A stretch of 64,000 nt of DNA. It comes from a virus. The notes under the pieces were generated by a model. The model was not told the DNA's origin. It searched no databases and saw nothing but the letters and a program-made list of their open reading frames with translations. The translations under genes were made by a program, and so were the position numbers. The DNA is taken from positions 4,816-68,815 of the IMG/VR virus record IMGVR_UViG_3300045988_146009. One strand, 5' to 3'. Below, one piece after another: positions 1 through 64,000 of this stretch. The stretch's first letter is position 1; every line of letters starts with the position of its first letter.

Positions 1-3000
1 GTAAGTATGACAAGAATGTCGAGATACAGGATTCCAACTGGGCCGCAGATGTGTTTAATATGGTGGGCGAAGGAATGCAACCTATTCAAAACGTGCTCGA
101 CGATGTTCTCAATACTGTTCAGGATGAAAGAACCCGGAACAATATTAAAGACATTGTAGAGTTCCTTGAGGAACGTGGAGTTCCGGTGAGCGTGGCTACC
201 ATTCAGGGGGACAGCAACATTGCTGGTCTCACGATGATGGACCCGTCCTCTCCAGAACAGCATATCGCTCTGAACTTTAGCGCGAAGAATGTAAAATCCT
301 CCCCTGCTGATGTCCTGCTCCACGAACTAACTCACGTTCTGGACAACCATCTGAGGGAGACAGACCCCCTGTATGCAGAACGCGTAGCAAGCATCGAAGA
401 AATTGTCCGCTCCAACTGGGCCAACATCCAGAAGGAAGCGGAACGGGTGGCTCGCACTGCTGTAACTGAGGAGGAGCAGGCTGAGATTGACCAGTTCATC
501 GCTGAGATGGAACAGGCTTTGTTCAACAAGCAGACTGAGTTTGAGGGTGGACGTGAGTTCCTTCCTAATGTAATTACCAACCCCATCATGGGAGAGGTGA
601 TTGCACAAGGCAATCTCCCGTTTGACCAAGCTCTCGACCAGTGGGCCTCCCCCAACAACCTTGCTCGAATCTCTCAGATTGGCAGAGGCAAGGTGAGCAG
701 GATTGTTCATAACCTCATTAATGCTGTGTCCTCCATCCTCAAGGGTGCCCAGGTTGTTGAAGGGAAAGTTAATCCCAACACCGCGGTTATTCGTGTGGAA
801 GAAGGAACCCTGGCTGACCCGACAAGGATGAAGATTGTCTCTCCGAAGCTGGCTGAATACAAGCCGGGAGTTGAAGACGAGAACGTATTCATTACGGACC
901 GCGGCGTTGATGCCGCCCTCTTCTCGTCCTCTGAGAACTTTGTCGGAGCAGGGAAGAGACTATTCCGGACGGCGAATGTCAAGGGTGGATTCACCGCTGA
1001 CAAACGTACTGGGAAAAAGGTTAAGGAATTCGCTGGTAACTTCCAGACTTACGTTAATGAACTTGTCGCACGAAACGAACGAACCAAGCGATATGTAACT
1101 CAGCAAACGAAGGGAATGGAAGACTCCGAACGGGCTACCGTCATCAACTCCATCGTGAACTACACGGGCGATTTGGGCAACACGCTCGACCCGAAGGTTA
1201 CTCGCCGTATCTTTGCGGAGACTAACAACAAGGTCGAACAAGCCAGGGTGGCCAGGGAGGCTGAGGTGGACGCGGCGAACAATGAGTACGCCAAGTTCAT
1301 TGCGGACCGGAGGAAGGCTATCATCCAGGCGGAGGCCAGGGTGAACGCCCTTGCCGGGACTCAAGCATTGCAGAATGTTGGAGTAGCTATTACCCAAGCT
1401 GTTCAGGTAGCTAAGGAAGTCCCCCAGGTGGACGAGAAGAACCCGATGGCTGTAGCCGCGGCTCGTTTCAGGAAGGCTCAGGAAGAACTCAACCCCGTGA
1501 TGAAAGAGATTTACAGCACGTTGGACGAGGACGCTAAGGCCGAAATGAACGAAGCGTATGATAAGACCATGAAGGCCATTGCGGAAGACTTGGCCCAGGA
1601 CTTCGACAACCCTGCTGAAATCGTACCGGGCCTTCTCAGTATCGGTGGACTTCAAAACGTTCCCAGTGTGGACGACTTGTCCGCAATGTTCACTTCGGTC
1701 ATCAAGGCCAACAGGCTGGGATGGTTGAAGAAGGATGCCGATGCTGTGCGTGCCGCCAAGGATATAACCGTAGCCCAGCAAGCCCGTAGAGAGCGCATAG
1801 CCCAAGCCGAAAAGAACTACCAGACGAAGGTAGGACGAGGAGGCATGAAGAATGGGGTATGGACTTCTCCTGGAACGGTATGGCTTGAGCGTGATGCGGC
1901 CATGCGTGCGGAGAAGAACCGGATGGAAACGGTATACGCCATGAAGAGGAATGAAGCCCGTAAGGAACTTCTCAAATATCCTTTTGGTGCCCGCCTGCTC
2001 AATGTGCTGGACGACAACCGAAGAGCTATTGCTACCATGGAAGCTAACCTGATGCAGAGAAGGGGTGCTATCGGACTCGGAACAAAGGTGAGGGACTTTA
2101 CCTACCTCTCCCGAACGTTTGCCGCGGTAGGAAAGGAGTCCATCAACTTCCGTAAGGCCATGATGGAACTACTGGACAGCAACGGCGAAGTGAAGCCGGA
2201 GTTTACCCACCTTGTAGGTATCCTAAACAATGCAATCCAAAGCTACATGAGAGAAAACATCTCCCGTTACAACCGGGGTATTTCGGAAACCCTCGACAAC
2301 ATGCTTGCTATGAGCAAGGTAGCTGATGAACTTGGTCTGGACGGTAGTGAATACCTTGGCTTCAAGGGAAAGGATGTATGGAAGAATGTAAGTGAATACC
2401 TGACGAAGGACCCGGCCCTGGCTGAGAGTGCTCTAAACACAATCAACAATGGTCACTGGAACGAGATTGCCAAGATGAAGGATGGCTCGGTTGAACTCCG
2501 TCTCATTATCAACAAGGCGAGCCAGCTAGATAACCTGCTCTCCTCTGCTGATGTTGGGGAGAAGAGCCGACTCCGTAGCAAGATGCGTAAGGCGAAGGCG
2601 GACCTGATGAACAAGGCGGCGGAAGACTATGTGCTTTCCAGTATGGGAGTAACCGATACTGACCTCCGCTCCTTCCTCCTCGGTCTAAATTCTCCGGAAC
2701 AAATCACGGAAGCATTCAAATCAACTCCCTACCTGGACTCAAGTGTAATCTCCAACCTGATGGGAACGGATGAAAACCTCCGAACCCGCATCAGCAACAC
2801 CATGGATTATGTGAGAAAGTCCACCGCTATTGAAATGCAGAAGCAGGGGGTAAACCTGACCGCTAACCAGCGGGACATGTCCCTTCTTGCTGATGGTGAA
2901 GTAGCGGATGCCCTGATAGCTACCGCTCGGAATGTGTTCAAGGAGACCCTATCCAAGGAGCGTAACGAAGAAAACATCTTCGCCAACCGTAAGAACCTGA

Positions 3001-5546
3001 TGGATAGTGAACTTCAAATTCTTGGAGTTCGCGGGTTCAGTAATCTCACGGATGCCTTCGGTGTTATTCAAAACACCTTGTCCTCCCAGGGCAGAGCCTA
3101 TGTCAACCAAGTAATTACGCATGACGTAGCAAGAAGCCTTGAAAGGCATGGGGTTGTTACCGGGGAGAGGACGAAGGAGAATACCCACCTGCTGGAATTC
3201 CAGAACAAGGCCAACCCGCTGAACGGAATGTATGCCGAAAGGGACATCGCCCTTGTCCTCTACCAAGCCATGCGACCTGACGAAGCAATTATGCGGGGTA
3301 AGGAATTTGGGAAGAAGTTGCAGAGCCATTGGGGTAACAACTGGGGAATGCTGAGAAGCATCGGTGGGTTTGTCTCCATGTTGACCCTGGTCCGTACTCC
3401 CTCCGCTACCCTCCGTAACATGGCGGGGACCATGGGGCAAAGCCTGAACGCAGGTGCTCTCCCGTTTGACAAGGGGGTTATCAAGGGATATGGGGAAGTG
3501 TACCAGCTTGCCCAGGACTTCGTTGTTGCAAACATTCTAAGTGCCGCGGGTTCCGTTGGTGTGAGGGGTGCAGTGAACAGTGAGATTATGGCGAACGCTG
3601 AGAAGCGATTCAACCAGTCCATGCAGAGGTATCGTGACCTTGGTCTGCTCGACGCGGGCGCGGCGAACTTCATGAAGGAACAGTGGAAGCAGGGGCTTAA
3701 TGAAATGAGCCAGAAAGAGGGCAGTGAAATCAGCTTGCCCGACGAGGACGCAATGTTCTCTTCGCTCGTATCGGAACTAGGAGACCGGAGCACTGCAAAG
3801 AAAGCGATGGACCTCGCCAAGCGCATTGCGTATGGTACGTTCGTTTCGCCTATGAGCGTTGCCGCTTCTGCTTACTCCGTCCCTGACGTTATCGCCAAGA
3901 TAATCCTCTTCAATGGGGAGAGCCACAAGGTAAGCAAGGTAGTGAAAGCCGAGCTCGCACAAGCTGAGAAGCTGAGTAGAGCAGGAAAGGAAGACAAGCT
4001 GACAAGCTACATGAAGGACGCTTTGGCCGCTAAGAAGGAAGGGACTCTTACTTCCTACATTGAACGTAGGGCGGCGGACAGGACGAAGAACCTTCTTCCC
4101 ACGGGGGCAAGAACCCCTGACTGGGTGAATAAGGTAAGCATCTTTGGGATGCCCTTCTTCTCCTTCATGTACCACACTTGGCAGAGTGTACCTTACAGCA
4201 TTGGCTACGGGATGGAAGAACTTCGCGCCGCAAGGTTTGCAACCAATACGGCAGATAAAGTCTCCCTCTACATGGATGCCACCCAAAAGTTTGGAGGTGC
4301 TATCCTGGGCCAGTATGCTATGATGGAACTGATGCGGTTTGCCCTTCCGATTGTTACTCAAGCAATCATGGGTATGGTCACGGGTGATGACGAAGAAGAC
4401 AAGATGCAGATGCTCGAAGCAAGTTCGTTTACCCGTTGGCTTGCACGGAATGCTGGACTCTCCGCGGACTACGACCAGAACGGAGAACTCTTTTTCTGGT
4501 TTGACAAGGATAATGAAACCTTCATAGTCCAGGATGGTCAGTACCTTCTGCCATATAAGAGCCTTGGTGAAACCCTGGGTGCTATTATCAACCTCGCTGG
4601 ATTGAATCCTTTCTCTGACAAGAGTGAGGCTAACCAATTCGAGGATGACTACACCGCCCAGCTTCTGGATTATGTTCAGAGCACGGCTGGTTCTCCCTCC
4701 ATGTGGATTCAAATGCTCATTGATATGGGTTCAAAGGAACCCCGTCAAAGCGCAGACCTGAAACAACTGGGTGGGGTATCAGCAATCCCGGAAGCCTTTG
4801 GGAATGCCCTGCTCATGAGCTTAGGACTCCGCCCTTCTGCTGAACTTGCGGGAGGTAGGACGCTCGACTGGATGGAAAGGATAGCTACGACTGTAAAGGA
4901 TAACCTCCCCCTATGGCCTACTCTGGTTCAGGGGGTGCAGACCTGGACAGGGATGAATCCGGATAGTGAAAAGGCAGGATGGTTGTTGAAGAACCTTGGC
5001 TTTGGTGTTCGTCGTCCCAAGAATATTAATGATGTCCTCCGGGACAGTCTTGCTAAAGGTAACAAGGACCTCTCCAATTCGTTGAAGAACCAGCGCATCA
5101 TGGATACCAACCTTTACACGGCTGACCTTAGCGATGCAGAGTATGACAAGATTATCGAAGCTGATAAGGCTATGGTAATTGAGCAGAGTATTTCCCTCGC
5201 TAATAGGTTCCTGGCGTTGAAGGGGTTCCTCAAGGGGATGGGAGTCAAGGACGTTGACACGGTTCTTGAAGCATCTGCTCAGGAGGCGGGCATATCGTTG
5301 AAGGCTATGGATGACCTTATCTCTGGCCGGGCCAAAGACTTCATCTCTAACCAGAGGTTTGACAAGATTGAAGAGACGAGAGACCGCTTGCTTAACAGGC
5401 CCGGTATTACTCCGGAAGCTAAGAAAGCCATCCTCCGCCAGTTCCAACAAGCTGAGAAGGTGTATGACATCGACGCAGTAGATATTACTTCCAGCTTGAT
5501 TGAGCCGGATAATGTGGAGCAGGAGGTGAAGAGCCAGAAGAGATAG
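1..5546 (+). CDS. giant virion-associated protein (tape-measure-like or ejected internal protein), 5'-partial; N-terminal zincin-like HExxH (DUF4157-like) motif
   Basis: 1831-aa ORF. The frame is open back to the window edge (first start-like codon GTG at 51). Motif ADVLLHELTHVLDNH at about aa 95. Long Ala/Lys/Glu-rich coiled-coil stretches and a Gly/Ala-rich hydrophobic middle. No DxDGD RNAP motif. The antisense ORFs inside it are short. Confidence 0.7.
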   Translation, partial: KYDKNVEIQDSNWAADVFNMVGEGMQPIQNVLDDVLNTVQDERTRNNIKDIVEFLEERGVPVSVATIQGDSNIAGLTMMDPSSPEQHIALNFSAKNVKSSPADVLLHELTHVLDNHLRETDPLYAERVASIEEIVRSNWANIQKEAERVARTAVTEEEQAEIDQFIAEMEQALFNKQTEFEGGREFLPNVITNPIMGEVIAQGNLPFDQALDQWASPNNLARISQIGRGKVSRIVHNLINAVSSILKGAQVVEGKVNPNTAVIRVEEGTLADPTRMKIVSPKLAEYKPGVEDENVFITDRGVDAALFSSSENFVGAGKRLFRTANVKGGFTADKRTGKKVKEFAGNFQTYVNELVARNERTKRYVTQQTKGMEDSERATVINSIVNYTGDLGNTLDPKVTRRIFAETNNKVEQARVAREAEVDAANNEYAKFIADRRKAIIQAEARVNALAGTQALQNVGVAITQAVQVAKEVPQVDEKNPMAVAAARFRKAQEELNPVMKEIYSTLDEDAKAEMNEAYDKTMKAIAEDLAQDFDNPAEIVPGLLSIGGLQNVPSVDDLSAMFTSVIKANRLGWLKKDADAVRAAKDITVAQQARRERIAQAEKNYQTKVGRGGMKNGVWTSPGTVWLERDAAMRAEKNRMETVYAMKRNEARKELLKYPFGARLLNVLDDNRRAIATMEANLMQRRGAIGLGTKVRDFTYLSRTFAAVGKESINFRKAMMELLDSNGEVKPEFTHLVGILNNAIQSYMRENISRYNRGISETLDNMLAMSKVADELGLDGSEYLGFKGKDVWKNVSEYLTKDPALAESALNTINNGHWNEIAKMKDGSVELRLIINKASQLDNLLSSADVGEKSRLRSKMRKAKADLMNKAAEDYVLSSMGVTDTDLRSFLLGLNSPEQITEAFKSTPYLDSSVISNLMGTDENLRTRISNTMDYVRKSTAIEMQKQGVNLTANQRDMSLLADGEVADALIATARNVFKETLSKERNEENIFANRKNLMDSELQILGVRGFSNLTDAFGVIQNTLSSQGRAYVNQVITHDVARSLERHGVVTGERTKENTHLLEFQNKANPLNGMYAERDIALVLYQAMRPDEAIMRGKEFGKKLQSHWGNNWGMLRSIGGFVSMLTLVRTPSATLRNMAGTMGQSLNAGALPFDKGVIKGYGEVYQLAQDFVVANILSAAGSVGVRGAVNSEIMANAEKRFNQSMQRYRDLGLLDAGAANFMKEQWKQGLNEMSQKEGSEISLPDEDAMFSSLVSELGDRSTAKKAMDLAKRIAYGTFVSPMSVAASAYSVPDVIAKIILFNGESHKVSKVVKAELAQAEKLSRAGKEDKLTSYMKDALAAKKEGTLTSYIERRAADRTKNLLPTGARTPDWVNKVSIFGMPFFSFMYHTWQSVPYSIGYGMEELRAARFATNTADKVSLYMDATQKFGGAILGQYAMMELMRFALPIVTQAIMGMVTGDDEEDKMQMLEASSFTRWLARNAGLSADYDQNGELFFWFDKDNETFIVQDGQYLLPYKSLGETLGAIINLAGLNPFSDKSEANQFEDDYTAQLLDYVQSTAGSPSMWIQMLIDMGSKEPRQSADLKQLGGVSAIPEAFGNALLMSLGLRPSAELAGGRTLDWMERIATTVKDNLPLWPTLVQGVQTWTGMNPDSEKAGWLLKNLGFGVRRPKNINDVLRDSLAKGNKDLSNSLKNQRIMDTNLYTADLSDAEYDKIIEADKAMVIEQSISLANRFLALKGFLKGMGVKDVDTVLEASAQEAGISLKAMDDLISGRAKDFISNQRFDKIEETRDRLLNRPGITPEAKKAILRQFQQAEKVYDIDAVDITSSLIEPDNVEQEVKSQKR

Positions 5547-5572
5547 TAAATAAAACACAGGCATAGAACAGA

Positions 5573-5613
5573 ATACCCCCTTGACCTTCGCGGGTTAAGG
5601 GGGTATATTTTAT
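5573..5613 (+). terminator. hairpin (ATACCCCC/GGGGGTAT arms, 18-nt loop) + T-rich tail downstream of the giant gene
   Basis: Inverted repeat 5573-5580 / 5599-5606 followed by ATTTTAT. It sits only 3 nt before the next ATG, so it could also be an attenuator. Confidence 0.4.
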
Positions 5614-5615
5614 CC

Positions 5616-6221
5616 ATGAAGAAACTCAAACAACACTACGGCACTATCCCACCTGGGGGTTGGTCATTCACCATACCGCTCGAAATGAGCGAAGTGCTCG
5701 TAGGGACCAAGATGATTGCTCCGACCTTGTGGCAGTTGAAGGACGAATTGAACAAGCTGTTCATCCGTAATCAGGAAAGCTTTAATGAAACTCTGTTCGA
5801 ACAGTTCATGTGCAGGAACCTTCCGGAGGACTGGTGTGAAACGTGTGGAGATGAAGGGGACCCGTGGATGGAAGAGAGACCCTTCGATGCGAAGAAGATT
5901 GCCGCCTTCTTTATTACCCTGCTCAGATGGCTACGCAATGGGAAGAAGTTTGTGAGCAAGGAGGAAGCCCAGCGGAGGTATTCGAAGTGCCTGTCCTGTC
6001 CGTTTAGTACACGAGATGTTCCTCCAAGTTTACGCTTAGAGGGGTGCAAGAGTTGCGAGGTGGAGAAGGCCGCGAGGGGAACCATCCTGGAAGCGACGAA
6101 GAAGTATGGTGCCGTGGACGAGGGAGAGGAGGAACAGGGATTGTCTCCCCTCTATTGCAAGGTGTGTGGATGTGAGTTAAGAGCCAAAGTCTGGTTTGAT
6201 ATACAGACCAAGTGCTGGTAA
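5616..6221 (+). CDS. Cys-rich (multiple CxxC) putative zinc-binding protein
   Basis: 201-aa ORF with motifs CETCGDE, CLSCPF, CKSCE and CKVCGCE. Ends at the bidirectional terminator. Confidence 0.55.
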   Translation: MKKLKQHYGTIPPGGWSFTIPLEMSEVLVGTKMIAPTLWQLKDELNKLFIRNQESFNETLFEQFMCRNLPEDWCETCGDEGDPWMEERPFDAKKIAAFFITLLRWLRNGKKFVSKEEAQRRYSKCLSCPFSTRDVPPSLRLEGCKSCEVEKAARGTILEATKKYGAVDEGEEEQGLSPLYCKVCGCELRAKVWFDIQTKCW

Positions 6222-6236
6222 GAAAAAATACAAAAA

Positions 6237-6275
6237 GCCCCGAAGAGAACTGGAAAAACTCTTCGGGGCTTTTTG
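6237..6275. terminator. bidirectional rho-independent terminator at the convergence of plus- and minus-strand transcription
   Basis: Perfect 11-bp stem GCCCCGAAGAG / CTCTTCGGGGC, an 11-nt loop, then TTTTTG. An A-tract on the 5' side lets it work in both directions. Confidence 0.75.
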
Positions 6276-6344
6276 ATTGACAACAATAAGTGAGGGGGCG
6301 TAACCCTCTTGACATGTTGAATATACTATATAGGGATTATTATG

Positions 6345-6623
6345 TCAAGGACAAAATTCCGTAGATGGGCAGACGGTGAAAGAGTTGCGGGGAGAGGGAG
6401 GGATAAGTGGAGGTTGTTTCCATTCAAATTTTCCAAAGTAAAGAGAGGTGTGTAGTCCCATCGGAGCAACCTGTTCTTCTGTTCTGATGAAGAAGGAATC
6501 AACGCCACCGCCGTAGAAGATAGGGTTGCTCAAGGGTTCCTGTCTGTTGCTTGGGGTGAAGAGAATGAGTCTTCCCCAATTGTTCTGGTCCTTTAGTTCG
6601 ATGATTAATTCGTGATAGTTCAT
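6345..6623 (-). CDS. hypothetical protein
   Basis: 92-aa ORF whose C-terminal half is low-complexity. It is the first minus-strand ORF after the convergent terminator. Confidence 0.3.
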   Translation of the reverse strand: MNYHELIIELKDQNNWGRLILFTPSNRQEPLSNPIFYGGGVDSFFIRTEEQVAPMGLHTSLYFGKFEWKQPPLIPPSPRNSFTVCPSTEFCP

Positions 6624-7105
6624 TACTTTGAGGTGGGTAGAATTACTACTTTGAAAAGTTGAAGGTAGTGATGATAGGTGAAAAGGATTATGTCCATCCA
6701 GTCGTCATCCTCCTTGTTGTACAGGGTAATCCTACCATCAGGCTCAACCCGTATCACATCCAAGGTGTTCCCGCAAAGCTCCAGGGTTGGGGAAGGAACA
6801 TTTTCGTATGTGCAAAACATAGACTTTGCGAACCCGATGTCGAGTAAGGCCAGTCCCTCGTCGAAAGAAAGGGGAAGAGAAAGGATGGGGTCAATCGTCG
6901 TGCTGTGAATGTACCCATTAATATTTTCACTGCATCCCTCCTGGAGAAGTTTTTTCCTGCTAGAAAAGAACATAGCTGGGTGGAAGGACTTCCGTTCACA
7001 GGAGAATATCTTCTCGTGGTGGTTCTTGAAAACCAGCTTGCTTGAATCCGTGGTCTCATACAAGGTGTATGGCTTGAGGATTGTTTCGATAATTGTGTCG
7101 CTCAT
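6623..7105 (-). CDS. hypothetical protein (start trimmed to the internal Met)
   Basis: The ORF-track start at 7210 would translate through the terminator hairpin and the GTATGACACA motif. The Met at 7105 (MSDTIIETIL) lies about 45 nt downstream of that motif. Confidence 0.5.
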   Translation of the reverse strand: MSDTIIETILKPYTLYETTDSSKLVFKNHHEKIFSCERKSFHPAMFFSSRKKLLQEGCSENINGYIHSTTIDPILSLPLSFDEGLALLDIGFAKSMFCTYENVPSPTLELCGNTLDVIRVEPDGRITLYNKEDDDWMDIILFTYHHYLQLFKVVILPTSK

Positions 7106-7160
7106 TGTTACTGGACTATAGCAGGGGAGATTAAAATGTAAAGGGTCTCTTGTGTCATAC

Positions 7161-7197
7161 AAAATAAAACCCCAGGAACGCGCCAACGTTCCTGGGG
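7161..7197 (-). terminator. rho-independent terminator (minus strand), followed by the GTATGACACA motif
   Basis: Stem CCCCAGGAACG / CGTTCCTGGGG with a 6-nt loop. On the minus strand it is followed by TTTTATTTT, then GTATGACACA (7160-7151). Confidence 0.65.
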
Positions 7198-7228
7198 TAG
7201 GTGTATTCATGTATTAGCCGCAAAAATT

Positions 7229-7774
7229 TTAGTGTAACAATTCGTCAACTAGTTCGTAGCAATAGGGGGTATAAAGATGGTTGAACTCAGGTGAGGTGTT
7301 GAGTAAGTGCAGAGGGAAAGGGTTGGGTGGAGCCGATGGATTCATAAACAACTTTACTCTCGGTAGCTCTTTCGTCCCTATGGTATAGTAGAGATGGCCA
7401 TCCCCGCCCTTAAAAACAAATTGATGTCCATCGCAAGTCGGGAGATTAATGAAGTTAGTGGACGAGTTTCCTTGACATACGAGAACACCATTAGGGGAGT
7501 GCTTGAAGAAAGACATAGCACTTACCAAATCCATGGAAAACAAACTCATAATATGGGGAATATCATTCGTTTCCATTTTAGTAAGGTCAGACAAGGTGGG
7601 ATTGATTTCTGTGATTCTAGGAGATGCACAGAGTTGTTTTATACTCATATACGGCATATCGTAGGTGTAATATGCTTCACTTATATGAAACAACCTGTCC
7701 TCTTTTTCAAACACAATCATTCCCGACTCGCCGTGGTCTAATCGGAAAGGTCCTTTTGGAAATTTAATTTTCAT
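7229..7774 (-). CDS. hypothetical protein
   Basis: 181-aa ORF, 4-nt overlap (ATGA) with the upstream gene. Confidence 0.55.
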   Translation of the reverse strand: MKIKFPKGPFRLDHGESGMIVFEKEDRLFHISEAYYTYDMPYMSIKQLCASPRITEINPTLSDLTKMETNDIPHIMSLFSMDLVSAMSFFKHSPNGVLVCQGNSSTNFINLPTCDGHQFVFKGGDGHLYYTIGTKELPRVKLFMNPSAPPNPFPLHLLNTSPEFNHLYTPYCYELVDELLH

Positions 7775-8223
7775 TTTTCGTAGATAACAAGTAGATTAAG
7801 AGAGCCAAATGCAGAGGCTCTATCCCCTGGTTTCATTGCGAGGATGTCGGTATGGTATCCAGGGGGTAGATAAGGCGTATACTCCTTGATAGTTTTTAAC
7901 ATCTGGTAATCTTCTCCCTTCAATTTTACGAAGGTGTAGGGTGGGGAGAACACCTTTTGAATAGCTTTGGTCATAGGACCATTGAACAATCCTCCTTCAC
8001 AGAATCGAACCTTGGCATGCCTTACGTCGGGGACAACATAGAAATTCCCATAGCTGGCCCACGGAAGATGGGGGCTTCCCTCATATTGTGATTTGAGCAG
8101 ATGGAGAATGCGTTCAAGCCTTCCCTGGTCGGTGGCAAAATCTCTATTAAAGAGGTCGATAAGATAGATTACTTCATCAACATCCATCCCGTCCCTTACA
8201 TATGATTCAAGAAACTGTTTCAT
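7771..8223 (-). CDS. hypothetical protein
   Basis: 150-aa ORF, translationally coupled to both neighbours. Confidence 0.55.
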   Translation of the reverse strand: MKQFLESYVRDGMDVDEVIYLIDLFNRDFATDQGRLERILHLLKSQYEGSPHLPWASYGNFYVVPDVRHAKVRFCEGGLFNGPMTKAIQKVFSPPYTFVKLKGEDYQMLKTIKEYTPYLPPGYHTDILAMKPGDRASAFGSLNLLVIYEK

Positions 8224-8714
8224 GATACTAAATGGAATAAGGTTTTTGTATGTTTGGCCACGGGGAAAGCATTTGCTTCATCATGCACGGGTTCGAGTAC
8301 ACCTACTTCATTTACAGTCAGGTCCCTCACTTCCCAAAGGAAGCCATCTCTACCCACGTAAACAAAACGATAACGAATATCCTTATAGTCTGGTGGCTTA
8401 GGTACAGAGTTGGATGCTGGAGCATAGGTATCGTATGCAAAGATTCCTTTATTGGAATTAATGACATCATTCAAGGTCTTGTTAAAATCCCAGGAAGGTT
8501 TCTGTGTGTAGTATTCAATATTCCCGTGAAGGATAGACCAGTAGATATACCCTGTGGAAGTGTCATGTGGTTTCCCAGCTATGACTTTAATTACATTCTT
8601 TTCCATATCATACTGATATACTACGCTGGGGTTGCCAGTGATATAGAAGGGGCCCAAACTTGCATACATCAATTGAAGGGCACGAGCTATTTTCCTAGGG
8701 TCTTCTCTAGACAT
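8220..8714 (-). CDS. hypothetical protein
   Basis: 164-aa ORF, start overlaps the upstream gene. Confidence 0.55.
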   Translation of the reverse strand: MSREDPRKIARALQLMYASLGPFYITGNPSVVYQYDMEKNVIKVIAGKPHDTSTGYIYWSILHGNIEYYTQKPSWDFNKTLNDVINSNKGIFAYDTYAPASNSVPKPPDYKDIRYRFVYVGRDGFLWEVRDLTVNEVGVLEPVHDEANAFPVAKHTKTLFHLVS

Positions 8715-9225
8715 TGTGGCTGGAATAAATTTGAGTTGAAGCGGGCGAAGCGTTCGTATCGTCCTCCATCAGTTTGATTTTATTTACTAGAGCGGTGAGG
8801 TCACGTCGTACATTTCGGAATTCCTGGCTGATATTAATCGTGTCACTCTCCATATCGAGATACATGGCGTGAACCATGCGAATAATAATCAGGTCCTCCG
8901 CTCGCTTGTCAATAGAAGGGGAAGCCATTGAGCGGAGGAACCGAGCCATGTTCATCATGAACTTTGAATTGCTCTTGATTCCCTGCCAGTGGTTCATGAA
9001 ATCGTTCAGGTAGAATAGGGCCTTGCTCACATCTTCCCTACGCTTACGTTGTCCACCCTTGAGTCCACTCCGCCAGAGATACTTGATGCAGTTGCCCATA
9101 TCAAAGGGAAGGTAACGGGTAAGCTCAATACATTCCATGCCCGAGGGGTGGGAAGTGTAGTGGCTGGGATGGTTAACGATAGACTGGTTGTCAAGGATAG
9201 ATTCGATTACGTCTTTTTGATTCAT
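8707..9225 (-). CDS. DUF3310-like phage protein
   Basis: N-terminal HYTSHPSGMECIELTRYLPFDMGNCIKYLWRSGLKG matches the HY..G.E.I...........N.IKY..R.G.K core conserved in the phage DUF3310 family (from memory). Confidence 0.5.
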   Translation of the reverse strand: MNQKDVIESILDNQSIVNHPSHYTSHPSGMECIELTRYLPFDMGNCIKYLWRSGLKGGQRKRREDVSKALFYLNDFMNHWQGIKSNSKFMMNMARFLRSMASPSIDKRAEDLIIIRMVHAMYLDMESDTINISQEFRNVRRDLTALVNKIKLMEDDTNASPASTQIYSSHNV

Positions 9226-9256
9226 GTATTATTGTTTGGTTGATTAGGGGAAAGTA

Positions 9257-9418
9257 TTAGTCGTGAATTCCGAGGGCTTCTCCGATTAGGCAGGAGTAGA
9301 CCCCCATGAATAAAAGGAGACAGAAGGACATCTGATTATAGGGGAGGTCTCCCGAACAGGCATCCATTAATGTTAGGGATGTGCCCGTTAAGAGAAGGAT
9401 ATGTAGGGTTTTAGCCAT
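9257..9418 (-). CDS. small hydrophobic protein (possible membrane peptide)
   Basis: 53-aa ORF from an internal Met (MAKTLHILLLTGTSL...). Confidence 0.25.
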   Translation of the reverse strand: MAKTLHILLLTGTSLTLMDACSGDLPYNQMSFCLLLFMGVYSCLIGEALGIHD

Positions 9419-9719
9419 TAACGTAGTTGTCAATATCTTCCTGGATAGCCCAGGCTTCCTCATAACAATGGATTTGAATCTTGCAAAGCTTCTTGAACGC
9501 GAAGAACGCTAAGACCAAATAGAGCGCATAGGCCGAGACGAACGTTACGTAAGGGATGAAGTTCTTAGGGGTCATAACGAGTATAAAAAACGCTACGATG
9601 AAGACGGCAACATCCAGGAGAACCAGCATGGACATCCAGTCTCCAATTTTACGTGCTCTCATTTCGTGTTGTTCCTTGAGCTTTACTTTGTTGTCAATGA
9701 TTGATTGGTTGGTTGTCAT
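9411..9719 (-). CDS. small membrane protein (2 TM helices)
   Basis: 102-aa ORF with hydrophobic stretches VLLDVAVFIVAFFILVM and VTFVSAYALYLVLAFFAF. Confidence 0.5.
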   Translation of the reverse strand: MTTNQSIIDNKVKLKEQHEMRARKIGDWMSMLVLLDVAVFIVAFFILVMTPKNFIPYVTFVSAYALYLVLAFFAFKKLCKIQIHCYEEAWAIQEDIDNYVNG

Positions 9720-9774
9720 TTCGAGGTAACTTTATCAGATGGATTTAATATTGCAAGACTTTTCTTTGTCAATT

Positions 9775-10032
9775 TTATAACTTACTAAGATTTAATTGGA
9801 AGGATAATATTCCCAGGCGAGGGAGAAATAGTCTCACCCCATTGCACCTATCTAAAATAGGATTGAGCAGATGAATCTTTGTGAGGGCCTTATTAATTGA
9901 AAGGGTTGTTATTGACCACCCTATTCTATACATGGCTTCATCAATTTTTTCAACGTGGTCTGGCTGAGGGAATCCTATTTCCGTTAATGAGTTGGTAATC
10001 TTTTTTGTTGCTTTCTCTTTATCGGTATTCAT
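9775..10032 (-). CDS. hypothetical protein
   Basis: 85-aa ORF. Confidence 0.4.
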   Translation of the reverse strand: MNTDKEKATKKITNSLTEIGFPQPDHVEKIDEAMYRIGWSITTLSINKALTKIHLLNPILDRCNGVRLFLPRLGILSFQLNLSKL

Positions 10033-10055
10033 AGAACCTCTATTCTACCACAGTT

Positions 10056-10415
10056 CTAATCATCATTCAATTCTTTTGTTATGATGTCAATGATTGTTTT
10101 GCAGTCAGACAATAGTGCTTTCTTTTCATCAGCCATTTCCTTGGGGACCTGCGTACCCCGGACCTTGGCTTCGAGACTAGTAACCCTGTCGAGTATGGAA
10201 CGAAGGGATTTGATTGCCGCAGGAGTGTCCAGGTTGGCCTTCCACATTTGCTCAGTCTCTGCTATCTTAATGACATAGATGAACAGGTCAGACCGGAGGG
10301 TGTAGAAATACCGGGCTTGGTTGGCTTGGGATATTACTTCTTCAAGATGGTCCGCATGAAGAGGGCCGGAAAGAAGAACGGCTATAGCTGAGATTAGTAG
10401 GGTTGGTTTTTTCAT
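10056..10415 (-). CDS. small secreted protein (N-terminal signal peptide)
   Basis: MKKPTLLISAIAVLLSGPLHA looks like a cleavable signal peptide. The mature part is charged and helical. Confidence 0.5.
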   Translation of the reverse strand: MKKPTLLISAIAVLLSGPLHADHLEEVISQANQARYFYTLRSDLFIYVIKIAETEQMWKANLDTPAAIKSLRSILDRVTSLEAKVRGTQVPKEMADEKKALLSDCKTIIDIITKELNDD

Positions 10416-10864
10416 TTTCGTAGTACTTTTAAAATGGTTAGTTCGTGGGAGTCAAAGTATGAGGTATTTACGTGGGAACATATTTCTCCATCAGTGATTT
10501 CAGTCCATGCCAACTCATAACCGCGGGCCTTGTCGAGAGCTTCTTCCATTGCTTCTTTGTCTTCCCCAAACTCACTGGGTTTATCTATATACTCCTTTGG
10601 GTTCCGTATTATCTCAAATGCAGTCCATAAGGAATTAGTGATGGTAAAATAACGAAGTTCCTGGTCGAAATCCATCTTTCCAAATCCGCTATAGAGAGCA
10701 ACTACGTAGTTTCCTGGAAGTCCCGCGGCTCTGGCCAGCAGGAAAGTAATCTTCGGTTCGCCAGGAATAGGGGTCTCTTCTACTTCCTGCTCCTGGCCGG
10801 GCTTAAACTGAATGTCCAGTTCAATCATCTTTGAGCAGTGGGGACACGGTATTTGATTTGTCAT
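10412..10864 (-). CDS. hypothetical protein, distant member of the tandem paralog family
   Basis: 150-aa ORF with an N-terminal CPHC motif and a central ITFLLARAAG...YVVALYSG motif similar to its downstream paralogs. Confidence 0.5.
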   Translation of the reverse strand: MTNQIPCPHCSKMIELDIQFKPGQEQEVEETPIPGEPKITFLLARAAGLPGNYVVALYSGFGKMDFDQELRYFTITNSLWTAFEIIRNPKEYIDKPSEFGEDKEAMEEALDKARGYELAWTEITDGEICSHVNTSYFDSHELTILKVLRK

Positions 10865-11259
10865 TGTGCTTCCTCCTTTTGTTTGAGTTCTTCCAGGAGA
10901 ACCTCCTCATTGCCCACCTGTATATTTTGAGTGTTCAGGTTGATAATCTTCCTATGCCCATCACCTGTGTAATTTAGTTCAGCCAGATAGATGTCATGTT
11001 CGAATAATTGCCATGCTCTTTTCCTCTTTTCATAGGTTCCAAAGATGTCACTAGGCCAGTTGCCTACATTCTCTCGGTCTTCAACAAGAGAGATAGCTTC
11101 CTCCAATGTATTCACAACCGTCAGGTATTCTAGTTTAATAATGCGGCCTACCTCTTTGTAGATGACTACACGGAAATAATTACCTGGGGTACGATAGATT
11201 GAAAATGTAAGTTGTGGGTTCATTTCTTGCTCAGTTCGTTGTATATCGTAGGTTTTCAT
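10861..11259 (-). CDS. paralog family protein (TFxLYRTPxNxFRV ... EEAISLxxDR ... WPSD)
   Basis: 132 aa. Shares LTFSIYRTPGNYFRVVIYKE and LEEAISLVEDRENVGNWPSD with the two following genes. Confidence 0.6.
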   Translation of the reverse strand: MKTYDIQRTEQEMNPQLTFSIYRTPGNYFRVVIYKEVGRIIKLEYLTVVNTLEEAISLVEDRENVGNWPSDIFGTYEKRKRAWQLFEHDIYLAELNYTGDGHRKIINLNTQNIQVGNEEVLLEELKQKEEAQ

Positions 11260-11606
11260 TGGGGTAATTCTTTCTCTATAAATTCAATAAGCTTGGTAAG
11301 TTCGTCAGGGTCTACTCTAGACTGATACAGGTTACATGCAATTTGGTTGTCCGTATTCACATAAAATTCCAGAAGCTCCACATCTCTGAGTAAACTTCTC
11401 CATATGTCTTCCCTTTCATCATCAGATTCATAGCCATCATCCAGCAGGCCCCGATAATCTTCCCTGTGTCTGGCTATCCATAATGCTTCATCCAAGGTAT
11501 AGGTTGTTGCCATGTGCTTGACATAGAAGTTCCTACTATCTTCTTTGAAAATAAAAACCCGGAACCTATTGTTAGGGGTTCTATAAAGGGTGAATGTAAC
11601 TTTCAT
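11256..11606 (-). CDS. paralog family protein
   Basis: 116 aa, with VTFTLYRTPNNRFRVFIFKE and LDEALWIARHRED. Confidence 0.6.
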   Translation of the reverse strand: MKVTFTLYRTPNNRFRVFIFKEDSRNFYVKHMATTYTLDEALWIARHREDYRGLLDDGYESDDEREDIWRSLLRDVELLEFYVNTDNQIACNLYQSRVDPDELTKLIEFIEKELPQ

Positions 11607-11941
11607 TTTAAAAAGGCATCTGCAATTTGTTTTCTTTGAGTGAGCTTAACCTTCCGATTAGTGAAGCCAAGTCTTTCCTTAAACGTATATACCGTGGAAT
11701 AGGCCATCCTGTTTTTGCAGGGGTAATCAACAAGAAGCGTTCCCATTCTTGAAGCATTATCGAAGCCGTCACTCGGCCACTCCTTGTAAGTATCCCTGTC
11801 CTTAATGAGCGAGATGGCCTCCTCGAACGAATCCACATGCGGGACGAGATGGACACAGTTTCGATGGGTAGCCGTCTCTTCGAACAAGAAAATACTATAG
11901 TACGAATCGTCCATTTCGTACAGTTCAAACGTTATGTGCAT
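11603..11941 (-). CDS. paralog family protein
   Basis: 112 aa, with ITFELYEMDDSYYSIFLFEE and FEEAISLIKDRDTYKEWPSD. Confidence 0.6.
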   Translation of the reverse strand: MHITFELYEMDDSYYSIFLFEETATHRNCVHLVPHVDSFEEAISLIKDRDTYKEWPSDGFDNASRMGTLLVDYPCKNRMAYSTVYTFKERLGFTNRKVKLTQRKQIADAFLK

Positions 11942-11945
11942 TAGA

Positions 11946-12305
11946 TTAAAGAAGGGGTTTAAGGTGTTTATAAATACTGGAATTAACCGCGGCGGGATAA
12001 ATATGTTTGACTATTTTGGTAAATCCCATTGCTGGTTTAACGCTAGTCTGAACAAGAAACTTTGTACTTCTCCTGGAGTATAACCTCTGCACATTAGCAG
12101 GATAGATTACATCGGGGAGGGTAGTGTTTACGTCAAAGGTAGAGTATAGATTCTTAATGTACGTAACGGCCTCTTCGGGCGAATAGGTCAGGAGGTATCC
12201 TACTATCCTCAAATAACGTAAACTCTCCTGTTGTACTATCACGATATAGCTCTCCTCAGCCGTCAAGAGCAAATCGTAGGTTAAGTATTTTTCTTCTTTG
12301 TTCAT
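11946..12305 (-). CDS. hypothetical protein, diverged paralog
   Basis: 119 aa. IVGYLLTYSPEEAVTYIKN resembles the EEAIS motif of its neighbours. Confidence 0.45.
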   Translation of the reverse strand: MNKEEKYLTYDLLLTAEESYIVIVQQESLRYLRIVGYLLTYSPEEAVTYIKNLYSTFDVNTTLPDVIYPANVQRLYSRRSTKFLVQTSVKPAMGFTKIVKHIYPAAVNSSIYKHLKPLL

Positions 12306-12352
12306 ATGTCTTACTATAGTATGTGATTTTTAAATGTCGAGATTATTTTTTG

Positions 12353-13150
12353 TCATTCTCTTTCAAGAAACTTAATCTCGTCATATTTTGATTTGACTTT
12401 TTCAAGGAAGGATTTGAGCATAGCTTTTTCTAATTTGGTAGCCGTCCGTGGAAGTCTAAAATGATTCAGGGTTTGTCCTGTATGTCCTTTCTTTCCAGAG
12501 TTCTCGTTAACAAGAGATACCATAACAGGAATACGGGAGGTGTTGCTTACCCTAAAATAGGTGTGTTGGTCAGGTGTCCCGTTAATATCTACAAAATTTA
12601 TATCCTCAATCCTTTTCATAACTTCCTCAAATGTTTTGAAGATACTAATCTCGATGGCTTGAGAATGTGTAGTTGTTTCCCTGTAGAAAGTGAGAGCATA
12701 CTTGTCTTCTAGCTGTAGATAATGCACGGAGAAGGTTACATGGATTCCATTATCCTTACGGTTTTCCCTCTCAATAAAAGCCTTGGTTTCATCATATAGT
12801 TCGGTTACTTTCAGCCATTCGTCAAGAGAAGGAGGGCCCTCCCGGTATTCACCTATGAATACTTCGAGTTGTCCTATGTCGCTAAGACAAAGCTCAACCA
12901 GAACATGAAGATTCTTAAAACGAAGGAATTCTTTGGTGGCTTCTATCTCGTCTCCGTATGTACCAAAAGGAATTTTGTTCCTGCTCTTGCAAAACTTAAT
13001 GACATAATCCAATTTCCTATGACTCATAACCCCCAAAACTTTGAAGGAATACATGCCGGAAGAAGTCGTCTCTTCGGTTGCTACCCCCACATACTTTTTT
13101 GATTGAGGGTGATAGTACAGGCCAAAGGTAATGTGTTTCAGGTTCTTCAT
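12353..13150 (-). CDS. hypothetical protein containing two copies of the paralog-family domain
   Basis: The N-terminus MKNLKHITFGLYYHPQ and an internal HVTFSVHYLQLEDKYALTFYRETTT..FEEVMKRIED both match the family motif. The start could instead be at 13264 (109-nt overlap with the upstream gene). Confidence 0.5.
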   Translation of the reverse strand: MKNLKHITFGLYYHPQSKKYVGVATEETTSSGMYSFKVLGVMSHRKLDYVIKFCKSRNKIPFGTYGDEIEATKEFLRFKNLHVLVELCLSDIGQLEVFIGEYREGPPSLDEWLKVTELYDETKAFIERENRKDNGIHVTFSVHYLQLEDKYALTFYRETTTHSQAIEISIFKTFEEVMKRIEDINFVDINGTPDQHTYFRVSNTSRIPVMVSLVNENSGKKGHTGQTLNHFRLPRTATKLEKAMLKSFLEKVKSKYDEIKFLERE

Positions 13151-13155
13151 CTTAA

Positions 13156-13737
13156 TTACAGGGGCATTCTTGAAACGATAGTGAGTTCCTTGGAAAGAAT
13201 AACGGAGGCCCATGAGAGGCGCATATACTTTGCAAGTTCCGTCAGGAGGTTGAGGCTCAAACAAGCGGTATTTCCAAGCCGTCTTTCGGGCTCTACTCCG
13301 TTCTTGTCCAGACTGATACTAAGGTGAAGAGCAAGGAAAGCCAGGGCCAGCTTTGGAAGATTCTCACATTCCTTTAGAAGGCTTGCCACCTGCTTTTTGT
13401 CCAACGTTGAATAAGAACTCCTGTTCTCCATGTCAATACCATGGCCGTGAATCTTGGCAAGGTTTTTATTGTAGCAATGCAAGGCGCGGGTGAATGAAGA
13501 GTTGAATACATGGTTCAAGTCCTTCCGGTGTTCACTACAGAACTCAATGGGGTTCTCAACCCGGCACAAAGTAATAGCATCCTGAATCAGAAATGCCTTA
13601 GAAGTTGCGGGAACCATAAGGCCAAACAATACATTTTCAGGCGTTGTTTTTTCAGTATAGGCCCGTTCAATAAGAGTCTTGCTGGTTCCTTCTTCGGTAA
13701 AGTTGAATTCGTTTTTGGAAATATTATCGTTCATCAT
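13156..13737 (-). CDS. hypothetical protein
   Basis: 193-aa ORF. Confidence 0.45.
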   Translation of the reverse strand: MMNDNISKNEFNFTEEGTSKTLIERAYTEKTTPENVLFGLMVPATSKAFLIQDAITLCRVENPIEFCSEHRKDLNHVFNSSFTRALHCYNKNLAKIHGHGIDMENRSSYSTLDKKQVASLLKECENLPKLALAFLALHLSISLDKNGVEPERRLGNTACLSLNLLTELAKYMRLSWASVILSKELTIVSRMPL

Positions 13738-13896
13738 TTTTATATAGGTTATTAAGTAGGTTAATGTTGCTTTTAGGATTCTGTAGTTGCAGGATGGATT
13801 TTCTAAAAAATAGAATGAGGGCTAGGCTAGCTGGAATCAATACCGCCAGAATGGACATGAATGCTATTAACAGTAGAACCAAGAAAAGAATCTTCA

Positions 13897-14475
13897 TCAT
13901 AGAGTTATCTTGCTTGTGTCAAGTTTGTTCTTCAAATAATCCAGTTCACGGGGGGTTAACTTGTTAAATTGGAACACCTTAATTCTTTGTTCGTCAAGCA
14001 TAAGAGGCTCTTTATCATTAACAATAAGCCTTCTCTCCTTGTTGAGGGGTTTCCGGGTTATGGTGTTGATTTGTGAAAGAGTCCGCATAGCCACCCCGAA
14101 AGATTGCGCTTGAAAATGCCTGATTATTTTGTAAGTTGTACTATTATAAATCTGGACATACAATTTAGAGTCAGGCAAGCGGTGAATGCTGAAACTCTTT
14201 TCCGGAGACATAGGCGTAATTTGGTAGTCAATAATTAGGGAATCCCCTTCACGGACTACAAAGCCGTCAGTCAAATTCTCCAGCATTAAGTGCGCCATGG
14301 AGATAATGCAAGGTACTGGATTGGCAAACCACACTTTCATTTTGTAATGGCAATTATATTCAGTCTTCATCTGCGTGCAACTAGGACCATATACCCTCAC
14401 ATCCTTACTACTGAAATAACAGAGGGTTAGAAGTTGAGACTGCCATGCACGAAGGCAGTTCATTTTATTGGTCAT
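13897..14475 (-). CDS. hypothetical protein
   Basis: 192-aa ORF. Confidence 0.5.
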   Translation of the reverse strand: MTNKMNCLRAWQSQLLTLCYFSSKDVRVYGPSCTQMKTEYNCHYKMKVWFANPVPCIISMAHLMLENLTDGFVVREGDSLIIDYQITPMSPEKSFSIHRLPDSKLYVQIYNSTTYKIIRHFQAQSFGVAMRTLSQINTITRKPLNKERRLIVNDKEPLMLDEQRIKVFQFNKLTPRELDYLKNKLDTSKITL

Positions 14476-14758
14476 AATTTTTATTGAGTAGGTTATAAAG
14501 TTCTGTCCAGGTTTTTACTTCGTTGATAAGTTCCTTTTTGAAGAAGGCAACCCTTGCATAGGTTGGAGTGGCGATTAAGACCGCCATGCGGTGAGGTGAA
14601 TGAAAAAGCCGTCTCTGAAATGTGGGGAAGAGTTCTTCCCTGTTATTGTGATAAAGCTCCACATAGACCACGGGAAAGGCATTGGAGATTTGTTTTTCTC
14701 TGCTCTCCTTCTTCCGGAACCCTATGCTTTCAAGCTCTAAAATGTAGCCATCAATCAT
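14465..14758 (-). CDS. hypothetical protein
   Basis: 97-aa ORF overlapping both neighbours. Confidence 0.45.
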   Translation of the reverse strand: MIDGYILELESIGFRKKESREKQISNAFPVVYVELYHNNREELFPTFQRRLFHSPHRMAVLIATPTYARVAFFKKELINEVKTWTELYNLLNKNYDQ

Positions 14759-15432
14759 TTTGCAAAGAAGTTAGACGTTGACCGGATATAGGGGCGGGTA
14801 TAGTGCAGTCTCATGTTAGGGTAAACTTCCTTTTCCAATACGTCTTCCAACTCATAAGAGCTTTTCAAAACTTTCTGAATAAGGACTTTGGCTTTTTCTA
14901 CCGCTTTAGAATGGTTCTTGAAAGCTTCTTCAATCTTGACAAGCTCACTGTTCACGAAGTTTATGCACTTGTCCAGTTCCGTTTTAAAGTTAGGGTTAAG
15001 CCGTCCATTTTGCGAAGTGGTAATACCCTCCAGAACATACCGTTCATAACGGGAACTCCATGTGTCTTCCCCGTAAATATCCTTAACTCCGGTAGGGAGC
15101 ATGACGCGCAGGGAAATAGCGGGGAAGAAGGTGCGTGAAGAATAGTTGTCTACGCTTCCCGGAGCAAGGACGCTTGCCCCTCTAACATAATCATCTCCTC
15201 GGAAGTGCCTATTGAGAATATGACTAACATTACTCCAATCCTTTTCCCTCATAACCTTAAATTCGCCTGACTTTGTTTTAAAATCTGGACTGTCAAAAAC
15301 GACTTTGAGATATTCAAGTGCATCCTTAAGCCGTTCATAGAAATATTGAAGTCCTTTCAAGTCACGCATGGCCTTATCATCTTCTTCAACGAATTTCCGA
15401 ATAAAGTAGTTCATCATATCATTATTATTCAT
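14755..15432 (-). CDS. hypothetical protein
   Basis: 225-aa ORF, ATGA-coupled to the downstream gene. Confidence 0.55.
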   Translation of the reverse strand: MNNNDMMNYFIRKFVEEDDKAMRDLKGLQYFYERLKDALEYLKVVFDSPDFKTKSGEFKVMREKDWSNVSHILNRHFRGDDYVRGASVLAPGSVDNYSSRTFFPAISLRVMLPTGVKDIYGEDTWSSRYERYVLEGITTSQNGRLNPNFKTELDKCINFVNSELVKIEEAFKNHSKAVEKAKVLIQKVLKSSYELEDVLEKEVYPNMRLHYTRPYIRSTSNFFAK

Positions 15433-15464
15433 TTCTTTTTGTCTTTCTATTTTTGTTTGTAGTT

Positions 15465-16157
15465 TTAGAGATTGTAGAATTTAATATATTCTTCCCTGCT
15501 TTTAAATGTCCTCACCTTCCCCCCGTGACCGTTGTATACGATTGTTTCAATTCCTTCGCCATTCGAACGGTTGTCATAAACATGAATAGTAGAGCCGTCT
15601 TTTAAAGTAAAAGCCGTAGCAATTCCCTTATACTTAGGGTTTTTACGGGAGACTACACTGCGTGCGAGGTTGTAATTAGTATACACACGCCCCATTTTTT
15701 GAGGCCACGGGTATGGGGTGCTATCCAGGCTCATAAACACATGGTCCATGCCGTTAGGATAGGAAAAGAAGTCCCATTTTTCCGGAGCTAGTTCGGCATC
15801 CCATTTGACTAGGTGAGTTAGCGAAAATTGGAACTGTGCATAAAACGGAACCAAATCCTCAAAGGCGAAAAGGAAACGTGCTCCCTGCTCAATAGCGTAC
15901 TTAACCATTTTTTTACCAAATCCTTTCCCCTGGAATAGGTGAGAGACTATGAGGGAAACAAGTTCCCCCTCCGCGGTTATCGAAAATACTCCGACGATGG
16001 AGCCGTCATTTACTAGCCTGAAACACTTGCATCCATTATCCCTGTACCAGTCACCGGGGTAAACGTCAACATGTACCTGATTCATGTCTGACAGATAATG
16101 GCGCAGTTCCCCTGCAAGGCTCTCCATTGCATAAGGATTTATCTTTTCAATATACAT
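15465..16157 (-). CDS. GNAT-family N-acetyltransferase fused to a C-terminal domain of unknown function
   Basis: SLIVSHLFQGKGFGKKMVKYAIE matches the GNAT acetyl-CoA binding motif (Q/R-x-x-G-x-G/A). There are 110 further residues after it. Confidence 0.5.
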   Translation of the reverse strand: MYIEKINPYAMESLAGELRHYLSDMNQVHVDVYPGDWYRDNGCKCFRLVNDGSIVGVFSITAEGELVSLIVSHLFQGKGFGKKMVKYAIEQGARFLFAFEDLVPFYAQFQFSLTHLVKWDAELAPEKWDFFSYPNGMDHVFMSLDSTPYPWPQKMGRVYTNYNLARSVVSRKNPKYKGIATAFTLKDGSTIHVYDNRSNGEGIETIVYNGHGGKVRTFKSREEYIKFYNL

Positions 16158-16250
16158 TTTCTTTTGTCTTTCTGTTTGTTGTGCCGGACGTTTTGGCCTC
16201 CGGCTCGCCTTACATGAACAGTTATACCATAGGAGCAGGGAAAAACAAGA

Positions 16251-17090
16251 CTAATCTTTTTTGTCTTGTGTCATACACCAATTAAACGCCGCTTTACCTT
16301 GTTCAGAAATGGCCCATGGACTAAAAGAACGGTGGACAATACGGGGGCGGGTAACCACTTCTGCTAGAATACATCCATCTTCTTCCATGCTTTTATTACA
16401 ATTGCATGGCATAGGGGTTCCCTTGCATTCTCCTCCCCTGTTTTTACGAATATGGCTCTCATAATCCATTGTTAGTAGCAATTCCTTTAACTCTTTCATG
16501 GCCTTATAATTATGGATAGGGTAAGCCATTCGCAAAGAGGTAGAGCTAAAATTCTCTGACTCTAAATAGATTGTGAGATAAAACTCCTTATTCTCCGTGT
16601 TTTCCGTAACGTGTGCAGTATACACGGCTTCCTCACCCTCCAAAATGTTCACAACGTCAGCCTCATACTCAATATATTGAGTTTCAGGGAGTTCTTCCGT
16701 TTTTGCAGGTTGTTTCGGAGCGTCCTTAATGGGCGTAGCGTACACATCAACCGTTGCACAGGGGAGGCCAAAACAGGGATATTGATTAAAAGAATCCTCC
16801 GTTCCCTCAATTTCGACAATTACCTTCCATTCAGCGCGGAAATCGTCAAGTTCAGCGCGGTCTTCCTCGCTAAGTTCGCCTTCATCATCTCCATACCCCA
16901 TTAAATAAGGGAATGCCCATTGAGGAACGCCCTCAACCCTTTCGTAACTGTCTGACGTTTCATCCGTTTCAGATAAGATAATGTACGTACTTCCGCAATG
17001 GGGGCATAGTCCGTTTAGAGGCGTAACGCTTCGGTTATCGCATTCCATGCAGTCATATTTTTCGTTTTCGTCGATAATAACAGTGCTCAT
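16251..17090 (-). CDS. acidic protein with N-terminal zinc ribbon (CxxC...CxxC) and C-terminal Cys cluster
   Basis: 279 aa. CMECDN..CPHCGS at the N-terminus, very Asp/Glu-rich in the middle, CNCNK...C at the C-terminus. Confidence 0.5.
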   Translation of the reverse strand: MSTVIIDENEKYDCMECDNRSVTPLNGLCPHCGSTYIILSETDETSDSYERVEGVPQWAFPYLMGYGDDEGELSEEDRAELDDFRAEWKVIVEIEGTEDSFNQYPCFGLPCATVDVYATPIKDAPKQPAKTEELPETQYIEYEADVVNILEGEEAVYTAHVTENTENKEFYLTIYLESENFSSTSLRMAYPIHNYKAMKELKELLLTMDYESHIRKNRGGECKGTPMPCNCNKSMEEDGCILAEVVTRPRIVHRSFSPWAISEQGKAAFNWCMTQDKKD

Positions 17091-17107
17091 TTTTATGTTT
17101 TCTATTT

Positions 17108-17215
17108 TAGTTTGTTGGTTGGTTGCGGGGTTGTGTTCCCCTTACGCAATCCTTTATATTATATTAGAGGGGAAACGCAAGGGAAATGTTCATGCCTTGT
17201 GTCATACTTAACTGT
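17108..17215 (-). promoter_or_regulatory. copy 1 of a ~90-bp repeated promoter-like cassette ending in GTATGACACA (minus-strand orientation)
   Basis: Near-identical blocks at 17108-17215, 18938-19035 and 19968-20080. Shared segments: GGTTGTGTTCCCCTTACGCA, TTTGAGCAGG, AATGTTCATGCCTTGTGTCATAC. Each lies between two minus-strand genes. Confidence 0.55.
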
Positions 17216-17517
17216 TAAGGCTTTACGAGGTATTCTTTATAAATCTTCAACGCTTCTCCATGCGTTCTTGGTGCTTCATTCCCATCTATGGCTCCCCACA
17301 TGCTTAATATTTCAAAGTTCGTTTCCGTCCTTTTCATGGACAAAACGGCATAAATGTTATACTTTAGTTGTCCATCTTTCCGGAAAGCCTTGTCTTTAGG
17401 TATGTCATTGTCTATAGCTAATGGGCCGTTAAACGGTTGCTTGAAAAACTTAAATTCCGTAACTTCCTCATTTGCATAGGGGTACAAATCTTTCGTCCAA
17501 TAATATACTTTTTTCAT
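17215..17517 (-). CDS. hypothetical protein
   Basis: 100 aa. The start is preceded 10 nt upstream by the palindrome GTTCCACGTGGAAC. Confidence 0.5.
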   Translation of the reverse strand: MKKVYYWTKDLYPYANEEVTEFKFFKQPFNGPLAIDNDIPKDKAFRKDGQLKYNIYAVLSMKRTETNFEILSMWGAIDGNEAPRTHGEALKIYKEYLVKP

Positions 17518-17526
17518 TTTAGGATT

Positions 17527-17540
17527 GTTCCACGTGGAAC
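17527..17540. promoter_or_regulatory. perfect 14-bp palindrome GTTCCACGTGGAAC (copy 1), operator-like
   Basis: Identical palindrome again at 20080-20093. Both copies lie directly 3' of a minus-strand gene and 5' of the next one. Confidence 0.45.
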
Positions 17541-17561
17541 ATTTTAGTTATTGATTTGTGA

Positions 17562-18074
17562 TTAGGCGGTTATAGTCTTTTTGACTGATAGAGTCAAATG
17601 GTAGCGGGTAAAACAAGCTCCTGTATCCGAATCATAAGAACAATTGGCCCGCAACTCTTCATGTTCTGCTTCAACCATTTCCGCTAGTTCGTTAGGCGAA
17701 CAATCCAGAACAGGGGTGTACGCCTCAATTTTGGTGAGGAAAAAGTTGGCTTCAATTTCTTTTGTCTTCCCTCCGTTCTTTCTTACAAGGTTTTCCACCG
17801 TGCCTAGTGCCGCGGTCAGAATCTCCTTGCGTTTATCCTGCAATATGGTAATAATCGCAAGCGGCTTTCCTTCAATGCGTTGGATACGGGAACAAACCAA
17901 AAAGCCTTGTTTGTGCAATACATTTAAAGCAACGTCTTTTTTGTCCACCGGAACGGCAATGCGTCGAATGTTGTGCTCTACCTGCTTCTCCGTTGCTGAT
18001 TGCAGGTCATAAACCTTACAACCTAAGCCTGTTAAGGTATTCAGGATGATTTTTGAAAAAAAGTCTTTACGCAT
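17562..18074 (-). CDS. hypothetical protein (start at internal Met; the ORF extends to 18131)
   Basis: Starting at 18131 would overlap the upstream gene by 65 nt. The Met at 18074 gives an 8-nt overlap. Confidence 0.4.
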   Translation of the reverse strand: MRKDFFSKIILNTLTGLGCKVYDLQSATEKQVEHNIRRIAVPVDKKDVALNVLHKQGFLVCSRIQRIEGKPLAIITILQDKRKEILTAALGTVENLVRKNGGKTKEIEANFFLTKIEAYTPVLDCSPNELAEMVEAEHEELRANCSYDSDTGACFTRYHLTLSVKKTITA

Positions 18075-18300
18075 CTTTTTGAATAAGCCATGTTGTTTCG
18101 GTAGTTTCCCGGTCAAATCCAATGCTTGCATAAGACGGCCCTACAAAGTCACTGACTTCACGGACGATTTTAATGTCTGGACCTGCTTTAGCTAAAACCC
18201 TTAATAGCAGGTTCTTTCCGGGTTTAAAAGAGAGTTCTACTTTTTCAACTCCTTCCCGGTTGTTCAAATGGCTTAATGCTTCAAATAGTTTCTTGTTCAT
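18067..18300 (-). CDS. hypothetical protein
   Basis: 77-aa ORF. Confidence 0.4.
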   Translation of the reverse strand: MNKKLFEALSHLNNREGVEKVELSFKPGKNLLLRVLAKAGPDIKIVREVSDFVGPSYASIGFDRETTETTWLIQKDA

Positions 18301-18305
18301 GTTTT

Positions 18306-18722
18306 TTATGCGTTAAAGTTAAAGGCTTTTTGAATATTTTTCCCCTGTACCGTTACGGACGTGAGGGAATACATTTTATACTGCAACATGTGTATGTTTT
18401 GTTCAGACTTTAGGGCAAGGATTTTTGAATCATACTTGTTTGTCTTATCAATCGCCACCTCTACCACGGCACAATAGGCAAACCATAAGAGAGTTAATGC
18501 GCTTGCGTAAACTCCAACGATACAAAAAAGCTCCGTTACGTTGGTTCCGTTGTAAATCTTGGTTGCCAAAATGATGACAAGAATAAAGGCAAGCCATGCA
18601 GAGATTCTTTCAAAGTTCAATCCATCCAAGGCCCTATATATTCCCCGCCACCTTTTAAATGAGCGGGTGAGTTCCGAAATCTCACGGGCGTGAACAAAGC
18701 TAGCGTAAAAAGCGTATTTCAT
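18306..18722 (-). CDS. membrane protein (2-3 TM helices)
   Basis: Hydrophobic stretches WLAFILVIILATKIY and FCIVGVYASALTLLWFAYCAVV. Confidence 0.5.
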   Translation of the reverse strand: MKYAFYASFVHAREISELTRSFKRWRGIYRALDGLNFERISAWLAFILVIILATKIYNGTNVTELFCIVGVYASALTLLWFAYCAVVEVAIDKTNKYDSKILALKSEQNIHMLQYKMYSLTSVTVQGKNIQKAFNFNA

Positions 18723-18727
18723 AAATG

Positions 18728-18928
18728 TTAGAAGTTAAGGGCCGATATAAAACGCTTCATTTCAGCGATAGAGGTGCATTCAAATGTTAGTGCTGGATTC
18801 CAATTTGAGCGGAAAATAAATCCTCCCTCCGTTTTCTGAACATAGGCAAAGGTGGAGAGCAATTCTTCCCTATCATGGATAAAGCTATTTTCCAGTCTGT
18901 CCAGAGCATCAATGTCTTTCTTATTCAT
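18728..18928 (-). CDS. hypothetical small protein
   Basis: 66 aa. Preceded by the conserved upstream sequence CTAAAATAGAAAA. Confidence 0.45.
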   Translation of the reverse strand: MNKKDIDALDRLENSFIHDREELLSTFAYVQKTEGGFIFRSNWNPALTFECTSIAEMKRFISALNF

Positions 18929-18937
18929 TTTTCTATT

Positions 18938-19035
18938 TTAGTTTTAGGCGGTTGCCTCGTTACGTGTTTCTTTATAACATTTTTGAGCAGGTAAACAAGG
19001 AAAATGTTCATGCCTTGTGTCATACTTCACTGTTA
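18938..19035 (-). promoter_or_regulatory. copy 2 of the ~90-bp promoter-like cassette (GTATGACACA at 19025-19016)
   Basis: See copy 1. Confidence 0.55.
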
Positions 19036-19040
19036 ATCAG

Positions 19041-19376
19041 TTATGCAGAAAAATTAAAATTTAGCATATCCGGGTGCGTGGTAAATTGTAGTTGTCTATC
19101 CTCAAAAATGACAAATCCTAAGATGTTGCTATCAATACTCATTCTCTTTTTTAACTCTATAGCGAGATTGTGGAGGACGGTATGCCCGCATAAGGTCCAC
19201 GCTAGCATTGCGTGGCTTACAAGCTCCCCTGCATCATTCCGGGTTATGGGGTGGATGTGGATGCCTTGTCTTCCAACGTCATCATACAAGTCCCACAACA
19301 TAAATTGGTTATCATACACAATGCAATCCGGGAAAATCTCCTTCAAATCCTGCAAATATTCTTTTATTTCTTTCAT
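19041..19376 (-). CDS. hypothetical protein (His-rich motifs)
   Basis: 111 aa with HIHPITRNDAGELVSH and GHTVLH motifs. Confidence 0.45.
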   Translation of the reverse strand: MKEIKEYLQDLKEIFPDCIVYDNQFMLWDLYDDVGRQGIHIHPITRNDAGELVSHAMLAWTLCGHTVLHNLAIELKKRMSIDSNILGFVIFEDRQLQFTTHPDMLNFNFSA

Positions 19377-19403
19377 GGTTCTATGTCTTTCTAATTTAGG
19401 GGT

Positions 19404-19739
19404 TTAAACTAAGTCAATAGCGCGTAAAAACAAACGCTTGTCATGGTCAAAATAGGTCCACCCGTACTTTCCGAGGTTGTATCCGGCTACTTTCCTATCT
19501 CCATGTATCCGGTGAGGCATCCATTCGACACTGATATTTTCTTCCCCTACCCCGTGGATGACGGCATGAGTTCCTTCCTCCATCAATTCCCGGAGGGTTC
19601 CGAAACGGACAAAACTGCGGGCAACTTGGTAGTGTGTATGACCTTCCTTTTTGTAATACTCTTCTGCAAACTTATGCAGGCCCTTGCTTGGTTTTTGTAT
19701 GATTATCATTGTTTTATGTCTTTCCAGTTTATTTTCCAA
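19404..19739 (-). CDS. hypothetical protein (His-rich motifs)
   Basis: 111 aa with GHTHYQ and THAVIHGVGEEN motifs. A 27-nt spacer carrying the conserved upstream element separates it from the downstream gene. Confidence 0.45.
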   Translation of the reverse strand: MENKLERHKTMIIIQKPSKGLHKFAEEYYKKEGHTHYQVARSFVRFGTLRELMEEGTHAVIHGVGEENISVEWMPHRIHGDRKVAGYNLGKYGWTYFDHDKRLFLRAIDLV

Positions 19740-19950
19740 GGGATATTTTAGTAAGGGCCTCCCTCATTTTCTCCATGCTAGCGGCGTATATAAAATGACG
19801 CACAAGGGGAGTTGCATCCGTGCGGGTTGCAAGATAACCTAACCCTGTTTTATCAATCCAATAAGGCACTGATTCCAGAGTTATCCTTGCCCCTTCTGCC
19901 CCTAATTTTTCCAGCTCCAATAGTGCTTTTAAATCGTTGGATGTTAACAT
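19729..19950 (-). CDS. hypothetical small protein (start trimmed)
   Basis: The ORF-track start at 20016 falls inside the repeated cassette. The Met at 19950 is preceded by CTAAAATAGAAAGATACAAGAAA, as in other genes of this block. Confidence 0.4.
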   Translation of the reverse strand: MLTSNDLKALLELEKLGAEGARITLESVPYWIDKTGLGYLATRTDATPLVRHFIYAASMEKMREALTKISLGK

Positions 19951-19967
19951 TTTCTTGTATCTTTCTA

Positions 19968-20080
19968 TTTTAGTTCGTTGCTTGGTTGGTTGTAGGGTTG
20001 TGTTCCCCTTACGCATTCTTTATAGCATCTTTGAGCAGGGGCACAAGCGTTTTATTTCACGTTTGTGTCATACAAAATTG
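19968..20080 (-). promoter_or_regulatory. copy 3 of the ~90-bp promoter-like cassette (GTATGACACA at 20075-20066)
   Basis: See copy 1. The second copy of the 14-bp palindrome (20080-20093) follows immediately. Confidence 0.55.
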
Positions 20081-20096
20081 TTCCACGTGGAACTTT

Positions 20097-20789
20097 TTAT
20101 CTCTCCGCATGTTCTTTTACCTTGTCACGTTTAACCAACGGCAAGACGGGAGGAAACACCCCGCTTGCGTAGTCCTCCCGGCTAACTCCCTGCCAAGCAT
20201 AACCTTTGTATGTAGGCTGACGGCGTTTTACTACGTTGTTAATTCCAGCCGCTAACCCCTTTACCGCCCGCGCCGCATCCCAGTAACTAGGATACATGGT
20301 GATAGGCTCCAGGGTTTCCCGGTTTATCTGCATGACGGGCCGCGCGGATTTGTGCAATCCCTTTTCAATGTTCCCCTTCAATGTCTTTTTCCGTTTTTTC
20401 ACGCAGTTACCGTAACGTATGTTTTCCCGGTGAGTACACCATTGCAGATTCTCCGCACGGTTGTTCATGGGGTTTTCATCTAAATGGTTTACATCTAACT
20501 CGCTTATTTTGTACCCTTTAAGATGCGCGCCTAACGGCACAAACGCACCCGCAACAAGGCGATGAACATAATATTTATAGTGCCATCCTCCCTTTTCATC
20601 CAGCAAGGGAACATATTTATAACCGTTCCGGCTAGTCTGGATGCGTAAAAGCCTGTTGACAAGCTTGCTCCACACCGCGCCCATGTTACTCACAAGGTAC
20701 AATTCCCTGCAACCTTTCAGCGGTACAGGTTCCCACAGTTCCCCCGGTCTAGTACATTCAGCTAGTGTCTTCTTCTCCTTCTTCTTCAC
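20097..20789 (-). CDS. free-standing HNH homing endonuclease
   Basis: ELDVNHLDENPMNNRAENLQWCTHRENIRYGN is a classic HNH_3 His-Asn-Asn-His core. The N-terminal region resembles the NUMOD4/AP2-like DNA-binding part. Confidence 0.75.
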   Translation of the reverse strand: MKKKEKKTLAECTRPGELWEPVPLKGCRELYLVSNMGAVWSKLVNRLLRIQTSRNGYKYVPLLDEKGGWHYKYYVHRLVAGAFVPLGAHLKGYKISELDVNHLDENPMNNRAENLQWCTHRENIRYGNCVKKRKKTLKGNIEKGLHKSARPVMQINRETLEPITMYPSYWDAARAVKGLAAGINNVVKRRQPTYKGYAWQGVSREDYASGVFPPVLPLVKRDKVKEHAER

Positions 20790-20974
20790 TTATCAATCCC
20801 TTTCCTGCTTTTAATCCCTTTCAATTTCTCTCCTAATTCTTTAAGCCGCGCTTCTTCTTCCGTAAGCTTTCGATTCCCCTGCTTAATCCCTCGGTTTATG
20901 CGCCTAAAATCCTCGGAGAGTTTATCCAGTTTCCGCCTCAACTCTATAAACTGTTCGGTACTGTTAATTGCCAT
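20786..20974 (-). CDS. small coiled-coil protein
   Basis: 62-aa ORF, ATGA-coupled to the HNH gene, Lys/Glu/Arg-rich helix. Confidence 0.35.
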   Translation of the reverse strand: MAINSTEQFIELRRKLDKLSEDFRRINRGIKQGNRKLTEEEARLKELGEKLKGIKSRKGIDK

Positions 20975-21399
20975 GTCTCCTTTATATAGTAGGCACGCCG
21001 TTTTTCAAGCTTTTTGTGCGCCATTTCCCCGCTTTTCAAGCTTTTTATAGTGTACCGCAATTGTTGCGTTAGCCCTAAAAACTGCACCATTACTGTTACT
21101 TTTGGCTTTCTTTGGACTTTCTCCCGAATTCCTTCGCACAGAAAGGGGCCTATAAGGGCCTTTTGAGCAGGGAGCCTTACTATTATACCCGGCGATTTTG
21201 CCCGCCCGTATACGCAAACCTCATGCGTTTTATTTTCGCCAATTCCGCACTTTTCGCCCTAAACGTACTAAGTGCACCTAAAATGGTACATAAATCATCC
21301 ATTCGTAACGGAAAGAGTACTATTCACTTTTTATACAACTGTATACATTCTGGCATTTCGTACCGTTATAGGTACTGGTTCGTATCATTTCCGTGCTAT

Positions 21400-22100
21400 A
21401 CGCCCTAAACGGTCTTCCCGTTCGTGTAGGGAGTAATGGGCATTTCGTCCTTTTCGTTCGTGTAGGGCGTGGAGTCTGCTACGTCATTCCGGTCCATGTA
21501 GTGCATTCCGTTCACTTCGTTCTTCCGTCCTTCTGGTCCATGTAGTTCGATTAGGGCGTGTAGTGCGTATAGCTCCATCTAGGGCATTCCATCCTTTCAG
21601 TCCCTATAGTTCGATTAAGGCATTCCGTTCACTTCGTCCTTTAAGTCCGTATAGTGCGTTTAGTGCGTTTAGTGCGTTTAGAGTTTTACATTTTTGTAAA
21701 ATATCAACATATCATGATGTGTAAATATGTTGTTTCCTATTGACCCCTTCACTACATATCGGGGCATATAATGGGAGAGACACACTATATGTAGTGTTCT
21801 CTGCTCTATCAGGCACCAATCATTTTGACGAATATCAAAATGTAAAACTAAAAATTTATACGTTTGAGAGGTTTTGTATAAAGATTATATACACTTGTAT
21901 ACAAAGTGAGAGTAAAAGGTATTTGTTTCCCATTGGCACCATACATCATGTAGTGCCTATTGGTTACGGGAACACTACATACAGGAGTCATGATAACATA
22001 TCTACATATCATGATATGATGATGTTTTACATTTTTGTAAAACTAAAAGGAGAGAAGCCTCTTCTGTTTCCTATTGACCCCTTTATATTTCAGAGCAGGG
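21400..22100. repeat. iteron / palindrome-rich control region (candidate replication origin)
   Basis: Direct repeats TTCGTTCGTGTAGGG (21416, 21463) and GCATTCCGTTCACTTCGT (21513, 21620). Tandem 10-mer TAGTGCGTTT x3 (21652-21681). Recurring ATGTAGTG. Palindrome TTTTACATTTTTGTAAAA at 21685 and 22026. TGTTTCCTATTGACCCCTT at 21730 and 22065. CATATCATGAT at 21708 and 22004. Inverted repeat CACTACATAT...ATATGTAGTG at 21750-21796. Confidence 0.6.
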
Positions 22101-22339
22101 AAATTCCAACACTCCGGACTTCACGCACTAAACGTCACTTTACGTTCTAAGTCAACACGTTACGCATATCCGCAACCGATTAGGCATTACAAACGTTTCT
22201 CGAAATTATCTCTTAAAAAACAAATGTTATTTCATAGTACGTATTGATTATTAGGGACTTACGTTTTCAATGTCGTACATAAACGTAATGATAATATTAG
22301 TTCAGAAAGGTACGCTATCGGCGTAGAATACAATAAGCC

Positions 22340-22720
22340 CCCTGAAAAAGGTACTTGAATCGGTGCATTTCGAGCGTGAAAATCGCTTAGAACGTGAAGG
22401 ACACCACGACGGTGACTCCCCCTTCGAGCGTAACGCGCTCATTAGTAAATCATTAGGTCACATTTTTCCGGAAATGGGGTTTCTGCTTTTTCAAAATGGG
22501 CCCCATGCCGAGGGGACACCACGGGTCTCGATTGCCTTTTCCTGCTCCGGCGTGGGCCTAAAATAGGCGAGAGGGGGTACGTATGGACAGACTGTACGTG
22601 AACGGGGGTGTGAGGGGCCTTCTATGGGCCTACGCATAGGTGAGTGCGGTTGAGGTCATTTAGCCCGGAAGGTCCATATTGGGATGGAAATTCCTGAACT
22701 ATTTTCATAACTGCCTCAGT
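22340..22720. other. GC-rich non-coding island with internal direct repeats (possible structured RNA or protein-binding array)
   Basis: No credible ORF (the 67-aa ORF at 22363-22566 is low-complexity). Repeats: GGACACCACG x2, TTCGAGCGT x2, TGGGCCTA...ATAGGYGAG x2. Local GC is much higher than the flanking DNA. Confidence 0.35.
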
Positions 22721-22789
22721 GATAATCATTTTATGGAGCAGGGAAGTCCAAATAATCCGATTGTGTGATGATGTGTATATTTTGAATAC

Positions 22790-23005
22790 GAGATAACTTC
22801 ACTCTCCAGGTTACGCCCTAAATCCTTAATTTTTAATAATATATAAATACTGTGTACTATGTAATATCTAATTACTATATAGAGGTATAAAAATATTTAT
22901 TATTTAATATAAAAATAATACCAAAAAAGAAAAGAAGAAAAGACGAAATTGAAAAAGTAAAAAAAAATAATTCTAGGTCTATATGGGGGAGGGGGGAATA
23001 ACAAC
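22790..23005. other. extremely AT-rich tract (about 85% A+T) ending in a G-tract (GGGGGAGGGGGG), a DNA-unwinding-element candidate
   Basis: Visible base composition. Contains A9 and A6 runs. Confidence 0.5.
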
Positions 23006-23358
23006 ACACACTATGCCCCTTTTTTTCACTGCTTGTATTTACATATTAAAGGGTTATGGTGTGAAAAGACACGTAAATATCGTGAATACGCATCTGCACA
23101 CTTTTTGATACAGTAACACAAGTTTTCACCACGTTATCCCAAATTTATACCTGTTTTAACCCCATTTTGTACATTACCATTATATCTTGGGATATTCTGT
23201 TATTCTCTAAAAAACACCAAATCGAATCGCCCTACACGCCCTAATCGTACCTAAGCGGACCCTATCGCACTCCACGTTCTCTACGTCCTCTTCCTCCCAA
23301 AACCCCCTCTTCGCCCCTCTCCTCCCCAACTTTTTCTCTCCGCACACGCAAATTTAGG

Positions 23359-23387
23359 TTGACTCTTTCTCTGCTACCTGCTATATC
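23359..23387 (+). promoter_or_regulatory. candidate sigma70-type promoter (TTGACT, 17-nt spacer, TATATC) about 80 nt upstream of the primase-helicase gene, inside a polypyrimidine tract
   Basis: The sequence is visible, but its relevance depends on the host sigma factor. Confidence 0.25.
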
Positions 23388-23466
23388 TCTCCCACACGCG
23401 AAGGACCTGTTTTACCCCTTCGCACCACCAAATGCCACATCCTATGTGGCCAAACACTAATCGAAC

Positions 23467-26400
23467 ATGAACCCCGTAGAATACGATAAGCCCACTTCGG
23501 GCGGTACGGACCTGACCATTGTAGCCTTGTCTGCTCAGTCATGGTCCACCTGTTATAGACGGAATACAGCCCGCCGAGCCCATGTGGGGAGTTGTAAAAA
23601 CCCCGCACTTCTCCCATTTTCCAAGCTGGCAAGCTTCCTGCAAAGTGGAGATAACCATAATCTTTCCCTGCTCGAAGAAGTAAGCAATCAAATTTCAGTA
23701 CACTACTGTATCTCAAATGGTATTAAACCTGACGAAGTTGAGGGCATTTTGCCGGACGGGGTGTACAGTTATGGCTTGAAAAGCTTGAGCGGGATGGAAA
23801 AAGAGGAGGCGGCGAAGATTTCAAAAGCCCACCTCCCGGCTATTGTCCCCTCTGTTATTTTCGACCCTTCCTACAGCTATGCCGACATGTCCCCGAAGAA
23901 AGCCGTCTCCTACTACGGCGAAAGCTGGAAGCATACCGGAGTCTTCGGATTTGACATTGACCTGGGCAAGGACGGCAACACGGACGATGCGGACGAGTTG
24001 TACGATATGGGCGTTTCTTTCTTTTCCACCCTGCCGGGCTTCCTGCTCCTGTTCCGCAGTCCCAGCGGTGGATTGAAGGTGCTCATACAGGTAGACGGAG
24101 CTACGCGGGTTCGGTTGAACGAAGGAAGTAACGAAGGAAGAATTGCGTTGCACAAGGCCATCTACAAGCGGATTAGCGAGGGGATTAACGAGAGTGCCCC
24201 GTTTATTCTTGATTCCCGCACCAACGATGTAGCCCGGATTCAGTACCTTTACCGGGAACCGGGCTACGTATATGTACCATCCGAATTAGATTCGAATGGT
24301 ACATACTCGGGGTTGGGCCATTGGGATGCACGGGATATTTATGCGGAGAAGGATGCGGATTCCCTCCATTTGCTGGACGAAGAAAACCGAAAGGCTTTGC
24401 CTTCCAGCTTGTTGGGCTTTATATCCTACCTGCACGATACGGGCTACACGAACTACGCGGAGCACCTGGAAGGTAATCTCGTAGGGTATGCGGACGGGTT
24501 CAAGTGTTCCTGCCCCTGCTGTGTTGAAGAAGCGGGAGGGCAGGTAGGCAATATGGACTTGTGGTTCATACCGGGCGACGGGGACATGAATACGTGGAGA
24601 GTGACCTGCTTCCATGAGAGCTGTAAGACCGGGAAGGGCACTAAGACCGGGAAGGACATTACCAGCATGGCCGAGCTATACCGCGGGTATGAGAGCTATT
24701 TAAGCGAGAAGGTAAGCAACCTAACTAGCGAAGCGGTAGCCTCGGCGAAGGAAAAAGAAAAGGAGCCGGAAGAAGGGGAAGAAAATATAGCGTTCGATTA
24801 CATGCGGGACTACATTACCTCCCTGCTCCAATCCAACAGCAAGACCCGTTACCGGGTGAACCCTCCTTACAGCACTGAGCAGATACTTGAGGGCGCGAAG
24901 CCCTGGGCTGGCAAGCTTATCATGGAAGAATATACCGTGAAGAGCAAGGGCCGCCCGAAGAAGGGAGAAGAAGGAGAAGAGGGCGGCGAGAAGAAGGAAA
25001 GGCCCGCGATTTGCCGGGAGAACCTTGAAATCATCCTTGCTGAATGCTTTGACATCTTCGTTACCTACAATACTGTTTCCCAGGAATACTGGGCGATTGA
25101 TACCAAGAACAGGTACGTATCCAACTGCTATAGTATCGACCAGTTCCGGAAACCGCTGGCCTATGCTGTTCATGAGTTCGTGTACAAGCCGTTCGGGGTA
25201 GCCTACGGGATGGTGGATGTTGAGCTTGAACGCGCCCTTCCAGTCATCGGCAATAGCCATTACTTCAATCCATTCCTGAAAATGATTGAGTATGATGATT
25301 GGGATGGGAAGGAGGACCGGGTGGGGAGGTTTATTGACATCCTCATTTCGGCGGTTGACCCGGCGTGGAGCCTTGATGGTGGAAGCGGAGAACTTCTGAA
25401 CAAGATAAAGGCAGACATCGAACGGGACCCGAAGGGGGCTGAGAAGATTGGTTTGACCGAAGCCCTGGTGGACCCGAAGGAATACACGAGGGAGGTGATG
25501 AAGACATTCCTCGTTTGTGCCTACCGGAAATACATACATGGTTGCGAACCCCACATGTACACCAAGGCCGAGGAGCACGACAACATGTGCCCTGTAATTT
25601 ATGGTGAGCAGGGGGTGGGGAAGAACACGCTGATTGAAAGTCTTGTTACCGTGCTTGGTGAAGGCTATCTGTGGAACCCTTCCGGCCTCCGTGACATCAG
25701 TGGGGATAACAAGGACAACAACATGAAGGCTTCCTCCTGCCTTATTGCCCACCTGGACGAAGTGGACAAGTATACTGAGGGGGAAGAAGCGATTAGCACG
25801 TTGAAGCAGGTCATCACGAGCAAGACCAACAAGATTCGTCTTCCTTTTGCCCGGCACTTGCAGGACCTCCCTGTAAAAGTCAGCTATATCGGAAGTACGA
25901 ACAAGAGTGCTTTCCTGCTTGATGCCAGCGGAAACCGACGCTTCGCTACCATCATCACCAAGGGGGGCTACAACATGAATGAAATCCAGTGGCTACGTGC
26001 TACCAACATCTGGCCCCAGGTAAAACGGATGGCGGAAGAAGACGAGAACGTAGGCCGCTACGGGTGGTACAAGCTACAGAAGATAACCGAGCATAACAAC
26101 TCAACGAACGTAATGAGCGAAGGGACCGATGTGGCCTTACTGGAACTTCTGGTTGATGCCAGCGACATCATGGATACCAAGGGCCACATTCTTCTTCGTC
26201 ACGTTAGTCAGGAGTTCTCCAACTACACGACAATCCTGGAGACCCTACGCTCTATGCAAGGGTCTACCAAGCGTGTTACCCGGAACGATGTAATGAGATT
26301 TACGAACGACATCATCAAAAAGTACGAGTTGAGCGATAGGTCCGATTTGTACAAGAGGGTCCGAAAGACTCTTTCCGGCAAACGCCCAGGTTCCACTATC

Positions 26401-26487
26401 AGCAAGGTTGTCAACCAACCCTCCTTCATCCCTGCTTTCCTGTATGAAGAGATGGTCGCCGAAGGCTTGGCACCGAGAATACGCTAA
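23467..26487 (+). CDS. DNA primase-helicase: AEP-like primase region + Cys4 zinc-binding motif + SF3/D5-type NTPase
   Basis: 1006 aa. Zinc motif CSCPCC...CFHESC. Walker A VIYGEQGVGKNT, Walker B IAHLDEVDK, SF3 motif C YIGSTNKSAF. Possible catalytic acid cluster FGFDIDLGKDG upstream. Confidence 0.6.
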   Translation: MNPVEYDKPTSGGTDLTIVALSAQSWSTCYRRNTARRAHVGSCKNPALLPFSKLASFLQSGDNHNLSLLEEVSNQISVHYCISNGIKPDEVEGILPDGVYSYGLKSLSGMEKEEAAKISKAHLPAIVPSVIFDPSYSYADMSPKKAVSYYGESWKHTGVFGFDIDLGKDGNTDDADELYDMGVSFFSTLPGFLLLFRSPSGGLKVLIQVDGATRVRLNEGSNEGRIALHKAIYKRISEGINESAPFILDSRTNDVARIQYLYREPGYVYVPSELDSNGTYSGLGHWDARDIYAEKDADSLHLLDEENRKALPSSLLGFISYLHDTGYTNYAEHLEGNLVGYADGFKCSCPCCVEEAGGQVGNMDLWFIPGDGDMNTWRVTCFHESCKTGKGTKTGKDITSMAELYRGYESYLSEKVSNLTSEAVASAKEKEKEPEEGEENIAFDYMRDYITSLLQSNSKTRYRVNPPYSTEQILEGAKPWAGKLIMEEYTVKSKGRPKKGEEGEEGGEKKERPAICRENLEIILAECFDIFVTYNTVSQEYWAIDTKNRYVSNCYSIDQFRKPLAYAVHEFVYKPFGVAYGMVDVELERALPVIGNSHYFNPFLKMIEYDDWDGKEDRVGRFIDILISAVDPAWSLDGGSGELLNKIKADIERDPKGAEKIGLTEALVDPKEYTREVMKTFLVCAYRKYIHGCEPHMYTKAEEHDNMCPVIYGEQGVGKNTLIESLVTVLGEGYLWNPSGLRDISGDNKDNNMKASSCLIAHLDEVDKYTEGEEAISTLKQVITSKTNKIRLPFARHLQDLPVKVSYIGSTNKSAFLLDASGNRRFATIITKGGYNMNEIQWLRATNIWPQVKRMAEEDENVGRYGWYKLQKITEHNNSTNVMSEGTDVALLELLVDASDIMDTKGHILLRHVSQEFSNYTTILETLRSMQGSTKRVTRNDVMRFTNDIIKKYELSDRSDLYKRVRKTLSGKRPGSTISKVVNQPSFIPAFLYEEMVAEGLAPRIR

Positions 26488-26521
26488 AAGCTACCTAACC
26501 CACCATAAACGATACTTAACA

Positions 26522-26830
26522 ATGAACACGAACACAAAACGAACAATTCCAGAACAATTCATTCGGGACGGCTACGTATCCACCCTGCTCAAGAGGGACG
26601 GGAATGTGGCCATGTACGAATGCCGCGGCCAGGAAACCGACGTAAAATTCTTCGAGGTTGTGAAAGTCCGCCGTCACACCAGGGACAAACTGGACTTCAA
26701 CATCCACGAGGGGGACGAATATCTTCCCTCCGCCCGTGAGTGGGGAACCTACGGTTGGACCTTTACGGACAAACCGAGAGCGAAAAACAAGTACAAAAAG
26801 GAGGTGAAGAAAGAACAGGAACAAGCCTAA
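26522..26830 (+). CDS. hypothetical protein
   Basis: 102 aa from the first ATG after the primase stop. The ORF-track start at 26408 would overlap the primase gene by 80 nt. Confidence 0.45.
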   Translation: MNTNTKRTIPEQFIRDGYVSTLLKRDGNVAMYECRGQETDVKFFEVVKVRRHTRDKLDFNIHEGDEYLPSAREWGTYGWTFTDKPRAKNKYKKEVKKEQEQA

Positions 26831-26979
26831 TCTCTTCTATTCGATAGTGTTAGCCCCAGGTAGCCCATGTTGGTTGCCTGGGGCCCCTTTGTATACGCAT
26901 AGGTTTATGCGTATATAGTATGACAAAAAGGATGGAGATTGTTCTTGAAATAATGACTACGCGGTGGTAGGGTCTGTTC

Positions 26980-27150
26980 ATGGACACAGAACAAGATGAA
27001 TGGAAATCCTGCACGACTTGCGCTTATGCCATCTGGCCAGGAGCTTCCTACCCCTGCTCGGTTTGCAACTATAAGGACATGTGGGTTCCACAGGAAGGGG
27101 ACGGGGACGAAGAAGATTCCAAACATGGGGGTGAAGCCGAGTACGAATAA
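26980..27150 (+). CDS. small zinc-ribbon protein (not in ORF track, 56 aa)
   Basis: MDTEQDEWKSCTTCAYAIW...CSVCNYKDMW has two CxxC pairs and an acidic C-terminus. Confidence 0.4.
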   Translation: MDTEQDEWKSCTTCAYAIWPGASYPCSVCNYKDMWVPQEGDGDEEDSKHGGEAEYE

Positions 27151-27192
27151 AAGCTAAATATTATACAGTAAAAACTTACACCTGTCAAGCCA

Positions 27193-27426
27193 ATGGGTAT
27201 GAATAATAAAATCTTCGCATGCTTCAAATGTCATCTCTATTTTACGCACGACGACTATGCTGTTGTTAACCACGAAAAGTGCCCAGTATGCTCTGCCAAA
27301 TTGGTAGCTTTAAACCCGGTTCAAATCAGTTGTGATACTTGCTTGCATATAGCTAGAAGAATAACGGAATCTCCGTGCAATAGATGCTTCGCAAAAGAAG
27401 ACTATGAATTTTGGGTCCCGAATTAA
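27193..27426 (+). CDS. small zinc-ribbon protein
   Basis: CFKCHLYF...CPVCSAKL...CDTC...CNRC: four CxxC pairs in 77 aa. Confidence 0.5.
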   Translation: MGMNNKIFACFKCHLYFTHDDYAVVNHEKCPVCSAKLVALNPVQISCDTCLHIARRITESPCNRCFAKEDYEFWVPN

Positions 27427-27427
27427 A

Positions 27428-27655
27428 ATGAAGAAGATATGCGAGACCTGCCATTACTTTGGCCAGGACCCCATAGATACTCCGTGCCATATATGTGAAG
27501 AGTCTTTCTTTTGGGAACCCAGGGACCCCAACGACCCTCTTCCCAAACAACCAATGGAACGAGATTGCAGAAACTGTGGTTTTAGTACTCAACCCGCACA
27601 CACCTATCCCTGTAGCATGTGCTATACCTTTTCCCAATGGAAATCCAAGTCATGA
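27428..27655 (+). CDS. small zinc-ribbon protein
   Basis: MKKICETCHYF...CHIC...CRNCGF...CSMC. Start trimmed to MKK; it overlaps the upstream stop. Confidence 0.5.
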   Translation: MKKICETCHYFGQDPIDTPCHICEESFFWEPRDPNDPLPKQPMERDCRNCGFSTQPAHTYPCSMCYTFSQWKSKS

Positions 27656-27831
27656 AGAAGACCTGCATTAACTGTTGGAGAACCTTCTACCCTAATCCTG
27701 ACAATGAAGATGAAATGAGAGGGTATTGCCCCTCATGCAATCTTTCGTTTGACAAGATGCTAGAACATCTAGAAAAGCTAGAAGCTCTTATCATTAAAAA
27801 CATTTCTAAGAAATACACACCATCAACATGA
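27652..27831 (+). CDS. small zinc-ribbon protein
   Basis: MKKTCINCWRTF...CPSCNLSF. ATGA overlap with the upstream gene. Confidence 0.5.
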   Translation: MKKTCINCWRTFYPNPDNEDEMRGYCPSCNLSFDKMLEHLEKLEALIIKNISKKYTPST

Positions 27832-28346
27832 ATAAAAAAGTCGATAAACTTCTCAATACCCTCCTTACCGCGGATGACCTCCGTGAAATCCTTTACTTGT
27901 GCAAAGCTAAAAAGACTCCCAGCTTGGCCAGGGCCATGTCCTACCTGCTCCCCTACATTGAGCACAACACCCTGGAATGGGACGAAGCCATGGACTACTT
28001 GTTTAAAGAGCAGACTTGCGCCCACGTTTTCACCTGTCCTAAGTTCAAAGCGGAACCCCTTATCTTCATTAACCCCTACATGCTCTTTCCGAACGATATG
28101 GCCGAAGTGCTCGTTGCTCGTTTTGGATGGACTACTGAGGTTTTTTGTTTGTCCGGACTCTATAACTTCAAGGACTTCTGCAAGGCCCTGGGTGGACTTC
28201 ACCCGGAACTTCCCTTTGAAAGTGAGGCTAGTTTCGTGAACGCTTGGGAAGACTATCAGGAGGTAAGGTCTACTGGTGAGATGAAGACCTTCTATTTCAA
28301 ACGGGATAGCACAAACTCGTTCTTTAAAATTATCTTTCAACCCTAA
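27828..28346 (+). CDS. hypothetical protein
   Basis: 172-aa ORF, ATGA-coupled. Confidence 0.5.
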   Translation: MNKKVDKLLNTLLTADDLREILYLCKAKKTPSLARAMSYLLPYIEHNTLEWDEAMDYLFKEQTCAHVFTCPKFKAEPLIFINPYMLFPNDMAEVLVARFGWTTEVFCLSGLYNFKDFCKALGGLHPELPFESEASFVNAWEDYQEVRSTGEMKTFYFKRDSTNSFFKIIFQP

Positions 28347-28355
28347 ACAAGAATA

Positions 28356-28396
28356 GCCGCGCAAGACTTCTAACATCTTGCGCGGCTACCCTTTTC
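28356..28396 (+). terminator. rho-independent terminator
   Basis: Stem GCCGCGCAAGA / TCTTGCGCGGC with a 10-nt loop, followed by TACCCTTTTCACC. Confidence 0.55.
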
Positions 28397-28560
28397 ACCA
28401 ATCAAACATACATGAAACACATGGACTTCGATAGGGGTAAAGTATCATATATCTGTCATAATGTCAAGATGTGATTGACTTACGAGACAGCTAATGTAGA
28501 ATAGACCCATGAACAAAATCAAGTTTCAATGCTCTACTTGTTCTAACACTTTCAACTTGA

Positions 28561-28815
28561 ATGAAACCGTTTGACACCCATTTCCTTTTTGCGTGCTTCT
28601 CCTGCTATACTCCCTTCAATCTTTCCGAAATCGACCAGACGAAACTGTGTTGTCCAATATGCGGAGACGAAGTAGACTACAAGCAAGACCCTGGGGATGT
28701 CGTAGAATATAAAACCCCGCTCACATGCTTCGAGCAGGACCCTCCCATATCCACTAGGGTAACTTACCAGTGCCCCCATTGCCAAGCTCCTTTATCTGAA
28801 CTACCCAAACTCTAA
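28561..28815 (+). CDS. small zinc-ribbon protein
   Basis: FACFSCYTPF...CCPICGDE...CPHCQAP. Preceded by a 21-aa mini-ORF (28509-28574) that duplicates its N-terminal FxCSxCxxxFNLxE motif. Confidence 0.45.
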   Translation: MKPFDTHFLFACFSCYTPFNLSEIDQTKLCCPICGDEVDYKQDPGDVVEYKTPLTCFEQDPPISTRVTYQCPHCQAPLSELPKL

Positions 28816-28836
28816 CAAACAAAACAGAACAAAACA

Positions 28837-29136
28837 ATGTTGCCAGAAATCAGCCCGCTCGAATTGCAAATCCAGACGATGACTTCCGAACTGGAACGTC
28901 TCCCTCAAGACAAGTCTATTTGGTCCCTCACCCCTACAGGTAAAGGAGGACAGCTTGCTCTTGACTTGAAGCTTAAAGTAAACGAGAACCAGTACCTGGA
29001 TGCCAGCAGGGTATATGAGATGGACGAAATTCCCACCGCAAACGAAAGCATCAAGCGCATTGTGGATGCTTTCCTGCTCAATATTTCTCTCCTGGATTAT
29101 CAAAAGGATTTCCTCAAATCAGCAGAAGTAGAATAG
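28837..29136 (+). CDS. hypothetical protein
   Basis: 99-aa ORF. Confidence 0.45.
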   Translation: MLPEISPLELQIQTMTSELERLPQDKSIWSLTPTGKGGQLALDLKLKVNENQYLDASRVYEMDEIPTANESIKRIVDAFLLNISLLDYQKDFLKSAEVE

Positions 29137-29222
29137 CATGCAAGGTATTAATTTCTTCTTTTATATCCTCTGTTCAATCCTCTGTTTAATCCTACTCGTT
29201 TTTATCCTATTCTCAGCACATA

Positions 29223-31112
29223 ATGACGACCCCTACGCCTAACACTACACCTAAGCCAACCAGGAATAGCCTGACTCCACGCAAGGTAGCCGATTGCCAT
29301 GAACTTAACGGCGATACTATCGCTATTGACTTTGAAACGTATTACGACAAAGACTATAGCTTGAAGAAGACCTGCTACCATCATTACTGCAATGACCCCC
29401 GGTTTGATGCGTACATTATGTCCGCGGCGACCGACGAGGAAGTTTGGGTGGGACACCCGAGGGATTTCGACTGGGAAGTAACGAGGGATAAGACCGTCAT
29501 CTCCCATAACGCCGCATTTGACCGGACGGTATACGAGATTGGTTTGAAAGCCCCCGGAGACTGGCCTATGCGTAGCTGGATGTGTTCGATGGCCGCGTGC
29601 AACTACTTGAACATCCGTGGCAACCTTGCACAGATTTCTTGGAAGCTCCTGAATATCTCCATGAGTAAAGAAGTTCGTGAAGCCGCTCAGGGCGTAGACT
29701 TTAGCAAGATGGAAGAAATCCCGGAGGACATGATAAACTACGTGGCCTTCGATAGTATTTCCTGTCTTGCCGTCTGGTATGCCATTGAAAAGTATTGGCC
29801 CTCTGATGAAAGATACCTGTGGAGTCAGACGGTGGACATGGGCGTAAGGGGCATTCCCACCAACAAGAAATGGCTCCAGGCCGCATTGAAGCGTTTAGAG
29901 GAGAGGGTGGCCTATCACGAAAGCCAGATTCCATTACAGAAAACACAATCCAGAAACGAGCTCATTGCCTATTGCAAAGCCAACGGAATCGAACCCCCCA
30001 CCACTACCGCAAAGACCAATCCCCTGTGGGAGAAGTGGCTGGACGAATGGGGCCAGAGTGTCCCATGGATTCGGCATCTGGCTTTACAGCGGTCAGCCAA
30101 TCGCGTCCGCTCTATTTTCACCACTGCTCTGGAACGACTCTATACCGACGAGAATGGCGTAGACCGGGTTCCCTTCACCCTTCGTTATATGGGGGCTGGA
30201 ACAGGAAGGTGGTGTGCGGGTTCTGATGGGTTTAACGCCCAACAGTTTAACAGAGAACGAGTTGAGGGAATTAACACCCGTCACATGATTCAAGCAGGTA
30301 AAGGATTCCGTCTTGTCGTAGCCGACTTCGCCGCCGTTGAGGTACGAGTAGTTATGTGGCTATCAGGTCAGACGGAGATTTTCGATTACCTAAAGCAAAC
30401 CCCTGACCTCTATGAAGCTTTTGCACGATTCCTTGGGCAGATGCCCGCAGGTGCCAAGACGCTAAAAGGGTGGTGTGAAGAAAATCACAGTCCCCTTCGC
30501 CATCAGATTAAATCTCAGGTTTTGGGGGCTGGCTTCTGTTTGGGTTACAAGGGACTTCACAAGAACAACCCCAACATCCCTCTTGAACGGTGCAAGGAGC
30601 TGATTGATGGTTTCCGTGCGAAGTGTCCCAAAGTGGTAGCTATGTGGCATAATCTAGAACGAATCATGAAGCGAGGTATTGCGTCCCCCAACCGTTGCTT
30701 TGCTTTGACTCTCCCCTCCGGGCGAAAGGTTTGGTATCGAGACATCCACCGTGAACTAATTACACCGAAGGACAAAGATAAAAAACCTTTCACTGCATGG
30801 GTTGCAAGCACCCCTGATGATAACGGAAAACCAGGGAACGTAATCCTTTCGGTCGCCCTACTCACCAATAACATTGTTCAGGCCACCGCCCGTGACCTCA
30901 TGAAGAACGCTATTGTGAAGGCTGGGATTCAGGGGAAGAACTTCGAACTCGTTCTTCCGGTGCATGACGAACTGGTTGTACGATGCCGGAAGGAGGATGC
31001 CCCCGCTGTAGAGAAAGCCCTGTCCAAATTCATGACGGAACAACCTTCCTGGGCTTCAACCCTGGAGCTTTCTGCACCCCCTTCTACCTTCTATAACTAC
31101 ACAAAGGATTAA
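29223..31112 (+). CDS. family-A DNA polymerase with N-terminal 3'-5' exonuclease domain
   Basis: Exo I IAIDFETYY. Motif A VVADFAAVEVRVVMWLSGQ (compare DYSQIELR). Motif B RHQIKSQVLGAGFCLGYKG. Motif C VLPVHDELVV. Confidence 0.8.
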   Translation: MTTPTPNTTPKPTRNSLTPRKVADCHELNGDTIAIDFETYYDKDYSLKKTCYHHYCNDPRFDAYIMSAATDEEVWVGHPRDFDWEVTRDKTVISHNAAFDRTVYEIGLKAPGDWPMRSWMCSMAACNYLNIRGNLAQISWKLLNISMSKEVREAAQGVDFSKMEEIPEDMINYVAFDSISCLAVWYAIEKYWPSDERYLWSQTVDMGVRGIPTNKKWLQAALKRLEERVAYHESQIPLQKTQSRNELIAYCKANGIEPPTTTAKTNPLWEKWLDEWGQSVPWIRHLALQRSANRVRSIFTTALERLYTDENGVDRVPFTLRYMGAGTGRWCAGSDGFNAQQFNRERVEGINTRHMIQAGKGFRLVVADFAAVEVRVVMWLSGQTEIFDYLKQTPDLYEAFARFLGQMPAGAKTLKGWCEENHSPLRHQIKSQVLGAGFCLGYKGLHKNNPNIPLERCKELIDGFRAKCPKVVAMWHNLERIMKRGIASPNRCFALTLPSGRKVWYRDIHRELITPKDKDKKPFTAWVASTPDDNGKPGNVILSVALLTNNIVQATARDLMKNAIVKAGIQGKNFELVLPVHDELVVRCRKEDAPAVEKALSKFMTEQPSWASTLELSAPPSTFYNYTKD

Positions 31113-31118
31113 ACATAA

Positions 31119-31286
31119 ATGTACTATGAAACAATTTTAGCGTACACTTACGCTGTATCAGGAGCACTCTTCGTTCTGTCATATGCCTCATATCACTTCT
31201 TCCTAAAGGTGTGGCCCTTCGTATATCTGATGGCTATACTCAACTTAACGTCAGGCATTTTAATCTTTCTTCCAAAATACCTCTAA
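31119..31286 (+). CDS. small hydrophobic protein (2 predicted TM helices), not in ORF track
   Basis: 55-aa ORF MYYETILAYTYAVSGALFVLSYASYHFFLKVWPFVYLMAILNLTSGILIFLPKYL. Confidence 0.3.
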   Translation: MYYETILAYTYAVSGALFVLSYASYHFFLKVWPFVYLMAILNLTSGILIFLPKYL

Positions 31287-31290
31287 CCAA

Positions 31291-31575
31291 ATGAACCAAC
31301 GAAAGAAACTTCAAAAAGAACTTACCGCCAATCGGATTTCAATGCGCCACCTGAGACGGTTGGCGTATAGTCTTGAATCCAAGGGAGATTTAACCGCTAC
31401 GCAGTGCATCATTGTAAACAACAAGATTCCCCTTTTCTTCAATTTCTCTCCTTCCATTCCCGTCAACTTCAAACCCATCTACCCCTTCATTTACAATCAC
31501 GCTTATTGGATGAAGGACAAAAAGGACTGGGCTTTGACCTGCTACGAAGACGACAGTTATGCTTACAATAAATAG
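31291..31575 (+). CDS. hypothetical protein
   Basis: 94-aa ORF. Confidence 0.4.
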   Translation: MNQRKKLQKELTANRISMRHLRRLAYSLESKGDLTATQCIIVNNKIPLFFNFSPSIPVNFKPIYPFIYNHAYWMKDKKDWALTCYEDDSYAYNK

Positions 31576-31576
31576 T

Positions 31577-32299
31577 ATGGATACTTCTAGTGAAATATGG
31601 GGGATTATTAAGGATTTCCCGAATTACAGTGTAAGCACTTTAGGAAGAGTAAAAAATAACCTTAGTGGGAAATTGTTGTCACTTTCAACTTCTCAAGGAG
31701 GATATTATTTTGTAGCTCTATATCGAAATAATGGTGGAGATAAAAAATATCTTCGGGTAAATCGTCTGGTGGCGATGACGTTTATTCCGAATCCTCATAA
31801 TAAATCTCAAGTAAATCATATAGATGAAAATAAAAAGAATAATAGATGGGATAATTTAGAATGGACTACACCTACGGAAAATAGAAATCATGGGACAAGT
31901 ATTATTCGTTCAGCAAAAAGTCTCAGTCCCGCGGTTGTCCAATATTCTTCAACAGGTTATTTTATTGCAGAATACCCAAGTGCTGTGGAAGCAAGAATAG
32001 TTACAGGAGTATCTAATTTAGCCATTGCTAAATCATGTAGAAAAGAAAGGGCGATGGGGGGAGGCTATCAATGGAGAAAAAGGGAGGATGATTACCCTCT
32101 TCAAATTGAATCCGCAGTTGGACCTATTAAAGCGATACTTAAATATAGCCCTACAGGGGAACTTCTTTGGATATATTCAAGTATAAAAGAAGCGAGCGAA
32201 GATACCACGGCTACTCTTTCAAATATTGTAAGTAATATAAAAGGAAGGAAGAGTGTAAAAACAGTAGGGGGCCACATTTATAGAGAGGAAATAGTATAA
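31577..32299 (+). CDS. free-standing HNH homing endonuclease (AT-rich relative to its neighbours)
   Basis: VNHIDENKKNNRWDNLEWTTPTENRNHG HNH core. N-terminal IWGIIKDFPNYSVSTLGRVKN is NUMOD4-like. Codon usage is visibly more A/T-rich than the flanking replication genes. Confidence 0.75.
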   Translation: MDTSSEIWGIIKDFPNYSVSTLGRVKNNLSGKLLSLSTSQGGYYFVALYRNNGGDKKYLRVNRLVAMTFIPNPHNKSQVNHIDENKKNNRWDNLEWTTPTENRNHGTSIIRSAKSLSPAVVQYSSTGYFIAEYPSAVEARIVTGVSNLAIAKSCRKERAMGGGYQWRKREDDYPLQIESAVGPIKAILKYSPTGELLWIYSSIKEASEDTTATLSNIVSNIKGRKSVKTVGGHIYREEIV

Positions 32300-33651
32300 T
32301 GTTAACACCCTATCCTCTTCAACAGCGGGCAATAGAAAAGCAAGCAAAAATAATTAGGGACAGGAATTTTGCCCTTTGTACATCTTCCCTCGGTTCAGGA
32401 AAGACCCTAATGGCTATTGAGACCGCAAGGTCTCTTGGCCTCACCCCTTTGGTGGTAGCACCCAAGTCCACTCTTACTTCATGGGAACGAACCCTCGACG
32501 AGCAAGGGGTGGACTACTACGACATTCTGTCGTGGGAGAAAATGAGACGCGGTGATACGAAGTGGTATAAGAAAGTCAATCAGAAGAGCAGGAATGGGAA
32601 GTGGAACCTTCCTAAGAATACCCTGCTGATACTTGATGAAGTGCACAAAGCAAAAGCTGGTTCCCTCTCCCAGCAAGGGAGGATGGTGATTCATGCGGCT
32701 ATGCAGAACATCCCCATCTTAGCCATGTCCGGAACCCCCTTCGTCAACCCCCTGGATATGGAATTCATCGCTATCGCCACCAAGCAGATACGGGATTCCT
32801 TTTCTTTCCGCCGCTGGTGCAAGCAACATGGATGCACTCAGAACTGGTTCAATGCCTGGGAGTTCAACCCCAGGACCCCCGGAGGGGAGAAAGGATTGAA
32901 AGACATCCGGGAACTTCTCTACGGGAAGAGCCCCACGGCGGTTCAGATTACACGGCAGGACTTGAAGGAGTTCTTCACGGACTCAACGCTCTCAGAGGTC
33001 TTAGTGGACTTTGATGCCAAGGTGCTCAAGAAAATGAAGGAGCTTGAGAAGTTCGTTCTGAAACAGGACCAGCAACGGAAGGAAGACTTGGAAAGGGACG
33101 AAGCCAAAGTTCTGGAAGCTCTCGCCAAGGGTAAGGAAGCGAACGTTTCTTCCACCCTGCGGGAAATCCTCCGTGTTCGGCAGGAGATTGAACTCCTTAA
33201 AACCCCCGTCATGTCAGAGTATATCCAGAATCTTCTTGACGAAAACAAGAGTGTCGTGGTATTCGTTTCATTCAAGGAAACAATCAATGCCCTGCTCGAA
33301 GCATTCAAGGAAGTTCCGAGCGTAGTAATCGACGGTTCTGTAACCGGGAAAGACAGGCAAAGGGCTATTGACCAGTTTCAGGCTGATGAAGCTCACCTTG
33401 CCTTCGTTAACTTCCAGGCGGGAGGTGCAGGTATTTCCCTGCATGACACCCGTGGAGAAAGGCCCCGTGCTTCCGTCCTGAATACCACGTTCAGCATTAC
33501 AGATACGCTCCAAGCTCTCGGACGAATTGACAGAGCCGGAGCTAAGAGCAATACCGAACAGTATGTTCTAGTTGCCGCAGGCACCTACGAAGAAGAGGTA
33601 TTCAAATCAGTGAAGGATAAACATTACTCTATGACTCAAGCAGTTTTATGA
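32299..33651 (+). CDS. SNF2/SF2-family helicase
   Basis: Motif I CTSSLGSGKTLMAIE, motif II LILDEVHKAK, motif V FQAGGAGISLHDT, motif VI QALGRIDRAGAK. Confidence 0.75.
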   Translation: MLTPYPLQQRAIEKQAKIIRDRNFALCTSSLGSGKTLMAIETARSLGLTPLVVAPKSTLTSWERTLDEQGVDYYDILSWEKMRRGDTKWYKKVNQKSRNGKWNLPKNTLLILDEVHKAKAGSLSQQGRMVIHAAMQNIPILAMSGTPFVNPLDMEFIAIATKQIRDSFSFRRWCKQHGCTQNWFNAWEFNPRTPGGEKGLKDIRELLYGKSPTAVQITRQDLKEFFTDSTLSEVLVDFDAKVLKKMKELEKFVLKQDQQRKEDLERDEAKVLEALAKGKEANVSSTLREILRVRQEIELLKTPVMSEYIQNLLDENKSVVVFVSFKETINALLEAFKEVPSVVIDGSVTGKDRQRAIDQFQADEAHLAFVNFQAGGAGISLHDTRGERPRASVLNTTFSITDTLQALGRIDRAGAKSNTEQYVLVAAGTYEEEVFKSVKDKHYSMTQAVL

Positions 33652-34880
33652 AAGAACCAATCGAAACAGAAGTTGACGGACACAGTAAGTACAGTCCCTC
33701 TTCCATAGCCAGTTATGCAACATGTCCAGGCTATTCCCCAAAAGAGAAGGAAGAAGTTAATGACGAAGAACTAACTGAGATGGACCCCGCGAGCGTAGGC
33801 TCTCGAATCCACGAAGCCCTGGAAAAAGATGACCCTTCAATTCTTCTTTCCAGTCAGGAACACTGGATGTACAACAAGTGCAAATCTGAAATGGAAGAGC
33901 TCATTATCTTGTTCTCCAAGGTGTGTGACGTTAAACCAGAAGAGATTGAGGTAATACCTGAACACAAGTTCCCCGGAGTATCTATGCCACTTGTGGGTAT
34001 CCAGACCGGAACCACGGACGTTCTTCTCAGGTGTGGGGAAGCCAGCCTCATTGCTGACTATAAGACAGGTATGATTGAAGTGGGGCATCCCAAGACTAAC
34101 AGTCAGACCGCGGTCTATTCCCTGTATGAATTCAGTGAGCGTCCGGAATGTAACATGATTATCGTCGCCACTATTCAACCCCAATCGGAGCAGTGTACGA
34201 AGGTAGCCATGATTCTCCGGAACAAGGAAGATAAAGACATCTACACTGTACCGGACATCCCGATGTATGAGAACGGAGATATGAGTGATATATCCCTGCT
34301 CTATGCTTCCACCATAGAAAGGGCTGAAAAACTAATAGCCCACACTTCTGAATACCGTGTAAGTCCTGATGTTTGCATTCATTGCAGACGACTTCCCGTT
34401 TGTCCGAATATTGCCAAGTTGACTTCTCGATTCGGAAAAGAAATTCTCCATCTTGAAGAAGACGACAAGCTTATTGTAGATATGAATGAAGCTATTGACT
34501 CTCCTGAAAACATTGGAAGGTTAATGAGCTTCTATAAAATTGCCCTTGAAAGCGAGAAAGAGATTAAGAAAATTGCACGAGGGCTCTTCAACATGAATGT
34601 GGAAATCCCCGGATGGAAAGCATCCAAGGGAGCTAGGACCATAAGTGTTGACAAGGAGAGGTTTAAAGAGTACGCCCGAAACCGATTAGAGGATTCTGAG
34701 ATTGTTGAAATCCTGGGTTCCCTTCCTGTAGGAAAGATTCTCAATGCTATTATTGATAAGTTTGACTCGGACATGGAGAAGGACGAACGGAATGAAATTA
34801 AGGACACTATGATTTCCGACCTCGAAGATTCCGGAGTAGTGAGAGGAGTAAATACTGGAGTTCGAATTATTCGTTCTTGA
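33648..34880 (+). CDS. Cas4/RecB-like PD-(D/E)xK nuclease with Cys4 (Fe-S) motif
   Basis: An N-terminal Cys (ATCPGY) plus C-terminal CIHCRRLPVC give four Cys. Nuclease motifs TTDVLL and LIADYKTG. Confidence 0.55.
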   Translation: MKEPIETEVDGHSKYSPSSIASYATCPGYSPKEKEEVNDEELTEMDPASVGSRIHEALEKDDPSILLSSQEHWMYNKCKSEMEELIILFSKVCDVKPEEIEVIPEHKFPGVSMPLVGIQTGTTDVLLRCGEASLIADYKTGMIEVGHPKTNSQTAVYSLYEFSERPECNMIIVATIQPQSEQCTKVAMILRNKEDKDIYTVPDIPMYENGDMSDISLLYASTIERAEKLIAHTSEYRVSPDVCIHCRRLPVCPNIAKLTSRFGKEILHLEEDDKLIVDMNEAIDSPENIGRLMSFYKIALESEKEIKKIARGLFNMNVEIPGWKASKGARTISVDKERFKEYARNRLEDSEIVEILGSLPVGKILNAIIDKFDSDMEKDERNEIKDTMISDLEDSGVVRGVNTGVRIIRS

Positions 34881-35069
34881 CATCCAGAAAAACATATAGT
34901 ATAAGAATCTCACCACAGCCCCTCCACCTCTGCTCACGTAACTAATAGAATCTCGCATGTGTAAATGAGGGGCTTATTTCCCCGCTACGTCCTCTCTCGC
35001 CTCTGATTCAAGCGCATCTAGAGAGGACATCAAAACAAAAAGAACCGACCAAAAACAAAACAGAACATT

Positions 35070-35813
35070 ATGGCTAAGATTGAAGAACCCGAAATCGTTG
35101 ATACCGAAGTCGCTTGCGAATGCCCCCAAGAACCCTGCGAACTTGCCACCACTGGCACCGACACCAAGCTCCCTGCTTTCGAAGGTGAGATTACCGCTCA
35201 GGACGTTCGCCTTGAAAAACTGAAACTGTTCCATCCTCTCAGCGGTGAAGCGGGCCAGGGTATCGGCAAGATGGGTCAGGCCCTTTTCTCCAACGTTGTC
35301 GTTGCTGATGAAAATACCCCGGTATCTACCATCATTCTTTCTTTTGTAAAGACCTACGTAGAACGTCTCCCCTATGGTGTCGAAGAACGTCCTCGCATCT
35401 ACAAGACTCAGAAGGACTATGTGGCTGATGGCCTCACCTTCAAGGATGTTGACGAGACCGCTAAAATGAGTGTTCTTATCCGTAAGCCTGAGAAACCTCT
35501 CGACCAGACTTCCGAAGATGACATGGACTTCCTGTTCAACATCGACCTCGCTGGTGAGAAGTGGGCATTGGGATATATGTACGTCCGAGGCGTGGCCTTC
35601 AAGGAAGCCATCACGCCGATTACTTCCTTCATTGCCCATAAGGGTTTTGAGAATGGGTTCCGTCCGTACCGTGTTAACTGGACTCCCGTAATTTGCTCTC
35701 GAAAGGCTAGTCCCAATACGAAGTACGCGAAGTGGAAAACCTCCATTACCCGCGGCAGTGAAGGTCAGCTTGATGAAGTCCTGGCACTTCCTTTTGCTGA
35801 TGCTCTCGCTTAA
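35070..35813 (+). CDS. hypothetical protein (recombination-module position; possible ssDNA-binding or annealing protein)
   Basis: 247-aa ORF between the nuclease and the resolvase. No motif recognised. Confidence 0.45.
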   Translation: MAKIEEPEIVDTEVACECPQEPCELATTGTDTKLPAFEGEITAQDVRLEKLKLFHPLSGEAGQGIGKMGQALFSNVVVADENTPVSTIILSFVKTYVERLPYGVEERPRIYKTQKDYVADGLTFKDVDETAKMSVLIRKPEKPLDQTSEDDMDFLFNIDLAGEKWALGYMYVRGVAFKEAITPITSFIAHKGFENGFRPYRVNWTPVICSRKASPNTKYAKWKTSITRGSEGQLDEVLALPFADALA

Positions 35814-35843
35814 AATCCTTGACTAACCGAGGTCTCTAACTGT

Positions 35844-35884
35844 AAACTGCGAACACGATTAAGAACGTGTTCGCAGTTTTACTT
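35844..35884 (+). terminator. rho-independent terminator
   Basis: 13-bp stem AACTGCGAACACG / CGTGTTCGCAGTT, 8-nt loop, then TTTTACTTTAT. Confidence 0.7.
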
Positions 35885-35892
35885 TATACCCC

Positions 35893-36453
35893 ATGACAAA
35901 AAAACTTACTAAAAGAATCGTCGCATGCGACCCCGGTAAAAGCGGAGGTCTCGTTCTCCTTTCCCCCAGCAATACGACGGTTTACTATGCCGCGATGCCA
36001 GAAGACTTGAACCATGTACTCAAGTTTTTTAACATCGTGGATAAACCAAAGCAGGCGGTATATTGGTATGAATACCTTACTTTCGCCCAACAGGCCAGGG
36101 GCAAGGATGGAGAAGTACTCAGGTTCTCCAATCCCCGTGCCATGGGTATACTCGGTAAGAATTCTGGTCACATTGAAGGTATCGCAAAGGCAAAGGGTTT
36201 TGATGTTAAGTCCGTTGTACCTCAACGATGGATGGCCGAGATTGGAGCGCACGAAGCGGGCATTACGTACTTAGAGAAAACTAAGTGGAAGAATAATCTC
36301 AAATCAATTGCACAGCGCGAATTCCCCAAGGCCAAGGTAACGCTCAAGATTGCCGACGCTTTGCTGATTGCTCTCTACGCTTGCCGAACGGAACTTAATG
36401 ACCCAACATATAGTCTTACCGATTGGGAATGTGTTAAAGTAATTTTCGATTAA
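35893..36453 (+). CDS. RuvC-like Holliday junction resolvase
   Basis: N-terminal IVACDPGKSGGLVLL (compare ILGIDPG) and C-terminal KIADALLIALYACR (compare DAADALAIA). 186 aa. Confidence 0.65.
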   Translation: MTKKLTKRIVACDPGKSGGLVLLSPSNTTVYYAAMPEDLNHVLKFFNIVDKPKQAVYWYEYLTFAQQARGKDGEVLRFSNPRAMGILGKNSGHIEGIAKAKGFDVKSVVPQRWMAEIGAHEAGITYLEKTKWKNNLKSIAQREFPKAKVTLKIADALLIALYACRTELNDPTYSLTDWECVKVIFD

Positions 36454-36455
36454 TC

Positions 36456-38279
36456 ATGGCTCGCACATTCACCAAGTATGGTCTCTCCTGGCCTATTGGA
36501 ACGAGTGCAGTAGATATTGAACTGTACTGTTTCAAGTACGACCACCCCACGGAAAAGGGAGGACTCAACCGCTATGGTCACGCAAAGAATGCGATTGACC
36601 TGCTCTGGAATTACCAGGACTCCCCTACTCCAATCATATGGAACCCTTGGCTTGAGATGGGCCTAGAGGCATGTTGTAAAAACGATGTGTGCATCATGGG
36701 GGGAGGTTCCTCCTGTGGGAAGAGCATGATGATGGCTATTATGGCCCTATTGTTCTACCTTGCGGACCCAGTAAATACCTTATGCCTCGTTACCTCCACA
36801 ACCATTGATGGCGCGAAACAGCGTATCTTCAAGGATATTAAACGATTTTGGAGAACATCCTTTCCAGGCAAGCTGGTAGATGGCAGGGGACAGATTAAAG
36901 GCATCAACGAAGAAGGTCTTCTGGACGATTCCCGCGGTATCAAGATTGTCCCCTGCGCGAACATTGGCGACCCGAGCTCCAGGTTCATTGGTATCAAGGC
37001 AAAGAACATGCACGTATTTTATGACGAGCTTTCCGAACTTCCGATTGAACTTGTAGATGTCTGGCGAAGCAACCTTCGAACCAACGCCGTTGATACTCCC
37101 CCGACTCTTATGGCCGCCTCCAACCCGAAGAGCAAGATGGACGCTTTTGGCCTTCTGGCAAAACCACGACTTGGGTGGAACAGCTTAGACATCACGGAGG
37201 TAGATACGTGGGAAACTACTGATGGCATTTATGTCAGGTTTGATAACACTAAGAACCCCCGTATTTCTCTTGGACGTGAAGACTGGTCTTGGTTTACAGA
37301 TTACCAAACTATTCAGGATGCAATTGATACCTACGGGGAGAACTCTCCCCAGGTTCTCCGATTCTACAAAGCGACCTTTTCGGACGATGTGGAAGAAGGG
37401 TGCCTAATCTCCGAGAATGAGATTATCGCCGCGGCATGCGACACTCGCCCCATTTGGGGTTCGGAAGAGCCTGTGAAGATTGCGGCTATGGACCCTGCCT
37501 ACACCAACGGCGGGGACTTGACGGTTCTTAAAACAGCCTTCGTTGGTCTCACGATTGAGGGGAACCTCGCCCTCTGCCAGGACAGAACGGTCGTACTCAA
37601 GGCTCCGAGCGCAAAGTCCTCTACGATGAACAAGAAGGACCGGAGCTTTGTAATCGCAAGACAGGTGAAGGAAATCCTGGAAGAAGAAGGCATCCCTGCT
37701 GAGAACTTCATTGTGGACATTACTGGTGGGGTTAGTTTCGGGGACGTACTCAGTTCTTTCATTGATTCTAATTTCATCTCTCTGTCCTATGCTGGCAAGG
37801 CTTCTACCGCGGCCATATCAGCGAAGGATTCCGCAAGGGCCTGTGACGTTTACCACAACAAGGTATCCGAACTTTGGGGTTCCATGCAACAGGCTATCAA
37901 GGCGCGTCAGCTTTTTGGTCTTGACCCAACTACCATCAACGAGATTAAATCTCGAAAGTACACCCTCGTTGGTAACAGGATTAAGATGGAAGAGAAGGCG
38001 GATATGAGAAAGAGGCTTCGAAAGAGTCCGGATAACGCTGATACGGTAGCCATGCTTTGCATGCTTGCCCGCCGTAAGTTCCCAGCACTATTCGGGAAGA
38101 TTGCAAGGAGGAGCTACACCTCTACGCCTACGGTGGAAAGCCAAGTTGAAGTGAATAGCAATGGGGTTAAAGTAATCCGAGGACCCTATCTCAAAGCCTA
38201 CCTAAAAGATGTAGAGGTAGTTCCGGATAAAAGAGACTGGCGGGATGAAGCCCTACGTTTAAGAAATTTAAAACTCTAA
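36456..38279 (+). CDS. terL: terminase large subunit
   Basis: 607 aa. Walker A-like GGGSSCGKS. Sits upstream of portal, scaffold and MCP. Acidic nuclease-type C-terminal half. Confidence 0.6.
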   Translation: MARTFTKYGLSWPIGTSAVDIELYCFKYDHPTEKGGLNRYGHAKNAIDLLWNYQDSPTPIIWNPWLEMGLEACCKNDVCIMGGGSSCGKSMMMAIMALLFYLADPVNTLCLVTSTTIDGAKQRIFKDIKRFWRTSFPGKLVDGRGQIKGINEEGLLDDSRGIKIVPCANIGDPSSRFIGIKAKNMHVFYDELSELPIELVDVWRSNLRTNAVDTPPTLMAASNPKSKMDAFGLLAKPRLGWNSLDITEVDTWETTDGIYVRFDNTKNPRISLGREDWSWFTDYQTIQDAIDTYGENSPQVLRFYKATFSDDVEEGCLISENEIIAAACDTRPIWGSEEPVKIAAMDPAYTNGGDLTVLKTAFVGLTIEGNLALCQDRTVVLKAPSAKSSTMNKKDRSFVIARQVKEILEEEGIPAENFIVDITGGVSFGDVLSSFIDSNFISLSYAGKASTAAISAKDSARACDVYHNKVSELWGSMQQAIKARQLFGLDPTTINEIKSRKYTLVGNRIKMEEKADMRKRLRKSPDNADTVAMLCMLARRKFPALFGKIARRSYTSTPTVESQVEVNSNGVKVIRGPYLKAYLKDVEVVPDKRDWRDEALRLRNLKL

Positions 38280-38281
38280 TC

Positions 38282-38941
38282 ATGAACATACAAGACGCAA
38301 AGAACACGACTACTCTTCAATCAGAAAGGACCAGCAAAATGGAAAGGCTGGCTCAGAAGGCGGTAGCTTTCTACAGGAATGGTGCCCCCATGGATGTCAT
38401 CGAAAAGGTGACTGGCCTTAAAGGGAAAGACCTTGACAATATCCTTTCGGAAGTTGAGCTTACTCCTGATGAACTGAGGGTGAGAGACGAGCTGGCCATG
38501 GCCTATCTCTCTAACACCACCAGCAGGATTCAGAAAAGGAGGGACGAAATCTCAAAGGAGAAGTCCCGAATTCTGGAAGCAATCTCCGGGAAGGCATCCA
38601 ACCTTTTGACGAGCGGTGTGTCCAAGCTACTGAACTTTGTAGAGGATGTTGAACTCTTCGATATGAAGGATGCCGAGAAGCTTATACATGTCCTCGAAAA
38701 GGTGAATGGACTGACAGATAAGCTCCATGAAGGACTTATCAGAGCGGACCAGAATATCCTCAGTGACATTGTTGAGAGTATCCGAATTGAACAGACGGAT
38801 ACCACACGCCAGATGATTCTGGACGATACTGATGAAGATGGAAGGGTTCTGCTTGATGGAGATGGCAGGAGGAAAAAGACCCGCGTCGTAGAAGAAGAAA
38901 GTGTTCAACGAGTGGTCGGCGTAAACGTTAAACCACTTTAA
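38282..38941 (+). CDS. hypothetical protein with HTH-like N-terminus and acidic C-terminus (possible small terminase or DNA-binding protein)
   Basis: 219 aa, ATGA-coupled to terL. VAFYRNGAPMDVIEKVTGLKGKDLDNIL is HTH-like. Long helical region. Confidence 0.35.
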   Translation: MNIQDAKNTTTLQSERTSKMERLAQKAVAFYRNGAPMDVIEKVTGLKGKDLDNILSEVELTPDELRVRDELAMAYLSNTTSRIQKRRDEISKEKSRILEAISGKASNLLTSGVSKLLNFVEDVELFDMKDAEKLIHVLEKVNGLTDKLHEGLIRADQNILSDIVESIRIEQTDTTRQMILDDTDEDGRVLLDGDGRRKKTRVVEEESVQRVVGVNVKPL

Positions 38942-38948
38942 CAGGAGA

Positions 38949-38980
38949 AGCCCCGTCTAGTAGGCGGGGTTTCTTTTTTG
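38949..38980 (+). terminator. rho-independent terminator followed directly by GTATGACACA
   Basis: Stem CCCCGTC / GGCGGGG (one G-U pair), loop TAGTA, then TTTCTTTTTT. The motif follows at 38980-38989. Confidence 0.6.
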
Positions 38981-38981
38981 T

Positions 38982-39881
38982 ATGACACAACACAATATTG
39001 ATAGAATCTATTTCTATGGTATAACTCAACAAGACATGGCCATTTCAAAAGCTGAACAACGAAAGAAAGAACGGATAGCCAAGAGCAAGGCCCGAAGGAA
39101 CCGTGGCATAAAAAAACATGATGTAGACAAGAGTGACCTTCGACCCCGGAATTTTCAGGAGCTTATGTACAAGTGGCTCCCCGCTACCCTTGAATTTAAT
39201 TACAGGGGAGAAGACTTTGATGTATATGATTACTACGCCGCAGGAACAAGCGGAGGTGGACAGAACCCCCTTGCTATCGGTTCTACAAATGGGGCATTAG
39301 AAATCATTGGGTACACCAAGTTCCCAAGTACTCCCTATGCAGTAAGATGTGTATGTGGTCGAGTAATGAAGCTGAATATTAAGGACTTCAACGAACACCC
39401 CCACTGTGGGTGTTTTTTCCGTGCTGTCCGAACAGCCTACCTGATTCGCACCCGCATTGAAGCAGTTCGCTCCTGGCTGAATAATGTGGGAGACTGGTTA
39501 CTTGACCTTGAAGTTATCGAGGATTATATGGTAGACTTCATTGATAAGTCCCGAGGTCTGGACCAAAGGAAAACCCCCTATGTGAGAAAGTCCCCCGCTG
39601 AACCATTCATCAATTTACTTCACGGGAAAACTGACCCAATGCCGCAGGAATTTCTTGATTTCTTCCTGCTCATTTCTACGACGAAAAGCTATAAAAAGCT
39701 CCTTACAGAACTCGTTGATAAGAACAGCGAATACCCTTTGTGGGAAGCTATTCCCCTCAGCGACATGTCCGAGTATGAGAGGGTGAGCAATTCCCTCCCG
39801 GAGTTTGATGCGGCAACCTTCATTAATCTTATCCACCATCTCAATGAAACAGAAGCTTCCAAGTTTACGGAGGGTAGTTAA
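38982..39881 (+). CDS. hypothetical protein
   Basis: 299 aa. The annotated ATG overlaps the GTATGACACA motif. An alternative start is at 39038. Confidence 0.45.
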   Translation: MTQHNIDRIYFYGITQQDMAISKAEQRKKERIAKSKARRNRGIKKHDVDKSDLRPRNFQELMYKWLPATLEFNYRGEDFDVYDYYAAGTSGGGQNPLAIGSTNGALEIIGYTKFPSTPYAVRCVCGRVMKLNIKDFNEHPHCGCFFRAVRTAYLIRTRIEAVRSWLNNVGDWLLDLEVIEDYMVDFIDKSRGLDQRKTPYVRKSPAEPFINLLHGKTDPMPQEFLDFFLLISTTKSYKKLLTELVDKNSEYPLWEAIPLSDMSEYERVSNSLPEFDAATFINLIHHLNETEASKFTEGS

Positions 39882-40380
39882 CTCCGATAAGACTTCCAAG
39901 AACAAAGACCTTACAGCCAATGGGTGGAGAACCAAGACTGGAAAGTGTATGGATGCCGGAACATGGGGAGATGCCTATAGATTCCAGAAGGTCTTCTTTA
40001 CCTTCGTAAAATCCAATCAGAAGATGCAACCTCTTCTAGGTGAGAGTGCTCCACATTACAGTCCGTATTCCCCTACGTGTCCCGTCACCATAGCTCGTGG
40101 AACGAAGGTCGAGGTAGTTGATGCTTTTCGAATAAATATTTTCAGTAGTGAACGGAACCATCCTCCGTTTGAATTAAAACCCAATAACCTAACCACCAAC
40201 CAATTCTTTCCCCTGCTTTACCACCCCTTCATTGAGGCCCAGCTTTATTATAGTTGGTATCCTATGATGCGCTTAATGTGTCAAGATAGAGCATTTTTAT
40301 TGACACCACTGGGGTGTGTAACGTATGGTAAGAACCAACCAACTACGGTTAACACAGAACAACGTAATCAAATTATCTAA
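39805..40380 (+). CDS. hypothetical protein (start uncertain; alternative Met at 39949)
   Basis: 191-aa ORF overlapping the upstream gene by 76 nt. Confidence 0.4.
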   Translation: MMRQPSLILSTISMKQKLPSLRRVVNSDKTSKNKDLTANGWRTKTGKCMDAGTWGDAYRFQKVFFTFVKSNQKMQPLLGESAPHYSPYSPTCPVTIARGTKVEVVDAFRINIFSSERNHPPFELKPNNLTTNQFFPLLYHPFIEAQLYYSWYPMMRLMCQDRAFLLTPLGCVTYGKNQPTTVNTEQRNQII

Positions 40381-41330
40381 TGTCTACGACACTAATCATC
40401 CCCTGCGAACCGAGAGTAGTAGCTAATGCTGATGCCATTATCCAGTCTATTCTGGATTCCCACGAAGAAGAACAGTTGAAGAGGCACAACCTCGTTATCA
40501 TTTCTCCATATCTTGGTGAATACAAAGCAGAGAAGTTCCTGGAAGAACTTACTCCTGTGTTCGGCAATACCTACCATCATGTTCTTAAGACCCCCTGCGC
40601 TGAACCCTTCGGCTTTATCAATGCCGCCTTCTCCGATACCCTCGCCTATCTTGACCTCAATTATTCCAAGGATTCTATCTCCCCTGTTATTTGGTATGAC
40701 GAGAAAGGCCAGGACCGTTTTCAGAAAGATGCGCTCGACATCATCGAAGCGGTCTACTACAAGAAGAGTTCTTTCCAGCTTTACGGACCCGAAAATAAGA
40801 CCATCGCAAAGAAGGGCACTCCCGGTACAATGTCCGCGGGAACCCCTGAGAAAAAGTTCCCGGACCATTCATTTGTGTTCAGTTCCGACTTTATCAGCCG
40901 TTACCCTCACACCGCCCCATATGTCCGCTCCTTGTCAAGCAACTCCCACTTTAGGCCCTTCCTCGCCGAAGCCTTGATTAATGACAAGTCTGAAAAACTG
41001 AACTCCTGGGACTCTATTTTCCAGGTAGATGCGAATCCTGCGGTTCCGGAAGAAGTTACCGTAAGTTCTGTTCATGTTGCCTCAACTCCGTCTAATACTC
41101 CTGTAGCCAACTTCTCCCGAACCAACCCCCCTGTTGTTTCCGGAGCCTCCCCCATCCCCGTTAACGAGCCTATGACCAGCACCATTCCCGAAGGAAAGGC
41201 GGATGAACTTCGTTCATTCCTGCTTGGTAAAGGACAGACCACCGATACTGAGAAACAGGAATCTCCCGACCCCAAAACCAGCGGTAAAAAAAAGAAGGCT
41301 ACTGGGGAAGATAAGGAATCCTCAATTTAA
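40380..41330 (+). CDS. hypothetical protein with Pro/Ser/Thr-rich C-terminal tail
   Basis: 316-aa ORF. Confidence 0.5.
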   Translation: MSTTLIIPCEPRVVANADAIIQSILDSHEEEQLKRHNLVIISPYLGEYKAEKFLEELTPVFGNTYHHVLKTPCAEPFGFINAAFSDTLAYLDLNYSKDSISPVIWYDEKGQDRFQKDALDIIEAVYYKKSSFQLYGPENKTIAKKGTPGTMSAGTPEKKFPDHSFVFSSDFISRYPHTAPYVRSLSSNSHFRPFLAEALINDKSEKLNSWDSIFQVDANPAVPEEVTVSSVHVASTPSNTPVANFSRTNPPVVSGASPIPVNEPMTSTIPEGKADELRSFLLGKGQTTDTEKQESPDPKTSGKKKKATGEDKESSI

Positions 41331-41339
41331 TAAACCCTG

Positions 41340-43625
41340 ATGCAATACTCCACGTCTCCCGATAATCCCAGTTATGGGACAGCCATGGTCTCTGTAATTG
41401 ACCAGCAAGGAAACTTCCTAAAGCTTCGTGTTCCTAATGCTGTGATTGCACGAGGATTATACATGAATGCGTTGAGAGCCGATTTGGAGTCCCGGAGCAA
41501 CCGCAACACCGCCCAGGAAGAACTGGACGGTGTTGCCCCCTTCGACGATGCCACTCTACAGGCATTAGGACAGTCTAACCGTACCAACAATAACTTTAGG
41601 TACATGAGGCTATTCCATAGTAAGGTAATGGCGGCTCTGAACGACACCATTGAATCGACTCCCTATCTTCTCTCCGTGAGAACGAAGGCTGGAAACAAGC
41701 AAGCCCAGGTAAGATATTCCGAGAGGCTTTCCTTCCACCTTACCAAACTCATTAGGAACATGGAAGGATACCATAGCATCATGAACTACCTGCTTCACAA
41801 TTTCGCGTATCACGGGTTTGCCGCCGCTTACTTCGATGATAAGGATACGTGGTATTGGAATGCGGGGGGACTTGATGACTTCGCTTTTGAACGAAAGACT
41901 AAGCCAGACCCCAAGACGATTGAAATCGTTTTTGCCAGCCGGACCCTTCGGGTTCACGAACTCTTGGATTTTATCCGAGATAAAGAAACGGCCAAGATGG
42001 CAGGGTGGAATCCGGAAGTAGTCGAACAGGTTTGCAAGACAGCCTCTTATTCTCTTCCGAACTATCTCAAGAGTGAAACAACTATTGAGACAATGGAGAA
42101 GAATGGAGACCTTACCATGGCTGACATGACTGGGACGAGCATTCCCATTGTTCACGCATGGATTAAGGAATTTGATGGAACTGTTACCCATGCTGTGTTT
42201 TATGAAATGAACCAGCAAACTCCCAACTCTTCTCAAGATTCTTCTTTTGAAGTGAAGGAAGATATTGTAAATGAGTTCCTCTACATGAAAGAGAAGGCAT
42301 ATGACAGCATGGAACAGGCATTCGTTATGTTCCCCTATGGGACCAGCACGAACGGGTTTATTCACAGCCTCCGAGGATTTGGTAATGACATTCTCCCTCA
42401 GACTAAGGTAGCTAACAAGCTGACCTGCGTAGGTGTGGATGCCGCTATGCAGAACCTTTCCATCACTCTCCAAGCAACCAATGAAGCCGCAAGGCTGGAT
42501 GCCGCGGTGAACCCTATTGGGAACTACACCATCATTGATGGCAACTTTCAAATATCCAACTCCGCCAATGTAGATATTCCCAAAGGTATGGGCGGAATCA
42601 TGGACATGATGCAGTCCTCCATCCGGGATTATCTCGGTGAGATTGACACCCAGGCCGATGGAAGTATGGGTAAGACCCAGTTTGAAACAGAAGTCATGCT
42701 GGGTAACGCCACCCGCCTTGCTCACCGGGTTCAAGCTCGCTTGATGGAGTGCCTCACTAAATTGTTCCGCGAGATTGTGAGACGAGTAATTTCCCCCGAA
42801 CTTGACGAGCACGTAAAAGGATATGAAGAAGTCAAGGCTATGATTGAAGACCTGGACTACGAAGGGGTCCCCATCGAAGCTCTACGTGCTATTGACCCGC
42901 GGTACACCATTGCTACTCCTGCCATTGGGGATGGTTCTCCTGTACGACGAAAGCTGATGTTGAATGACATGTTCAAATACATGCAGTTTCTTCCCAAGTC
43001 TGGTCAGGACAACCTCATGCGAATGATAACGGTTGAGAACATGACTCCATTCCTGGGCGACCTAGTTTATCCCGAACCCGGTTCTGAGTTTGGTCAACCG
43101 AACGTCGAGGCTATTGCCGCCATGCAGAACAATCAAATGATTCAAGGGATGGAAGTTCCCGTATTACCCAACGAAGACCACAGGGTACACGCGGATGTTC
43201 ACGCCAACGAAATCCTTGTACTCATTCCTGAACAGGAACTTACCAAGGAACAGATGGCGGAACTCGCCCCCACTCTTGAAATCCTCGCATCACACTTGCA
43301 GGAACACATGCAGTATCTTGCTGTGAAGAAGGAAATCATTCCTGAATACGCACAGTATGAAAAGCTTCTGCGTAGGTGTAATGAAATCATTACTAACGGA
43401 ATGCGAGCCTTAGAAGCTATGGAGCGGGAAGAAGGGGGTGCCCCAGGTGAACAACAGCCGGGTGAACCTACCGAAGACCAGATTGCCATGATGAAAGCAC
43501 AAGCCGAAGAAGAAAGAAAGAATGCGGCTTTTCAGGCAGAACAAGGTAGACTCGACAGGGAATCTACAGCGGAGATAGCTCGAAAGAGCGCGGAAGCGGC
43601 AGAAAAAATTATCTCTGGACTATAA
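41340..43625 (+). CDS. portal protein (putative)
   Basis: 761 aa, lying between terL and the scaffold/MCP genes. Acidic coiled-coil C-terminus. Confidence 0.5.
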   Translation: MQYSTSPDNPSYGTAMVSVIDQQGNFLKLRVPNAVIARGLYMNALRADLESRSNRNTAQEELDGVAPFDDATLQALGQSNRTNNNFRYMRLFHSKVMAALNDTIESTPYLLSVRTKAGNKQAQVRYSERLSFHLTKLIRNMEGYHSIMNYLLHNFAYHGFAAAYFDDKDTWYWNAGGLDDFAFERKTKPDPKTIEIVFASRTLRVHELLDFIRDKETAKMAGWNPEVVEQVCKTASYSLPNYLKSETTIETMEKNGDLTMADMTGTSIPIVHAWIKEFDGTVTHAVFYEMNQQTPNSSQDSSFEVKEDIVNEFLYMKEKAYDSMEQAFVMFPYGTSTNGFIHSLRGFGNDILPQTKVANKLTCVGVDAAMQNLSITLQATNEAARLDAAVNPIGNYTIIDGNFQISNSANVDIPKGMGGIMDMMQSSIRDYLGEIDTQADGSMGKTQFETEVMLGNATRLAHRVQARLMECLTKLFREIVRRVISPELDEHVKGYEEVKAMIEDLDYEGVPIEALRAIDPRYTIATPAIGDGSPVRRKLMLNDMFKYMQFLPKSGQDNLMRMITVENMTPFLGDLVYPEPGSEFGQPNVEAIAAMQNNQMIQGMEVPVLPNEDHRVHADVHANEILVLIPEQELTKEQMAELAPTLEILASHLQEHMQYLAVKKEIIPEYAQYEKLLRRCNEIITNGMRALEAMEREEGGAPGEQQPGEPTEDQIAMMKAQAEEERKNAAFQAEQGRLDRESTAEIARKSAEAAEKIISGL

Positions 43626-43628
43626 TAA

Positions 43629-43952
43629 ATGAGAAGACCATTAGAAAGAAAAGAAGACTTCCGTAGAGACGAGGTGAAGGTCAATGAATTGCATCGACTT
43701 TTACAGAGCCCCGTCATGAGAGAAGCCATCGACCTAATCCATGATTTGGCCTGCCCCACTACGGTGGCAGGTTCCATGGAAGTAGCGGCACTCCAAGGAA
43801 GCTATTATGCAGGATGCAATTTTGCAATAAATACCTTGCTTGAGTTAACAAGTTTGGATATGCTATCCAATACCTCAACCACCAAAACCCCTATACAAGA
43901 CCCTCTCTTAGATAAGATTGAGAGGATTAGAGCATTCAATTCTAGACCTTAA
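43629..43952 (+). CDS. hypothetical protein
   Basis: 107-aa ORF. Confidence 0.45.
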   Translation: MRRPLERKEDFRRDEVKVNELHRLLQSPVMREAIDLIHDLACPTTVAGSMEVAALQGSYYAGCNFAINTLLELTSLDMLSNTSTTKTPIQDPLLDKIERIRAFNSRP

Positions 43953-43957
43953 TTCAC

Positions 43958-45118
43958 ATGAGCGACGTAGTAATCATTCCCTCCAACGAAGTACCTATCC
44001 CCACCAATGGTGGAAGCGATAACCTCCTCTCCAACCTGATGGAACAGGCCGCAGGGACCGTGGTATCAGACCCCACGCCTTCACCTCAGTCAACTCCAGC
44101 CCCAGCTCCGGCCCCACAGGATTCTCCAGAACCAGCTCCTGTTGAAACTATTGAGGACAACACTCTTCCCGAAGACGAAGAGAATCCTTCCCCTGAAAAC
44201 GAACCAACGGAACCTAAGGTAGAAGAGGATAAGCCTCGTGGACAACATCAGAGTGCCGCGGCGGGGAAAAGGTTCGCTGAGATGCGTGTTCAACTTCGTG
44301 AGCAGACGAAGACCATATCTGAACTGACATCCAAGCTCGAAGCACTTAAAGAGAACCCCCCTGCTTCCGAAGACGTAACTAATCTGAAAAAGGAAGTAGA
44401 AACCTACAAGGGGGTCCTCAATGCGTTTGCCTATCAAACTTCGGACCAGTATAAAACCGAAGTGTCCCAACCGTTCGAAAAAGCCTCAACGGCTATATCG
44501 TCCCTTGCCCCCTCAGTCACCCAGGATGCCTTGAATGAGGTAGCCCTGAATGGGGACCTGGATGACTTTGACCGGGAGAATGCCTATGAAGAGATTGCTA
44601 CCGAAGCGGGCTTACAGGCCAATGAGATTAGCAAGTTCGTCAGGCTCGCCAAGGTACGTGATGCCGCTATCGCTAAGGCTACCGAGTTCAAAGAGAAAGC
44701 TGATACCTTCCGTGAGAAATTCCTTTCCGAGATTAAGGGAGACGGAAAGTACGAAGTGGACTTAACGAACTATACGAACGATGCGTTCAAAGCGGAAGCT
44801 GAAAGCTTTGGTCTCAAACTGGACGACGAGGGTTTGTCAGAAATCGTGAAACAAGGTAGGCACCTTGCTCATAAAATTGACAACGCTTCCTTTATGAAAG
44901 CGGCCATCCTTCCGAAAGTTGTGGACGCATTGGAAGATGCCCGTTCAGAGATTGCAGAACTCAACAAAAAGATTGCAAAGCTCAGAGCATCAAATCCTTC
45001 TGCTACAAAGGGGGTCTCCTCTAATACGGCCCCCGCTCCAGCGAAGGCACCTGAGAGCAAGAGTCCTAGAAGTGTTGAAGACCTATTTGGTGAAGCAATG
45101 AAAATGTCGGGGTTTTAA
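43958..45118 (+). CDS. scaffolding protein (putative)
   Basis: 386 aa. Pro/Glu-rich N-terminus and long coiled coils. Directly upstream of the MCP and followed by a terminator. Confidence 0.45.
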   Translation: MSDVVIIPSNEVPIPTNGGSDNLLSNLMEQAAGTVVSDPTPSPQSTPAPAPAPQDSPEPAPVETIEDNTLPEDEENPSPENEPTEPKVEEDKPRGQHQSAAAGKRFAEMRVQLREQTKTISELTSKLEALKENPPASEDVTNLKKEVETYKGVLNAFAYQTSDQYKTEVSQPFEKASTAISSLAPSVTQDALNEVALNGDLDDFDRENAYEEIATEAGLQANEISKFVRLAKVRDAAIAKATEFKEKADTFREKFLSEIKGDGKYEVDLTNYTNDAFKAEAESFGLKLDDEGLSEIVKQGRHLAHKIDNASFMKAAILPKVVDALEDARSEIAELNKKIAKLRASNPSATKGVSSNTAPAPAKAPESKSPRSVEDLFGEAMKMSGF

Positions 45119-45151
45119 AATAGCTTGACATAATCAACCTAAAAAGTGTAA

Positions 45152-45191
45152 AGAAGGTACATCAATTAACGATGTACCTTCTTTTGCTTTT
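45152..45191 (+). terminator. rho-independent terminator
   Basis: Stem GAAGGTACATC / GATGTACCTTC, 7-nt loop, then TTTTGCTTTT. Confidence 0.7.
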
Positions 45192-45328
45192 CATCGTTGG
45201 CAAAACTTTTATCTAGTAGGAGCACCCGGTTTCCCTACGGCCACCAGACAGACAACATTAAGTAGTTAAATCTACCCTGGCCTTGACAAAGCCAGACAAA
45301 ACAAACCTTATTTTTTCTATCTATTTTT

Positions 45329-46603
45329 ATGGCTACTCCTACTAACCCCTCCGAAATCGCCGCAGGGGATACCATCATGGTAAATATGAGCAACCTCCTG
45401 AAAAAGGAGATGTTCAAAACTCAAGTCCGTATTTCTCCCTGGAACAGTCAGATGGTCCAGCAGATTGCGTGGGAAGACGGCGTGGGTGATACGGGCCGAG
45501 TCAACGTGTTCGGTGCGTCCTTCCTCCCGGCTCAGTGGAATCCGGTAACTCTCCAGTCCACCTCCTACGACCCTGGTCTCCAGGTGAACGAAGTTGGTTC
45601 TACGGAATACTCCTTCTCCCGCGACATCACGATGCTGGCCTCTCAGAAGATTGACGTGACTCGTCTCCGTCAGTCCTGGCAAGCTCGTCAACAGGCTGTT
45701 GCCATCGCGGAAGGTCTTGCCTCCATGGTGGGTTACAACTGGTCTGTGCGTTACCGTGACAACTATTCCTCCTGCGCCACCTACAAGCTGGTGCTGACCG
45801 CTAACGGCATTGTTGGCCTGGACGCTATTACGTCCGATATTACCTCCTTCCCGGAAGTCCAGCCCGAAGCGGCCCTGAACTCCGCGGTCATGGACATGGT
45901 TTACAACGATGTTCTCCAATTTGAAGGCGCGTTTGAATCTGCTGATGGTATGACCAATGGTGCTCCGGTGTTCACGGTTATGGCCTCTCGTAACACGATT
46001 GACTTCATTACCCGTGGCTCCGACGTTTCCCATAACGACTGGCGATGGGCTGAGGCAACCTACGGCGAAAAGTCCTTCCTCATGAACCAGCTTGGTGCAA
46101 AGAAGGCTTACAAGAACTTCATGTATGTTCTTGACTCTCTCGCCCCGCGTTACACCTTTGATGCCACGAAGCCCGCTGGCCAGAAGTGGATTCGCGTTGA
46201 ACCCTATATCCTGGTCCCCACCACGAACGGCACCCGTGCTATTCAGAACCCGGCTTACCGTGACGCTCCCTTCGAAGACACCATCGTGTTCGTGAAGGAC
46301 GTGTTCAAGTCCATGGTGGTCAACCCGTACACGGGCGATGACCGAGCCACGTTCAATCCGCAGACCTTCTCCGGTGAACTGGAATGGGTAAACAACCGAG
46401 ACATGGATAAGAACTACCTTGGCACTCAGGGCCTGTTCATTGCTTCCCTGTCCAATGGTGTGATGCCCGTCAAGCCCCGTCATGGCGTTGTGATTCGTCA
46501 CGTTCGCGCCCTGGCTAACGCTGAACTGGTGGACGCTAACGGCAATCCGATTGGCTCCCTGGCTTCCACGCCCGCTGTTGCTCTGACCGCTAACGGCCTG
46601 TAA
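45329..46603 (+). CDS. major capsid protein (putative, HK97-fold expected)
   Basis: 424 aa. It has the strongest C-ending codon bias in the window. It lies between a 140-nt structured leader and a strong terminator, in the position after the scaffold gene. Confidence 0.6.
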   Translation: MATPTNPSEIAAGDTIMVNMSNLLKKEMFKTQVRISPWNSQMVQQIAWEDGVGDTGRVNVFGASFLPAQWNPVTLQSTSYDPGLQVNEVGSTEYSFSRDITMLASQKIDVTRLRQSWQARQQAVAIAEGLASMVGYNWSVRYRDNYSSCATYKLVLTANGIVGLDAITSDITSFPEVQPEAALNSAVMDMVYNDVLQFEGAFESADGMTNGAPVFTVMASRNTIDFITRGSDVSHNDWRWAEATYGEKSFLMNQLGAKKAYKNFMYVLDSLAPRYTFDATKPAGQKWIRVEPYILVPTTNGTRAIQNPAYRDAPFEDTIVFVKDVFKSMVVNPYTGDDRATFNPQTFSGELEWVNNRDMDKNYLGTQGLFIASLSNGVMPVKPRHGVVIRHVRALANAELVDANGNPIGSLASTPAVALTANGL

Positions 46604-46610
46604 TCTAACC

Positions 46611-46655
46611 GGGGGTAGGGAATACACTTAGTATCCCTACCCCCATTCTCTTTTA
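46611..46655 (+). terminator. rho-independent terminator after the capsid gene
   Basis: Stem GGGGGTAGGGA / TCCCTACCCCC, 13-nt loop, then ATTCTCTTTT. Confidence 0.6.
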
Positions 46656-46663
46656 AGAACACA

Positions 46664-46927
46664 ATGAAGATTCCTTTTAATGTAGACAGCTTCCCGGATG
46701 CAAAGCCGGGTGACATCGTTGACCTCGTAGCCTCTGGTGTTGTGAGCGACGACGGGAAGGTCATCAAGATTACCTCCATTGAAGATACGGAGATTGACGA
46801 GGATGACGATGAAGATGACGAGGAAGGCAAGGGCAAAGAAACCGAAGAAGTAACGGAAGAAACCGAAACGACTGGCTCCCCTGCTGACCTCTCTATGGCT
46901 ATGGAACAATTCGCAAAACAGGCTTAA
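46664..46927 (+). CDS. small highly acidic protein
   Basis: 87 aa, including EIDEDDDEDDEEGKGKETEEVTEETETTG. Confidence 0.45.
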   Translation: MKIPFNVDSFPDAKPGDIVDLVASGVVSDDGKVIKITSIEDTEIDEDDDEDDEEGKGKETEEVTEETETTGSPADLSMAMEQFAKQA

Positions 46928-46931
46928 CACC

Positions 46932-47540
46932 ATGTCAAATCAAGTTGTACCCCCTTATCCCAGTGAAGTAACAACCGTTACTCTCGCTCAAGCTCAGGCT
47001 GGAATTCAGATTGCGGTTAATCAACCTGTTTCTATTACCGGGTTGACCGCCAATACCCGGTATCGAGTCACCTGTATTACCGACAAACACAGTACTATCA
47101 AAGTAGCTACCGATGGGTCCACTGTAGCCGATGGACAGATTAGCGGCATTCCCGCTTACATTTCTCCCGCCGCAACTACGGCCACCATTACTGTAACCAC
47201 GTTCGCTACTACGGTCGCCACGTTAACGGTGGAAGCCGCTCCTATTGCCGCCCCAACAGACGTAACCCTCCCCTCCCTTCTTACCCCCAATGTAAGGTAT
47301 AAAGTCACTGGTGCTCCAGGTGCCAACGTTCCTTTCATACTTTCTTTGAAGGCACCCTCCGTGGTTTCCCTTTTTGTGTCATACCTTTCCTCTGATGGGA
47401 GTGTGGTATTCAGGGATGTTGTCATTGGTATGAATGAGTTACGAAATTTAACGAACCTCGGCAAGGGGGACATCCTCCTCTATGTTGATGGAGACAGTCA
47501 GGCCGAAGTGAATTTTTCCTTTACACCTGCCGCTCCGTAA
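46932..47540 (+). CDS. Thr/Val/Ala-rich beta-type structural protein (paralog of the next gene)
   Basis: 202 aa. TRYRVTCITDKHSTIKVATDG...TATITVTTFA parallels TKYTLTVSSDKFCEVLVTTD...TARITVYAP in 47572-48519. Confidence 0.5.
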   Translation: MSNQVVPPYPSEVTTVTLAQAQAGIQIAVNQPVSITGLTANTRYRVTCITDKHSTIKVATDGSTVADGQISGIPAYISPAATTATITVTTFATTVATLTVEAAPIAAPTDVTLPSLLTPNVRYKVTGAPGANVPFILSLKAPSVVSLFVSYLSSDGSVVFRDVVIGMNELRNLTNLGKGDILLYVDGDSQAEVNFSFTPAAP

Positions 47541-47571
47541 TATACTATAACATCAATTCTTTTACTGAAAA

Positions 47572-48519
47572 ATGACTGCCATTCCTATTCCAGCTACTGA
47601 CGTTACCCTCCAGGCGGGGGTAACGTATCAGCTTACAGGTCTTACGGCCTCCACAAAGTACACCCTAACAGTATCTTCGGACAAGTTCTGCGAAGTCCTG
47701 GTAACTACCGACGTTAACGAGAATCCTACCGTTCTTGCTCAGGGCCAGCTCTACAACGCTCCGTTTACTTTCACCGAACCTGCGGCTCAGACAACCGCTC
47801 GTATCACGGTATATGCCCCCACTGGTGCCAACCTGAAACTTACGGGCGCGGCCACCCCGGCAACTCCCGCCGCAGTTGAGCTGGTTTCCCCCGCTCTCCC
47901 TAATACGGCTTACAAGAAGACGGGACTCACCGTAGGTAAAACCTACGTCGTACAGATTAGCGGGAACACCCCTAGCTGTGTTGGTCTTGGTTGGGAGGGA
48001 GGTACGGAACTCGAACCGCTCATTGCTACCAATGGCAAGGCTATTATTGTGGCCGAAGCTACCCAGCTAAATCTTTGGCTGGACAGTGCGGAATCTGCCA
48101 CCATTACTGTAACGGAAGCCACGTCTCTTCCCCCGTGTTATATCCCAACCGTAACCGTTGATTTAGCTGAGGCCACCAAGGTAGTATCCCTGCCCGCTGG
48201 CTCCCCTGCTGGATTATACAGGGTGGATATTTCTGTGGATGATAAATCCGCAACGGCTCATGACTCCACCATTACCGCAACTCCTACAAATTCTATCTTA
48301 TTGAATTCTGTATTGGGCTATGCTGACGCAGGGGGCTACATGGCTCCTTCCACTCTTGCCGCTGGAGTAATTTCTGGAGTGAGCGACATGAAGGGTAGCC
48401 TCGTTATTACCTCTCCGTATCAAGCCCAGGCAACTACGGTACTCACCTATAAGCCTGCAACGGGTGCAACAGGTTGGAGCGGTAAAGCGATTGTGTCTTA
48501 CCTCGGTCCGATTTCCTAA
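47572..48519 (+). CDS. Thr/Val/Ala-rich beta-type structural protein (Ig-like decoration or tail component)
   Basis: 315 aa, a paralog of the upstream gene. Confidence 0.5.
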   Translation: MTAIPIPATDVTLQAGVTYQLTGLTASTKYTLTVSSDKFCEVLVTTDVNENPTVLAQGQLYNAPFTFTEPAAQTTARITVYAPTGANLKLTGAATPATPAAVELVSPALPNTAYKKTGLTVGKTYVVQISGNTPSCVGLGWEGGTELEPLIATNGKAIIVAEATQLNLWLDSAESATITVTEATSLPPCYIPTVTVDLAEATKVVSLPAGSPAGLYRVDISVDDKSATAHDSTITATPTNSILLNSVLGYADAGGYMAPSTLAAGVISGVSDMKGSLVITSPYQAQATTVLTYKPATGATGWSGKAIVSYLGPIS

Positions 48520-48574
48520 AACAAAAAAAGGGTAGGAGCTAACACCTCCTACCCTAAACCTTTCTTCAAAATCT

Positions 48575-50644
48575 ATGGCATTTACGATTCAACCTTACAC
48601 TTTAGGGGACCCTATTACGCCGAATACGACATATAGCCTCCCCTCGCTGACACATTCTGCCGCGGCCCTAACTTCTACATATCCGAAGGTAGTCCTTGAA
48701 GTGGTTACAAAGGCCCCTGCGGATGATGCGTGGAGTAATATCCTTCCTATTGACTACCTCGTTAATGGCGAAGTCTGTGGAACCATGCTTGATTTAACCG
48801 CAGGTACTAGTCAAATCCTATATTTCCGAGTACCTGTTACTGACCCCGCTGTTAAATACGCCACCCTAAAGCTCGATACGCTCGGCTTCAACTATCCGGA
48901 CGTAGAGGAAATTAAGACCTATGAGGACGCTTCGGGCGCAACGAGCGGGTACTGGGATATTACCTCCCTCGTAGAAAAGGGAAGCGTTCATACTCTCAGC
49001 GTGGTACAGGCCAACCTCGGCGTATCAGACCCAAACATTACCCAACCAGTCATCAATATCCTCGGTGTAGGTGCTGACTCGAATGTCCGTTCAGTAATGA
49101 GAGAGGGTCAGCAAGGCCCCGCTCAGTTTCCCTTCCTCCCCGATAGCCTGAGAACGGTGGTTCATCTATCTGCTCCGGAAGGATTTACTTATAAGTTTAC
49201 TGTTCAGAAGGTAAATTTTGGTGGAGCATCTGGCGGATTTGACCCCACGCAAGATGCTGATATTACTGGGACTTGGAGTTTCAGTAAGGTATCGGGGTTA
49301 ACGATGAATAACGAGGCACCTATCATTTTAGGACAGGGGGTTAATGCAGTAAAAATCCATGGTTCTGGAACAGGGCCCGCAGTTATTGAGGGTAGTAATT
49401 CCAGTTCTCTCAGCATTGCAATTCCTATTAGTACTCAGGAAACAGTAACCGCCCATGATGGTATATCCTTTGATAGTAGCACTATCACTACAGAGAAGAA
49501 CTTACTCCTTTTTGTAGGACCCTCTTCCACAATGAGATTAGCTCAGTCCGCGGACGGCAACCTCCATGTTGGACCCTTACCTCGAGGGGGACTAAGCGTG
49601 GGGACGACAGGGGTTTGCGCTTTCTCTTCCTATGTTTATTTTAAAGGAGCGACCTTCGAACAGGGGGTTACTTTAGGAAGCACCATGACTGTAGCAGGTG
49701 CCGCCACCTTCTCTAGTGGGATTCAAACCCCCGCAACAGCGGTGTCTTATTTTGGACCACTTACCCAGGTTCAAGGGACTAGCGATGGTGGACTCAACAT
49801 TACGGGGGGTATAGATAAAAAGTTGACGACGAACTTGGCTATCGACCCCGCGGGTGGTATCAATTACGTGATTGTAGGAGGCAGTAGCACTGCTCAAACT
49901 CTCTGCACCATGTACCACCCTACCTTGGACTCCTATGGTTGTAAGTGGACCTATACAGCCAACAACGGCTACTATCAGCTTCGCCACAAGAACGGTACAG
50001 CCTGGATGACTTTCGACCCGACAGGAGATGTATTCTTTTCTCAGACCATTGACGTAACAGGGGCTTCCGTTTTTAAGGCGGGCGTGACGATGAATCAGAC
50101 CCTTACTGTTGCCGGAGGTTCTATTTTAAGTGGGGGAATCACGTTTAAGACAGGGTTCCAAACCATAGTGGGGCAACGTACCCCGGTGGCAGTAACTTTC
50201 CAGCCTGCCAATGAGGGTCAGATGGAAGATATTCAGCTACAGACGGATGCTGGAGGGGCTTATATTAGACTAAGCCGTACTACCTTCTATATGGGAAGTA
50301 CAACCCCCGATGCTAATGATGTGCTCAATGTATCTGAAATGGACCTGCGGTACATGCAAAAACCTGCGAACGATGCACCTATGATATTTCCGGGGGAGCT
50401 ACAGGTTGCTGGCCTTGTACAAGCTCAGAACCTGCGAGCCACCAGCGGTATCAACAAGAATAACCAGCCTATAGCAAACCTGACGGACATGTCGGTGCTG
50501 AACCGGAGTGAAAATGATGACAGATATTGCAAGTTCGTTTCATTGACGTCTGCTCAGTATACGGATTTGGCCACAAAAGACCCCACTACCCTATACCGAA
50601 TTACTGACAGCAATCTCGTGTACCTGGGAACCATTCAACTCTAA
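48575..50644 (+). CDS. fibre-like structural protein with internal repeats
   Basis: 689 aa. Repeated GVTLGSTMTVAGAATFSSGIQT / GVTMNQTLTVAGGSILSGGITFKTGFQT units. Gly/Thr/Ser-rich. Confidence 0.5.
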   Translation: MAFTIQPYTLGDPITPNTTYSLPSLTHSAAALTSTYPKVVLEVVTKAPADDAWSNILPIDYLVNGEVCGTMLDLTAGTSQILYFRVPVTDPAVKYATLKLDTLGFNYPDVEEIKTYEDASGATSGYWDITSLVEKGSVHTLSVVQANLGVSDPNITQPVINILGVGADSNVRSVMREGQQGPAQFPFLPDSLRTVVHLSAPEGFTYKFTVQKVNFGGASGGFDPTQDADITGTWSFSKVSGLTMNNEAPIILGQGVNAVKIHGSGTGPAVIEGSNSSSLSIAIPISTQETVTAHDGISFDSSTITTEKNLLLFVGPSSTMRLAQSADGNLHVGPLPRGGLSVGTTGVCAFSSYVYFKGATFEQGVTLGSTMTVAGAATFSSGIQTPATAVSYFGPLTQVQGTSDGGLNITGGIDKKLTTNLAIDPAGGINYVIVGGSSTAQTLCTMYHPTLDSYGCKWTYTANNGYYQLRHKNGTAWMTFDPTGDVFFSQTIDVTGASVFKAGVTMNQTLTVAGGSILSGGITFKTGFQTIVGQRTPVAVTFQPANEGQMEDIQLQTDAGGAYIRLSRTTFYMGSTTPDANDVLNVSEMDLRYMQKPANDAPMIFPGELQVAGLVQAQNLRATSGINKNNQPIANLTDMSVLNRSENDDRYCKFVSLTSAQYTDLATKDPTTLYRITDSNLVYLGTIQL

Positions 50645-50659
50645 CATTTCACAACTACT

Positions 50660-51037
50660 ATGTTCATTCATATCCAATACCATCTGAACGAAGAAAGAAA
50701 ATTTCTCCCCATGGAAGGGACTATTTCTTTCGTAGGTCCGAAATCTGATAACTGGGCCTATTCCTCCTCCATGAGTCTCAAGGACCTCCCTGCCAAACAA
50801 CTCGCAGTTTATCAGGGAATTACAACCCTCATTCAAAGTGGAAGTCAACCTTGGGTAGCCTCTCAGATTCATGCTTTCCCCACCGCTACAGCGACTGGGG
50901 CTAAAGCTGTTAGCCTACATATTGAGGCCATCCATGATACCACGAATGCTATCCGTGTTTTCACACCCAAGGAAGACCCCAATCTCCTGGTGGAAGGAGA
51001 CGAAGCATATTCGTTCTTTGATTATTTTACTAAGTAA
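50660..51037 (+). CDS. hypothetical protein
   Basis: 125-aa ORF. Confidence 0.45.
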   Translation: MFIHIQYHLNEERKFLPMEGTISFVGPKSDNWAYSSSMSLKDLPAKQLAVYQGITTLIQSGSQPWVASQIHAFPTATATGAKAVSLHIEAIHDTTNAIRVFTPKEDPNLLVEGDEAYSFFDYFTK

Positions 51038-51042
51038 ACATT

Positions 51043-51096
51043 ATGAAAAAAGGCAAAGGCAAAGGCAAAGGAAAGGGTAAGGGTTGCGGTAAGTAA
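51043..51096 (+). CDS. 17-aa Lys/Gly-repeat mini-ORF (MKKGKGKGKGKGKGCGK), speculative
   Basis: An ATG followed by (GGCAAA)n repeats, then a stop just before the terminator. Confidence 0.2.
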   Translation: MKKGKGKGKGKGKGCGK

Positions 51097-51116
51097 TCCG
51101 ACCTTATAAAAATTCA

Positions 51117-51157
51117 GCAACCCCGCTTTGTATGACACAGAGCGGGGTTGCTTTTTA
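51117..51157 (+). terminator. rho-independent terminator whose loop carries GTATGACACA
   Basis: Stem GCAACCCCGCT / AGCGGGGTTGC, loop TTGTATGACACAG, then TTTTTA. Confidence 0.65.
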
Positions 51158-51181
51158 TCTATATTGCATTATCCTCAAACC

Positions 51182-51823
51182 ATGTCTGAACCAATCGACG
51201 TAATCGAACAAAGCGTAGAGATGTGGACTCCACCCCCACTGCTTGAACAGCAACTTGAGTTAGCCGCAAAGGCTGGACGAGTATGTTACCAAAGTGAAGG
51301 TAAAACCCCCAAGGAAGAATTTTTACGCCGCATTATTAAGATGGGACATGAGAGCGTACTTGAACACGCTTCCGTCACTTTCTCTATCATCACGAACAGG
51401 GCAGTAACTCACCAGCTTGTTCGCCATCGTATCGGCGTAGCATATAGCCAGGAAAGCCAGCGTTACTGCAACTACCAGGGGAAGCTACAGGTTATCCGAC
51501 CTTCCGAACCTATGGACAAGAATGCCTATTTGGATTGGGAATACTCCATGAAGACGTGCGCTCAAACCTATAATTGGCTGGTATGCAAGGACAATGAGTA
51601 CCGAGTTAAGCCGGAGGTAGCCCGCGGTGTTCTCCCCAACGATACCAAAACACAGGTTGTCGTGACCTTCAACATCCGTTCACTTCGTCACTTCCTAACT
51701 CTCCGTCTGGATACTCATGCCCAGCACGCCATCCGGGACATCGCCAGTAAAATCTACAAGCTAATAGACTTGCATGGCTTTGGTTATCTGCTCGAAGGAA
51801 TTAACACCAAGGGATTAATCTAA
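51182..51823 (+). CDS. thyX: flavin-dependent thymidylate synthase ThyX
   Basis: ThyX signature VTHQLVRHRIGVAYSQESQRY (RHRx7-8S..RY). N-terminal AAKAGRVCYQS. The start is trimmed to MSEPIDV, after the terminator. Confidence 0.75.
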   Translation: MSEPIDVIEQSVEMWTPPPLLEQQLELAAKAGRVCYQSEGKTPKEEFLRRIIKMGHESVLEHASVTFSIITNRAVTHQLVRHRIGVAYSQESQRYCNYQGKLQVIRPSEPMDKNAYLDWEYSMKTCAQTYNWLVCKDNEYRVKPEVARGVLPNDTKTQVVVTFNIRSLRHFLTLRLDTHAQHAIRDIASKIYKLIDLHGFGYLLEGINTKGLI

Positions 51824-52545
51824 TGAAGAAAGAACAACACACAGTAAAGCTCGTTGCTGAACTACAGAAGGCATACGATTACTTTAATGAACACCTTTTC
51901 AAGGACGAACTCCCTGATTGCATCATGGGGTTGTGCAATGCAAATAAAAGAACCTTGGGATATTACCACCGTAGTCAATACCTGACTACGGAAGGAGCTA
52001 TCAAAGTAGATAAGATTTCCTTAAACCCCTCATACTTTGTATCCCAAGGTGTTAAAAAAGTCATGGGGACTCTCGTCCATGAGATGTGCCACCTTTGGCG
52101 TGAAAGGATGTGTGACAAGCCATCTCGGGGTGGGTATCATGACCGTAAATGGGGGAGCAAGATGAAAGAGGTAGGGTTGTACCCTTCCAATACCGGGGAA
52201 GAAGGTGGAAAAGAAACAGGGAATCAGATGACCCACTACATTATTGTGGATGGTCCTTTTGATAAAGCCTTCAAGGAGCTTAAGGAAGAGCACAATATAA
52301 CTCTTCCCTATATTCACAAGACCCAACTGGGCTTCCTCAATGGAGTCAACAATCCCATGCTCAAAGAGAATCCTGAACTTCTGGAAGCTATTGAGAGGGA
52401 AAATCCTTTTGGAAGCATCTCCAAGAACCGTTCCAACCGGGTCAAGTACATTTGCCCTGTATGCAACTCCAAAGTATGGGGAAAGAAAGAGCTCTATATT
52501 GTATGTGGGGCCTGCAAAGTAACTATGGACCCGGATGATAATTAG
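51823..52545 (+). CDS. SprT-like zinc metalloprotease with C-terminal zinc ribbon
   Basis: LVHEMCHLW is the HExxH motif in the SprT/Spartan context. C-terminal CPVCNSKVWG...CGACK. Confidence 0.6.
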   Translation: MKKEQHTVKLVAELQKAYDYFNEHLFKDELPDCIMGLCNANKRTLGYYHRSQYLTTEGAIKVDKISLNPSYFVSQGVKKVMGTLVHEMCHLWRERMCDKPSRGGYHDRKWGSKMKEVGLYPSNTGEEGGKETGNQMTHYIIVDGPFDKAFKELKEEHNITLPYIHKTQLGFLNGVNNPMLKENPELLEAIERENPFGSISKNRSNRVKYICPVCNSKVWGKKELYIVCGACKVTMDPDDN

Positions 52546-52582
52546 CATTGACACGCACATAACCATATACTAAACTACATAG

Positions 52583-52960
52583 ATGGAAAACGAAAATCAA
52601 AAGAGCCTTGCCGAAACCTTGTATTACGCCGCTGGCAATACCTCTCCCTATGATAAAGCAACCTATGAACAACAGCGTCCCTTCATTCATCAAGCAACCT
52701 ATATTCATGCCCATAAAGATGAAATTGCCGCAGAAGTTCTCGGTGAAACCATCTCCCGATTTGGAGCCAACAACAAAGTAGTTGAAGTGGTAAAGGGCAT
52801 TATCATTGCTGGGCTTGGTGTAGCCGCGGCTCTCGGATTACAGGGTTGCACCACCACCTCTTTTTCCTATGATGCTGATACCGGACTTTTCTCTGTGTAT
52901 GGCTCTAGCCAGGAAGTAGAACAGACGGATGTTCCTCCGGCTGTCCAGGAATCCCATTAA
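52583..52960 (+). CDS. hypothetical protein with one TM segment
   Basis: 125-aa ORF with hydrophobic stretch VVKGIIIAGLGVAAALGL. Confidence 0.4.
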   Translation: MENENQKSLAETLYYAAGNTSPYDKATYEQQRPFIHQATYIHAHKDEIAAEVLGETISRFGANNKVVEVVKGIIIAGLGVAAALGLQGCTTTSFSYDADTGLFSVYGSSQEVEQTDVPPAVQESH

Positions 52961-52961
52961 C

Positions 52962-53996
52962 ATGTTAGAGGACAAACAACCACTTAGCGAGAGGACGGGG
53001 GAAGTTATTCCCCCTCCTCTTCATACCCTCCCACCTCTTCCTGAATTAAATACAGAAGGGGTAAATTGGCCTGGAATTCAATCCCCGTTCTATGGGAATG
53101 AAGGAATCCAGACCGAACCCCCTTTTATTGATTCTGACATTCCATCCCTCCGTAATAATCCGGGGCATTACTTCCAGGTATTTTATGACCCCGAGGAAGA
53201 TGGAACATGGCCCCAACTTCGTTTTACTCAGGGACTTATCATTGATGGGAACGAAAAATTCACCATAGGTTCCCAGCCGTATAGTAGCCCCAGGGGGAAC
53301 CCTGTAACAGGATGTTCTTCTGGTTCAAACCCCTCCAATAAAAAAGTTTGGCTAAACGTACTAAGTGACCGAAGTGCTTCTACTGTAAGTCTGGACGAAG
53401 ATACAAGCTCCGACTATAGCTTTGAGATTGCCAGGATTGATGACAACGGGAACCTGCAACAGTTGCACGATGGTGCTCTCGTTATCGGAGGGGGCGGAGG
53501 AGGCTCTTTCCCATTCCGAGTAACTACCCGCCGCCAGCAGAATCCCGTCACTCAGGCTTGGGAAACATTCGCTGTAGTAGATAAGGGGGGATTCCGGGAT
53601 ACTAAGAGGACTACTGTTCCGCTCACCCAATTTGGGACTACGGGGAAGGTAGAAATACCTATCGTTACTACCGGAACTTTACCTGTCCAACTGGAATGGA
53701 ATTACACATGGCCCTATGCCCCCATTACGGGCGCAACGGTCGTTGTGGACGATTCGCCCTGGGATGGCAAAACGGTCGTTACGCCCATTACGAGCGGTAC
53801 GGGAACCGGGAAAAGCAAATGTGTTCTGGCCCTGCTCGAAGTAACCGCTAACCCGCAAGGTGGATTTGATGCCACTGTTAAATCCCAGCTTGTAACCACG
53901 GGCCTCAGAGCGATGTGGTATTCTGCTTACGTGGATGATATCTCTGGCCAGATGGGACAGTATGCAGAAGTTTCAATAACTAATCCAGATGCCTAG
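52962..53996 (+). CDS. hypothetical protein (Gly/Thr-rich, possibly structural)
   Basis: 344 aa from the Met just after the upstream stop. Confidence 0.45.
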   Translation: MLEDKQPLSERTGEVIPPPLHTLPPLPELNTEGVNWPGIQSPFYGNEGIQTEPPFIDSDIPSLRNNPGHYFQVFYDPEEDGTWPQLRFTQGLIIDGNEKFTIGSQPYSSPRGNPVTGCSSGSNPSNKKVWLNVLSDRSASTVSLDEDTSSDYSFEIARIDDNGNLQQLHDGALVIGGGGGGSFPFRVTTRRQQNPVTQAWETFAVVDKGGFRDTKRTTVPLTQFGTTGKVEIPIVTTGTLPVQLEWNYTWPYAPITGATVVVDDSPWDGKTVVTPITSGTGTGKSKCVLALLEVTANPQGGFDATVKSQLVTTGLRAMWYSAYVDDISGQMGQYAEVSITNPDA

Positions 53997-54804
53997 TCTA
54001 TTAACCTTTCCTGAACCCATTGAGGGAAACTCCGGCAATGAGATTCTTTCTAAATGGTATAATCAGTATGCCTCTCCCCTAACCCCCGACAACTGGCTAT
54101 GGTATAATACTGGTGGTCCTACGCTTGAAGGAATGCCTACCCCAGGGGGGATGGCCTGCTCAATTCAGCAAGGGGCCACGTATAGGCCGGGCGTGAGGTG
54201 TTCCAACATAGTAGATGCCTGGAAGATATACAACGCTTTGGGGGATATTAACACACCTGCTCTCGCCGCATCTACTGGTTCTACCGGATGGAAGACCAAT
54301 ATTAACGCGGAGAAAAGACAAAGAATTTTTAATCCTGATGTTTGGAGTGTGTGGAATCCAGGCTCTCCCCAGCACGTCATGGCAGGATACGAAATCCCTA
54401 CTTGGCCTGTTGGGTTTCCCCCGGATGTAACAGGGGACCTAGCCGCTACTCTTGAATCAGACCAGACAGCCGTGCGCTACAACCTGCTTGGCCCCTGGTA
54501 CATTGAGAAAGATACAGGTGCAGTATATCTTGATTTTACCATATCCCTTGGGGGAACCTATGCACGAAGGATTCAGAGCCAGATTCAAACCCTTTTAATT
54601 TCCGCTAAACTTGGGAAGACCCAGTATGTCAGGTCCGGAACAAACCCATCATCCGTAAGAGAGATTACCTGGAACACCACTATAGCTGGTATTCCTGTAG
54701 AGTGCCTAGCTACATATTGGTGTTGGAGCCCGATAACTGTACCTGTCCCGGTAATATCACAAGTTGAGAAATGGTTTAAAGGTATTCAGTTTGGTTCATT
54801 ATGA
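53989..54804 (+). CDS. hypothetical protein (Trp/Pro-rich)
   Basis: 271-aa ORF. Confidence 0.45.
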   Translation: MPSLLTFPEPIEGNSGNEILSKWYNQYASPLTPDNWLWYNTGGPTLEGMPTPGGMACSIQQGATYRPGVRCSNIVDAWKIYNALGDINTPALAASTGSTGWKTNINAEKRQRIFNPDVWSVWNPGSPQHVMAGYEIPTWPVGFPPDVTGDLAATLESDQTAVRYNLLGPWYIEKDTGAVYLDFTISLGGTYARRIQSQIQTLLISAKLGKTQYVRSGTNPSSVREITWNTTIAGIPVECLATYWCWSPITVPVPVISQVEKWFKGIQFGSL

Positions 54805-55532
54805 CACAACCTGCTCTTGTAAATCCAGACGAAACAGATACAGTAAAACGCATGGAAACGAAAAGCACCGAGGATTGGCTCGACGGAGACTTCAAAGTAT
54901 TTGTCCTCGTGGAGTCCTACGTAACACCGCTCTACCCCTCAAGGGACGTGGACCTGCTCCACCTCAGTATTAACTATCTTAGAAATATTGGTGTAAAGCA
55001 GGAGGATATTGTTATTGTTGGGGATGAACCACAAGCACTCGCATATGGTGAGCAGTATGGAATGAAGACCTACAATACTTTGGAATATGATAGGACCAAG
55101 CGTAACTTGGAACCTATGGAACGAGCCTATGCGAAGCATGGGGAAGGGAAGAACCTTATTCTCCTCGCTAGTTCTTCCATATGTCCCTACCGGGAACATA
55201 ACTTTCTTCGTCAGTTCCAGAATGAAGTATTAGCTAATCCGGATAGCCAGTGCGTCTCCTTCGTGATGGACCCCTATCGTAAGAAAGATACCTACACGGG
55301 AGTTATGGGGTTCAATAAGAAGATGTTGAAGGAGTACTCTCTGGACAATCTTCTGATGGGAATCATCCCTGAAAGAAATGTATACCATAACCTGTTCTGC
55401 TCATACCGTATTATAACCCCTGACCAGCTTGGGAATGAAGATGTCATCAGAGCCATGACCAATCACGCCTACAATCTTAACATCTATGAATCTCCAGTAC
55501 CCTCTAACTATTCTTACAGCATTCCTCTCTAA
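54801..55532 (+). CDS. hypothetical protein
   Basis: 243 aa, ATGA-coupled. Confidence 0.5.
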   Translation: MTQPALVNPDETDTVKRMETKSTEDWLDGDFKVFVLVESYVTPLYPSRDVDLLHLSINYLRNIGVKQEDIVIVGDEPQALAYGEQYGMKTYNTLEYDRTKRNLEPMERAYAKHGEGKNLILLASSSICPYREHNFLRQFQNEVLANPDSQCVSFVMDPYRKKDTYTGVMGFNKKMLKEYSLDNLLMGIIPERNVYHNLFCSYRIITPDQLGNEDVIRAMTNHAYNLNIYESPVPSNYSYSIPL

Positions 55533-55645
55533 GGACATATTGGATGTAGCAGAAAATCTGAGAGAGTATATTCAAAACCAACCCACTAGAAGTTATTCCT
55601 ATTACCGGGAACAGTGGGAGGAAAGTATCAAACAAAAGGAAAACT

Positions 55646-55876
55646 ATGAAAACTAAAGACCCAACGCGGGAGAAACGGTTCGTACATATCTTGGATGAAT
55701 TCGTTGAAGTAGACCCCTACATTACTATCCGTTTAAACGTAGGTCCTCATAAAGGAGAACTAAGATATGTCCCTAATCCAGATTATTTCCATGCTGAATA
55801 TATCCAGGAGGGTAGGGAATACAAGAAGAGAAAGAAATACTTACCTAGACAAACCTCTAACCCAAAAACGCTATAA
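55646..55876 (+). CDS. hypothetical small basic protein
   Basis: 76-aa ORF. Confidence 0.4.
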   Translation: MKTKDPTREKRFVHILDEFVEVDPYITIRLNVGPHKGELRYVPNPDYFHAEYIQEGREYKKRKKYLPRQTSNPKTL

Positions 55877-55898
55877 CCTCTTAGAACTTATTAGAACC

Positions 55899-56354
55899 AT
55901 GGAAAAAGAAAACAAACAATATGTCGAAGCCATCACGAAAGAAATCCGTTATCCCTACGGTCCCGGTATCCAGAAACTCGACGACGGGTCGTTCAAAATC
56001 ACTGTATGTCGTTCTGAATGTAGGGCTGTTGCTAAGGCTGATAACCTTGAAGTGGCTAAGGCCATCCAAGACAAACTGAAAACTGATTCAGGATATTTCC
56101 TTTCTTGCGTATCTAGTATTCTCCACAAGGAGGTTACGAAGATTCGGAACCAGGATATTGAATCCAAGTCAGCCTCCATTATACGATTGGTCAATGAGAT
56201 TATGGGACTTGTGGAAGAAGGGAGGATGCTATTTCAACAAGCTGTGTCCCAAGGCATTGAGGGAGACGTTCTCACCCGAGCCTATTCGGGGCTTGCTGAG
56301 TTATATCCCGGGAATCCGGAAGTACCCCTTCTCCATCTAATCTCTGAGGATTAA
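55899..56354 (+). CDS. hypothetical protein
   Basis: 151 aa from MEKENKQ. The longer ORF-track start at 55767 overlaps the upstream gene. Confidence 0.45.
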   Translation: MEKENKQYVEAITKEIRYPYGPGIQKLDDGSFKITVCRSECRAVAKADNLEVAKAIQDKLKTDSGYFLSCVSSILHKEVTKIRNQDIESKSASIIRLVNEIMGLVEEGRMLFQQAVSQGIEGDVLTRAYSGLAELYPGNPEVPLLHLISED

Positions 56355-56391
56355 TCTTGTCATACCGTACTAAACGTACTACACTTTCGAT

Positions 56392-56868
56392 ATGGACTGG
56401 AACAACCTATATTATGATGCAGGACGGAACTCGTGGATTACCCAGCAACAAGCTAGCTGGCCTTCCGTCTCCGTCCCTCCTCCGGCTGTAGTAGCCGATG
56501 CAAGCCTAATCCTTTCTTCCCCGGACGTTACTCAAGCTTTAACCATCACTGTTAAGAATGTTCCTACAGGTGGGAGTGTGTCAACCCCTGCTGTCTTCGA
56601 TATAGCCATGGTGAGTAAAAATGGAGAGGTAGTTTATAATAGTCAGAAACCCTTTAAAGTAGATATGAGCGGAAATACTTATACTGTTTCAGGAGCTTTC
56701 TCACTTATTGATTCTTACCCCACTATCATCTCCATTCTTGAAGATTACCCCTACATTGATGTAGACATGACCTTAAAGGATACCACCAACTTTAAATTCA
56801 TAACCTCCCCTGTTCGTGTACGAATCTACAATGAACTCTCTAATGTAAAGAAGCCCTATGGAAACTAA
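56392..56868 (+). CDS. hypothetical protein
   Basis: 158-aa ORF. Confidence 0.45.
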   Translation: MDWNNLYYDAGRNSWITQQQASWPSVSVPPPAVVADASLILSSPDVTQALTITVKNVPTGGSVSTPAVFDIAMVSKNGEVVYNSQKPFKVDMSGNTYTVSGAFSLIDSYPTIISILEDYPYIDVDMTLKDTTNFKFITSPVRVRIYNELSNVKKPYGN

Positions 56869-57286
56869 TATGGAAACAGATTTATTTGATACCTATTTCT
56901 CTGGAAAGACCCTCAATCTTCGTGCCCTATATGAAGTGAGGAATGCTATTCGGCTTTCCCATTATGGAACCAAATCGGGATTCCATCACCTCAAGTACGA
57001 CAAGGTAACGAAGATTGTTGATGATTACCTGGACAAGTATGTTGAGGCCACCATCGGTCTCGATGGGACCACTGCGAACTTGGTGTACGAAGACCTGGAA
57101 ACGAACCCCTTTGGTACGATAAGTCCGAATAGTACGGAAAGAGCTAAGGAACAATTCGAAAACGCAATCACCTTCTTCAAGAAAACTCTGGAAGAACACA
57201 GTTCCCACCGTGTCCAGCGAACTATCATTGAGAGCTTTGAAGAGGATATGGAACCATACATTGGTGTAACTGACCAGTATGTCTAA
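56858..57286 (+). CDS. hypothetical protein
   Basis: 142-aa ORF. Confidence 0.45.
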   Translation: METNMETDLFDTYFSGKTLNLRALYEVRNAIRLSHYGTKSGFHHLKYDKVTKIVDDYLDKYVEATIGLDGTTANLVYEDLETNPFGTISPNSTERAKEQFENAITFFKKTLEEHSSHRVQRTIIESFEEDMEPYIGVTDQYV

Positions 57287-57782
57287 TATTGTCTATCCCC
57301 CTGCTAATGGAATTGGCATCTGCTCCAATACCCCTTCTCTAACTAAAAGCATCTTGAGGCATCATGTTCCCCAGCTAACCAAGAAAGCTCACAAGGAAGA
57401 AGATGCTTGGTTCTACATGTGGTACTACCGGGAAGGTCTTTACCTTCCTTTCGGCATTGCTCTTGAATCCATGAGGATTGGGATGGCCGCAAGGTTTGGT
57501 GGTATGGAACCGGGGTGGCTTGTCGTAACCACTGAAAAAGACGAAGATGAAGACGAGCCGGAAGCATGGGAAGGAAGGGAAGCTACGGGAGGAAAGGGAG
57601 ACGACTGGTGTTTCCGTTATATGATTCCCTGTGAGAATCCCCCTGCTGATACCCCAAGCTTCATAATCCAGGGCTTGAGGTATATCATCGAAGAGGAATC
57701 TGAATTTTTCCCCGACTACAAACACCTCATGGATTTAAAATGGGAGATTGCTGAATGCACTCCCTACAACCAAACACAATAA
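57279..57782 (+). CDS. hypothetical protein
   Basis: 167-aa ORF with an acidic stretch EKDEDEDEPEAWEG. Confidence 0.45.
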   Translation: MSNIVYPPANGIGICSNTPSLTKSILRHHVPQLTKKAHKEEDAWFYMWYYREGLYLPFGIALESMRIGMAARFGGMEPGWLVVTTEKDEDEDEPEAWEGREATGGKGDDWCFRYMIPCENPPADTPSFIIQGLRYIIEEESEFFPDYKHLMDLKWEIAECTPYNQTQ

Positions 57783-58586
57783 ATGACCTTATCTGAACTA
57801 ACAAAGCTTATTCAAAAGCACGTAGGCGTAACTGCTGATGGCATTTACGGGAAGAACACCGCCTCCGCTGTTATCCAGTCCCTTGGGATTGAGCAGGAGG
57901 AGCCCAAGGAAGAAGCTAAGGAATACCCTTCTGCGTATAGTCTTGAGCCAAAAGACATGAAGGATGATTGGGAACTACTGACCCAGTGCATGATTCTCAA
58001 TATCGTCAATTTGGAAGACCCCAAGTGCGTCGACCCGGAGACCATCCGAGTGACCAAGCTCCCCGCGGCGGACCGCGGTGGAGATTGGGAAGTAGCTGGA
58101 TTGAGCGATGGGTTTGAGCTGGGTATCGTAAACAACATCAGAAATCTTATCAACAAGGGAAACAAGATACAGGCATGGCATGAAATGATTCGGGCCATTG
58201 ATGGCAAGTCTTTATCTCCCAAAGTGGCTGATGTTATGAGGGCTCTGGATATTCCTGCTATCGAATACCGTTGCCGTTCCTTTGGATTTAATGCTGGATT
58301 GAGTGCGGCTATTAAGTGCCTACAGCGAGCCCTTGTATTTGTTTCAGGAATATCCATGGTGATTGATGGGAAGTGGGGACCGGACACACGTCAGTTCCTT
58401 GTCTCATACACCACCCTGGATTCCGAGAAGAAAAGACTCCTTGCACAATACAATCTTGAAATCCAGAAATACTATAAGTCCCTCAAGCAATACAAGGATG
58501 GGACCTTCGCTAAGGGTTGGACCCGGAGGTGGACAGAAGACGAGAGAGTTGCTAATAAATTTCTTGACTTAGGGCCTATTAAATAA
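57783..58586 (+). CDS. protein with two peptidoglycan-binding (PG_binding_1-like) repeats, endolysin candidate
   Basis: LTKLIQKHVGVTADGIYGKNTASAVIQ and IKCLQRALVFVSGISMVIDGKWGPDTRQFLVSY match the PG-binding repeat pattern. No catalytic domain recognised. Confidence 0.45.
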   Translation: MTLSELTKLIQKHVGVTADGIYGKNTASAVIQSLGIEQEEPKEEAKEYPSAYSLEPKDMKDDWELLTQCMILNIVNLEDPKCVDPETIRVTKLPAADRGGDWEVAGLSDGFELGIVNNIRNLINKGNKIQAWHEMIRAIDGKSLSPKVADVMRALDIPAIEYRCRSFGFNAGLSAAIKCLQRALVFVSGISMVIDGKWGPDTRQFLVSYTTLDSEKKRLLAQYNLEIQKYYKSLKQYKDGTFAKGWTRRWTEDERVANKFLDLGPIK

Positions 58587-58629
58587 TATATTGAGGGTAG
58601 CCAATTTCCCCTCCTTTCTCTACAACCAT

Positions 58630-58670
58630 GAGGGCGTACTCTAAACACTGGGTACGCCCTCATTTTGTTT
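58630..58670 (+). terminator. rho-independent terminator
   Basis: Stem GAGGGCGTAC / GTACGCCCTC, 12-nt loop, then ATTTTGTTT. Confidence 0.65.
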
Positions 58671-58683
58671 ACTCTTCTATGTT

Positions 58684-58980
58684 ATGTGTCAGTTCAATCT
58701 ATACACCCTAGCTCAGGCTAGTCCACAGGGTCTTTCCCTGTATGACAAAATACTTTCCGAGGCCACCCCGTTCGCGGCGGTTGTCCTCGTCGCTGTCGTA
58801 TTAGGTATCCGATTAGCATACAAGTATTTGTCTCAGCGTATGCAACAGACACTAAAGAAGGATGAACAGTTTATTGAATTGACAAAAGAATCTCTCAATG
58901 CTATACACGAAGTAGGGGAGGGCCTCAACAACCTTAATCGGAAACTGGATTACCTGCTCCGTTCCAAGCGTGAAAATTAA
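58684..58980 (+). CDS. single-TM protein with C-terminal coiled coil (holin/spanin-like candidate)
   Basis: ATPFAAVVLVAVVLGIRLAY TM segment followed by a charged helix. Adjacent to the PG-binding protein. Confidence 0.4.
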   Translation: MCQFNLYTLAQASPQGLSLYDKILSEATPFAAVVLVAVVLGIRLAYKYLSQRMQQTLKKDEQFIELTKESLNAIHEVGEGLNNLNRKLDYLLRSKREN

Positions 58981-58991
58981 CTCGACTCATT

Positions 58992-59480
58992 ATGAAATCA
59001 CTAATCTCCAAGGTTTTAAAACGCGAAAACGCTTTAACAGAAGCGGCTAGTAGCCTCGTTAGAAAATACAGAGAGGAGACCCATCAGATTCGGAATCGAG
59101 CAAGAACTTTTTGTGTCATCCCTTTTTGGAACATGCACAATCACATGGATATGCTAACCGAATTACCCCAAGGGGAATGGGTTACTGACAACTATGACAT
59201 TTCCATGTTCTATGTTGGAAGAGATAATCAGTCCACCAAGATTTTAATTAGGGCGGATGGAGACCTCCCACCTGTGTATACCGACAAACACACCCGAACT
59301 ATATGGGTGGTTGAAGGGGTTCTTATCGACACCGAGACAAAAAAGAAATACTGTCACAAAGATGTGTTGACCATTGGCAAGGGAGATGCTAAAAGATTAA
59401 CCCTACACGGAACCATTGCTGTAATTTTTGTACCACCTGTAGAAACCAAGACACGAGAAACAAATGGCCATACCATTTAA
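58992..59480 (+). CDS. hypothetical protein
   Basis: 162-aa ORF. Confidence 0.45.
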   Translation: MKSLISKVLKRENALTEAASSLVRKYREETHQIRNRARTFCVIPFWNMHNHMDMLTELPQGEWVTDNYDISMFYVGRDNQSTKILIRADGDLPPVYTDKHTRTIWVVEGVLIDTETKKKYCHKDVLTIGKGDAKRLTLHGTIAVIFVPPVETKTRETNGHTI

Positions 59481-62313
59481 CACCCCTGCTGTGAGACCCG
59501 GAGTTCCGTCTATTCCCATTAGCGCAACTGACCGGAATGCCCAGCCTTTCCAACACGAGACATCCCTTGGACTAGAACCAATTCTGTCTTTCCCCTATCC
59601 TATTCTCAAGAACTTAATGTTCTATGTGGACGAGATGGTCGAACCTAACTCTCTCCCCAAGAAGGAGATTGGAAGTCGATTTGTTCCCAAATCCGGTATT
59701 GGCGCAGGTCTTACCGATGGTATGAGGGCCGCTATTCTGACACATATTGAACCCGTAAAGACTTCCGACACGAAGATGATTTACAGGTTCTTCTATGTTG
59801 TTCCCCCTTCTGAACAGCACCTCTATAACATCCTGAGCATTAAGAAGGACAAGGATGGATTTACATTGAACTCCACAGCGAGTACGGGCAAGTTCTTTGA
59901 TGGGACCCAGGACGAGAACGAGCTCAAGACTTTCTATGAAATCCAGCGCACCTTTGTGTATCTCCGGAACGAAGTTCCCCCTGCTCCGGTAATTGGTAGT
60001 TTCGACCCGAGCAATGAAAGCACGGACCCCTCTGTTGCTGACTTTAGCCAGGACCATGCGTATCAATACTATGATGCCCAATTAGTCCATGAAGAACAGG
60101 TTCAGTTTGAAGAAGAATATCTGAACAAAGTTTTTGTACGTGTTGTTCGGATTTACAAAACCCTCCCTGGTCCCGTCGTAAAGGAACTCATTCCTATCTC
60201 GAACTGGACTTTGGGACAGACGGTATTTGAACAAGGCGGACCTGGAACTACTGGGGTATGGAAGGCTCAGAATGCCCAGCGTTGGAGCCGTGAAGTGTGG
60301 GCTTACCCCGAAGATAGCACCGCCCCTCGGACTGCTTTCATTCCTCACATGCCTCCAGAAAGTCTGACTGCAAACCCCTCCAATGATGGGTGGGATAAGG
60401 GCTCTTTCCCTGCTACGCAGATGTACACCTTGACGGGAATGATAAAGCAGTACAGTAATATGGTTCTGAGTTCCGCTTCGGAAAATGAATCCGGAGACTG
60501 TTGCAATCCTCCTTCCCAGTTCATTCGTTGCACTAATACCTCCAAGTCCTCTTCCCAAACGATTGACTGGACGGCTAATGGAGACCTGCCCCCTGTGAAT
60601 CCTCCCGGAAGTCAGTGTAGTAAATGGTCCACCTCTTCCGAGGTTATGGTTCGTGAATCCCATAGCAACAAGGAGACCGCTACTACGTGCGTGACCTATG
60701 ATACGGTTGGGCAACTGTGGGAGAGCCAAGTAGACCAGCTTACCGGAAACGTGTTCCCGGTCCCACGGACCCTTGTTCCCAATCCCACTACGGATTTCTA
60801 TGCCAACTACGAACAGGAGGGATACACCAAGGAGGTGGATGCTATAGGGAATACGTACTACGTGCGTAGGCCCAAAATGAGTGTTGTCCAGTCTCCCTAT
60901 ACTGTTCCGGATGATGTGTGGTCCAGCATCCCTTTCTCGGTAAATGATTTTACTGTTGAGCAGGATGGTGCATCCAGACCTGATTGGGCTATCCTTGGGA
61001 GCACTTCGATTCTTCAATCTCCGGGCCCATATGCGGGATATATGGGGGTGGACGTGTCCTATACTACTTCTCTTCCTTCTCAGGATACAAGATATTTTGT
61101 AGCCACCCTCAAGTACAATAACACGCGCCTGTGGGGAATGAGTTTTGCGAATGCCTATCCTGACTCTGCTCATGCTCCTGGAACTATTAATCTTACGTGG
61201 CAGTACACTGCACCGAACCCTACTGGTCCGTGGTTTTCTCAAGATGGAAACTATAAGCTGGTTGGGGAAATGTCCGCTATTACTACGCTGTGGGCGGAGG
61301 GTGCATCCTCAGGATGGAAGTTCCCAGTGGGTTTTGTGGAAAACATATACCAGAAGGTCCCCACTAGTTCTGAGGTGAATTTTACAACAAGCAATGCCCC
61401 CACAAATGTAAAGGTACTTCTTGATGTAAATACTCAAAATTTGAACTTCACCGTATGGCTCTCAGACCCAACTGGAAGTTCTACGACTGGTGGAACTTTT
61501 GAGTTACGTGTTAATGGTCAAGTAATTAAGACCATCTCTATCGTACTTAAAAAAACTTCTGGTGTTGTTCCTACCATGAGAATAACCCAGGGGAGTTATC
61601 AGGAGTACACTGTAGGTTCATACGTTGTCAAGGGAACTCTTCCTGATTCTATTGAGTTGGAATACGATAACGAAGTGTATAGATACATTCAGCTTTCCAG
61701 TCTTCTACTTCCTCTCAAAGATAACGTGTTCAAGGTAGAGCAGACGGCGGACGTACCTACTCTGGTAGTCCGTCAGTATGTAAATCCCTGCTTTGCTGTG
61801 GACTCCTACATGCAGATTCCCGGAGAGGGTTACTACAGGAAGTATACTTCCGTCGAGAACTTTTCCTTCCCCGGAGTATTGGGGGGATTCCAGATTTACC
61901 CCTGGAATACTCGCCCCGCTCTTAACGGACAACAGGGAGGAAAGTATTTCGTAAACTCAGCCATGTCCAAGAATGGATATAGTGGGCCCTGCACAGCTAT
62001 CATCGAAGAGTTGTTTAGCCCCAATGGGGTTCTTCCGGCATCCTGGAGTACAGGGGTTGATGTCCAGTATATCACCAACAGCGGGAGTTTTCAATCCCCC
62101 CTTGTAACTTGTAACTTCCCTTCATGCCTGCATCCTTCCATTACGGTTCAGGTAAGCGTTGGCAATAATGATGCTACATGGCTTCCTGGTGTAACCTCTT
62201 ACACATGGCCGAGAACTAATCACACTACCTGGAAACCAGTGACCATGGTTTATGTTCAACCTAGAGGCGTTGGCATTATCGCCCGTCGAGTAACTATTCA
62301 ACCCCCCGCTTAA
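59464..62313 (+). CDS. large structural protein (tail fibre / receptor-binding candidate)
   Basis: 949 aa. Trp/Thr/Ser/Pro-rich C-terminal half typical of beta-rich receptor-binding proteins. Confidence 0.5.
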   Translation: MAIPFNTPAVRPGVPSIPISATDRNAQPFQHETSLGLEPILSFPYPILKNLMFYVDEMVEPNSLPKKEIGSRFVPKSGIGAGLTDGMRAAILTHIEPVKTSDTKMIYRFFYVVPPSEQHLYNILSIKKDKDGFTLNSTASTGKFFDGTQDENELKTFYEIQRTFVYLRNEVPPAPVIGSFDPSNESTDPSVADFSQDHAYQYYDAQLVHEEQVQFEEEYLNKVFVRVVRIYKTLPGPVVKELIPISNWTLGQTVFEQGGPGTTGVWKAQNAQRWSREVWAYPEDSTAPRTAFIPHMPPESLTANPSNDGWDKGSFPATQMYTLTGMIKQYSNMVLSSASENESGDCCNPPSQFIRCTNTSKSSSQTIDWTANGDLPPVNPPGSQCSKWSTSSEVMVRESHSNKETATTCVTYDTVGQLWESQVDQLTGNVFPVPRTLVPNPTTDFYANYEQEGYTKEVDAIGNTYYVRRPKMSVVQSPYTVPDDVWSSIPFSVNDFTVEQDGASRPDWAILGSTSILQSPGPYAGYMGVDVSYTTSLPSQDTRYFVATLKYNNTRLWGMSFANAYPDSAHAPGTINLTWQYTAPNPTGPWFSQDGNYKLVGEMSAITTLWAEGASSGWKFPVGFVENIYQKVPTSSEVNFTTSNAPTNVKVLLDVNTQNLNFTVWLSDPTGSSTTGGTFELRVNGQVIKTISIVLKKTSGVVPTMRITQGSYQEYTVGSYVVKGTLPDSIELEYDNEVYRYIQLSSLLLPLKDNVFKVEQTADVPTLVVRQYVNPCFAVDSYMQIPGEGYYRKYTSVENFSFPGVLGGFQIYPWNTRPALNGQQGGKYFVNSAMSKNGYSGPCTAIIEELFSPNGVLPASWSTGVDVQYITNSGSFQSPLVTCNFPSCLHPSITVQVSVGNNDATWLPGVTSYTWPRTNHTTWKPVTMVYVQPRGVGIIARRVTIQPPA

Positions 62314-63051
62314 ATGGCAATCGCATCCTACATTAACCTCAAGTATGGGAACCTCCGTGACGAGCTAATGAAGCTCGTCATGGGGGACATCCCCACTGGT
62401 GCGGAATATGTTTTCCGCAGAATGTTGAAAGAGGCTCAGAACCTTCTTATCAACGAAGCAACCGTAGCCCCTGACTCAATCTCTCAAAGAACAGTAACTG
62501 TAGAGAAGTCAGGAGAGACATTCTCTCTATCAAATGGTGAACAATCTGTAGTCCAAGCAAGGACAGGTTCCGGGAGAACCTACACCATCGTGGACGTGTT
62601 CTCTTATACCCCTGTAACAAGCCGAAGCTCAGTAGGTTATCCCATACCATTACTTGTGGACCTGGGGTCTGATGAAAATGGTCTTCGTTCCTACAGAGTA
62701 TTGAATGGGGAACACGCTCGGCAAGTACCGGGAGGGCCCGGAGTGGCATCGGAAAACATAACCCTCTATTTACAAATTGCACAGGCTCCTCTCTCCGGAA
62801 ATATTTTTGATGACAATTATTGGACGAACGACCTTGTTGTTATCCCGAATTGCTATCCTGCTTTTAAATCTATGCTTCTGTATGTTAGGTTCATGGAGCT
62901 TGGAAATACCGCTCAAGCATTGGATTATTACAACATGGCAGTCAAAACGCTGAATGACCATCTCCGGAAGAACCGACAGGGAACTCTGATTACTCCCAAG
63001 ATTGTAAATAACTTGGGGCCTGGGCAAGCAAACCCCTTTATTCCTATGTAA
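62314..63051 (+). CDS. hypothetical protein
   Basis: 245 aa, the start abuts the upstream stop. Confidence 0.5.
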   Translation: MAIASYINLKYGNLRDELMKLVMGDIPTGAEYVFRRMLKEAQNLLINEATVAPDSISQRTVTVEKSGETFSLSNGEQSVVQARTGSGRTYTIVDVFSYTPVTSRSSVGYPIPLLVDLGSDENGLRSYRVLNGEHARQVPGGPGVASENITLYLQIAQAPLSGNIFDDNYWTNDLVVIPNCYPAFKSMLLYVRFMELGNTAQALDYYNMAVKTLNDHLRKNRQGTLITPKIVNNLGPGQANPFIPM

Positions 63052-63059
63052 TATAAGAC

Positions 63060-64000
63060 ATGGCTACTGAAAACATTACAAAGAAAGAAGACCCCGCCGC
63101 CGCGGCAAACGTGGCTACAGGAAAAAGAAATCGTGAGGCTGTGTTGAAGGACATCGCACCCGCTACCAATCCTAATGTCCCCATCCGACCCACGACAAAC
63201 AATGACCCAGGAAAACCCCTGTCTCCGGAACAGCAAGCTCCTATCGCTCAATCTAATTCTAACATGGGGATTCGTCAAGGTCTATCCTCTTCTCCTGCTG
63301 TTCCTACTCGGCCAGCGGGTTCCCCCAGCAGAGAACCTCTCAACCAAGCAAGCCAAGGAATAACTCCTGCTCCTGGGACAGCACCAGAAGATGAAGGAGA
63401 CAGGGACGTAATCATGACTATGGATAGAGCCACCCTGAATGAGTACCGAAGAAACACCAAACTCACCGAAGCTCAGAAAGCTATTGCCGATGAAGCCGCC
63501 TTCAAATTCATGGAAGGGTCTCACCCCCTCCAAAGCCAGCAGGATAAAGAACTTCTTTCCAGTGCTGTCAATCCTAATACTCCTGAATACGCGAGGCAAC
63601 AGCAACTTACATACCAGCAGGGTATTCAAAGGGCGGCCAGGGAGGGGCTGAGGCCAGGGGAGGTGGAAGCTCTTACCGGGTTTGACCAAGTAGTAACTCG
63701 CCAGAAGCCTTCCCCTCTCCCCACCATTCCTGGAACTTCTCCTATTACAGATACGATTCCTCCCCCGAGTACGGGACTTCCCAGCGACGAAGTGTTGCTA
63801 AGTGACCTAAGCGAACTAGTCAAAAAACAGGGGAAGGATATTGCTACCCTCAGCGAAGGGGCAAGGAATGAGATGTTTGCACAATACAAAGCCATGAGGA
63901 ATCGTCAGGCTCAAGCCGTTGAGAGGGGGAGGGGCACTACGCCCGCTACGCCCGCTACGCCCGCTACGCCCGCTACGCCCGCTACGCCCGCTACGCCCGC
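63060..64000 (+). CDS. Pro/Ala/Ser/Thr-rich protein, 3'-partial, ending in a (TPA)n repeat
   Basis: Open frame from the ATG at 63060 to the window edge. It is absent from the ORF track because it has no stop. The terminal 9-bp tandem ACGCCCGCT has at least 6 copies. Confidence 0.45.
   Translation, partial: MATENITKKEDPAAAANVATGKRNREAVLKDIAPATNPNVPIRPTTNNDPGKPLSPEQQAPIAQSNSNMGIRQGLSSSPAVPTRPAGSPSREPLNQASQGITPAPGTAPEDEGDRDVIMTMDRATLNEYRRNTKLTEAQKAIADEAAFKFMEGSHPLQSQQDKELLSSAVNPNTPEYARQQQLTYQQGIQRAAREGLRPGEVEALTGFDQVVTRQKPSPLPTIPGTSPITDTIPPPSTGLPSDEVLLSDLSELVKKQGKDIATLSEGARNEMFAQYKAMRNRQAQAVERGRGTTPATPATPATPATPATPATP
63945..64000 (+). repeat. 9-bp tandem repeat ACGCCCGCT (at least 6 copies, continuing past the window edge)
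   Basis: Directly visible at the window end. Confidence 0.9.

Follow-up and report, generated by a model that had tools for sequence, protein, structure and literature searches.

A repeated, oriented 10-mer stands at two fixed distances upstream of sigma-70-type promoters in an uncultivated phage

Three intergenic blocks on the minus strand of an uncultivated phage genome (about 69 kb, encoding PolA and a VapE-type primase) share the 10-mer GTATGACACA, and this locus raises the question of whether the word is a promoter, a binding site for a regulator, or a chance repetition. A count on both strands of the window (the 64,000-nucleotide stretch analyzed here) found 8 exact copies, compared with 0.07 expected from shuffled sequences, and none of the shuffles reached 8. 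With up to one mismatch allowed, 14 matches were found against 2.75 expected, and GTATGACACA is the most over-represented 10-mer in the window. The preliminary description of this DNA had held that the word does not recur by chance, which these counts bear out. The copies that it placed at 7151 to 7160, 17198 to 17207, 19016 to 19025, and 20064 to 20073 (minus strand) and at 38980 to 38989 and 51130 to 51139 (plus strand), as well as a variant at 26918 (plus strand), were all recovered, while the one given as 16275 to 16266 exists but is shifted by one position (16276 to 16267).

Seven of the 8 exact copies lie upstream of a gene and point in the same direction as that gene, in agreement with the earlier claim of co-orientation, and the orientation of the copies tracks transcription on both genome arms. 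The word is asymmetric and mostly found between genes, its only dyad part being a 3-bp TGT..ACA; conservation is limited to 10 to 12 nt, and the flanks differ among independent copies. Five of the 8 copies fall within a block of genes of unknown function (6.3 to 21.6 kb), and two promoters in the structural gene block are also marked by the word. Several copies are placed right after stop codons or terminators. The word had been described as always intergenic and 10 to 110 nt upstream of a start codon; the actual distance to the ATG is 42 to 113 nt, the copy at 16267 overlaps the end of open reading frame (ORF) 16251-17090, and an additional exact copy (47375 to 47384, minus strand) is an orphan that lies antisense inside ORF 46932-47540 with no promoter core downstream.

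The gene-proximal copies are followed, after a gap of 8 or 17 to 18 nt, by a sigma-70-type core composed of cTTGnnn, a 16-nt spacer usually ending in TGn, and TAtAAn. The seven gene-proximal exact copies and the 26918 variant all place TTG or TTT at a gap of 8, 17, or 18 nt, with TA a further 19 nt on. A randomly chosen position would show such an arrangement with probability 0.008, and the probability that 8 of 9 sites do so is about 1e-16. When four window copies were aligned with two from related phages, only GTATGACACAA, CTTG, and the region around the -10 element were left as invariant blocks. With start sites predicted 7 nt after the -10 element, the word would occupy about -52 to -43 (8-nt gap) or -61 to -52 (17- to 18-nt gap), centered near -47 or -57, while the TTG at -35 is retained. 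The two registers are roughly one helical turn apart, differing by 9 to 10 bp rather than 10.5, and an A/T-rich stretch separates the word from the -35 element in the 17-nt gap class only. In four copies the -10 element ends 6 to 10 nt before the ATG of a real ORF, which suggests that the four mRNAs are leaderless or nearly so. Promoters without the 10-mer show this geometry as well, so that the hexamers behave as genuine -10 elements. Noncoding DNA, 11% of the window, holds 14 of the 20 strong sigma-70-like matches, a concentration with P about 1e-9. A generic sigma-70 consensus scan of positions 6000 to 23500 found 31 matches against 35.3 expected from shuffles, and because this is no enrichment, the promoter calls rest on positional conservation and not on consensus score. 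The phage has 8 to 9 bacterial-type promoters with the 10-mer at one of two fixed upstream distances.

Terminators abut or enclose the 10-mer at three copies with the 8-nt gap. Copy 1 (7151 to 7160, minus strand) precedes TTTACA (7142-7137)-N16-TGcTATAGT, with the -10 element at 7120-7115 and the ATG at 7105, 9 nt after it; an intrinsic terminator with a 13-bp stem and UUUUAUUUU stands directly upstream (7169 to 7198, minus strand; -24.5 kcal/mol). Copy 6 (38980 to 38989, plus strand) precedes TTGATA (38998)-N16-TGgTATAAC, with the -10 element at 39020-39025 and the ATG at 39036, 10 nt after it, and is itself directly preceded by a hairpin with a U-tract (38943-38977, plus strand; -23.5 kcal/mol). 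Copy 7 (51130 to 51139, plus strand) lies, as had been noted, within a terminator, in the loop and upper stem of a hairpin at 51116 to 51152 (plus strand; -29.4 kcal/mol). Its -35 element TTGCTT (51148-51153) overlaps the 3' arm and U-tract of this terminator, its -10 element TATCCT (51170-51175) ends 6 nt before the ATG at 51182, and the terminator encloses the 10-mer without altering its 8-nt distance from the -35 element. A possible degenerate copy with 2 mismatches, GAATGACAAA (12349 to 12358, minus strand), stands exactly 8 nt upstream of TCGACA-N16-TATAGT, a putative promoter of the leaderless gene 11946-12305, at borderline significance (about 0.05).

Copy 2 (16267 to 16276, minus strand) has an 18-nt gap before TTGTTT (16248)-N16-TGgTATAAC (-10 element at 16226-16221); it overlaps the final 8 codons of ORF 16251-17090, and 109 nt lie between it and the ATG of a GNAT gene (16157). 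The one-mismatch variant GTATGACAAA (26918 to 26927, plus strand) has a 17-nt gap before TTGAAA (26945)-N17-TGgTAGGGT (-10 element at 26968-26973), and the ATG at 26980, 6 nt after the -10 element, opens a 56-amino-acid (aa) CxxC ORF (26980-27150). The proposal that the word follows terminator T-tracts holds for 7151 and 38980 and not for 16267, which no terminator precedes. Strong terminators are present at 7151, 38980, and 51130, no stem-loop was found upstream of 16267, 17198, or 19016, and only a weak hairpin (GTTCCACGTGGAAC; -7.4 kcal/mol, z -1.6) precedes 20064.

The three blocks that first drew attention are cassettes in which the 10-mer and its promoter are joined to a 5' untranslated region (5'UTR) with a 5' hairpin, a CAACC-rich leader, and AAACTAAAATAGAAA. 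All lie on the minus strand between small genes of unknown function, and their CA-rich leaders lack a Shine-Dalgarno sequence, with AAACTAAAATAGAAA before the ATG. Cassette 3 (17091 to 17225) contains copy 3 (17198-17207), a 17-nt gap, TTGCGT (17180-17175), N16, and TATAAAG (17158-17152), followed by a 5'UTR with a GGGG..CCCC hairpin, CAACCAACCAAC, and AAACTAAAATAGAAA before ATG 17090, the start of a DUF6926 gene. Cassette 4 (18929 to 19043) contains copy 4 (19016-19025), a 17-nt gap, TTGTTT (18998-18993), N16 ending in TGt, and TATAAAG (18976-18970), and its short 5'UTR carries a small hairpin and AAACTAAAATAGAAAA before ATG 18928. Cassette 5 (19951 to 20093) contains the palindrome GTTCCACGTGGAAC (20080-20093), copy 5 (20064-20073), a 17-nt gap, TTGTGC (20046-20041), N16 ending in TGc, and TATAAAG (20024-20018), with a 5'UTR homologous to that of cassette 3 and a likely true ATG at 19950; a gene for an HNH homing endonuclease (20097-20789) adjoins it.

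The blocks had been called near-identical, but their segments are similar only pairwise, and each segment groups them differently. The 17-nt gap is shared by 17198 and 19016 (16/17 identical; 5 to 6/17 for either against 20064), the 16-nt spacer by 19016 and 20064 (13/16, against 8/16 with 17198), and the 5'UTR by 17198 and 20064 (55/68, against 33/61-69 with 19016). Likewise, the three words once ascribed to all blocks are not common to them, as 17198 lacks TTTGAGCAGG, 19016 lacks GGTTGTGTTCCCCTTACGCA, and 20064 lacks AATGTTCATGCCTTG. Cassettes 3, 4, and 5 are clearly paralogous mosaic modules that share segments pairwise and have exchanged them by recombination.

About 16 other promoters in the window carry the consensus TTGAC(A/T) and no 10-mer. 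Compared with this set, which was selected by score, promoters with the 10-mer match TTGACA at fewer -35 positions (3 to 5 of 6, against 5 to 6 of 6). Six of the 8 promoters with the 10-mer have TGn before the -10 element, compared with about 1 of the 16 score-selected promoters without it (P 0.001).

Seven related phage contigs keep one orthologous copy of the 10-mer promoter. Across the six aligned copies, variable positions number 0 of 11 in the 10-mer region, 0 of 6 in the -35 element, 0 of 9 in TGcTAAATT, and 6 of 13 in the spacer, and the seventh copy (contig L135) has yet another spacer. The 16-nt gap beside the 10-mer is also almost invariant in these relatives (2 of 16 positions variable), so that part of the conservation could reflect recent common ancestry. 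Each relative has one copy only in the approximately 36 to 40 kb examined, which suggests that the multiple copies in this phage are partly due to recent cassette spread. In these relatives, the orthologs of the GNAT and DUF6926 genes are preceded by consensus TTGACA promoters in which upstream A-tracts take the place of the 10-mer (-35 context GTATTGACA), and in relative L106 the word-bearing promoter cassette is joined directly to the DUF6926 gene. Among GenBank phages there was no nucleotide match, and TerL protein matches were only marginal.

A close parallel in overall organization is found in the PeSL (promoter-early stem-loop) cassettes of T4-type phages, small repeated modules that combine a terminator with a sigma-70-type promoter and mediate insertions, deletions, and shuffling (PMC2839356, Arbiol et al. 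2010; PMC4122927, Comeau et al. 2014). The modules described here likewise contain a sigma-70-type promoter, and some of them a strong terminator. In both systems the modules are interspersed among small, functionally uncharacterized genes of a variable early region, contain GGGG..CCCC stem-loops, and show signs of recombination, seen here in the mosaic cassettes and the L106 gene joined directly to one. There is, however, no homology of sequence or phage, as the phage studied here is not T4-like. PeSL promoters are consensus promoters with an A/T-rich upstream region, whereas those described here have a weak -35 element, an extended -10 element, and an exact 10-mer in two registers; moreover, the GGGG..CCCC hairpin lies here in the 5'UTR, and only 3 to 4 copies have an upstream terminator.

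The word is promoter-linked, and of the two roles first suggested for it, regulator binding is favored, while the word itself as a phage-specific promoter is not supported. We see about an even chance that GTATGACACA(A) serves as a cis-regulatory element upstream of one class of promoters for host RNA polymerase (sigma-70 type), likely bound by an activator. A sequence-specific protein, encoded by phage or host, would bind the word in one orientation and help RNA polymerase, in the manner of class I and class II activators, to start at promoters whose -35 elements are weak, and the word would set these promoters apart, as a second class, from the approximately 16 with consensus TTGAC(A/T). On this reading the word probably spread through recombination between cassettes, as in the PeSLs of T4-type phages. 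Occurrence in two registers (8 or 17 to 18 nt from the -35 element) suits an upstream factor site and not a core promoter element. The layout agrees with that of activated promoters, having an upstream site, helically phased gaps of 8 and 17 to 18 nt, and a poor -35 element (3 to 5 of 6 positions). The extended -10 element could alone offset the weak -35 element, and this makes the need for an activator less compelling.

Known activator sites include TGT-N12-ACA near -55 for Ogr/Delta of P2/P4, sites near -43.5 for Mor/C of Mu, and the marbox of MarA/SoxS, which is an asymmetric monomer site. Promoters of the Ogr/Delta and Mor/C type also combine a short specific site at about -43 to -61 with host RNA polymerase and a poor -35 element, and orientation and helical register matter in them. 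The phage also encodes, at 26980-27655, several very small CxxC zinc-ribbon proteins that are broadly comparable to Ogr in size. In contrast, no homologue of Ogr, Mor, C, or AraC-type proteins was identified here, and the site is not a dyad apart from the 3-bp TGT..ACA. T4 MotA middle promoters likewise form a second promoter class from a phage word and a host -10 element, often extended; the MotA box replaces the -35 element at about -30, whereas the word here stands 8 to 18 nt upstream of a retained -35 TTG. No DNA-binding protein or activator was identified among the scanned ORFs; nearly all early ORFs lack a family match, and none of roughly 45 matches a known DNA-binding family. A bolder form of the activator reading, possible and offered tentatively, is that a new, structurally unrecognized phage transcription factor recognizes the word and, from either of two helical registers, brings in host RNA polymerase. 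Its regulon would be expanding (one copy in relatives, 8 to 9 here), the promoter cassette having spread by recombination, with replacement of the consensus early promoters at the GNAT and DUF6926 genes.

An asymmetric multicopy intergenic word aligned with transcription on both arms also recalls the L5 stoperators of cluster A mycobacteriophages, which are 10 to 13 bp long and share a single orientation (PMC9283540, PMC6550527). A monomeric repressor might accordingly bind in one orientation and silence the adjacent promoter or stop upstream read-through, and several copies do follow stop codons or terminators, where read-through would be blocked. We consider this unlikely. Stoperators number 20 to 30 or more per genome and have no fixed spacing to promoter hexamers, and the fixed 8 or 17 to 18 nt to the -35 TTG seen here would be needless for a roadblock; a site at -43 to -61 overlaps none of the usual repressor places (-35, -10, and +1), and efficient terminators leave little read-through to stop. 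Stoperators also need the cognate immunity repressor of a temperate phage, and the ORFs scanned, drawn from all but about 1.2 kb of the genome, yielded no integrase, repressor, or other sign of lysogeny.

RNA polymerase could instead read the word directly, with the alpha C-terminal domain using it as an atypical UP element or with sigma making a second contact there. The word lies in the -40 to -60 zone of UP elements, whose subsites likewise function at two positions separated by one helical turn, and A-tracts occupy the same place in the orthologous promoters of the relatives (-35 context GTATTGACA). It also resembles an extended -35 region, gTATTGACAc minus one T, and no separate factor was found. 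Known UP elements are A/T-rich and degenerate, however, unlike an exact 10-mer with G and C, and as a -35 element the word has the wrong distance to any -10-like hexamer, being at least 32 nt from the real one. Direct reading is accordingly improbable in our estimation.

It is quite unlikely that the word has no role in transcription, either as a passive passenger of duplicated cassettes or as a recombination, nicking, or homing endonuclease site that promotes shuffling. The mosaicism of paralogous cassettes 3, 4, and 5, the HNH homing endonuclease gene beside cassette 5, and the direct fusion of a word-bearing promoter to another gene in L106 are in its favor, and a recombination protein target was also considered by the PeSL authors (PMC2839356). 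However, a recombination or nicking site needs no exact distance to a -35 element, and the orientation of the word follows transcription on both arms. Passive carriage fails for copies 1, 2, 6, and 7 and the 26918 variant, since they share with the cassettes only the word, the TTG, and the -10 element.

The main idea at the outset had been a phage-encoded RNA polymerase or sigma factor. None was found by Pfam, PHROGs, NCBIfam, PDB, or motif searches of the scanned window ORFs and 3,066 aa of a giant virion-type protein (3,284 aa, partly outside the window, without recognizable domains), and the DxDGD, Rx3Kx7YG, and HD[S/A] motifs are absent from those 3,066 aa; these searches are sequence based, and a very divergent enzyme could escape them. 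That the word is the core of a promoter for such an enzyme is very unlikely: although it often follows terminators 42 to 113 nt before genes, loosely resembles the TGACAC of the SP6 promoter, and the giant protein could hide an enzyme, only 10 to 12 nt are conserved rather than the approximately 17 to 23 nt, start site included, of T7/SP6-like promoters, only one copy lies in a hairpin, a feature of N4-like promoters, the sigma-70-type core and short-leader geometry put the start 40 to 50 nt or more downstream, and two registers do not fit a core promoter element.

As a phage regulatory signal the 10-mer is genuine but of a fairly ordinary kind, and no new biochemistry is indicated. What it provides is a regulatory map, derived from sequence alone, for an uncultivated phage lineage without GenBank relatives. 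In that map two promoter classes are distinguished, terminators lie hard against promoters, leaderless genes are widespread, and there are genes that lack a Shine-Dalgarno sequence. GTATGACACA is also a compact probe for fishing out the regulator. The PeSL idea is extended beyond T4-like phages, and the comparison with relatives shows how the block of uncharacterized early genes can be brought under new control by the spread of a promoter cassette.

The 10-mer GTATGACACA (hereafter the word) occurs as eight exact copies in the window against 0.07 expected, and 14 matches against 2.75 expected were found when up to one mismatch was allowed. It ranks first among the 10-mers of the window, which bears out the preliminary description in holding that the word is not due to chance. 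A literature search for the word returned only primers and unrelated sites. Oriented by the word, the copies read GTATGACACA(A), a gap, cTTGnnn, 16 nt usually ending in TGn, and TAtAAn. The gap between the word and the -35 element is 8 nt at the copies starting at 7151, 38980, and 51130, 17 nt at 17198, 19016, 20064, and the one-mismatch copy 26918, and 18 nt at 16267. This architecture has a frequency of 0.008 at a random position, giving a probability of ~1e-16 for 8 of 9 sites. The word lies near positions -52 to -43 or -61 to -52, two registers about one helical turn apart. It had been read as a phage-specific promoter or regulator-binding element; the conserved architecture of the sigma-70-type core found downstream indicates that it is not itself the promoter. 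Instead, the word is a real, conserved upstream element that is tied to promoters, defines a second promoter class, and has probably been spread as cassettes recombined. The word and its architecture are new, while the kind of element is already known.

The setting of the copies is less uniform than first described. The word was said to be always intergenic, but an additional exact copy at 47375 lies antisense within a gene, and copy 16267 overlaps the end of an open reading frame (ORF). No terminator precedes copy 16267, and the supposed terminator ahead of copy 20064 is a perfect palindrome of 14 bp that gives a weak hairpin. The word of copy 51130 is enclosed in a strong terminator hairpin (-29.4 kcal/mol); the -35 element overlaps both the 3' arm and the U-tract of this hairpin, and the 8-nt spacing is therefore preserved. 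CCTGCTC was considered as a second promoter word and rejected: CCTGCTC(AA) is over-represented, but most copies are Leu-Leu codons read from the coding strand of genes, and the only cassette-related copies are those in promoter spacers at 16239, 18991, 20039, and 22099.

The distance from the end of the -10 element to the ATG of a real ORF is 6 nt for ATG 51182 and 26980, 9 nt for ATG 7105, and 10 nt for ATG 39036. The ORF at 26980 encodes a 56-amino-acid (aa) CxxC protein paralogous to the products of adjoining ORFs. Leaderless geometry, with the -10 element ending 6 to 7 nt 5' of the ATG, recurs at promoters lacking the word (5581, 12340, 21008, 28475, 52548, and 56357) and in related phages, and we therefore take the hexamers to act as genuine -10 elements for a bacterial polymerase. 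Many genes of the window seem leaderless, including those behind the word-bearing -10 sites 51170 and 26968. The other four copies are followed by 5' untranslated regions (5'UTRs) of 40 to 70 nt with a hairpin at the 5' end, a CAACCAACC-type leader, and AAACTAAAATAGAAA ahead of the ATG. A perfect consensus promoter, TTGACA-N17-TATAAT, lies at 27188-27160 on the minus strand, antisense into the CxxC ORF 26980-27150 of a word-bearing promoter, and could provide antisense RNA or control by convergent transcription.

Several other promoter types were rejected. A sigma-54 site would place a TTGC-like -12 element after TGACAC-N5, and none is conserved in any copy; if the word served as the -35 element, its ATGACA would lie at the wrong distance from a -10-like hexamer in all copies except one. 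The Bacteroidetes-type -7/-33 promoter (TAnnTTTG) does not fit, and an archaeal TATA box was rejected because the ATG follows the TATA-like element by 6 to 10 nt rather than about 25 nt.

About 16 other intergenic promoters, all co-oriented with the downstream gene, have the form TTGAC(A/T)-N16-18-TAnnnT. Both TGn and, within the 30 nt upstream, the word are absent from them, with the possible exception of promoter 12340, where GAATGACAAA stands exactly 8 nt upstream at borderline significance. Of the word-bearing promoters, 6 of 8 have TGn ahead of the -10 element, versus about 1 of 16 without the word (p 0.001). Noncoding DNA, 11% of the window, contains 14 of the 20 strong sigma-70-like matches (p about 1e-9), and a generic sigma-70 consensus scan gave no enrichment over shuffles (31 found versus 35.3 expected). 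Word-bearing promoters mostly fail this generic scan because their -35 element is weak and their -10 element often ends in A or C.

We propose that a sequence-specific factor at the word would assist host RNA polymerase. An assisting factor fits a word that lies between -43 and -61 in one orientation, in two registers related by the helix, and ahead of poor -35 hexamers. In the distal class, the A/T-rich 17-nt gap would leave room for the alpha C-terminal domain. Such promoters would resemble class I and class II activation, e.g., by Ogr, Mor/C, or MarA-like proteins. The alternative that survives best is a repressor or roadblock at the word, although the fixed spacing to the -35 element speaks against a roadblock. 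Direct contact of the polymerase with the word ranks second. Less probable is that the word is the promoter of a phage RNA polymerase, against which stand the conserved core of sigma-70 type and the geometry at the start codons. Least probable is a recombination site, which the fixed spacing to the -35 element again disfavors.

Among the ORFs scanned, searches of Pfam, PHROGs, and NCBIfam gave no match to a sigma factor, helix-turn-helix domain, or polymerase that could serve as the assisting factor. One might speculate that it is a small CxxC protein encoded at 26980-27655, where the first gene lies behind a word-bearing promoter; equally speculative candidates are the early proteins common to word-carrying relatives (13897-18131). 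Very small proteins (56 to 84 aa) with paired CxxC zinc-ribbon motifs cluster on the plus strand at 26980-27655 and 28561-28815, and neither group has a family match. The giant ORF at the window start (1-5546, plus strand) encodes ~1,830 aa, the C-terminal part of a protein of 3,284 aa that extends upstream of the window (contig L078, 11078-20279). This protein contains an HExxH motif and glycine-rich hydrophobic stretches, and no sequence match in Pfam, PHROGs, or PDB and no catalytic-motif match was found in the 3,066 aa covered. Its reading as an N4-like or crAss-like virion RNA polymerase was rejected for want of profile, PDB, or motif support.

The window covers most of a phage genome of ~69 kb. 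The same sequence is present in 20 public contigs, the longest a 68,820-bp ENA scaffold; all five fetched stretches match the window at 100% identity, and all 20 contigs with the same early gene are 100% identical, leaving no variation to compare. No DNA-level similarity to GenBank phages was found, and protein-level similarity is limited to marginal terminase matches. There are no tRNAs in the phage and no Rfam matches in the window. On the minus strand, 6.3 to 21.6 kb holds ~40 small early genes, nearly all without a family match, including tandem paralogous genes of unknown function at 10861-13213 that share an N-terminal motif (e.g., TFSIYRTPGNYFRVVIYKE), of which gene 12353-13213 has two occurrences. 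From 23.4 kb, the plus strand encodes a VapE-type primase/helicase, family A DNA polymerase, SNF2-type helicase, PD-(D/E)XK exonuclease, and large terminase subunit, followed by structural genes. Two paralogous NUMOD4/HNH homing endonuclease genes lie at 20097-20789 (minus strand), directly upstream of the cassette of copy 20064, and at 31559-32299 (plus strand), between the DNA polymerase and helicase genes. The early and replication blocks are divergent and are kept apart by a 2-kb noncoding, repeat-rich region (21409-23466) that looks like a replication origin. Its repeats comprise a direct repeat of ~297 bp, GTGCGTTTAG in three tandem units, and inverted repeats of TTTTACAtttttGTAAAA; positions 22830-22970 are A/T rich. 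At the matching position, relatives L038 and L040 (~5900-8200 of each) carry more than 10 TGTGGAAA/TTTCCACA repeats resembling DnaA boxes.

Shine-Dalgarno sites precede only 12 of 71 genes under a lenient definition, and G is depleted 5' of start codons. The mix of TTGACA/TATAAT-type (non-Bacteroidetes) promoters, leaderless genes, and few Shine-Dalgarno sites is unusual for guessing a host. A 9-nt tandem repeat, CTACGCCCG, at 63928-64000 encodes Thr-Pro-Ala in a plus-strand ORF starting near 63060. From position 11614, Lachnospiraceae-like chromosomal genes take the place of phage sequence in metagenome contig L048, the switch falling exactly where this repeat starts; one of these genes encodes a GlmS with 78% identity to that of a Lachnospiraceae metagenome-assembled genome. 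Because the phage lacks Shine-Dalgarno sites, this contig was treated as chimeric and set aside as evidence of the host; the junction is probably an assembly chimera, not an integration site.

Copies 17198, 19016, and 20064 belong to modules of word, promoter, and 5'UTR that had been described as three near-identical blocks sharing three words. This was only partly right: the blocks have segments common to pairs but are not near-identical, and none of the quoted words is common to all three. In the 17-nt gap, 17198 and 19016 are identical at 16 of 17 positions, versus 5 to 6 of 17 with 20064. The promoter spacer instead pairs 19016 with 20064 (13/16; 8/16 for 17198), and the 5'UTR pairs 17198 with 20064 (55/68; 33/61-69 for 19016). 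Recombination between paralogous cassettes would give such pairwise-common segments. The perfect 14-bp palindrome GTTCCACGTGGAAC occurs twice, at 17527-17540 in a 5'UTR, 9 nt ahead of the ATG of gene 17215-17517, and at 20080-20093 between the HNH gene and the cassette of copy 20064. Its weakness as an RNA hairpin (about -7 kcal/mol) makes an operator bound by a dimeric protein look likelier than a terminator.

In T4-type phages, the repeated modules known as promoter-early stem-loop (PeSL) cassettes pair a terminator with a promoter; they flank small genes whose function is unknown, and they mediate shuffling (PMC2839356, PMC4122927). They are the closest analogue, with a sigma-70-type promoter, a setting among genes of unknown function, and recombination traces in common and the terminator shared in part; their A/T-rich upstream region, consensus strength, and homology have no counterpart in the cassettes of the window. 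Stoperators (PMC9283540) resemble the word in asymmetry and orientation rule but lack promoter-locked spacing and work through the repressor of a temperate phage.

A search with the large terminase subunit retrieved 36 related viral contigs, all from IMG/VR and mainly from sample 3300045988, with 76% identity for the closest; protein searches of viral and JGI metagenome contigs found no nearer relatives of the early region. The structural and replication regions of the relatives have no copy of the word, and the site of copy 38980 is occupied in them by a consensus TTGACA-N16-TAnnnT promoter. Exactly one copy is present in their early regions, with like architecture (17-nt gap, TTGCGT, and TGcTAAATT), followed by a 5' hairpin and an A/C-rich leader, and with diverged flanks. 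In pattern scans of viral and metagenome collections, the architecture was confined to this sub-clade, as seven orthologous copies; matches outside the clade all lie in coding sequence and were rejected as chance. Among six aligned orthologous copies, variable positions number 0 of 11 in the word GTATGACACAA, 2 of 16 in the gap, 0 of 6 in the -35 element, 6 of 13 in the spacer, and 0 of 9 in TGcTAAATT, a pattern that reads as the clear footprint of three functional blocks.

The GNAT and DUF6926 orthologues in relatives have consensus promoters with upstream A-tracts where this phage has the word. In relative L106, a word-bearing promoter directly adjoins the DUF6926 gene, an arrangement also seen in the window; compared with its siblings L046, L047, and L123, its promoter and 5'UTR (569-700) are fused to that gene with ~2.5 kb less sequence. 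L106 exemplifies a natural rearrangement at the border of a cassette. From the single copy in relatives, the swapped promoters, and the L106 junction, we thus infer that the cassette spread from one copy to eight or nine and takes part in gene rearrangements.

Follow-up and report, generated by a model that had tools for sequence, protein, structure and literature searches.

In satellite phage P4, the alpha primase-helicase binds TGTTCACC octamers at ori and crr, and sites of this 8-bp class, pointing either way, are spread over kilobases in several distinct clusters. The SF3 helicases E1 of papillomavirus and large-T antigen of SV40 assemble into a pair of opposed hexamers at an origin with two-fold symmetry, in which an AT-rich palindromic centre of ~18 bp is flanked by short repeats. 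Contiguous short repeats, both direct and inverted, are also a hallmark of type II/III centromeres and of the arrays beside T7-like terminal repeats. In the omega (pSM19035) and ParR/parC systems, such repeats, 7-11 bp long, both direct and inverted, and near promoters, are coated cooperatively; omega coats contiguous 7-bp heptads in either orientation. To our knowledge, replication origins have been established experimentally in very few phages, and in none of the abundant uncultured gut phages. The Rep proteins of SaPIs are SF3 initiators that bind short iterons pointing in opposite directions on both sides of an AT-rich region (PMC9371898). The non-coding region (NCR) of the Vibrio cholerae PLE contains four repeat families, one subset of which is the RepA-bound origin (PMC7145576).

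The locus described here lies in a 64-kb window, i.e., the whole 64,000-nt stretch of DNA that was analysed, from an uncultured gut phage of ~69 kb whose gene content looks virulent. The stretch flagged in a first-pass annotation, 21400-22100, is a genuine non-coding control region packed with repeats. It had been placed in the only long non-coding stretch of the window, at the divergence of leftward and rightward operons, and both statements hold. Positions 21409-23380 are the sole stretch of at least 250 nt in the window that lacks an ATG-initiated ORF of at least 60 aa, and the ORF map around the annotated gap, 20975-23466, shows a leftward 62-aa ORF on the left and the rightward primase-helicase on the right. 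The flagged stretch is best explained as the left-hand module of a non-coding hub of 2.5 kb (20975-23466), which separates a leftward early ORFan operon from a rightward replication operon. The functional unit is the entire 2.5-kb gap, not 21400-22100 alone. Hidden protein-coding genes in the gap were ruled out, as the conservation seen by tblastx does not depend on reading frame, and the two ORFs proposed there by the gene caller, of 54 and 41 aa, have no conserved counterparts. A DNA search of the gap against GenBank phages returned zero matches, and a tRNA search of it found nothing. A replication origin at this locus is plausible, as a candidate only, and we give about an even chance to the more specific proposal that the region is both an iteron-type origin and a control region of early promoters.

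A 9-bp unit forms one long array in the hub and recurs inverted at three places outside it:

21414-21683, plus strand: main array of ~30 contiguous, head-to-tail, degenerate 9-bp units, consensus CRTTTMGTS
21257 and 21403 (21257-21411), minus strand: two isolated copies of the 9-mer, CGTTTAGGG, left of the array, from a PWM scan
22109-22152, minus strand: 4-5 reverse units of the array 9-mer, facing the main array and reading CGTAAAGTG, CGTTTAGTG, CGTGAAGTC and CGGAGTGT on the minus strand
23228-23290, minus strand: 6-7 reverse units of 9-10 bp, just upstream of the promoter-like site of the primase-helicase

The main array is statistically real: its lag-9 identity is 0.519 (z = 12.7), whereas shuffled sequence reaches 0.313 +/- 0.016 at its best lag, and it gives the top lag-9 signal among 271-nt stretches of the window. 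Two subtypes, CRTNTAGKG and CWTTYCGTY, are interleaved with a super-period of 36 bp, and the units, although degenerate, keep their register over 270 bp. The direct repeats listed in the first-pass annotation turn out to be pieces of this one array, which had itself been missed. The reported threefold tandem 10-mer is actually the 9-mer, in ~3.3 copies at 21652-21682; among the reported 15-bp and 18-bp repeats, one exact 18-bp pair (21503/21620) stands, and the other exact pair is 13 bp long. The at least five copies claimed for ATGTAGTG were recovered, three forward (21496, 21789, 21948) and two reverse (21750, 21973), with just one additional copy elsewhere in the whole window. In the cluster at 23228-23290, 23 nt are 91% complementary to array units. 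The opposed iteron sets, forward to the left of 21684 (units at 21423-21666) and reverse to the right of 22108 (units at 22117-22136 and 23230-23268), flank AT-rich DNA, a centre of 425 bp with a GC content of ~28-39%; L010, L005 and L142 show the same arrangement. A CRISPR-like array was rejected because the units are 9 bp long and have no spacers.

The architecture is shared across lineages. Four or five related lineages, with PolA 41-64% and primase-helicase just 24-39% identical, carry an equivalent gap of 2.5-3.7 kb, and it is kept upstream of the primase-helicase in every relative in which this could be examined. Each relative's gap has lineage-specific 8-9-bp arrays in a common orientation pattern, the units being CGTTTAGTG in the window, CGTAGCGT/CGTTTAGT in L005, CGTGGATTC in L008, GATTCAAC in L010 and CGGGGGTTC in L142. 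In L008, as in the window, the forward units have reverse units on their left. Reverse units stand before the primase-helicase at the same placement in L005, L008 and L009, the sequences that reach the primase ATG, and at a greater distance upstream of the primase in L142 and L146. The relatives also have 17-bp (4-5 copies) and 19-bp (8 copies) arrays beside the 9-mers; their ATCAATGAGTTAT motif is at chance level in the window. The first-pass annotation had staked its reading on conservation of the repeats in related phages, where the arrays, their orientation pattern, the palindrome described below and the AT-rich tract are all kept.

These comparisons bear on the notion that the array is a functionless minisatellite, generated by replication slippage in a tolerated intergenic spacer. 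Slippage would suit the three perfect copies at 21657-21683, which resemble recent slippage, and the turnover of unit sequences between lineages. It sits badly, however, with the retention of array presence, position and orientation across lineages whose proteins are only 24-45% identical, with the register held by degenerate units, with the inverted matching units at three other places, and with a gap sequence that is 100% identical across four independent samples. We consider a minisatellite extremely unlikely.

The hub also contains palindromic elements, repeated boxes and promoter-like sites:

21684-21701, no strand: copy 1 of an interrupted palindrome, TTTTACA-TTTT-TGTAAAA, directly abutting the last array unit
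21682-21731, no strand: left arm of a 50-nt inverted repeat, with palindrome copy 1
21995-22044, no strand: right arm of the 50-nt inverted repeat, with palindrome copy 2 (22025-22042)
21731-21749, plus strand: 19-nt direct-repeat box TGTTTCCTATTGACCCCTT, present again at 22065-22083, with a degenerate copy at 21924-21942
21750-21797, no strand: inverted pair of iteron-like boxes, CACTACATAT ... ATATGTAGTG, bracketing TATAAT at 21767-21772
21947-21981, no strand: second inverted pair of iteron-like boxes, CATGTAGTG, 17 nt, CACTACATA
23359-23387, plus strand: TTGACT-17-TATATC, a candidate sigma-70-like promoter preceding the primase-helicase gene, read directly from the sequence

The palindrome, TTTTACATTTTTGTAAAA, occurs at 21684 and 22025 and is absent from the rest of the window. 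The two copies and their spacing of 341 bp are as first annotated, but the palindrome is not perfect; it is interrupted (7-4-7), with 7-bp arms around a 4-nt, non-symmetric centre. The copies are mirror images, each within one arm of the 50-nt inverted repeat, and the arms are 84% complementary. Both boxes that had been assigned to the flanks of each copy do recur: TGTTTCCTATTGACCCCTT (21731, 22065) is a direct repeat, and CATATCATGAT (21708, 22005) is on opposite sides of the two copies, because each palindrome belongs to the inverted repeat. The inverted repeat previously noted around TATAAT is the CACTACATAT...ATATGTAGTG pair and is borne out. The palindrome is also found in the L005, L010, L141, L142 and L151 lineages, and TTTTACA-N3/4-TGTAAAA lies between convergent arrays in L010, L005 and L142; in L010, forward units (144-253) are followed by the palindrome (309) and by reverse units (344-373).

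A putative leftward promoter, TTTACA-16-(TG)TATTTT, lies in the left arm (21725 to 21698), and a rightward promoter-like site, ATAACA-16-(TG)TATGAT, at the right arm (21993-22020). The candidate ahead of the primase-helicase, which the promoter scan did not list, has counterparts in L005 (TTGACT-17-TATGGT) and L008 (TTGACA-16-TATAAT). The palindromes and their flanking boxes look more like mirror-image promoter/operator elements than like iterons. The main rival of the origin reading is one of purely transcriptional control, in which the 9-mers are cooperative operator arrays of a small regulator that switches divergent early promoters, e.g., a ribbon-helix-helix (RHH) protein like omega of pSM19035, the palindrome serves as operator for a dimeric regulator that is conserved and may come from the host, and replication starts elsewhere. 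The region indeed lies exactly at the operon divergence, and the A-T skew, which follows gene orientation, also has its minimum there, at 21807 within the flagged span. Each palindrome copy coincides with the start site predicted for one of the two mirror-image promoter-like elements, iteron-like inverted pairs flank TATAAT, and reverse units directly precede the primase promoter in every lineage that covers that stretch. The L008 gap has four repeats that contain good leftward promoters (TTGACA...CATAAT), and the palindrome is conserved while the iterons diverge, as expected of a conserved regulator. On the other hand, no small RHH or HTH DNA-binding protein was detected among the flanking ORFs with Pfam, PHROG or NCBIfam, and the leftward neighbour genes are not conserved between lineages. 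Moreover, uninterrupted sites over 270 bp would make a very long operator, and promoter-like sites are not enriched over shuffled sequence (9 vs 7.2 +/- 2.8). Transcriptional control would also leave unexplained the extreme AT-rich tract and the two-fold symmetric iterons beside an SF3 initiator gene, and it is compatible with an origin rather than exclusive of one. As the sole function of the region, we judge it fairly unlikely.

Two further elements of the hub lie outside the flagged span:

22392-22491, plus strand: clade-wide conserved core block, GACACCACSACGGT ... TAAAT ... ATTTTTCCGGAAA
22776-22975, no strand: extremely AT-rich tract with a GC content of 18-25%, where the duplex is less stable than anywhere else in the window (z about 5)

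Both are common to all lineages with enough upstream sequence. Conservation of the core block is at the nucleotide level, without reading-frame preference. A function at the level of RNA might be considered here: transcription could turn the array into a ~700-nt leader for the leftward early operon, or the hub could encode a non-coding RNA, with the periodic motifs binding or sponging an RNA-binding protein. The putative leftward promoter in the left arm does read through the array toward the first leftward ORF, at 20974, the minus-strand repeats are rich in GGA and ACG motifs, and the 2.5-kb gap is conserved without coding capacity. However, there was no Rfam match at gathering score, relaxed thresholds giving chance-level matches only, and folding energies did not depart from those of shuffles (z = -0.53 and -0.33). 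No conserved fold was supported in the array or in the core block (for the latter, consensus energies of -3.4 and -4.9 kcal/mol, few covarying pairs), and units in both orientations fit recognition of DNA better than that of RNA. We regard an RNA-level element as highly unlikely.

The tract at 22776-22975 is a candidate unwinding element, and relatives have AT-rich or (TA)n tracts equivalent to it. Within the flagged span, 21848-22047 is the second-least-stable 200 nt of the window. The check by GC skew that the first-pass annotation had proposed gives the origin no support: cumulative G-C skew has its maximum at 14821 and its minimum at 63766, and the sole feature near the hub is a local minimum at 23714, which is shallow and lies beyond the flagged span. 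The earlier origin reading stands in part, with the conserved architecture and the adjacent SF3 initiator homologue in its favour, and with the G-C skew and the position of the least stable DNA, beyond 21400-22100, against it or neutral. DnaA boxes (TTWTNCACA) are absent from the gap of the window and number four, scattered, elsewhere in it; L005 is the only lineage with such boxes in its gap, namely seven (14 TTTCCACA cores). IHF-type sites are absent from the window and enriched in the gaps of relatives.

Many related contigs end in the gap, five independent ones within ~100 nt of the same homologous point. Together with a repeat style that fits type II/III centromeres and T7-like terminal arrays, this might indicate a centromere-like, packaging or terminal region, containing ParR/omega/TubR partition sites, terminase (pac/cos) repeats or neighbours of terminal repeats. 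The recurrent ends, however, map to a (TA)n/AT-only tract or to a 149-nt internal duplication, both typical assembly break points, and other contigs of the same lineages cross the gap without a break. There is no specific support for genome termini in the gap. The candidate terminase and structural genes are >12 kb from the hub, as read from gene order. Neither ParA/ParB nor an integrase or repressor was found in a scan of ~20 of the larger leftward ORFs, and a ParA/ParM/TubZ motor gene had no Pfam, PHROG or NCBIfam match in the flanking ORFs. Given these findings and the virulent look of the gene content, a centromere or terminus here seems very unlikely.

The gene to the right of the hub encodes the best candidate for a protein acting on the iterons:

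23467-26487, plus strand: primase-helicase, 1006 aa, candidate initiator

This protein consists, in order, of a primase-like N-terminal region, a Cys/His zinc motif, a VapE-type SF3 helicase domain (VapE-like match, E = 1e-22) and a C-terminal region of ~180 aa. Only four relatives, and not the protein of the window, gave a match to Pfam BT4734-like_N. For the helicase domain, the SaPI Rep-type structure 7pds is a match (E = 2.8e-9 with a single sequence, 7e-19 with a profile), as is the NrS-1 primase-helicase. Judged from these matches, the domain is homologous to the self-loading initiator Rep of SaPIs. In SaPI initiators, the iterons are recognised by a winged-helix domain at the C-terminus. 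Such a domain was sought in the C-terminal region here (residues 823-1006), for which a single-sequence AlphaFold model had a pLDDT of 41 and a profile search against the PDB gave matches of E > 0.2 only. Retrieval of primase-helicase homologues, with the single sequence and with a profile, returned only the query's own cluster, and a scan of viral contigs with the single protein gave no matches. The window and L005 share 36% identity in the primase-helicase and 64% in PolA. Such fast divergence of the former fits a specificity-determining initiator whose sites change too, but co-divergence of iterons and primase is inseparable from plain phylogeny. Besides the primase-helicase, no conserved neighbouring protein presents itself as an alternative partner of the iterons.

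The reading we favour is a replication origin of the type on which self-loading SF3 helicase initiators act, such as SaPI Rep/PriRep, P4 alpha, papillomavirus E1 and SV40 T antigen. A sequence-specific phage protein would bind the opposed iteron sets; we infer that this is the adjacent primase-helicase, with its C-terminal region making the contact. Once bound, it would form two complexes of opposite orientation, which would melt the intervening AT-rich DNA, after which primer synthesis would start. Either of the two AT-rich segments may be the place where this would begin. The iterons around TATAAT and before the primase promoter could in addition couple replication to the control of early transcription, in an autoregulatory loop. 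Further points against an origin are that conservation is deepest in the palindrome and the core block, which are not iterons, that head-to-tail packing of 9-bp sites is atypical of initiators, and that ~30 contiguous units greatly exceed the iteron number of SaPI origins. A bolder reading would take the whole 2.5-3.7-kb hub as a previously undescribed composite origin/enhancer, typical of this uncultured gut-phage clade. The long arrays would then be where the BT4734-N/VapE primase-helicase begins to form a helical nucleoprotein filament, and the palindrome together with the core block, ACCACNACGGT...TAAAT...TTTTCCGG, would be a loading/priming site common to all lineages, with swaps of specificity arising through co-evolution of the arrays and the fast-evolving initiator. 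We consider this composite hub quite unlikely.

The clade has no cultured relative; for PolA and primase-helicase alike, the closest match in a deposited phage is ~24-25% identical. Should the hub be an origin, it would provide a recognisable signature of primase-helicase phage origins in metagenomes, namely opposed short-unit arrays, a conserved palindrome and an AT-rich tract beside a VapE-type primase-helicase. A metagenome pattern scan proved too permissive, 119 of its 120 loci being chance matches. An origin here would also extend the SaPI/P4/E1 paradigm of self-loading helicases to large virulent phages, and the five unit types found would form a natural series of iteron/initiator specificity swaps. 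Whatever their function, the core block and the palindrome are concrete, testable cis elements.

Among known systems, SaPI origins share with this locus multiple short iterons that flank an AT-rich segment in opposed orientation, and a VapE-type SF3 helicase as initiator (here a candidate), fused to or paired with a primase and encoded next door. They differ in that SaPI iterons are of 5-6 bp, in 6-12 copies, whereas those of the window are of 9 bp, in about 30 + 5 + 7 copies, packed head to tail. The SaPI origin lies immediately downstream of rep, whereas the hub lies about 1.3-2 kb upstream of the primase-helicase gene, with the main array 1.8 kb from the ATG, and the region is embedded in a 2.5-kb hub with extra conserved elements. 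The 9-bp unit also sets the locus apart from classical iteron origins, in which lambda O or plasmid Rep proteins have repeats of 17-22 bp, usually in 3-7 copies. The PLE NCR is similar in being a multi-repeat non-coding region of a mobile element, in which only some of the repeats form the origin; its initiator, unlike the candidate here, is a RepA_N protein. Contiguous short repeats, direct and inverted, near promoters (weak calls in our case) are shared with the omega and ParR arrays, but neither an RHH protein nor a ParA/ParM-type partner is detectable near the array. As in P4, a single primase-helicase polypeptide is the (candidate) initiator and clusters of short sites occur in both orientations; in contrast to P4, whose clusters are small (about 6 sites), the window has contiguous 30-unit arrays, and no sequence relationship to P4 is detectable in the sites or in a DNA-binding domain. 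With the origins of E1 and large-T, the locus shares its symmetry, i.e., forward units, an 18-bp AT-rich palindrome and reverse units, although its flanking arrays are much longer and the virus is a bacterial one, with a primase-like domain fused to the helicase.

Among stretches of 250 nt or longer in the window, 21409-23380 alone lacks an ATG-initiated ORF of 60 aa or more, and the conservation of the gap around it (20975-23466, between the leftward early ORFs and the rightward primase-helicase gene) between distant relatives shows no preference for any reading frame. The non-coding stretch claimed in the first-pass annotation is thus genuine, and each element listed there is present at or near its stated position, with details corrected here. 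The scattered direct repeats are real, but are parts of one overlooked object, namely ~30 degenerate 9-bp units arranged head-to-tail at 21414-21683, with consensus CRTTTMGTS and a register that is constant except for one -1 and one +1 slip. The lag-9 identity of this array is 0.519, compared with 0.313 +/- 0.016 for the best lag in 2000 shuffles (z = 12.7), and is far ahead of the next-best value among 271-nt windows of the 64 kb (0.416). The units fall into two interleaved subtypes, a 'TAG' type (CRTNTAGKG), to which the ATGTAGTG boxes belong, and a 'TCGT' type (CWTTYCGTY), with a super-period of 36 bp (lag-36 identity 0.48). What had been described as a triplicated 10-mer is a tandem of the 9-mer, and the exact long direct repeats measure 18 bp (21503/21620) and 13 bp. 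Elsewhere, at 63930-64000, the top lag-9 signal at small scale in the window comes from at least 7 perfect tandem copies of the 9-mer ACGCCCGCT, which continue past the window end, encode Thr-Pro-Ala repeats in frame, and probably lie inside a structural or tail gene.

The palindrome TTTTACATTTTTGTAAAA does occur twice, at 21684 and 22025, but is a 7-4-7 interrupted inverted repeat rather than a perfect palindrome. The two copies belong to opposite arms of a 50-nt inverted repeat (21682-21731 / 21995-22044), so that the CATATCATGAT boxes reported to flank both copies alike are in fact mirror images; the 19-nt TGTTTCCTATTGACCCCTT box is repeated in direct orientation. A position-weight matrix made from the array units was scanned outside the array, and its best matches are in reverse orientation. 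From left to right, the gap is organized as follows.

21257 and 21403, minus strand: two reverse units, from the matrix
21414-21683: ~30 forward units
21684: palindrome copy 1
between the copies: AT-rich insert of 263 bp; iteron-like boxes form two inverted pairs in it, one of them flanking a TATAAT
21848-22047: segment between the palindromes, second-least stable duplex at the 200-nt scale
22025: palindrome copy 2
22109-22152, minus strand: 4-5 reverse units (matrix matches 22117-22136)
22392-22491: core block, followed by a GC-rich stretch
22776-22975: extreme AT-rich tract (GC 18-25%), least stable duplex of the whole window (z ~5)
23228-23290, minus strand: 6-7 reverse units (matrix matches 23230-23268), 23 nt being 91% complementary to array units
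23359-23387, plus strand: promoter-like site TTGACT-17-TATATC
23467, plus strand: ATG of the primase-helicase

A 22-nt segment at 22322-22343 is identical in 20 of 22 positions to codons 3-10 of the primase-helicase gene at 23475-23496 (CGTAGAATACAATAAGCCCCCT and CGTAGAATACGATAAGCCCACT); the likeness may be due to chance, or the segment may be a remnant or serve in regulatory pairing.

The main rival to a replication origin is a purely transcriptional role. Two promoter-like elements arranged as mirror images (leftward, TTTACA-16-TGnTATTTT; rightward, ATAACA-16-TGnTATGAT) have their predicted starts at the palindrome copies, and the gap of the related locus L008 carries four repeated leftward TTGACA/CATAAT promoters. 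Promoter-like sites, however, show no excess over shuffled sequence (9 vs 7.2 +/- 2.8).

Searches with DNA polymerase homologues yielded related phages with PolA identities of 64%, 45%, 43% and 41%, and a profile scan of viral contigs added 20 further loci. Wherever a relative's sequence extends far enough upstream, the orthologous primase-helicase is directly preceded by a non-coding gap of 2.5-3.7 kb. The gap of each lineage contains contiguous short-period arrays whose unit is lineage-specific: CGTAGCGT/CGTTTAGT in L005, close to the window's unit; CGTGGATTC, with reverse GTACCCACG, in L008; the 8-bp GATTCAAC in L010; and CGGGGGTTC/TCAACGGGT in L142, together with 17-bp x5 and 19-bp x8 arrays. 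Common to the lineages is the orientation, with forward units on the left and reverse units in two places, right of centre and immediately ahead of the primase promoter, the latter set preceded by an AT-rich or (TA)n tract. A palindrome TTTTACA-N3/4-TGTAAAA, variable at its centre, is placed between convergent arrays in the L005, L010, L141, L142 and L151 lineages; the arrangement is plainest in L010, with forward units at 144-253, the palindrome at 309-326 and reverse units at 344-373, and there the palindrome lies inside a 30-nt inverted repeat with 80% complementarity. That is, the repeats are conserved in related phages as an architecture, while the unit sequence turns over.

The clade's most deeply conserved non-coding sequence is the core block of ~90 nt (ACCACSACGGT ... 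TAAAT ... TTTTCCGG), present as a single copy in each genome, invariably upstream of the primase-helicase, in every lineage with enough upstream sequence (window 22392-22491; L005 3994-4094; L010 605-700; L008 2797-2900; also L141-L154). Neither a reading frame nor a supported RNA fold was found in it. A role at the RNA level lacks support: Rfam gave no match at gathering score, folding energies do not differ from those of shuffled sequence, and no consensus structure emerged for the conserved block.

We also considered whether the genome termini lie inside the gap, as many related contigs end there. These ends fall either in a (TA)n tract or at a 149-nt internal duplication, where assemblies typically break, and other contigs run uninterrupted across the gap. 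Five independent near-complete contigs of 60-68 kb (starts of L143, L144, L145, L147 and L155) end within ~100 nt of one homologous point in the (TA)n/AT-only tract (L146 ~1975-2070; L142 ~3032-3099), probably through sequencing or assembly drop-out rather than at true termini.

Other motifs were noted in these gaps. Classical-length tandem iterons (17 bp x4-5, 19 bp x8) stand beside the 9-mers in some relatives (L142 672-953; L008 2307-2374). L005 has 14 TTTCCACA boxes, all within its non-coding gap (2574-4823, with equivalents in L014/L136), in two ~400 bp modules that both include a 149-nt repeat as well as an AT-rich tract; 7 of the 14 fit the relaxed DnaA-box consensus TTWTNCACA, and the window's gap has none. 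The gaps of L005, L136, L008, L009, L142, L146 and L153 each contain 2-5 copies of TATCAATGAGTTA, which agrees with the IHF consensus WATCAANNNNTTR, with most matches per locus in the gap, often adjoining an AT-rich tract or palindrome; the 64-kb window contains no such match.

The phage genome is ~68.8 kb and has been assembled repeatedly from human-gut-type metagenomes, with an identical primase-helicase in 17 contigs and a non-coding region 100% identical across the four contigs read. The gap DNA matched none of 50,697 phage records and the best identity to deposited phages is ~24-25% for PolA and primase-helicase; this is a phage without close cultured relative. The leftward genes (6.3-21.0 kb) are almost all ORFans, except for one GNAT domain, one DUF3310, one DUF6926/zinc-ribbon protein and a NUMOD4-HNH endonuclease. 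On the plus strand, the 1006-aa primase-helicase (VapE-like SF3 helicase domain at residues 669-861) is followed by a family A DNA polymerase (PolA), a second HNH endonuclease, a SNF2-type helicase and a DUF2800/PD-(D/E)XK nuclease. The two NUMOD4-HNH homing-endonuclease-like genes, at 20097-20789 (minus), bordering the hub directly, and 31559-32299 (plus), after the polymerase gene, differ among relatives in presence and position. In L010, an IS605-family OrfB/TnpB (Cas12f-like) gene is inserted into the replication/recombination module (13043-14281). An 1831-aa ORF at 51-5546 of the window, which closes the rightward late region, is without a match in Pfam or PHROG. Among the ORFs scanned, which included ~20 of the larger leftward ones, no integrase, repressor or partition genes were detected. 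Thirty contiguous, tightly packed 9-bp sites resemble omega heptads and ParR iterons, as in a ribbon-helix-helix operator or centromere array, but the flanking ORFs yielded no ribbon-helix-helix-type protein and no motor gene, and conservation is lacking among the left-hand neighbours.

The primase-helicase is the only gap-adjoining protein conserved across lineages. Between the window (23467-26487) and L005 (5078-8056) it is 36% identical, whereas PolA is 64% identical; the putative initiator therefore evolves unusually fast. An alignment of eight orthologues reveals four regions: a conserved N-terminal region with a D-x-D motif, which in four members matches Pfam BT4734-like_N (E = 3e-5), a primase-like domain; a Cys/His zinc motif; an SF3 helicase (Walker A GxQGxGKN, Walker B hLDEhD, motif C GSTN); and a C-terminal region of ~180 aa. 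For the helicase domain, PDB 7pds ('similar to D. nodosus VapE'; E = 2.8e-9, profile 7e-19) is a match, as is the NrS-1 primase-helicase. For the C-terminal region, a profile search against PDB gave no credible match, including to a winged helix, and the model predicted from single sequence is too low in confidence for use (pLDDT 41).

The best-supported mechanism is an origin for the self-loading SF3 primase-helicase, a plausible and partly supported reading whose chances we put as even, and which should be applied to the whole hub, 20975-23466, not to 21400-22100 alone. The strongest argument for an origin is the symmetry of forward array, AT-rich palindrome and reverse array, kept across lineages beside the SF3 initiator gene. 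G-C skew, whose extreme had been expected at the flagged site, lends no support: it peaks at 14821, is lowest at 63766 and shows no more than a shallow local dip at 23714, and the A-T skew minimum at 21807 simply reflects the switch of coding strand. The opposed iteron sets would recruit two assemblies of opposite orientation, which would open the AT-rich DNA lying between. One candidate start site is the palindrome module, within 21400-22100; another, outside it, combines the extreme AT-rich tract and the reverse units nearest the promoter. Iterons around the promoter-like elements could also exert feedback on early and initiator transcription, as they do in iteron plasmids.

Staphylococcal island Reps are self-loading SF3 helicase initiators whose C-terminal winged helix binds short iterons, and their origins comprise 6-12 iterons flanking an AT-rich region, with at least 2 per side pointing opposite ways (PMC9371898). 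The iteron/AT-rich origin of such initiators is already known, and the hub differs in its features. Its ~30 contiguous 9-bp sites are more numerous and more tightly packed than those of known initiator origins. Also unusual are the two subtypes within this head-to-tail array, the several opposed iteron clusters over 2.5 kb, and a palindrome and core block retained throughout an entire clade of uncultured phages.
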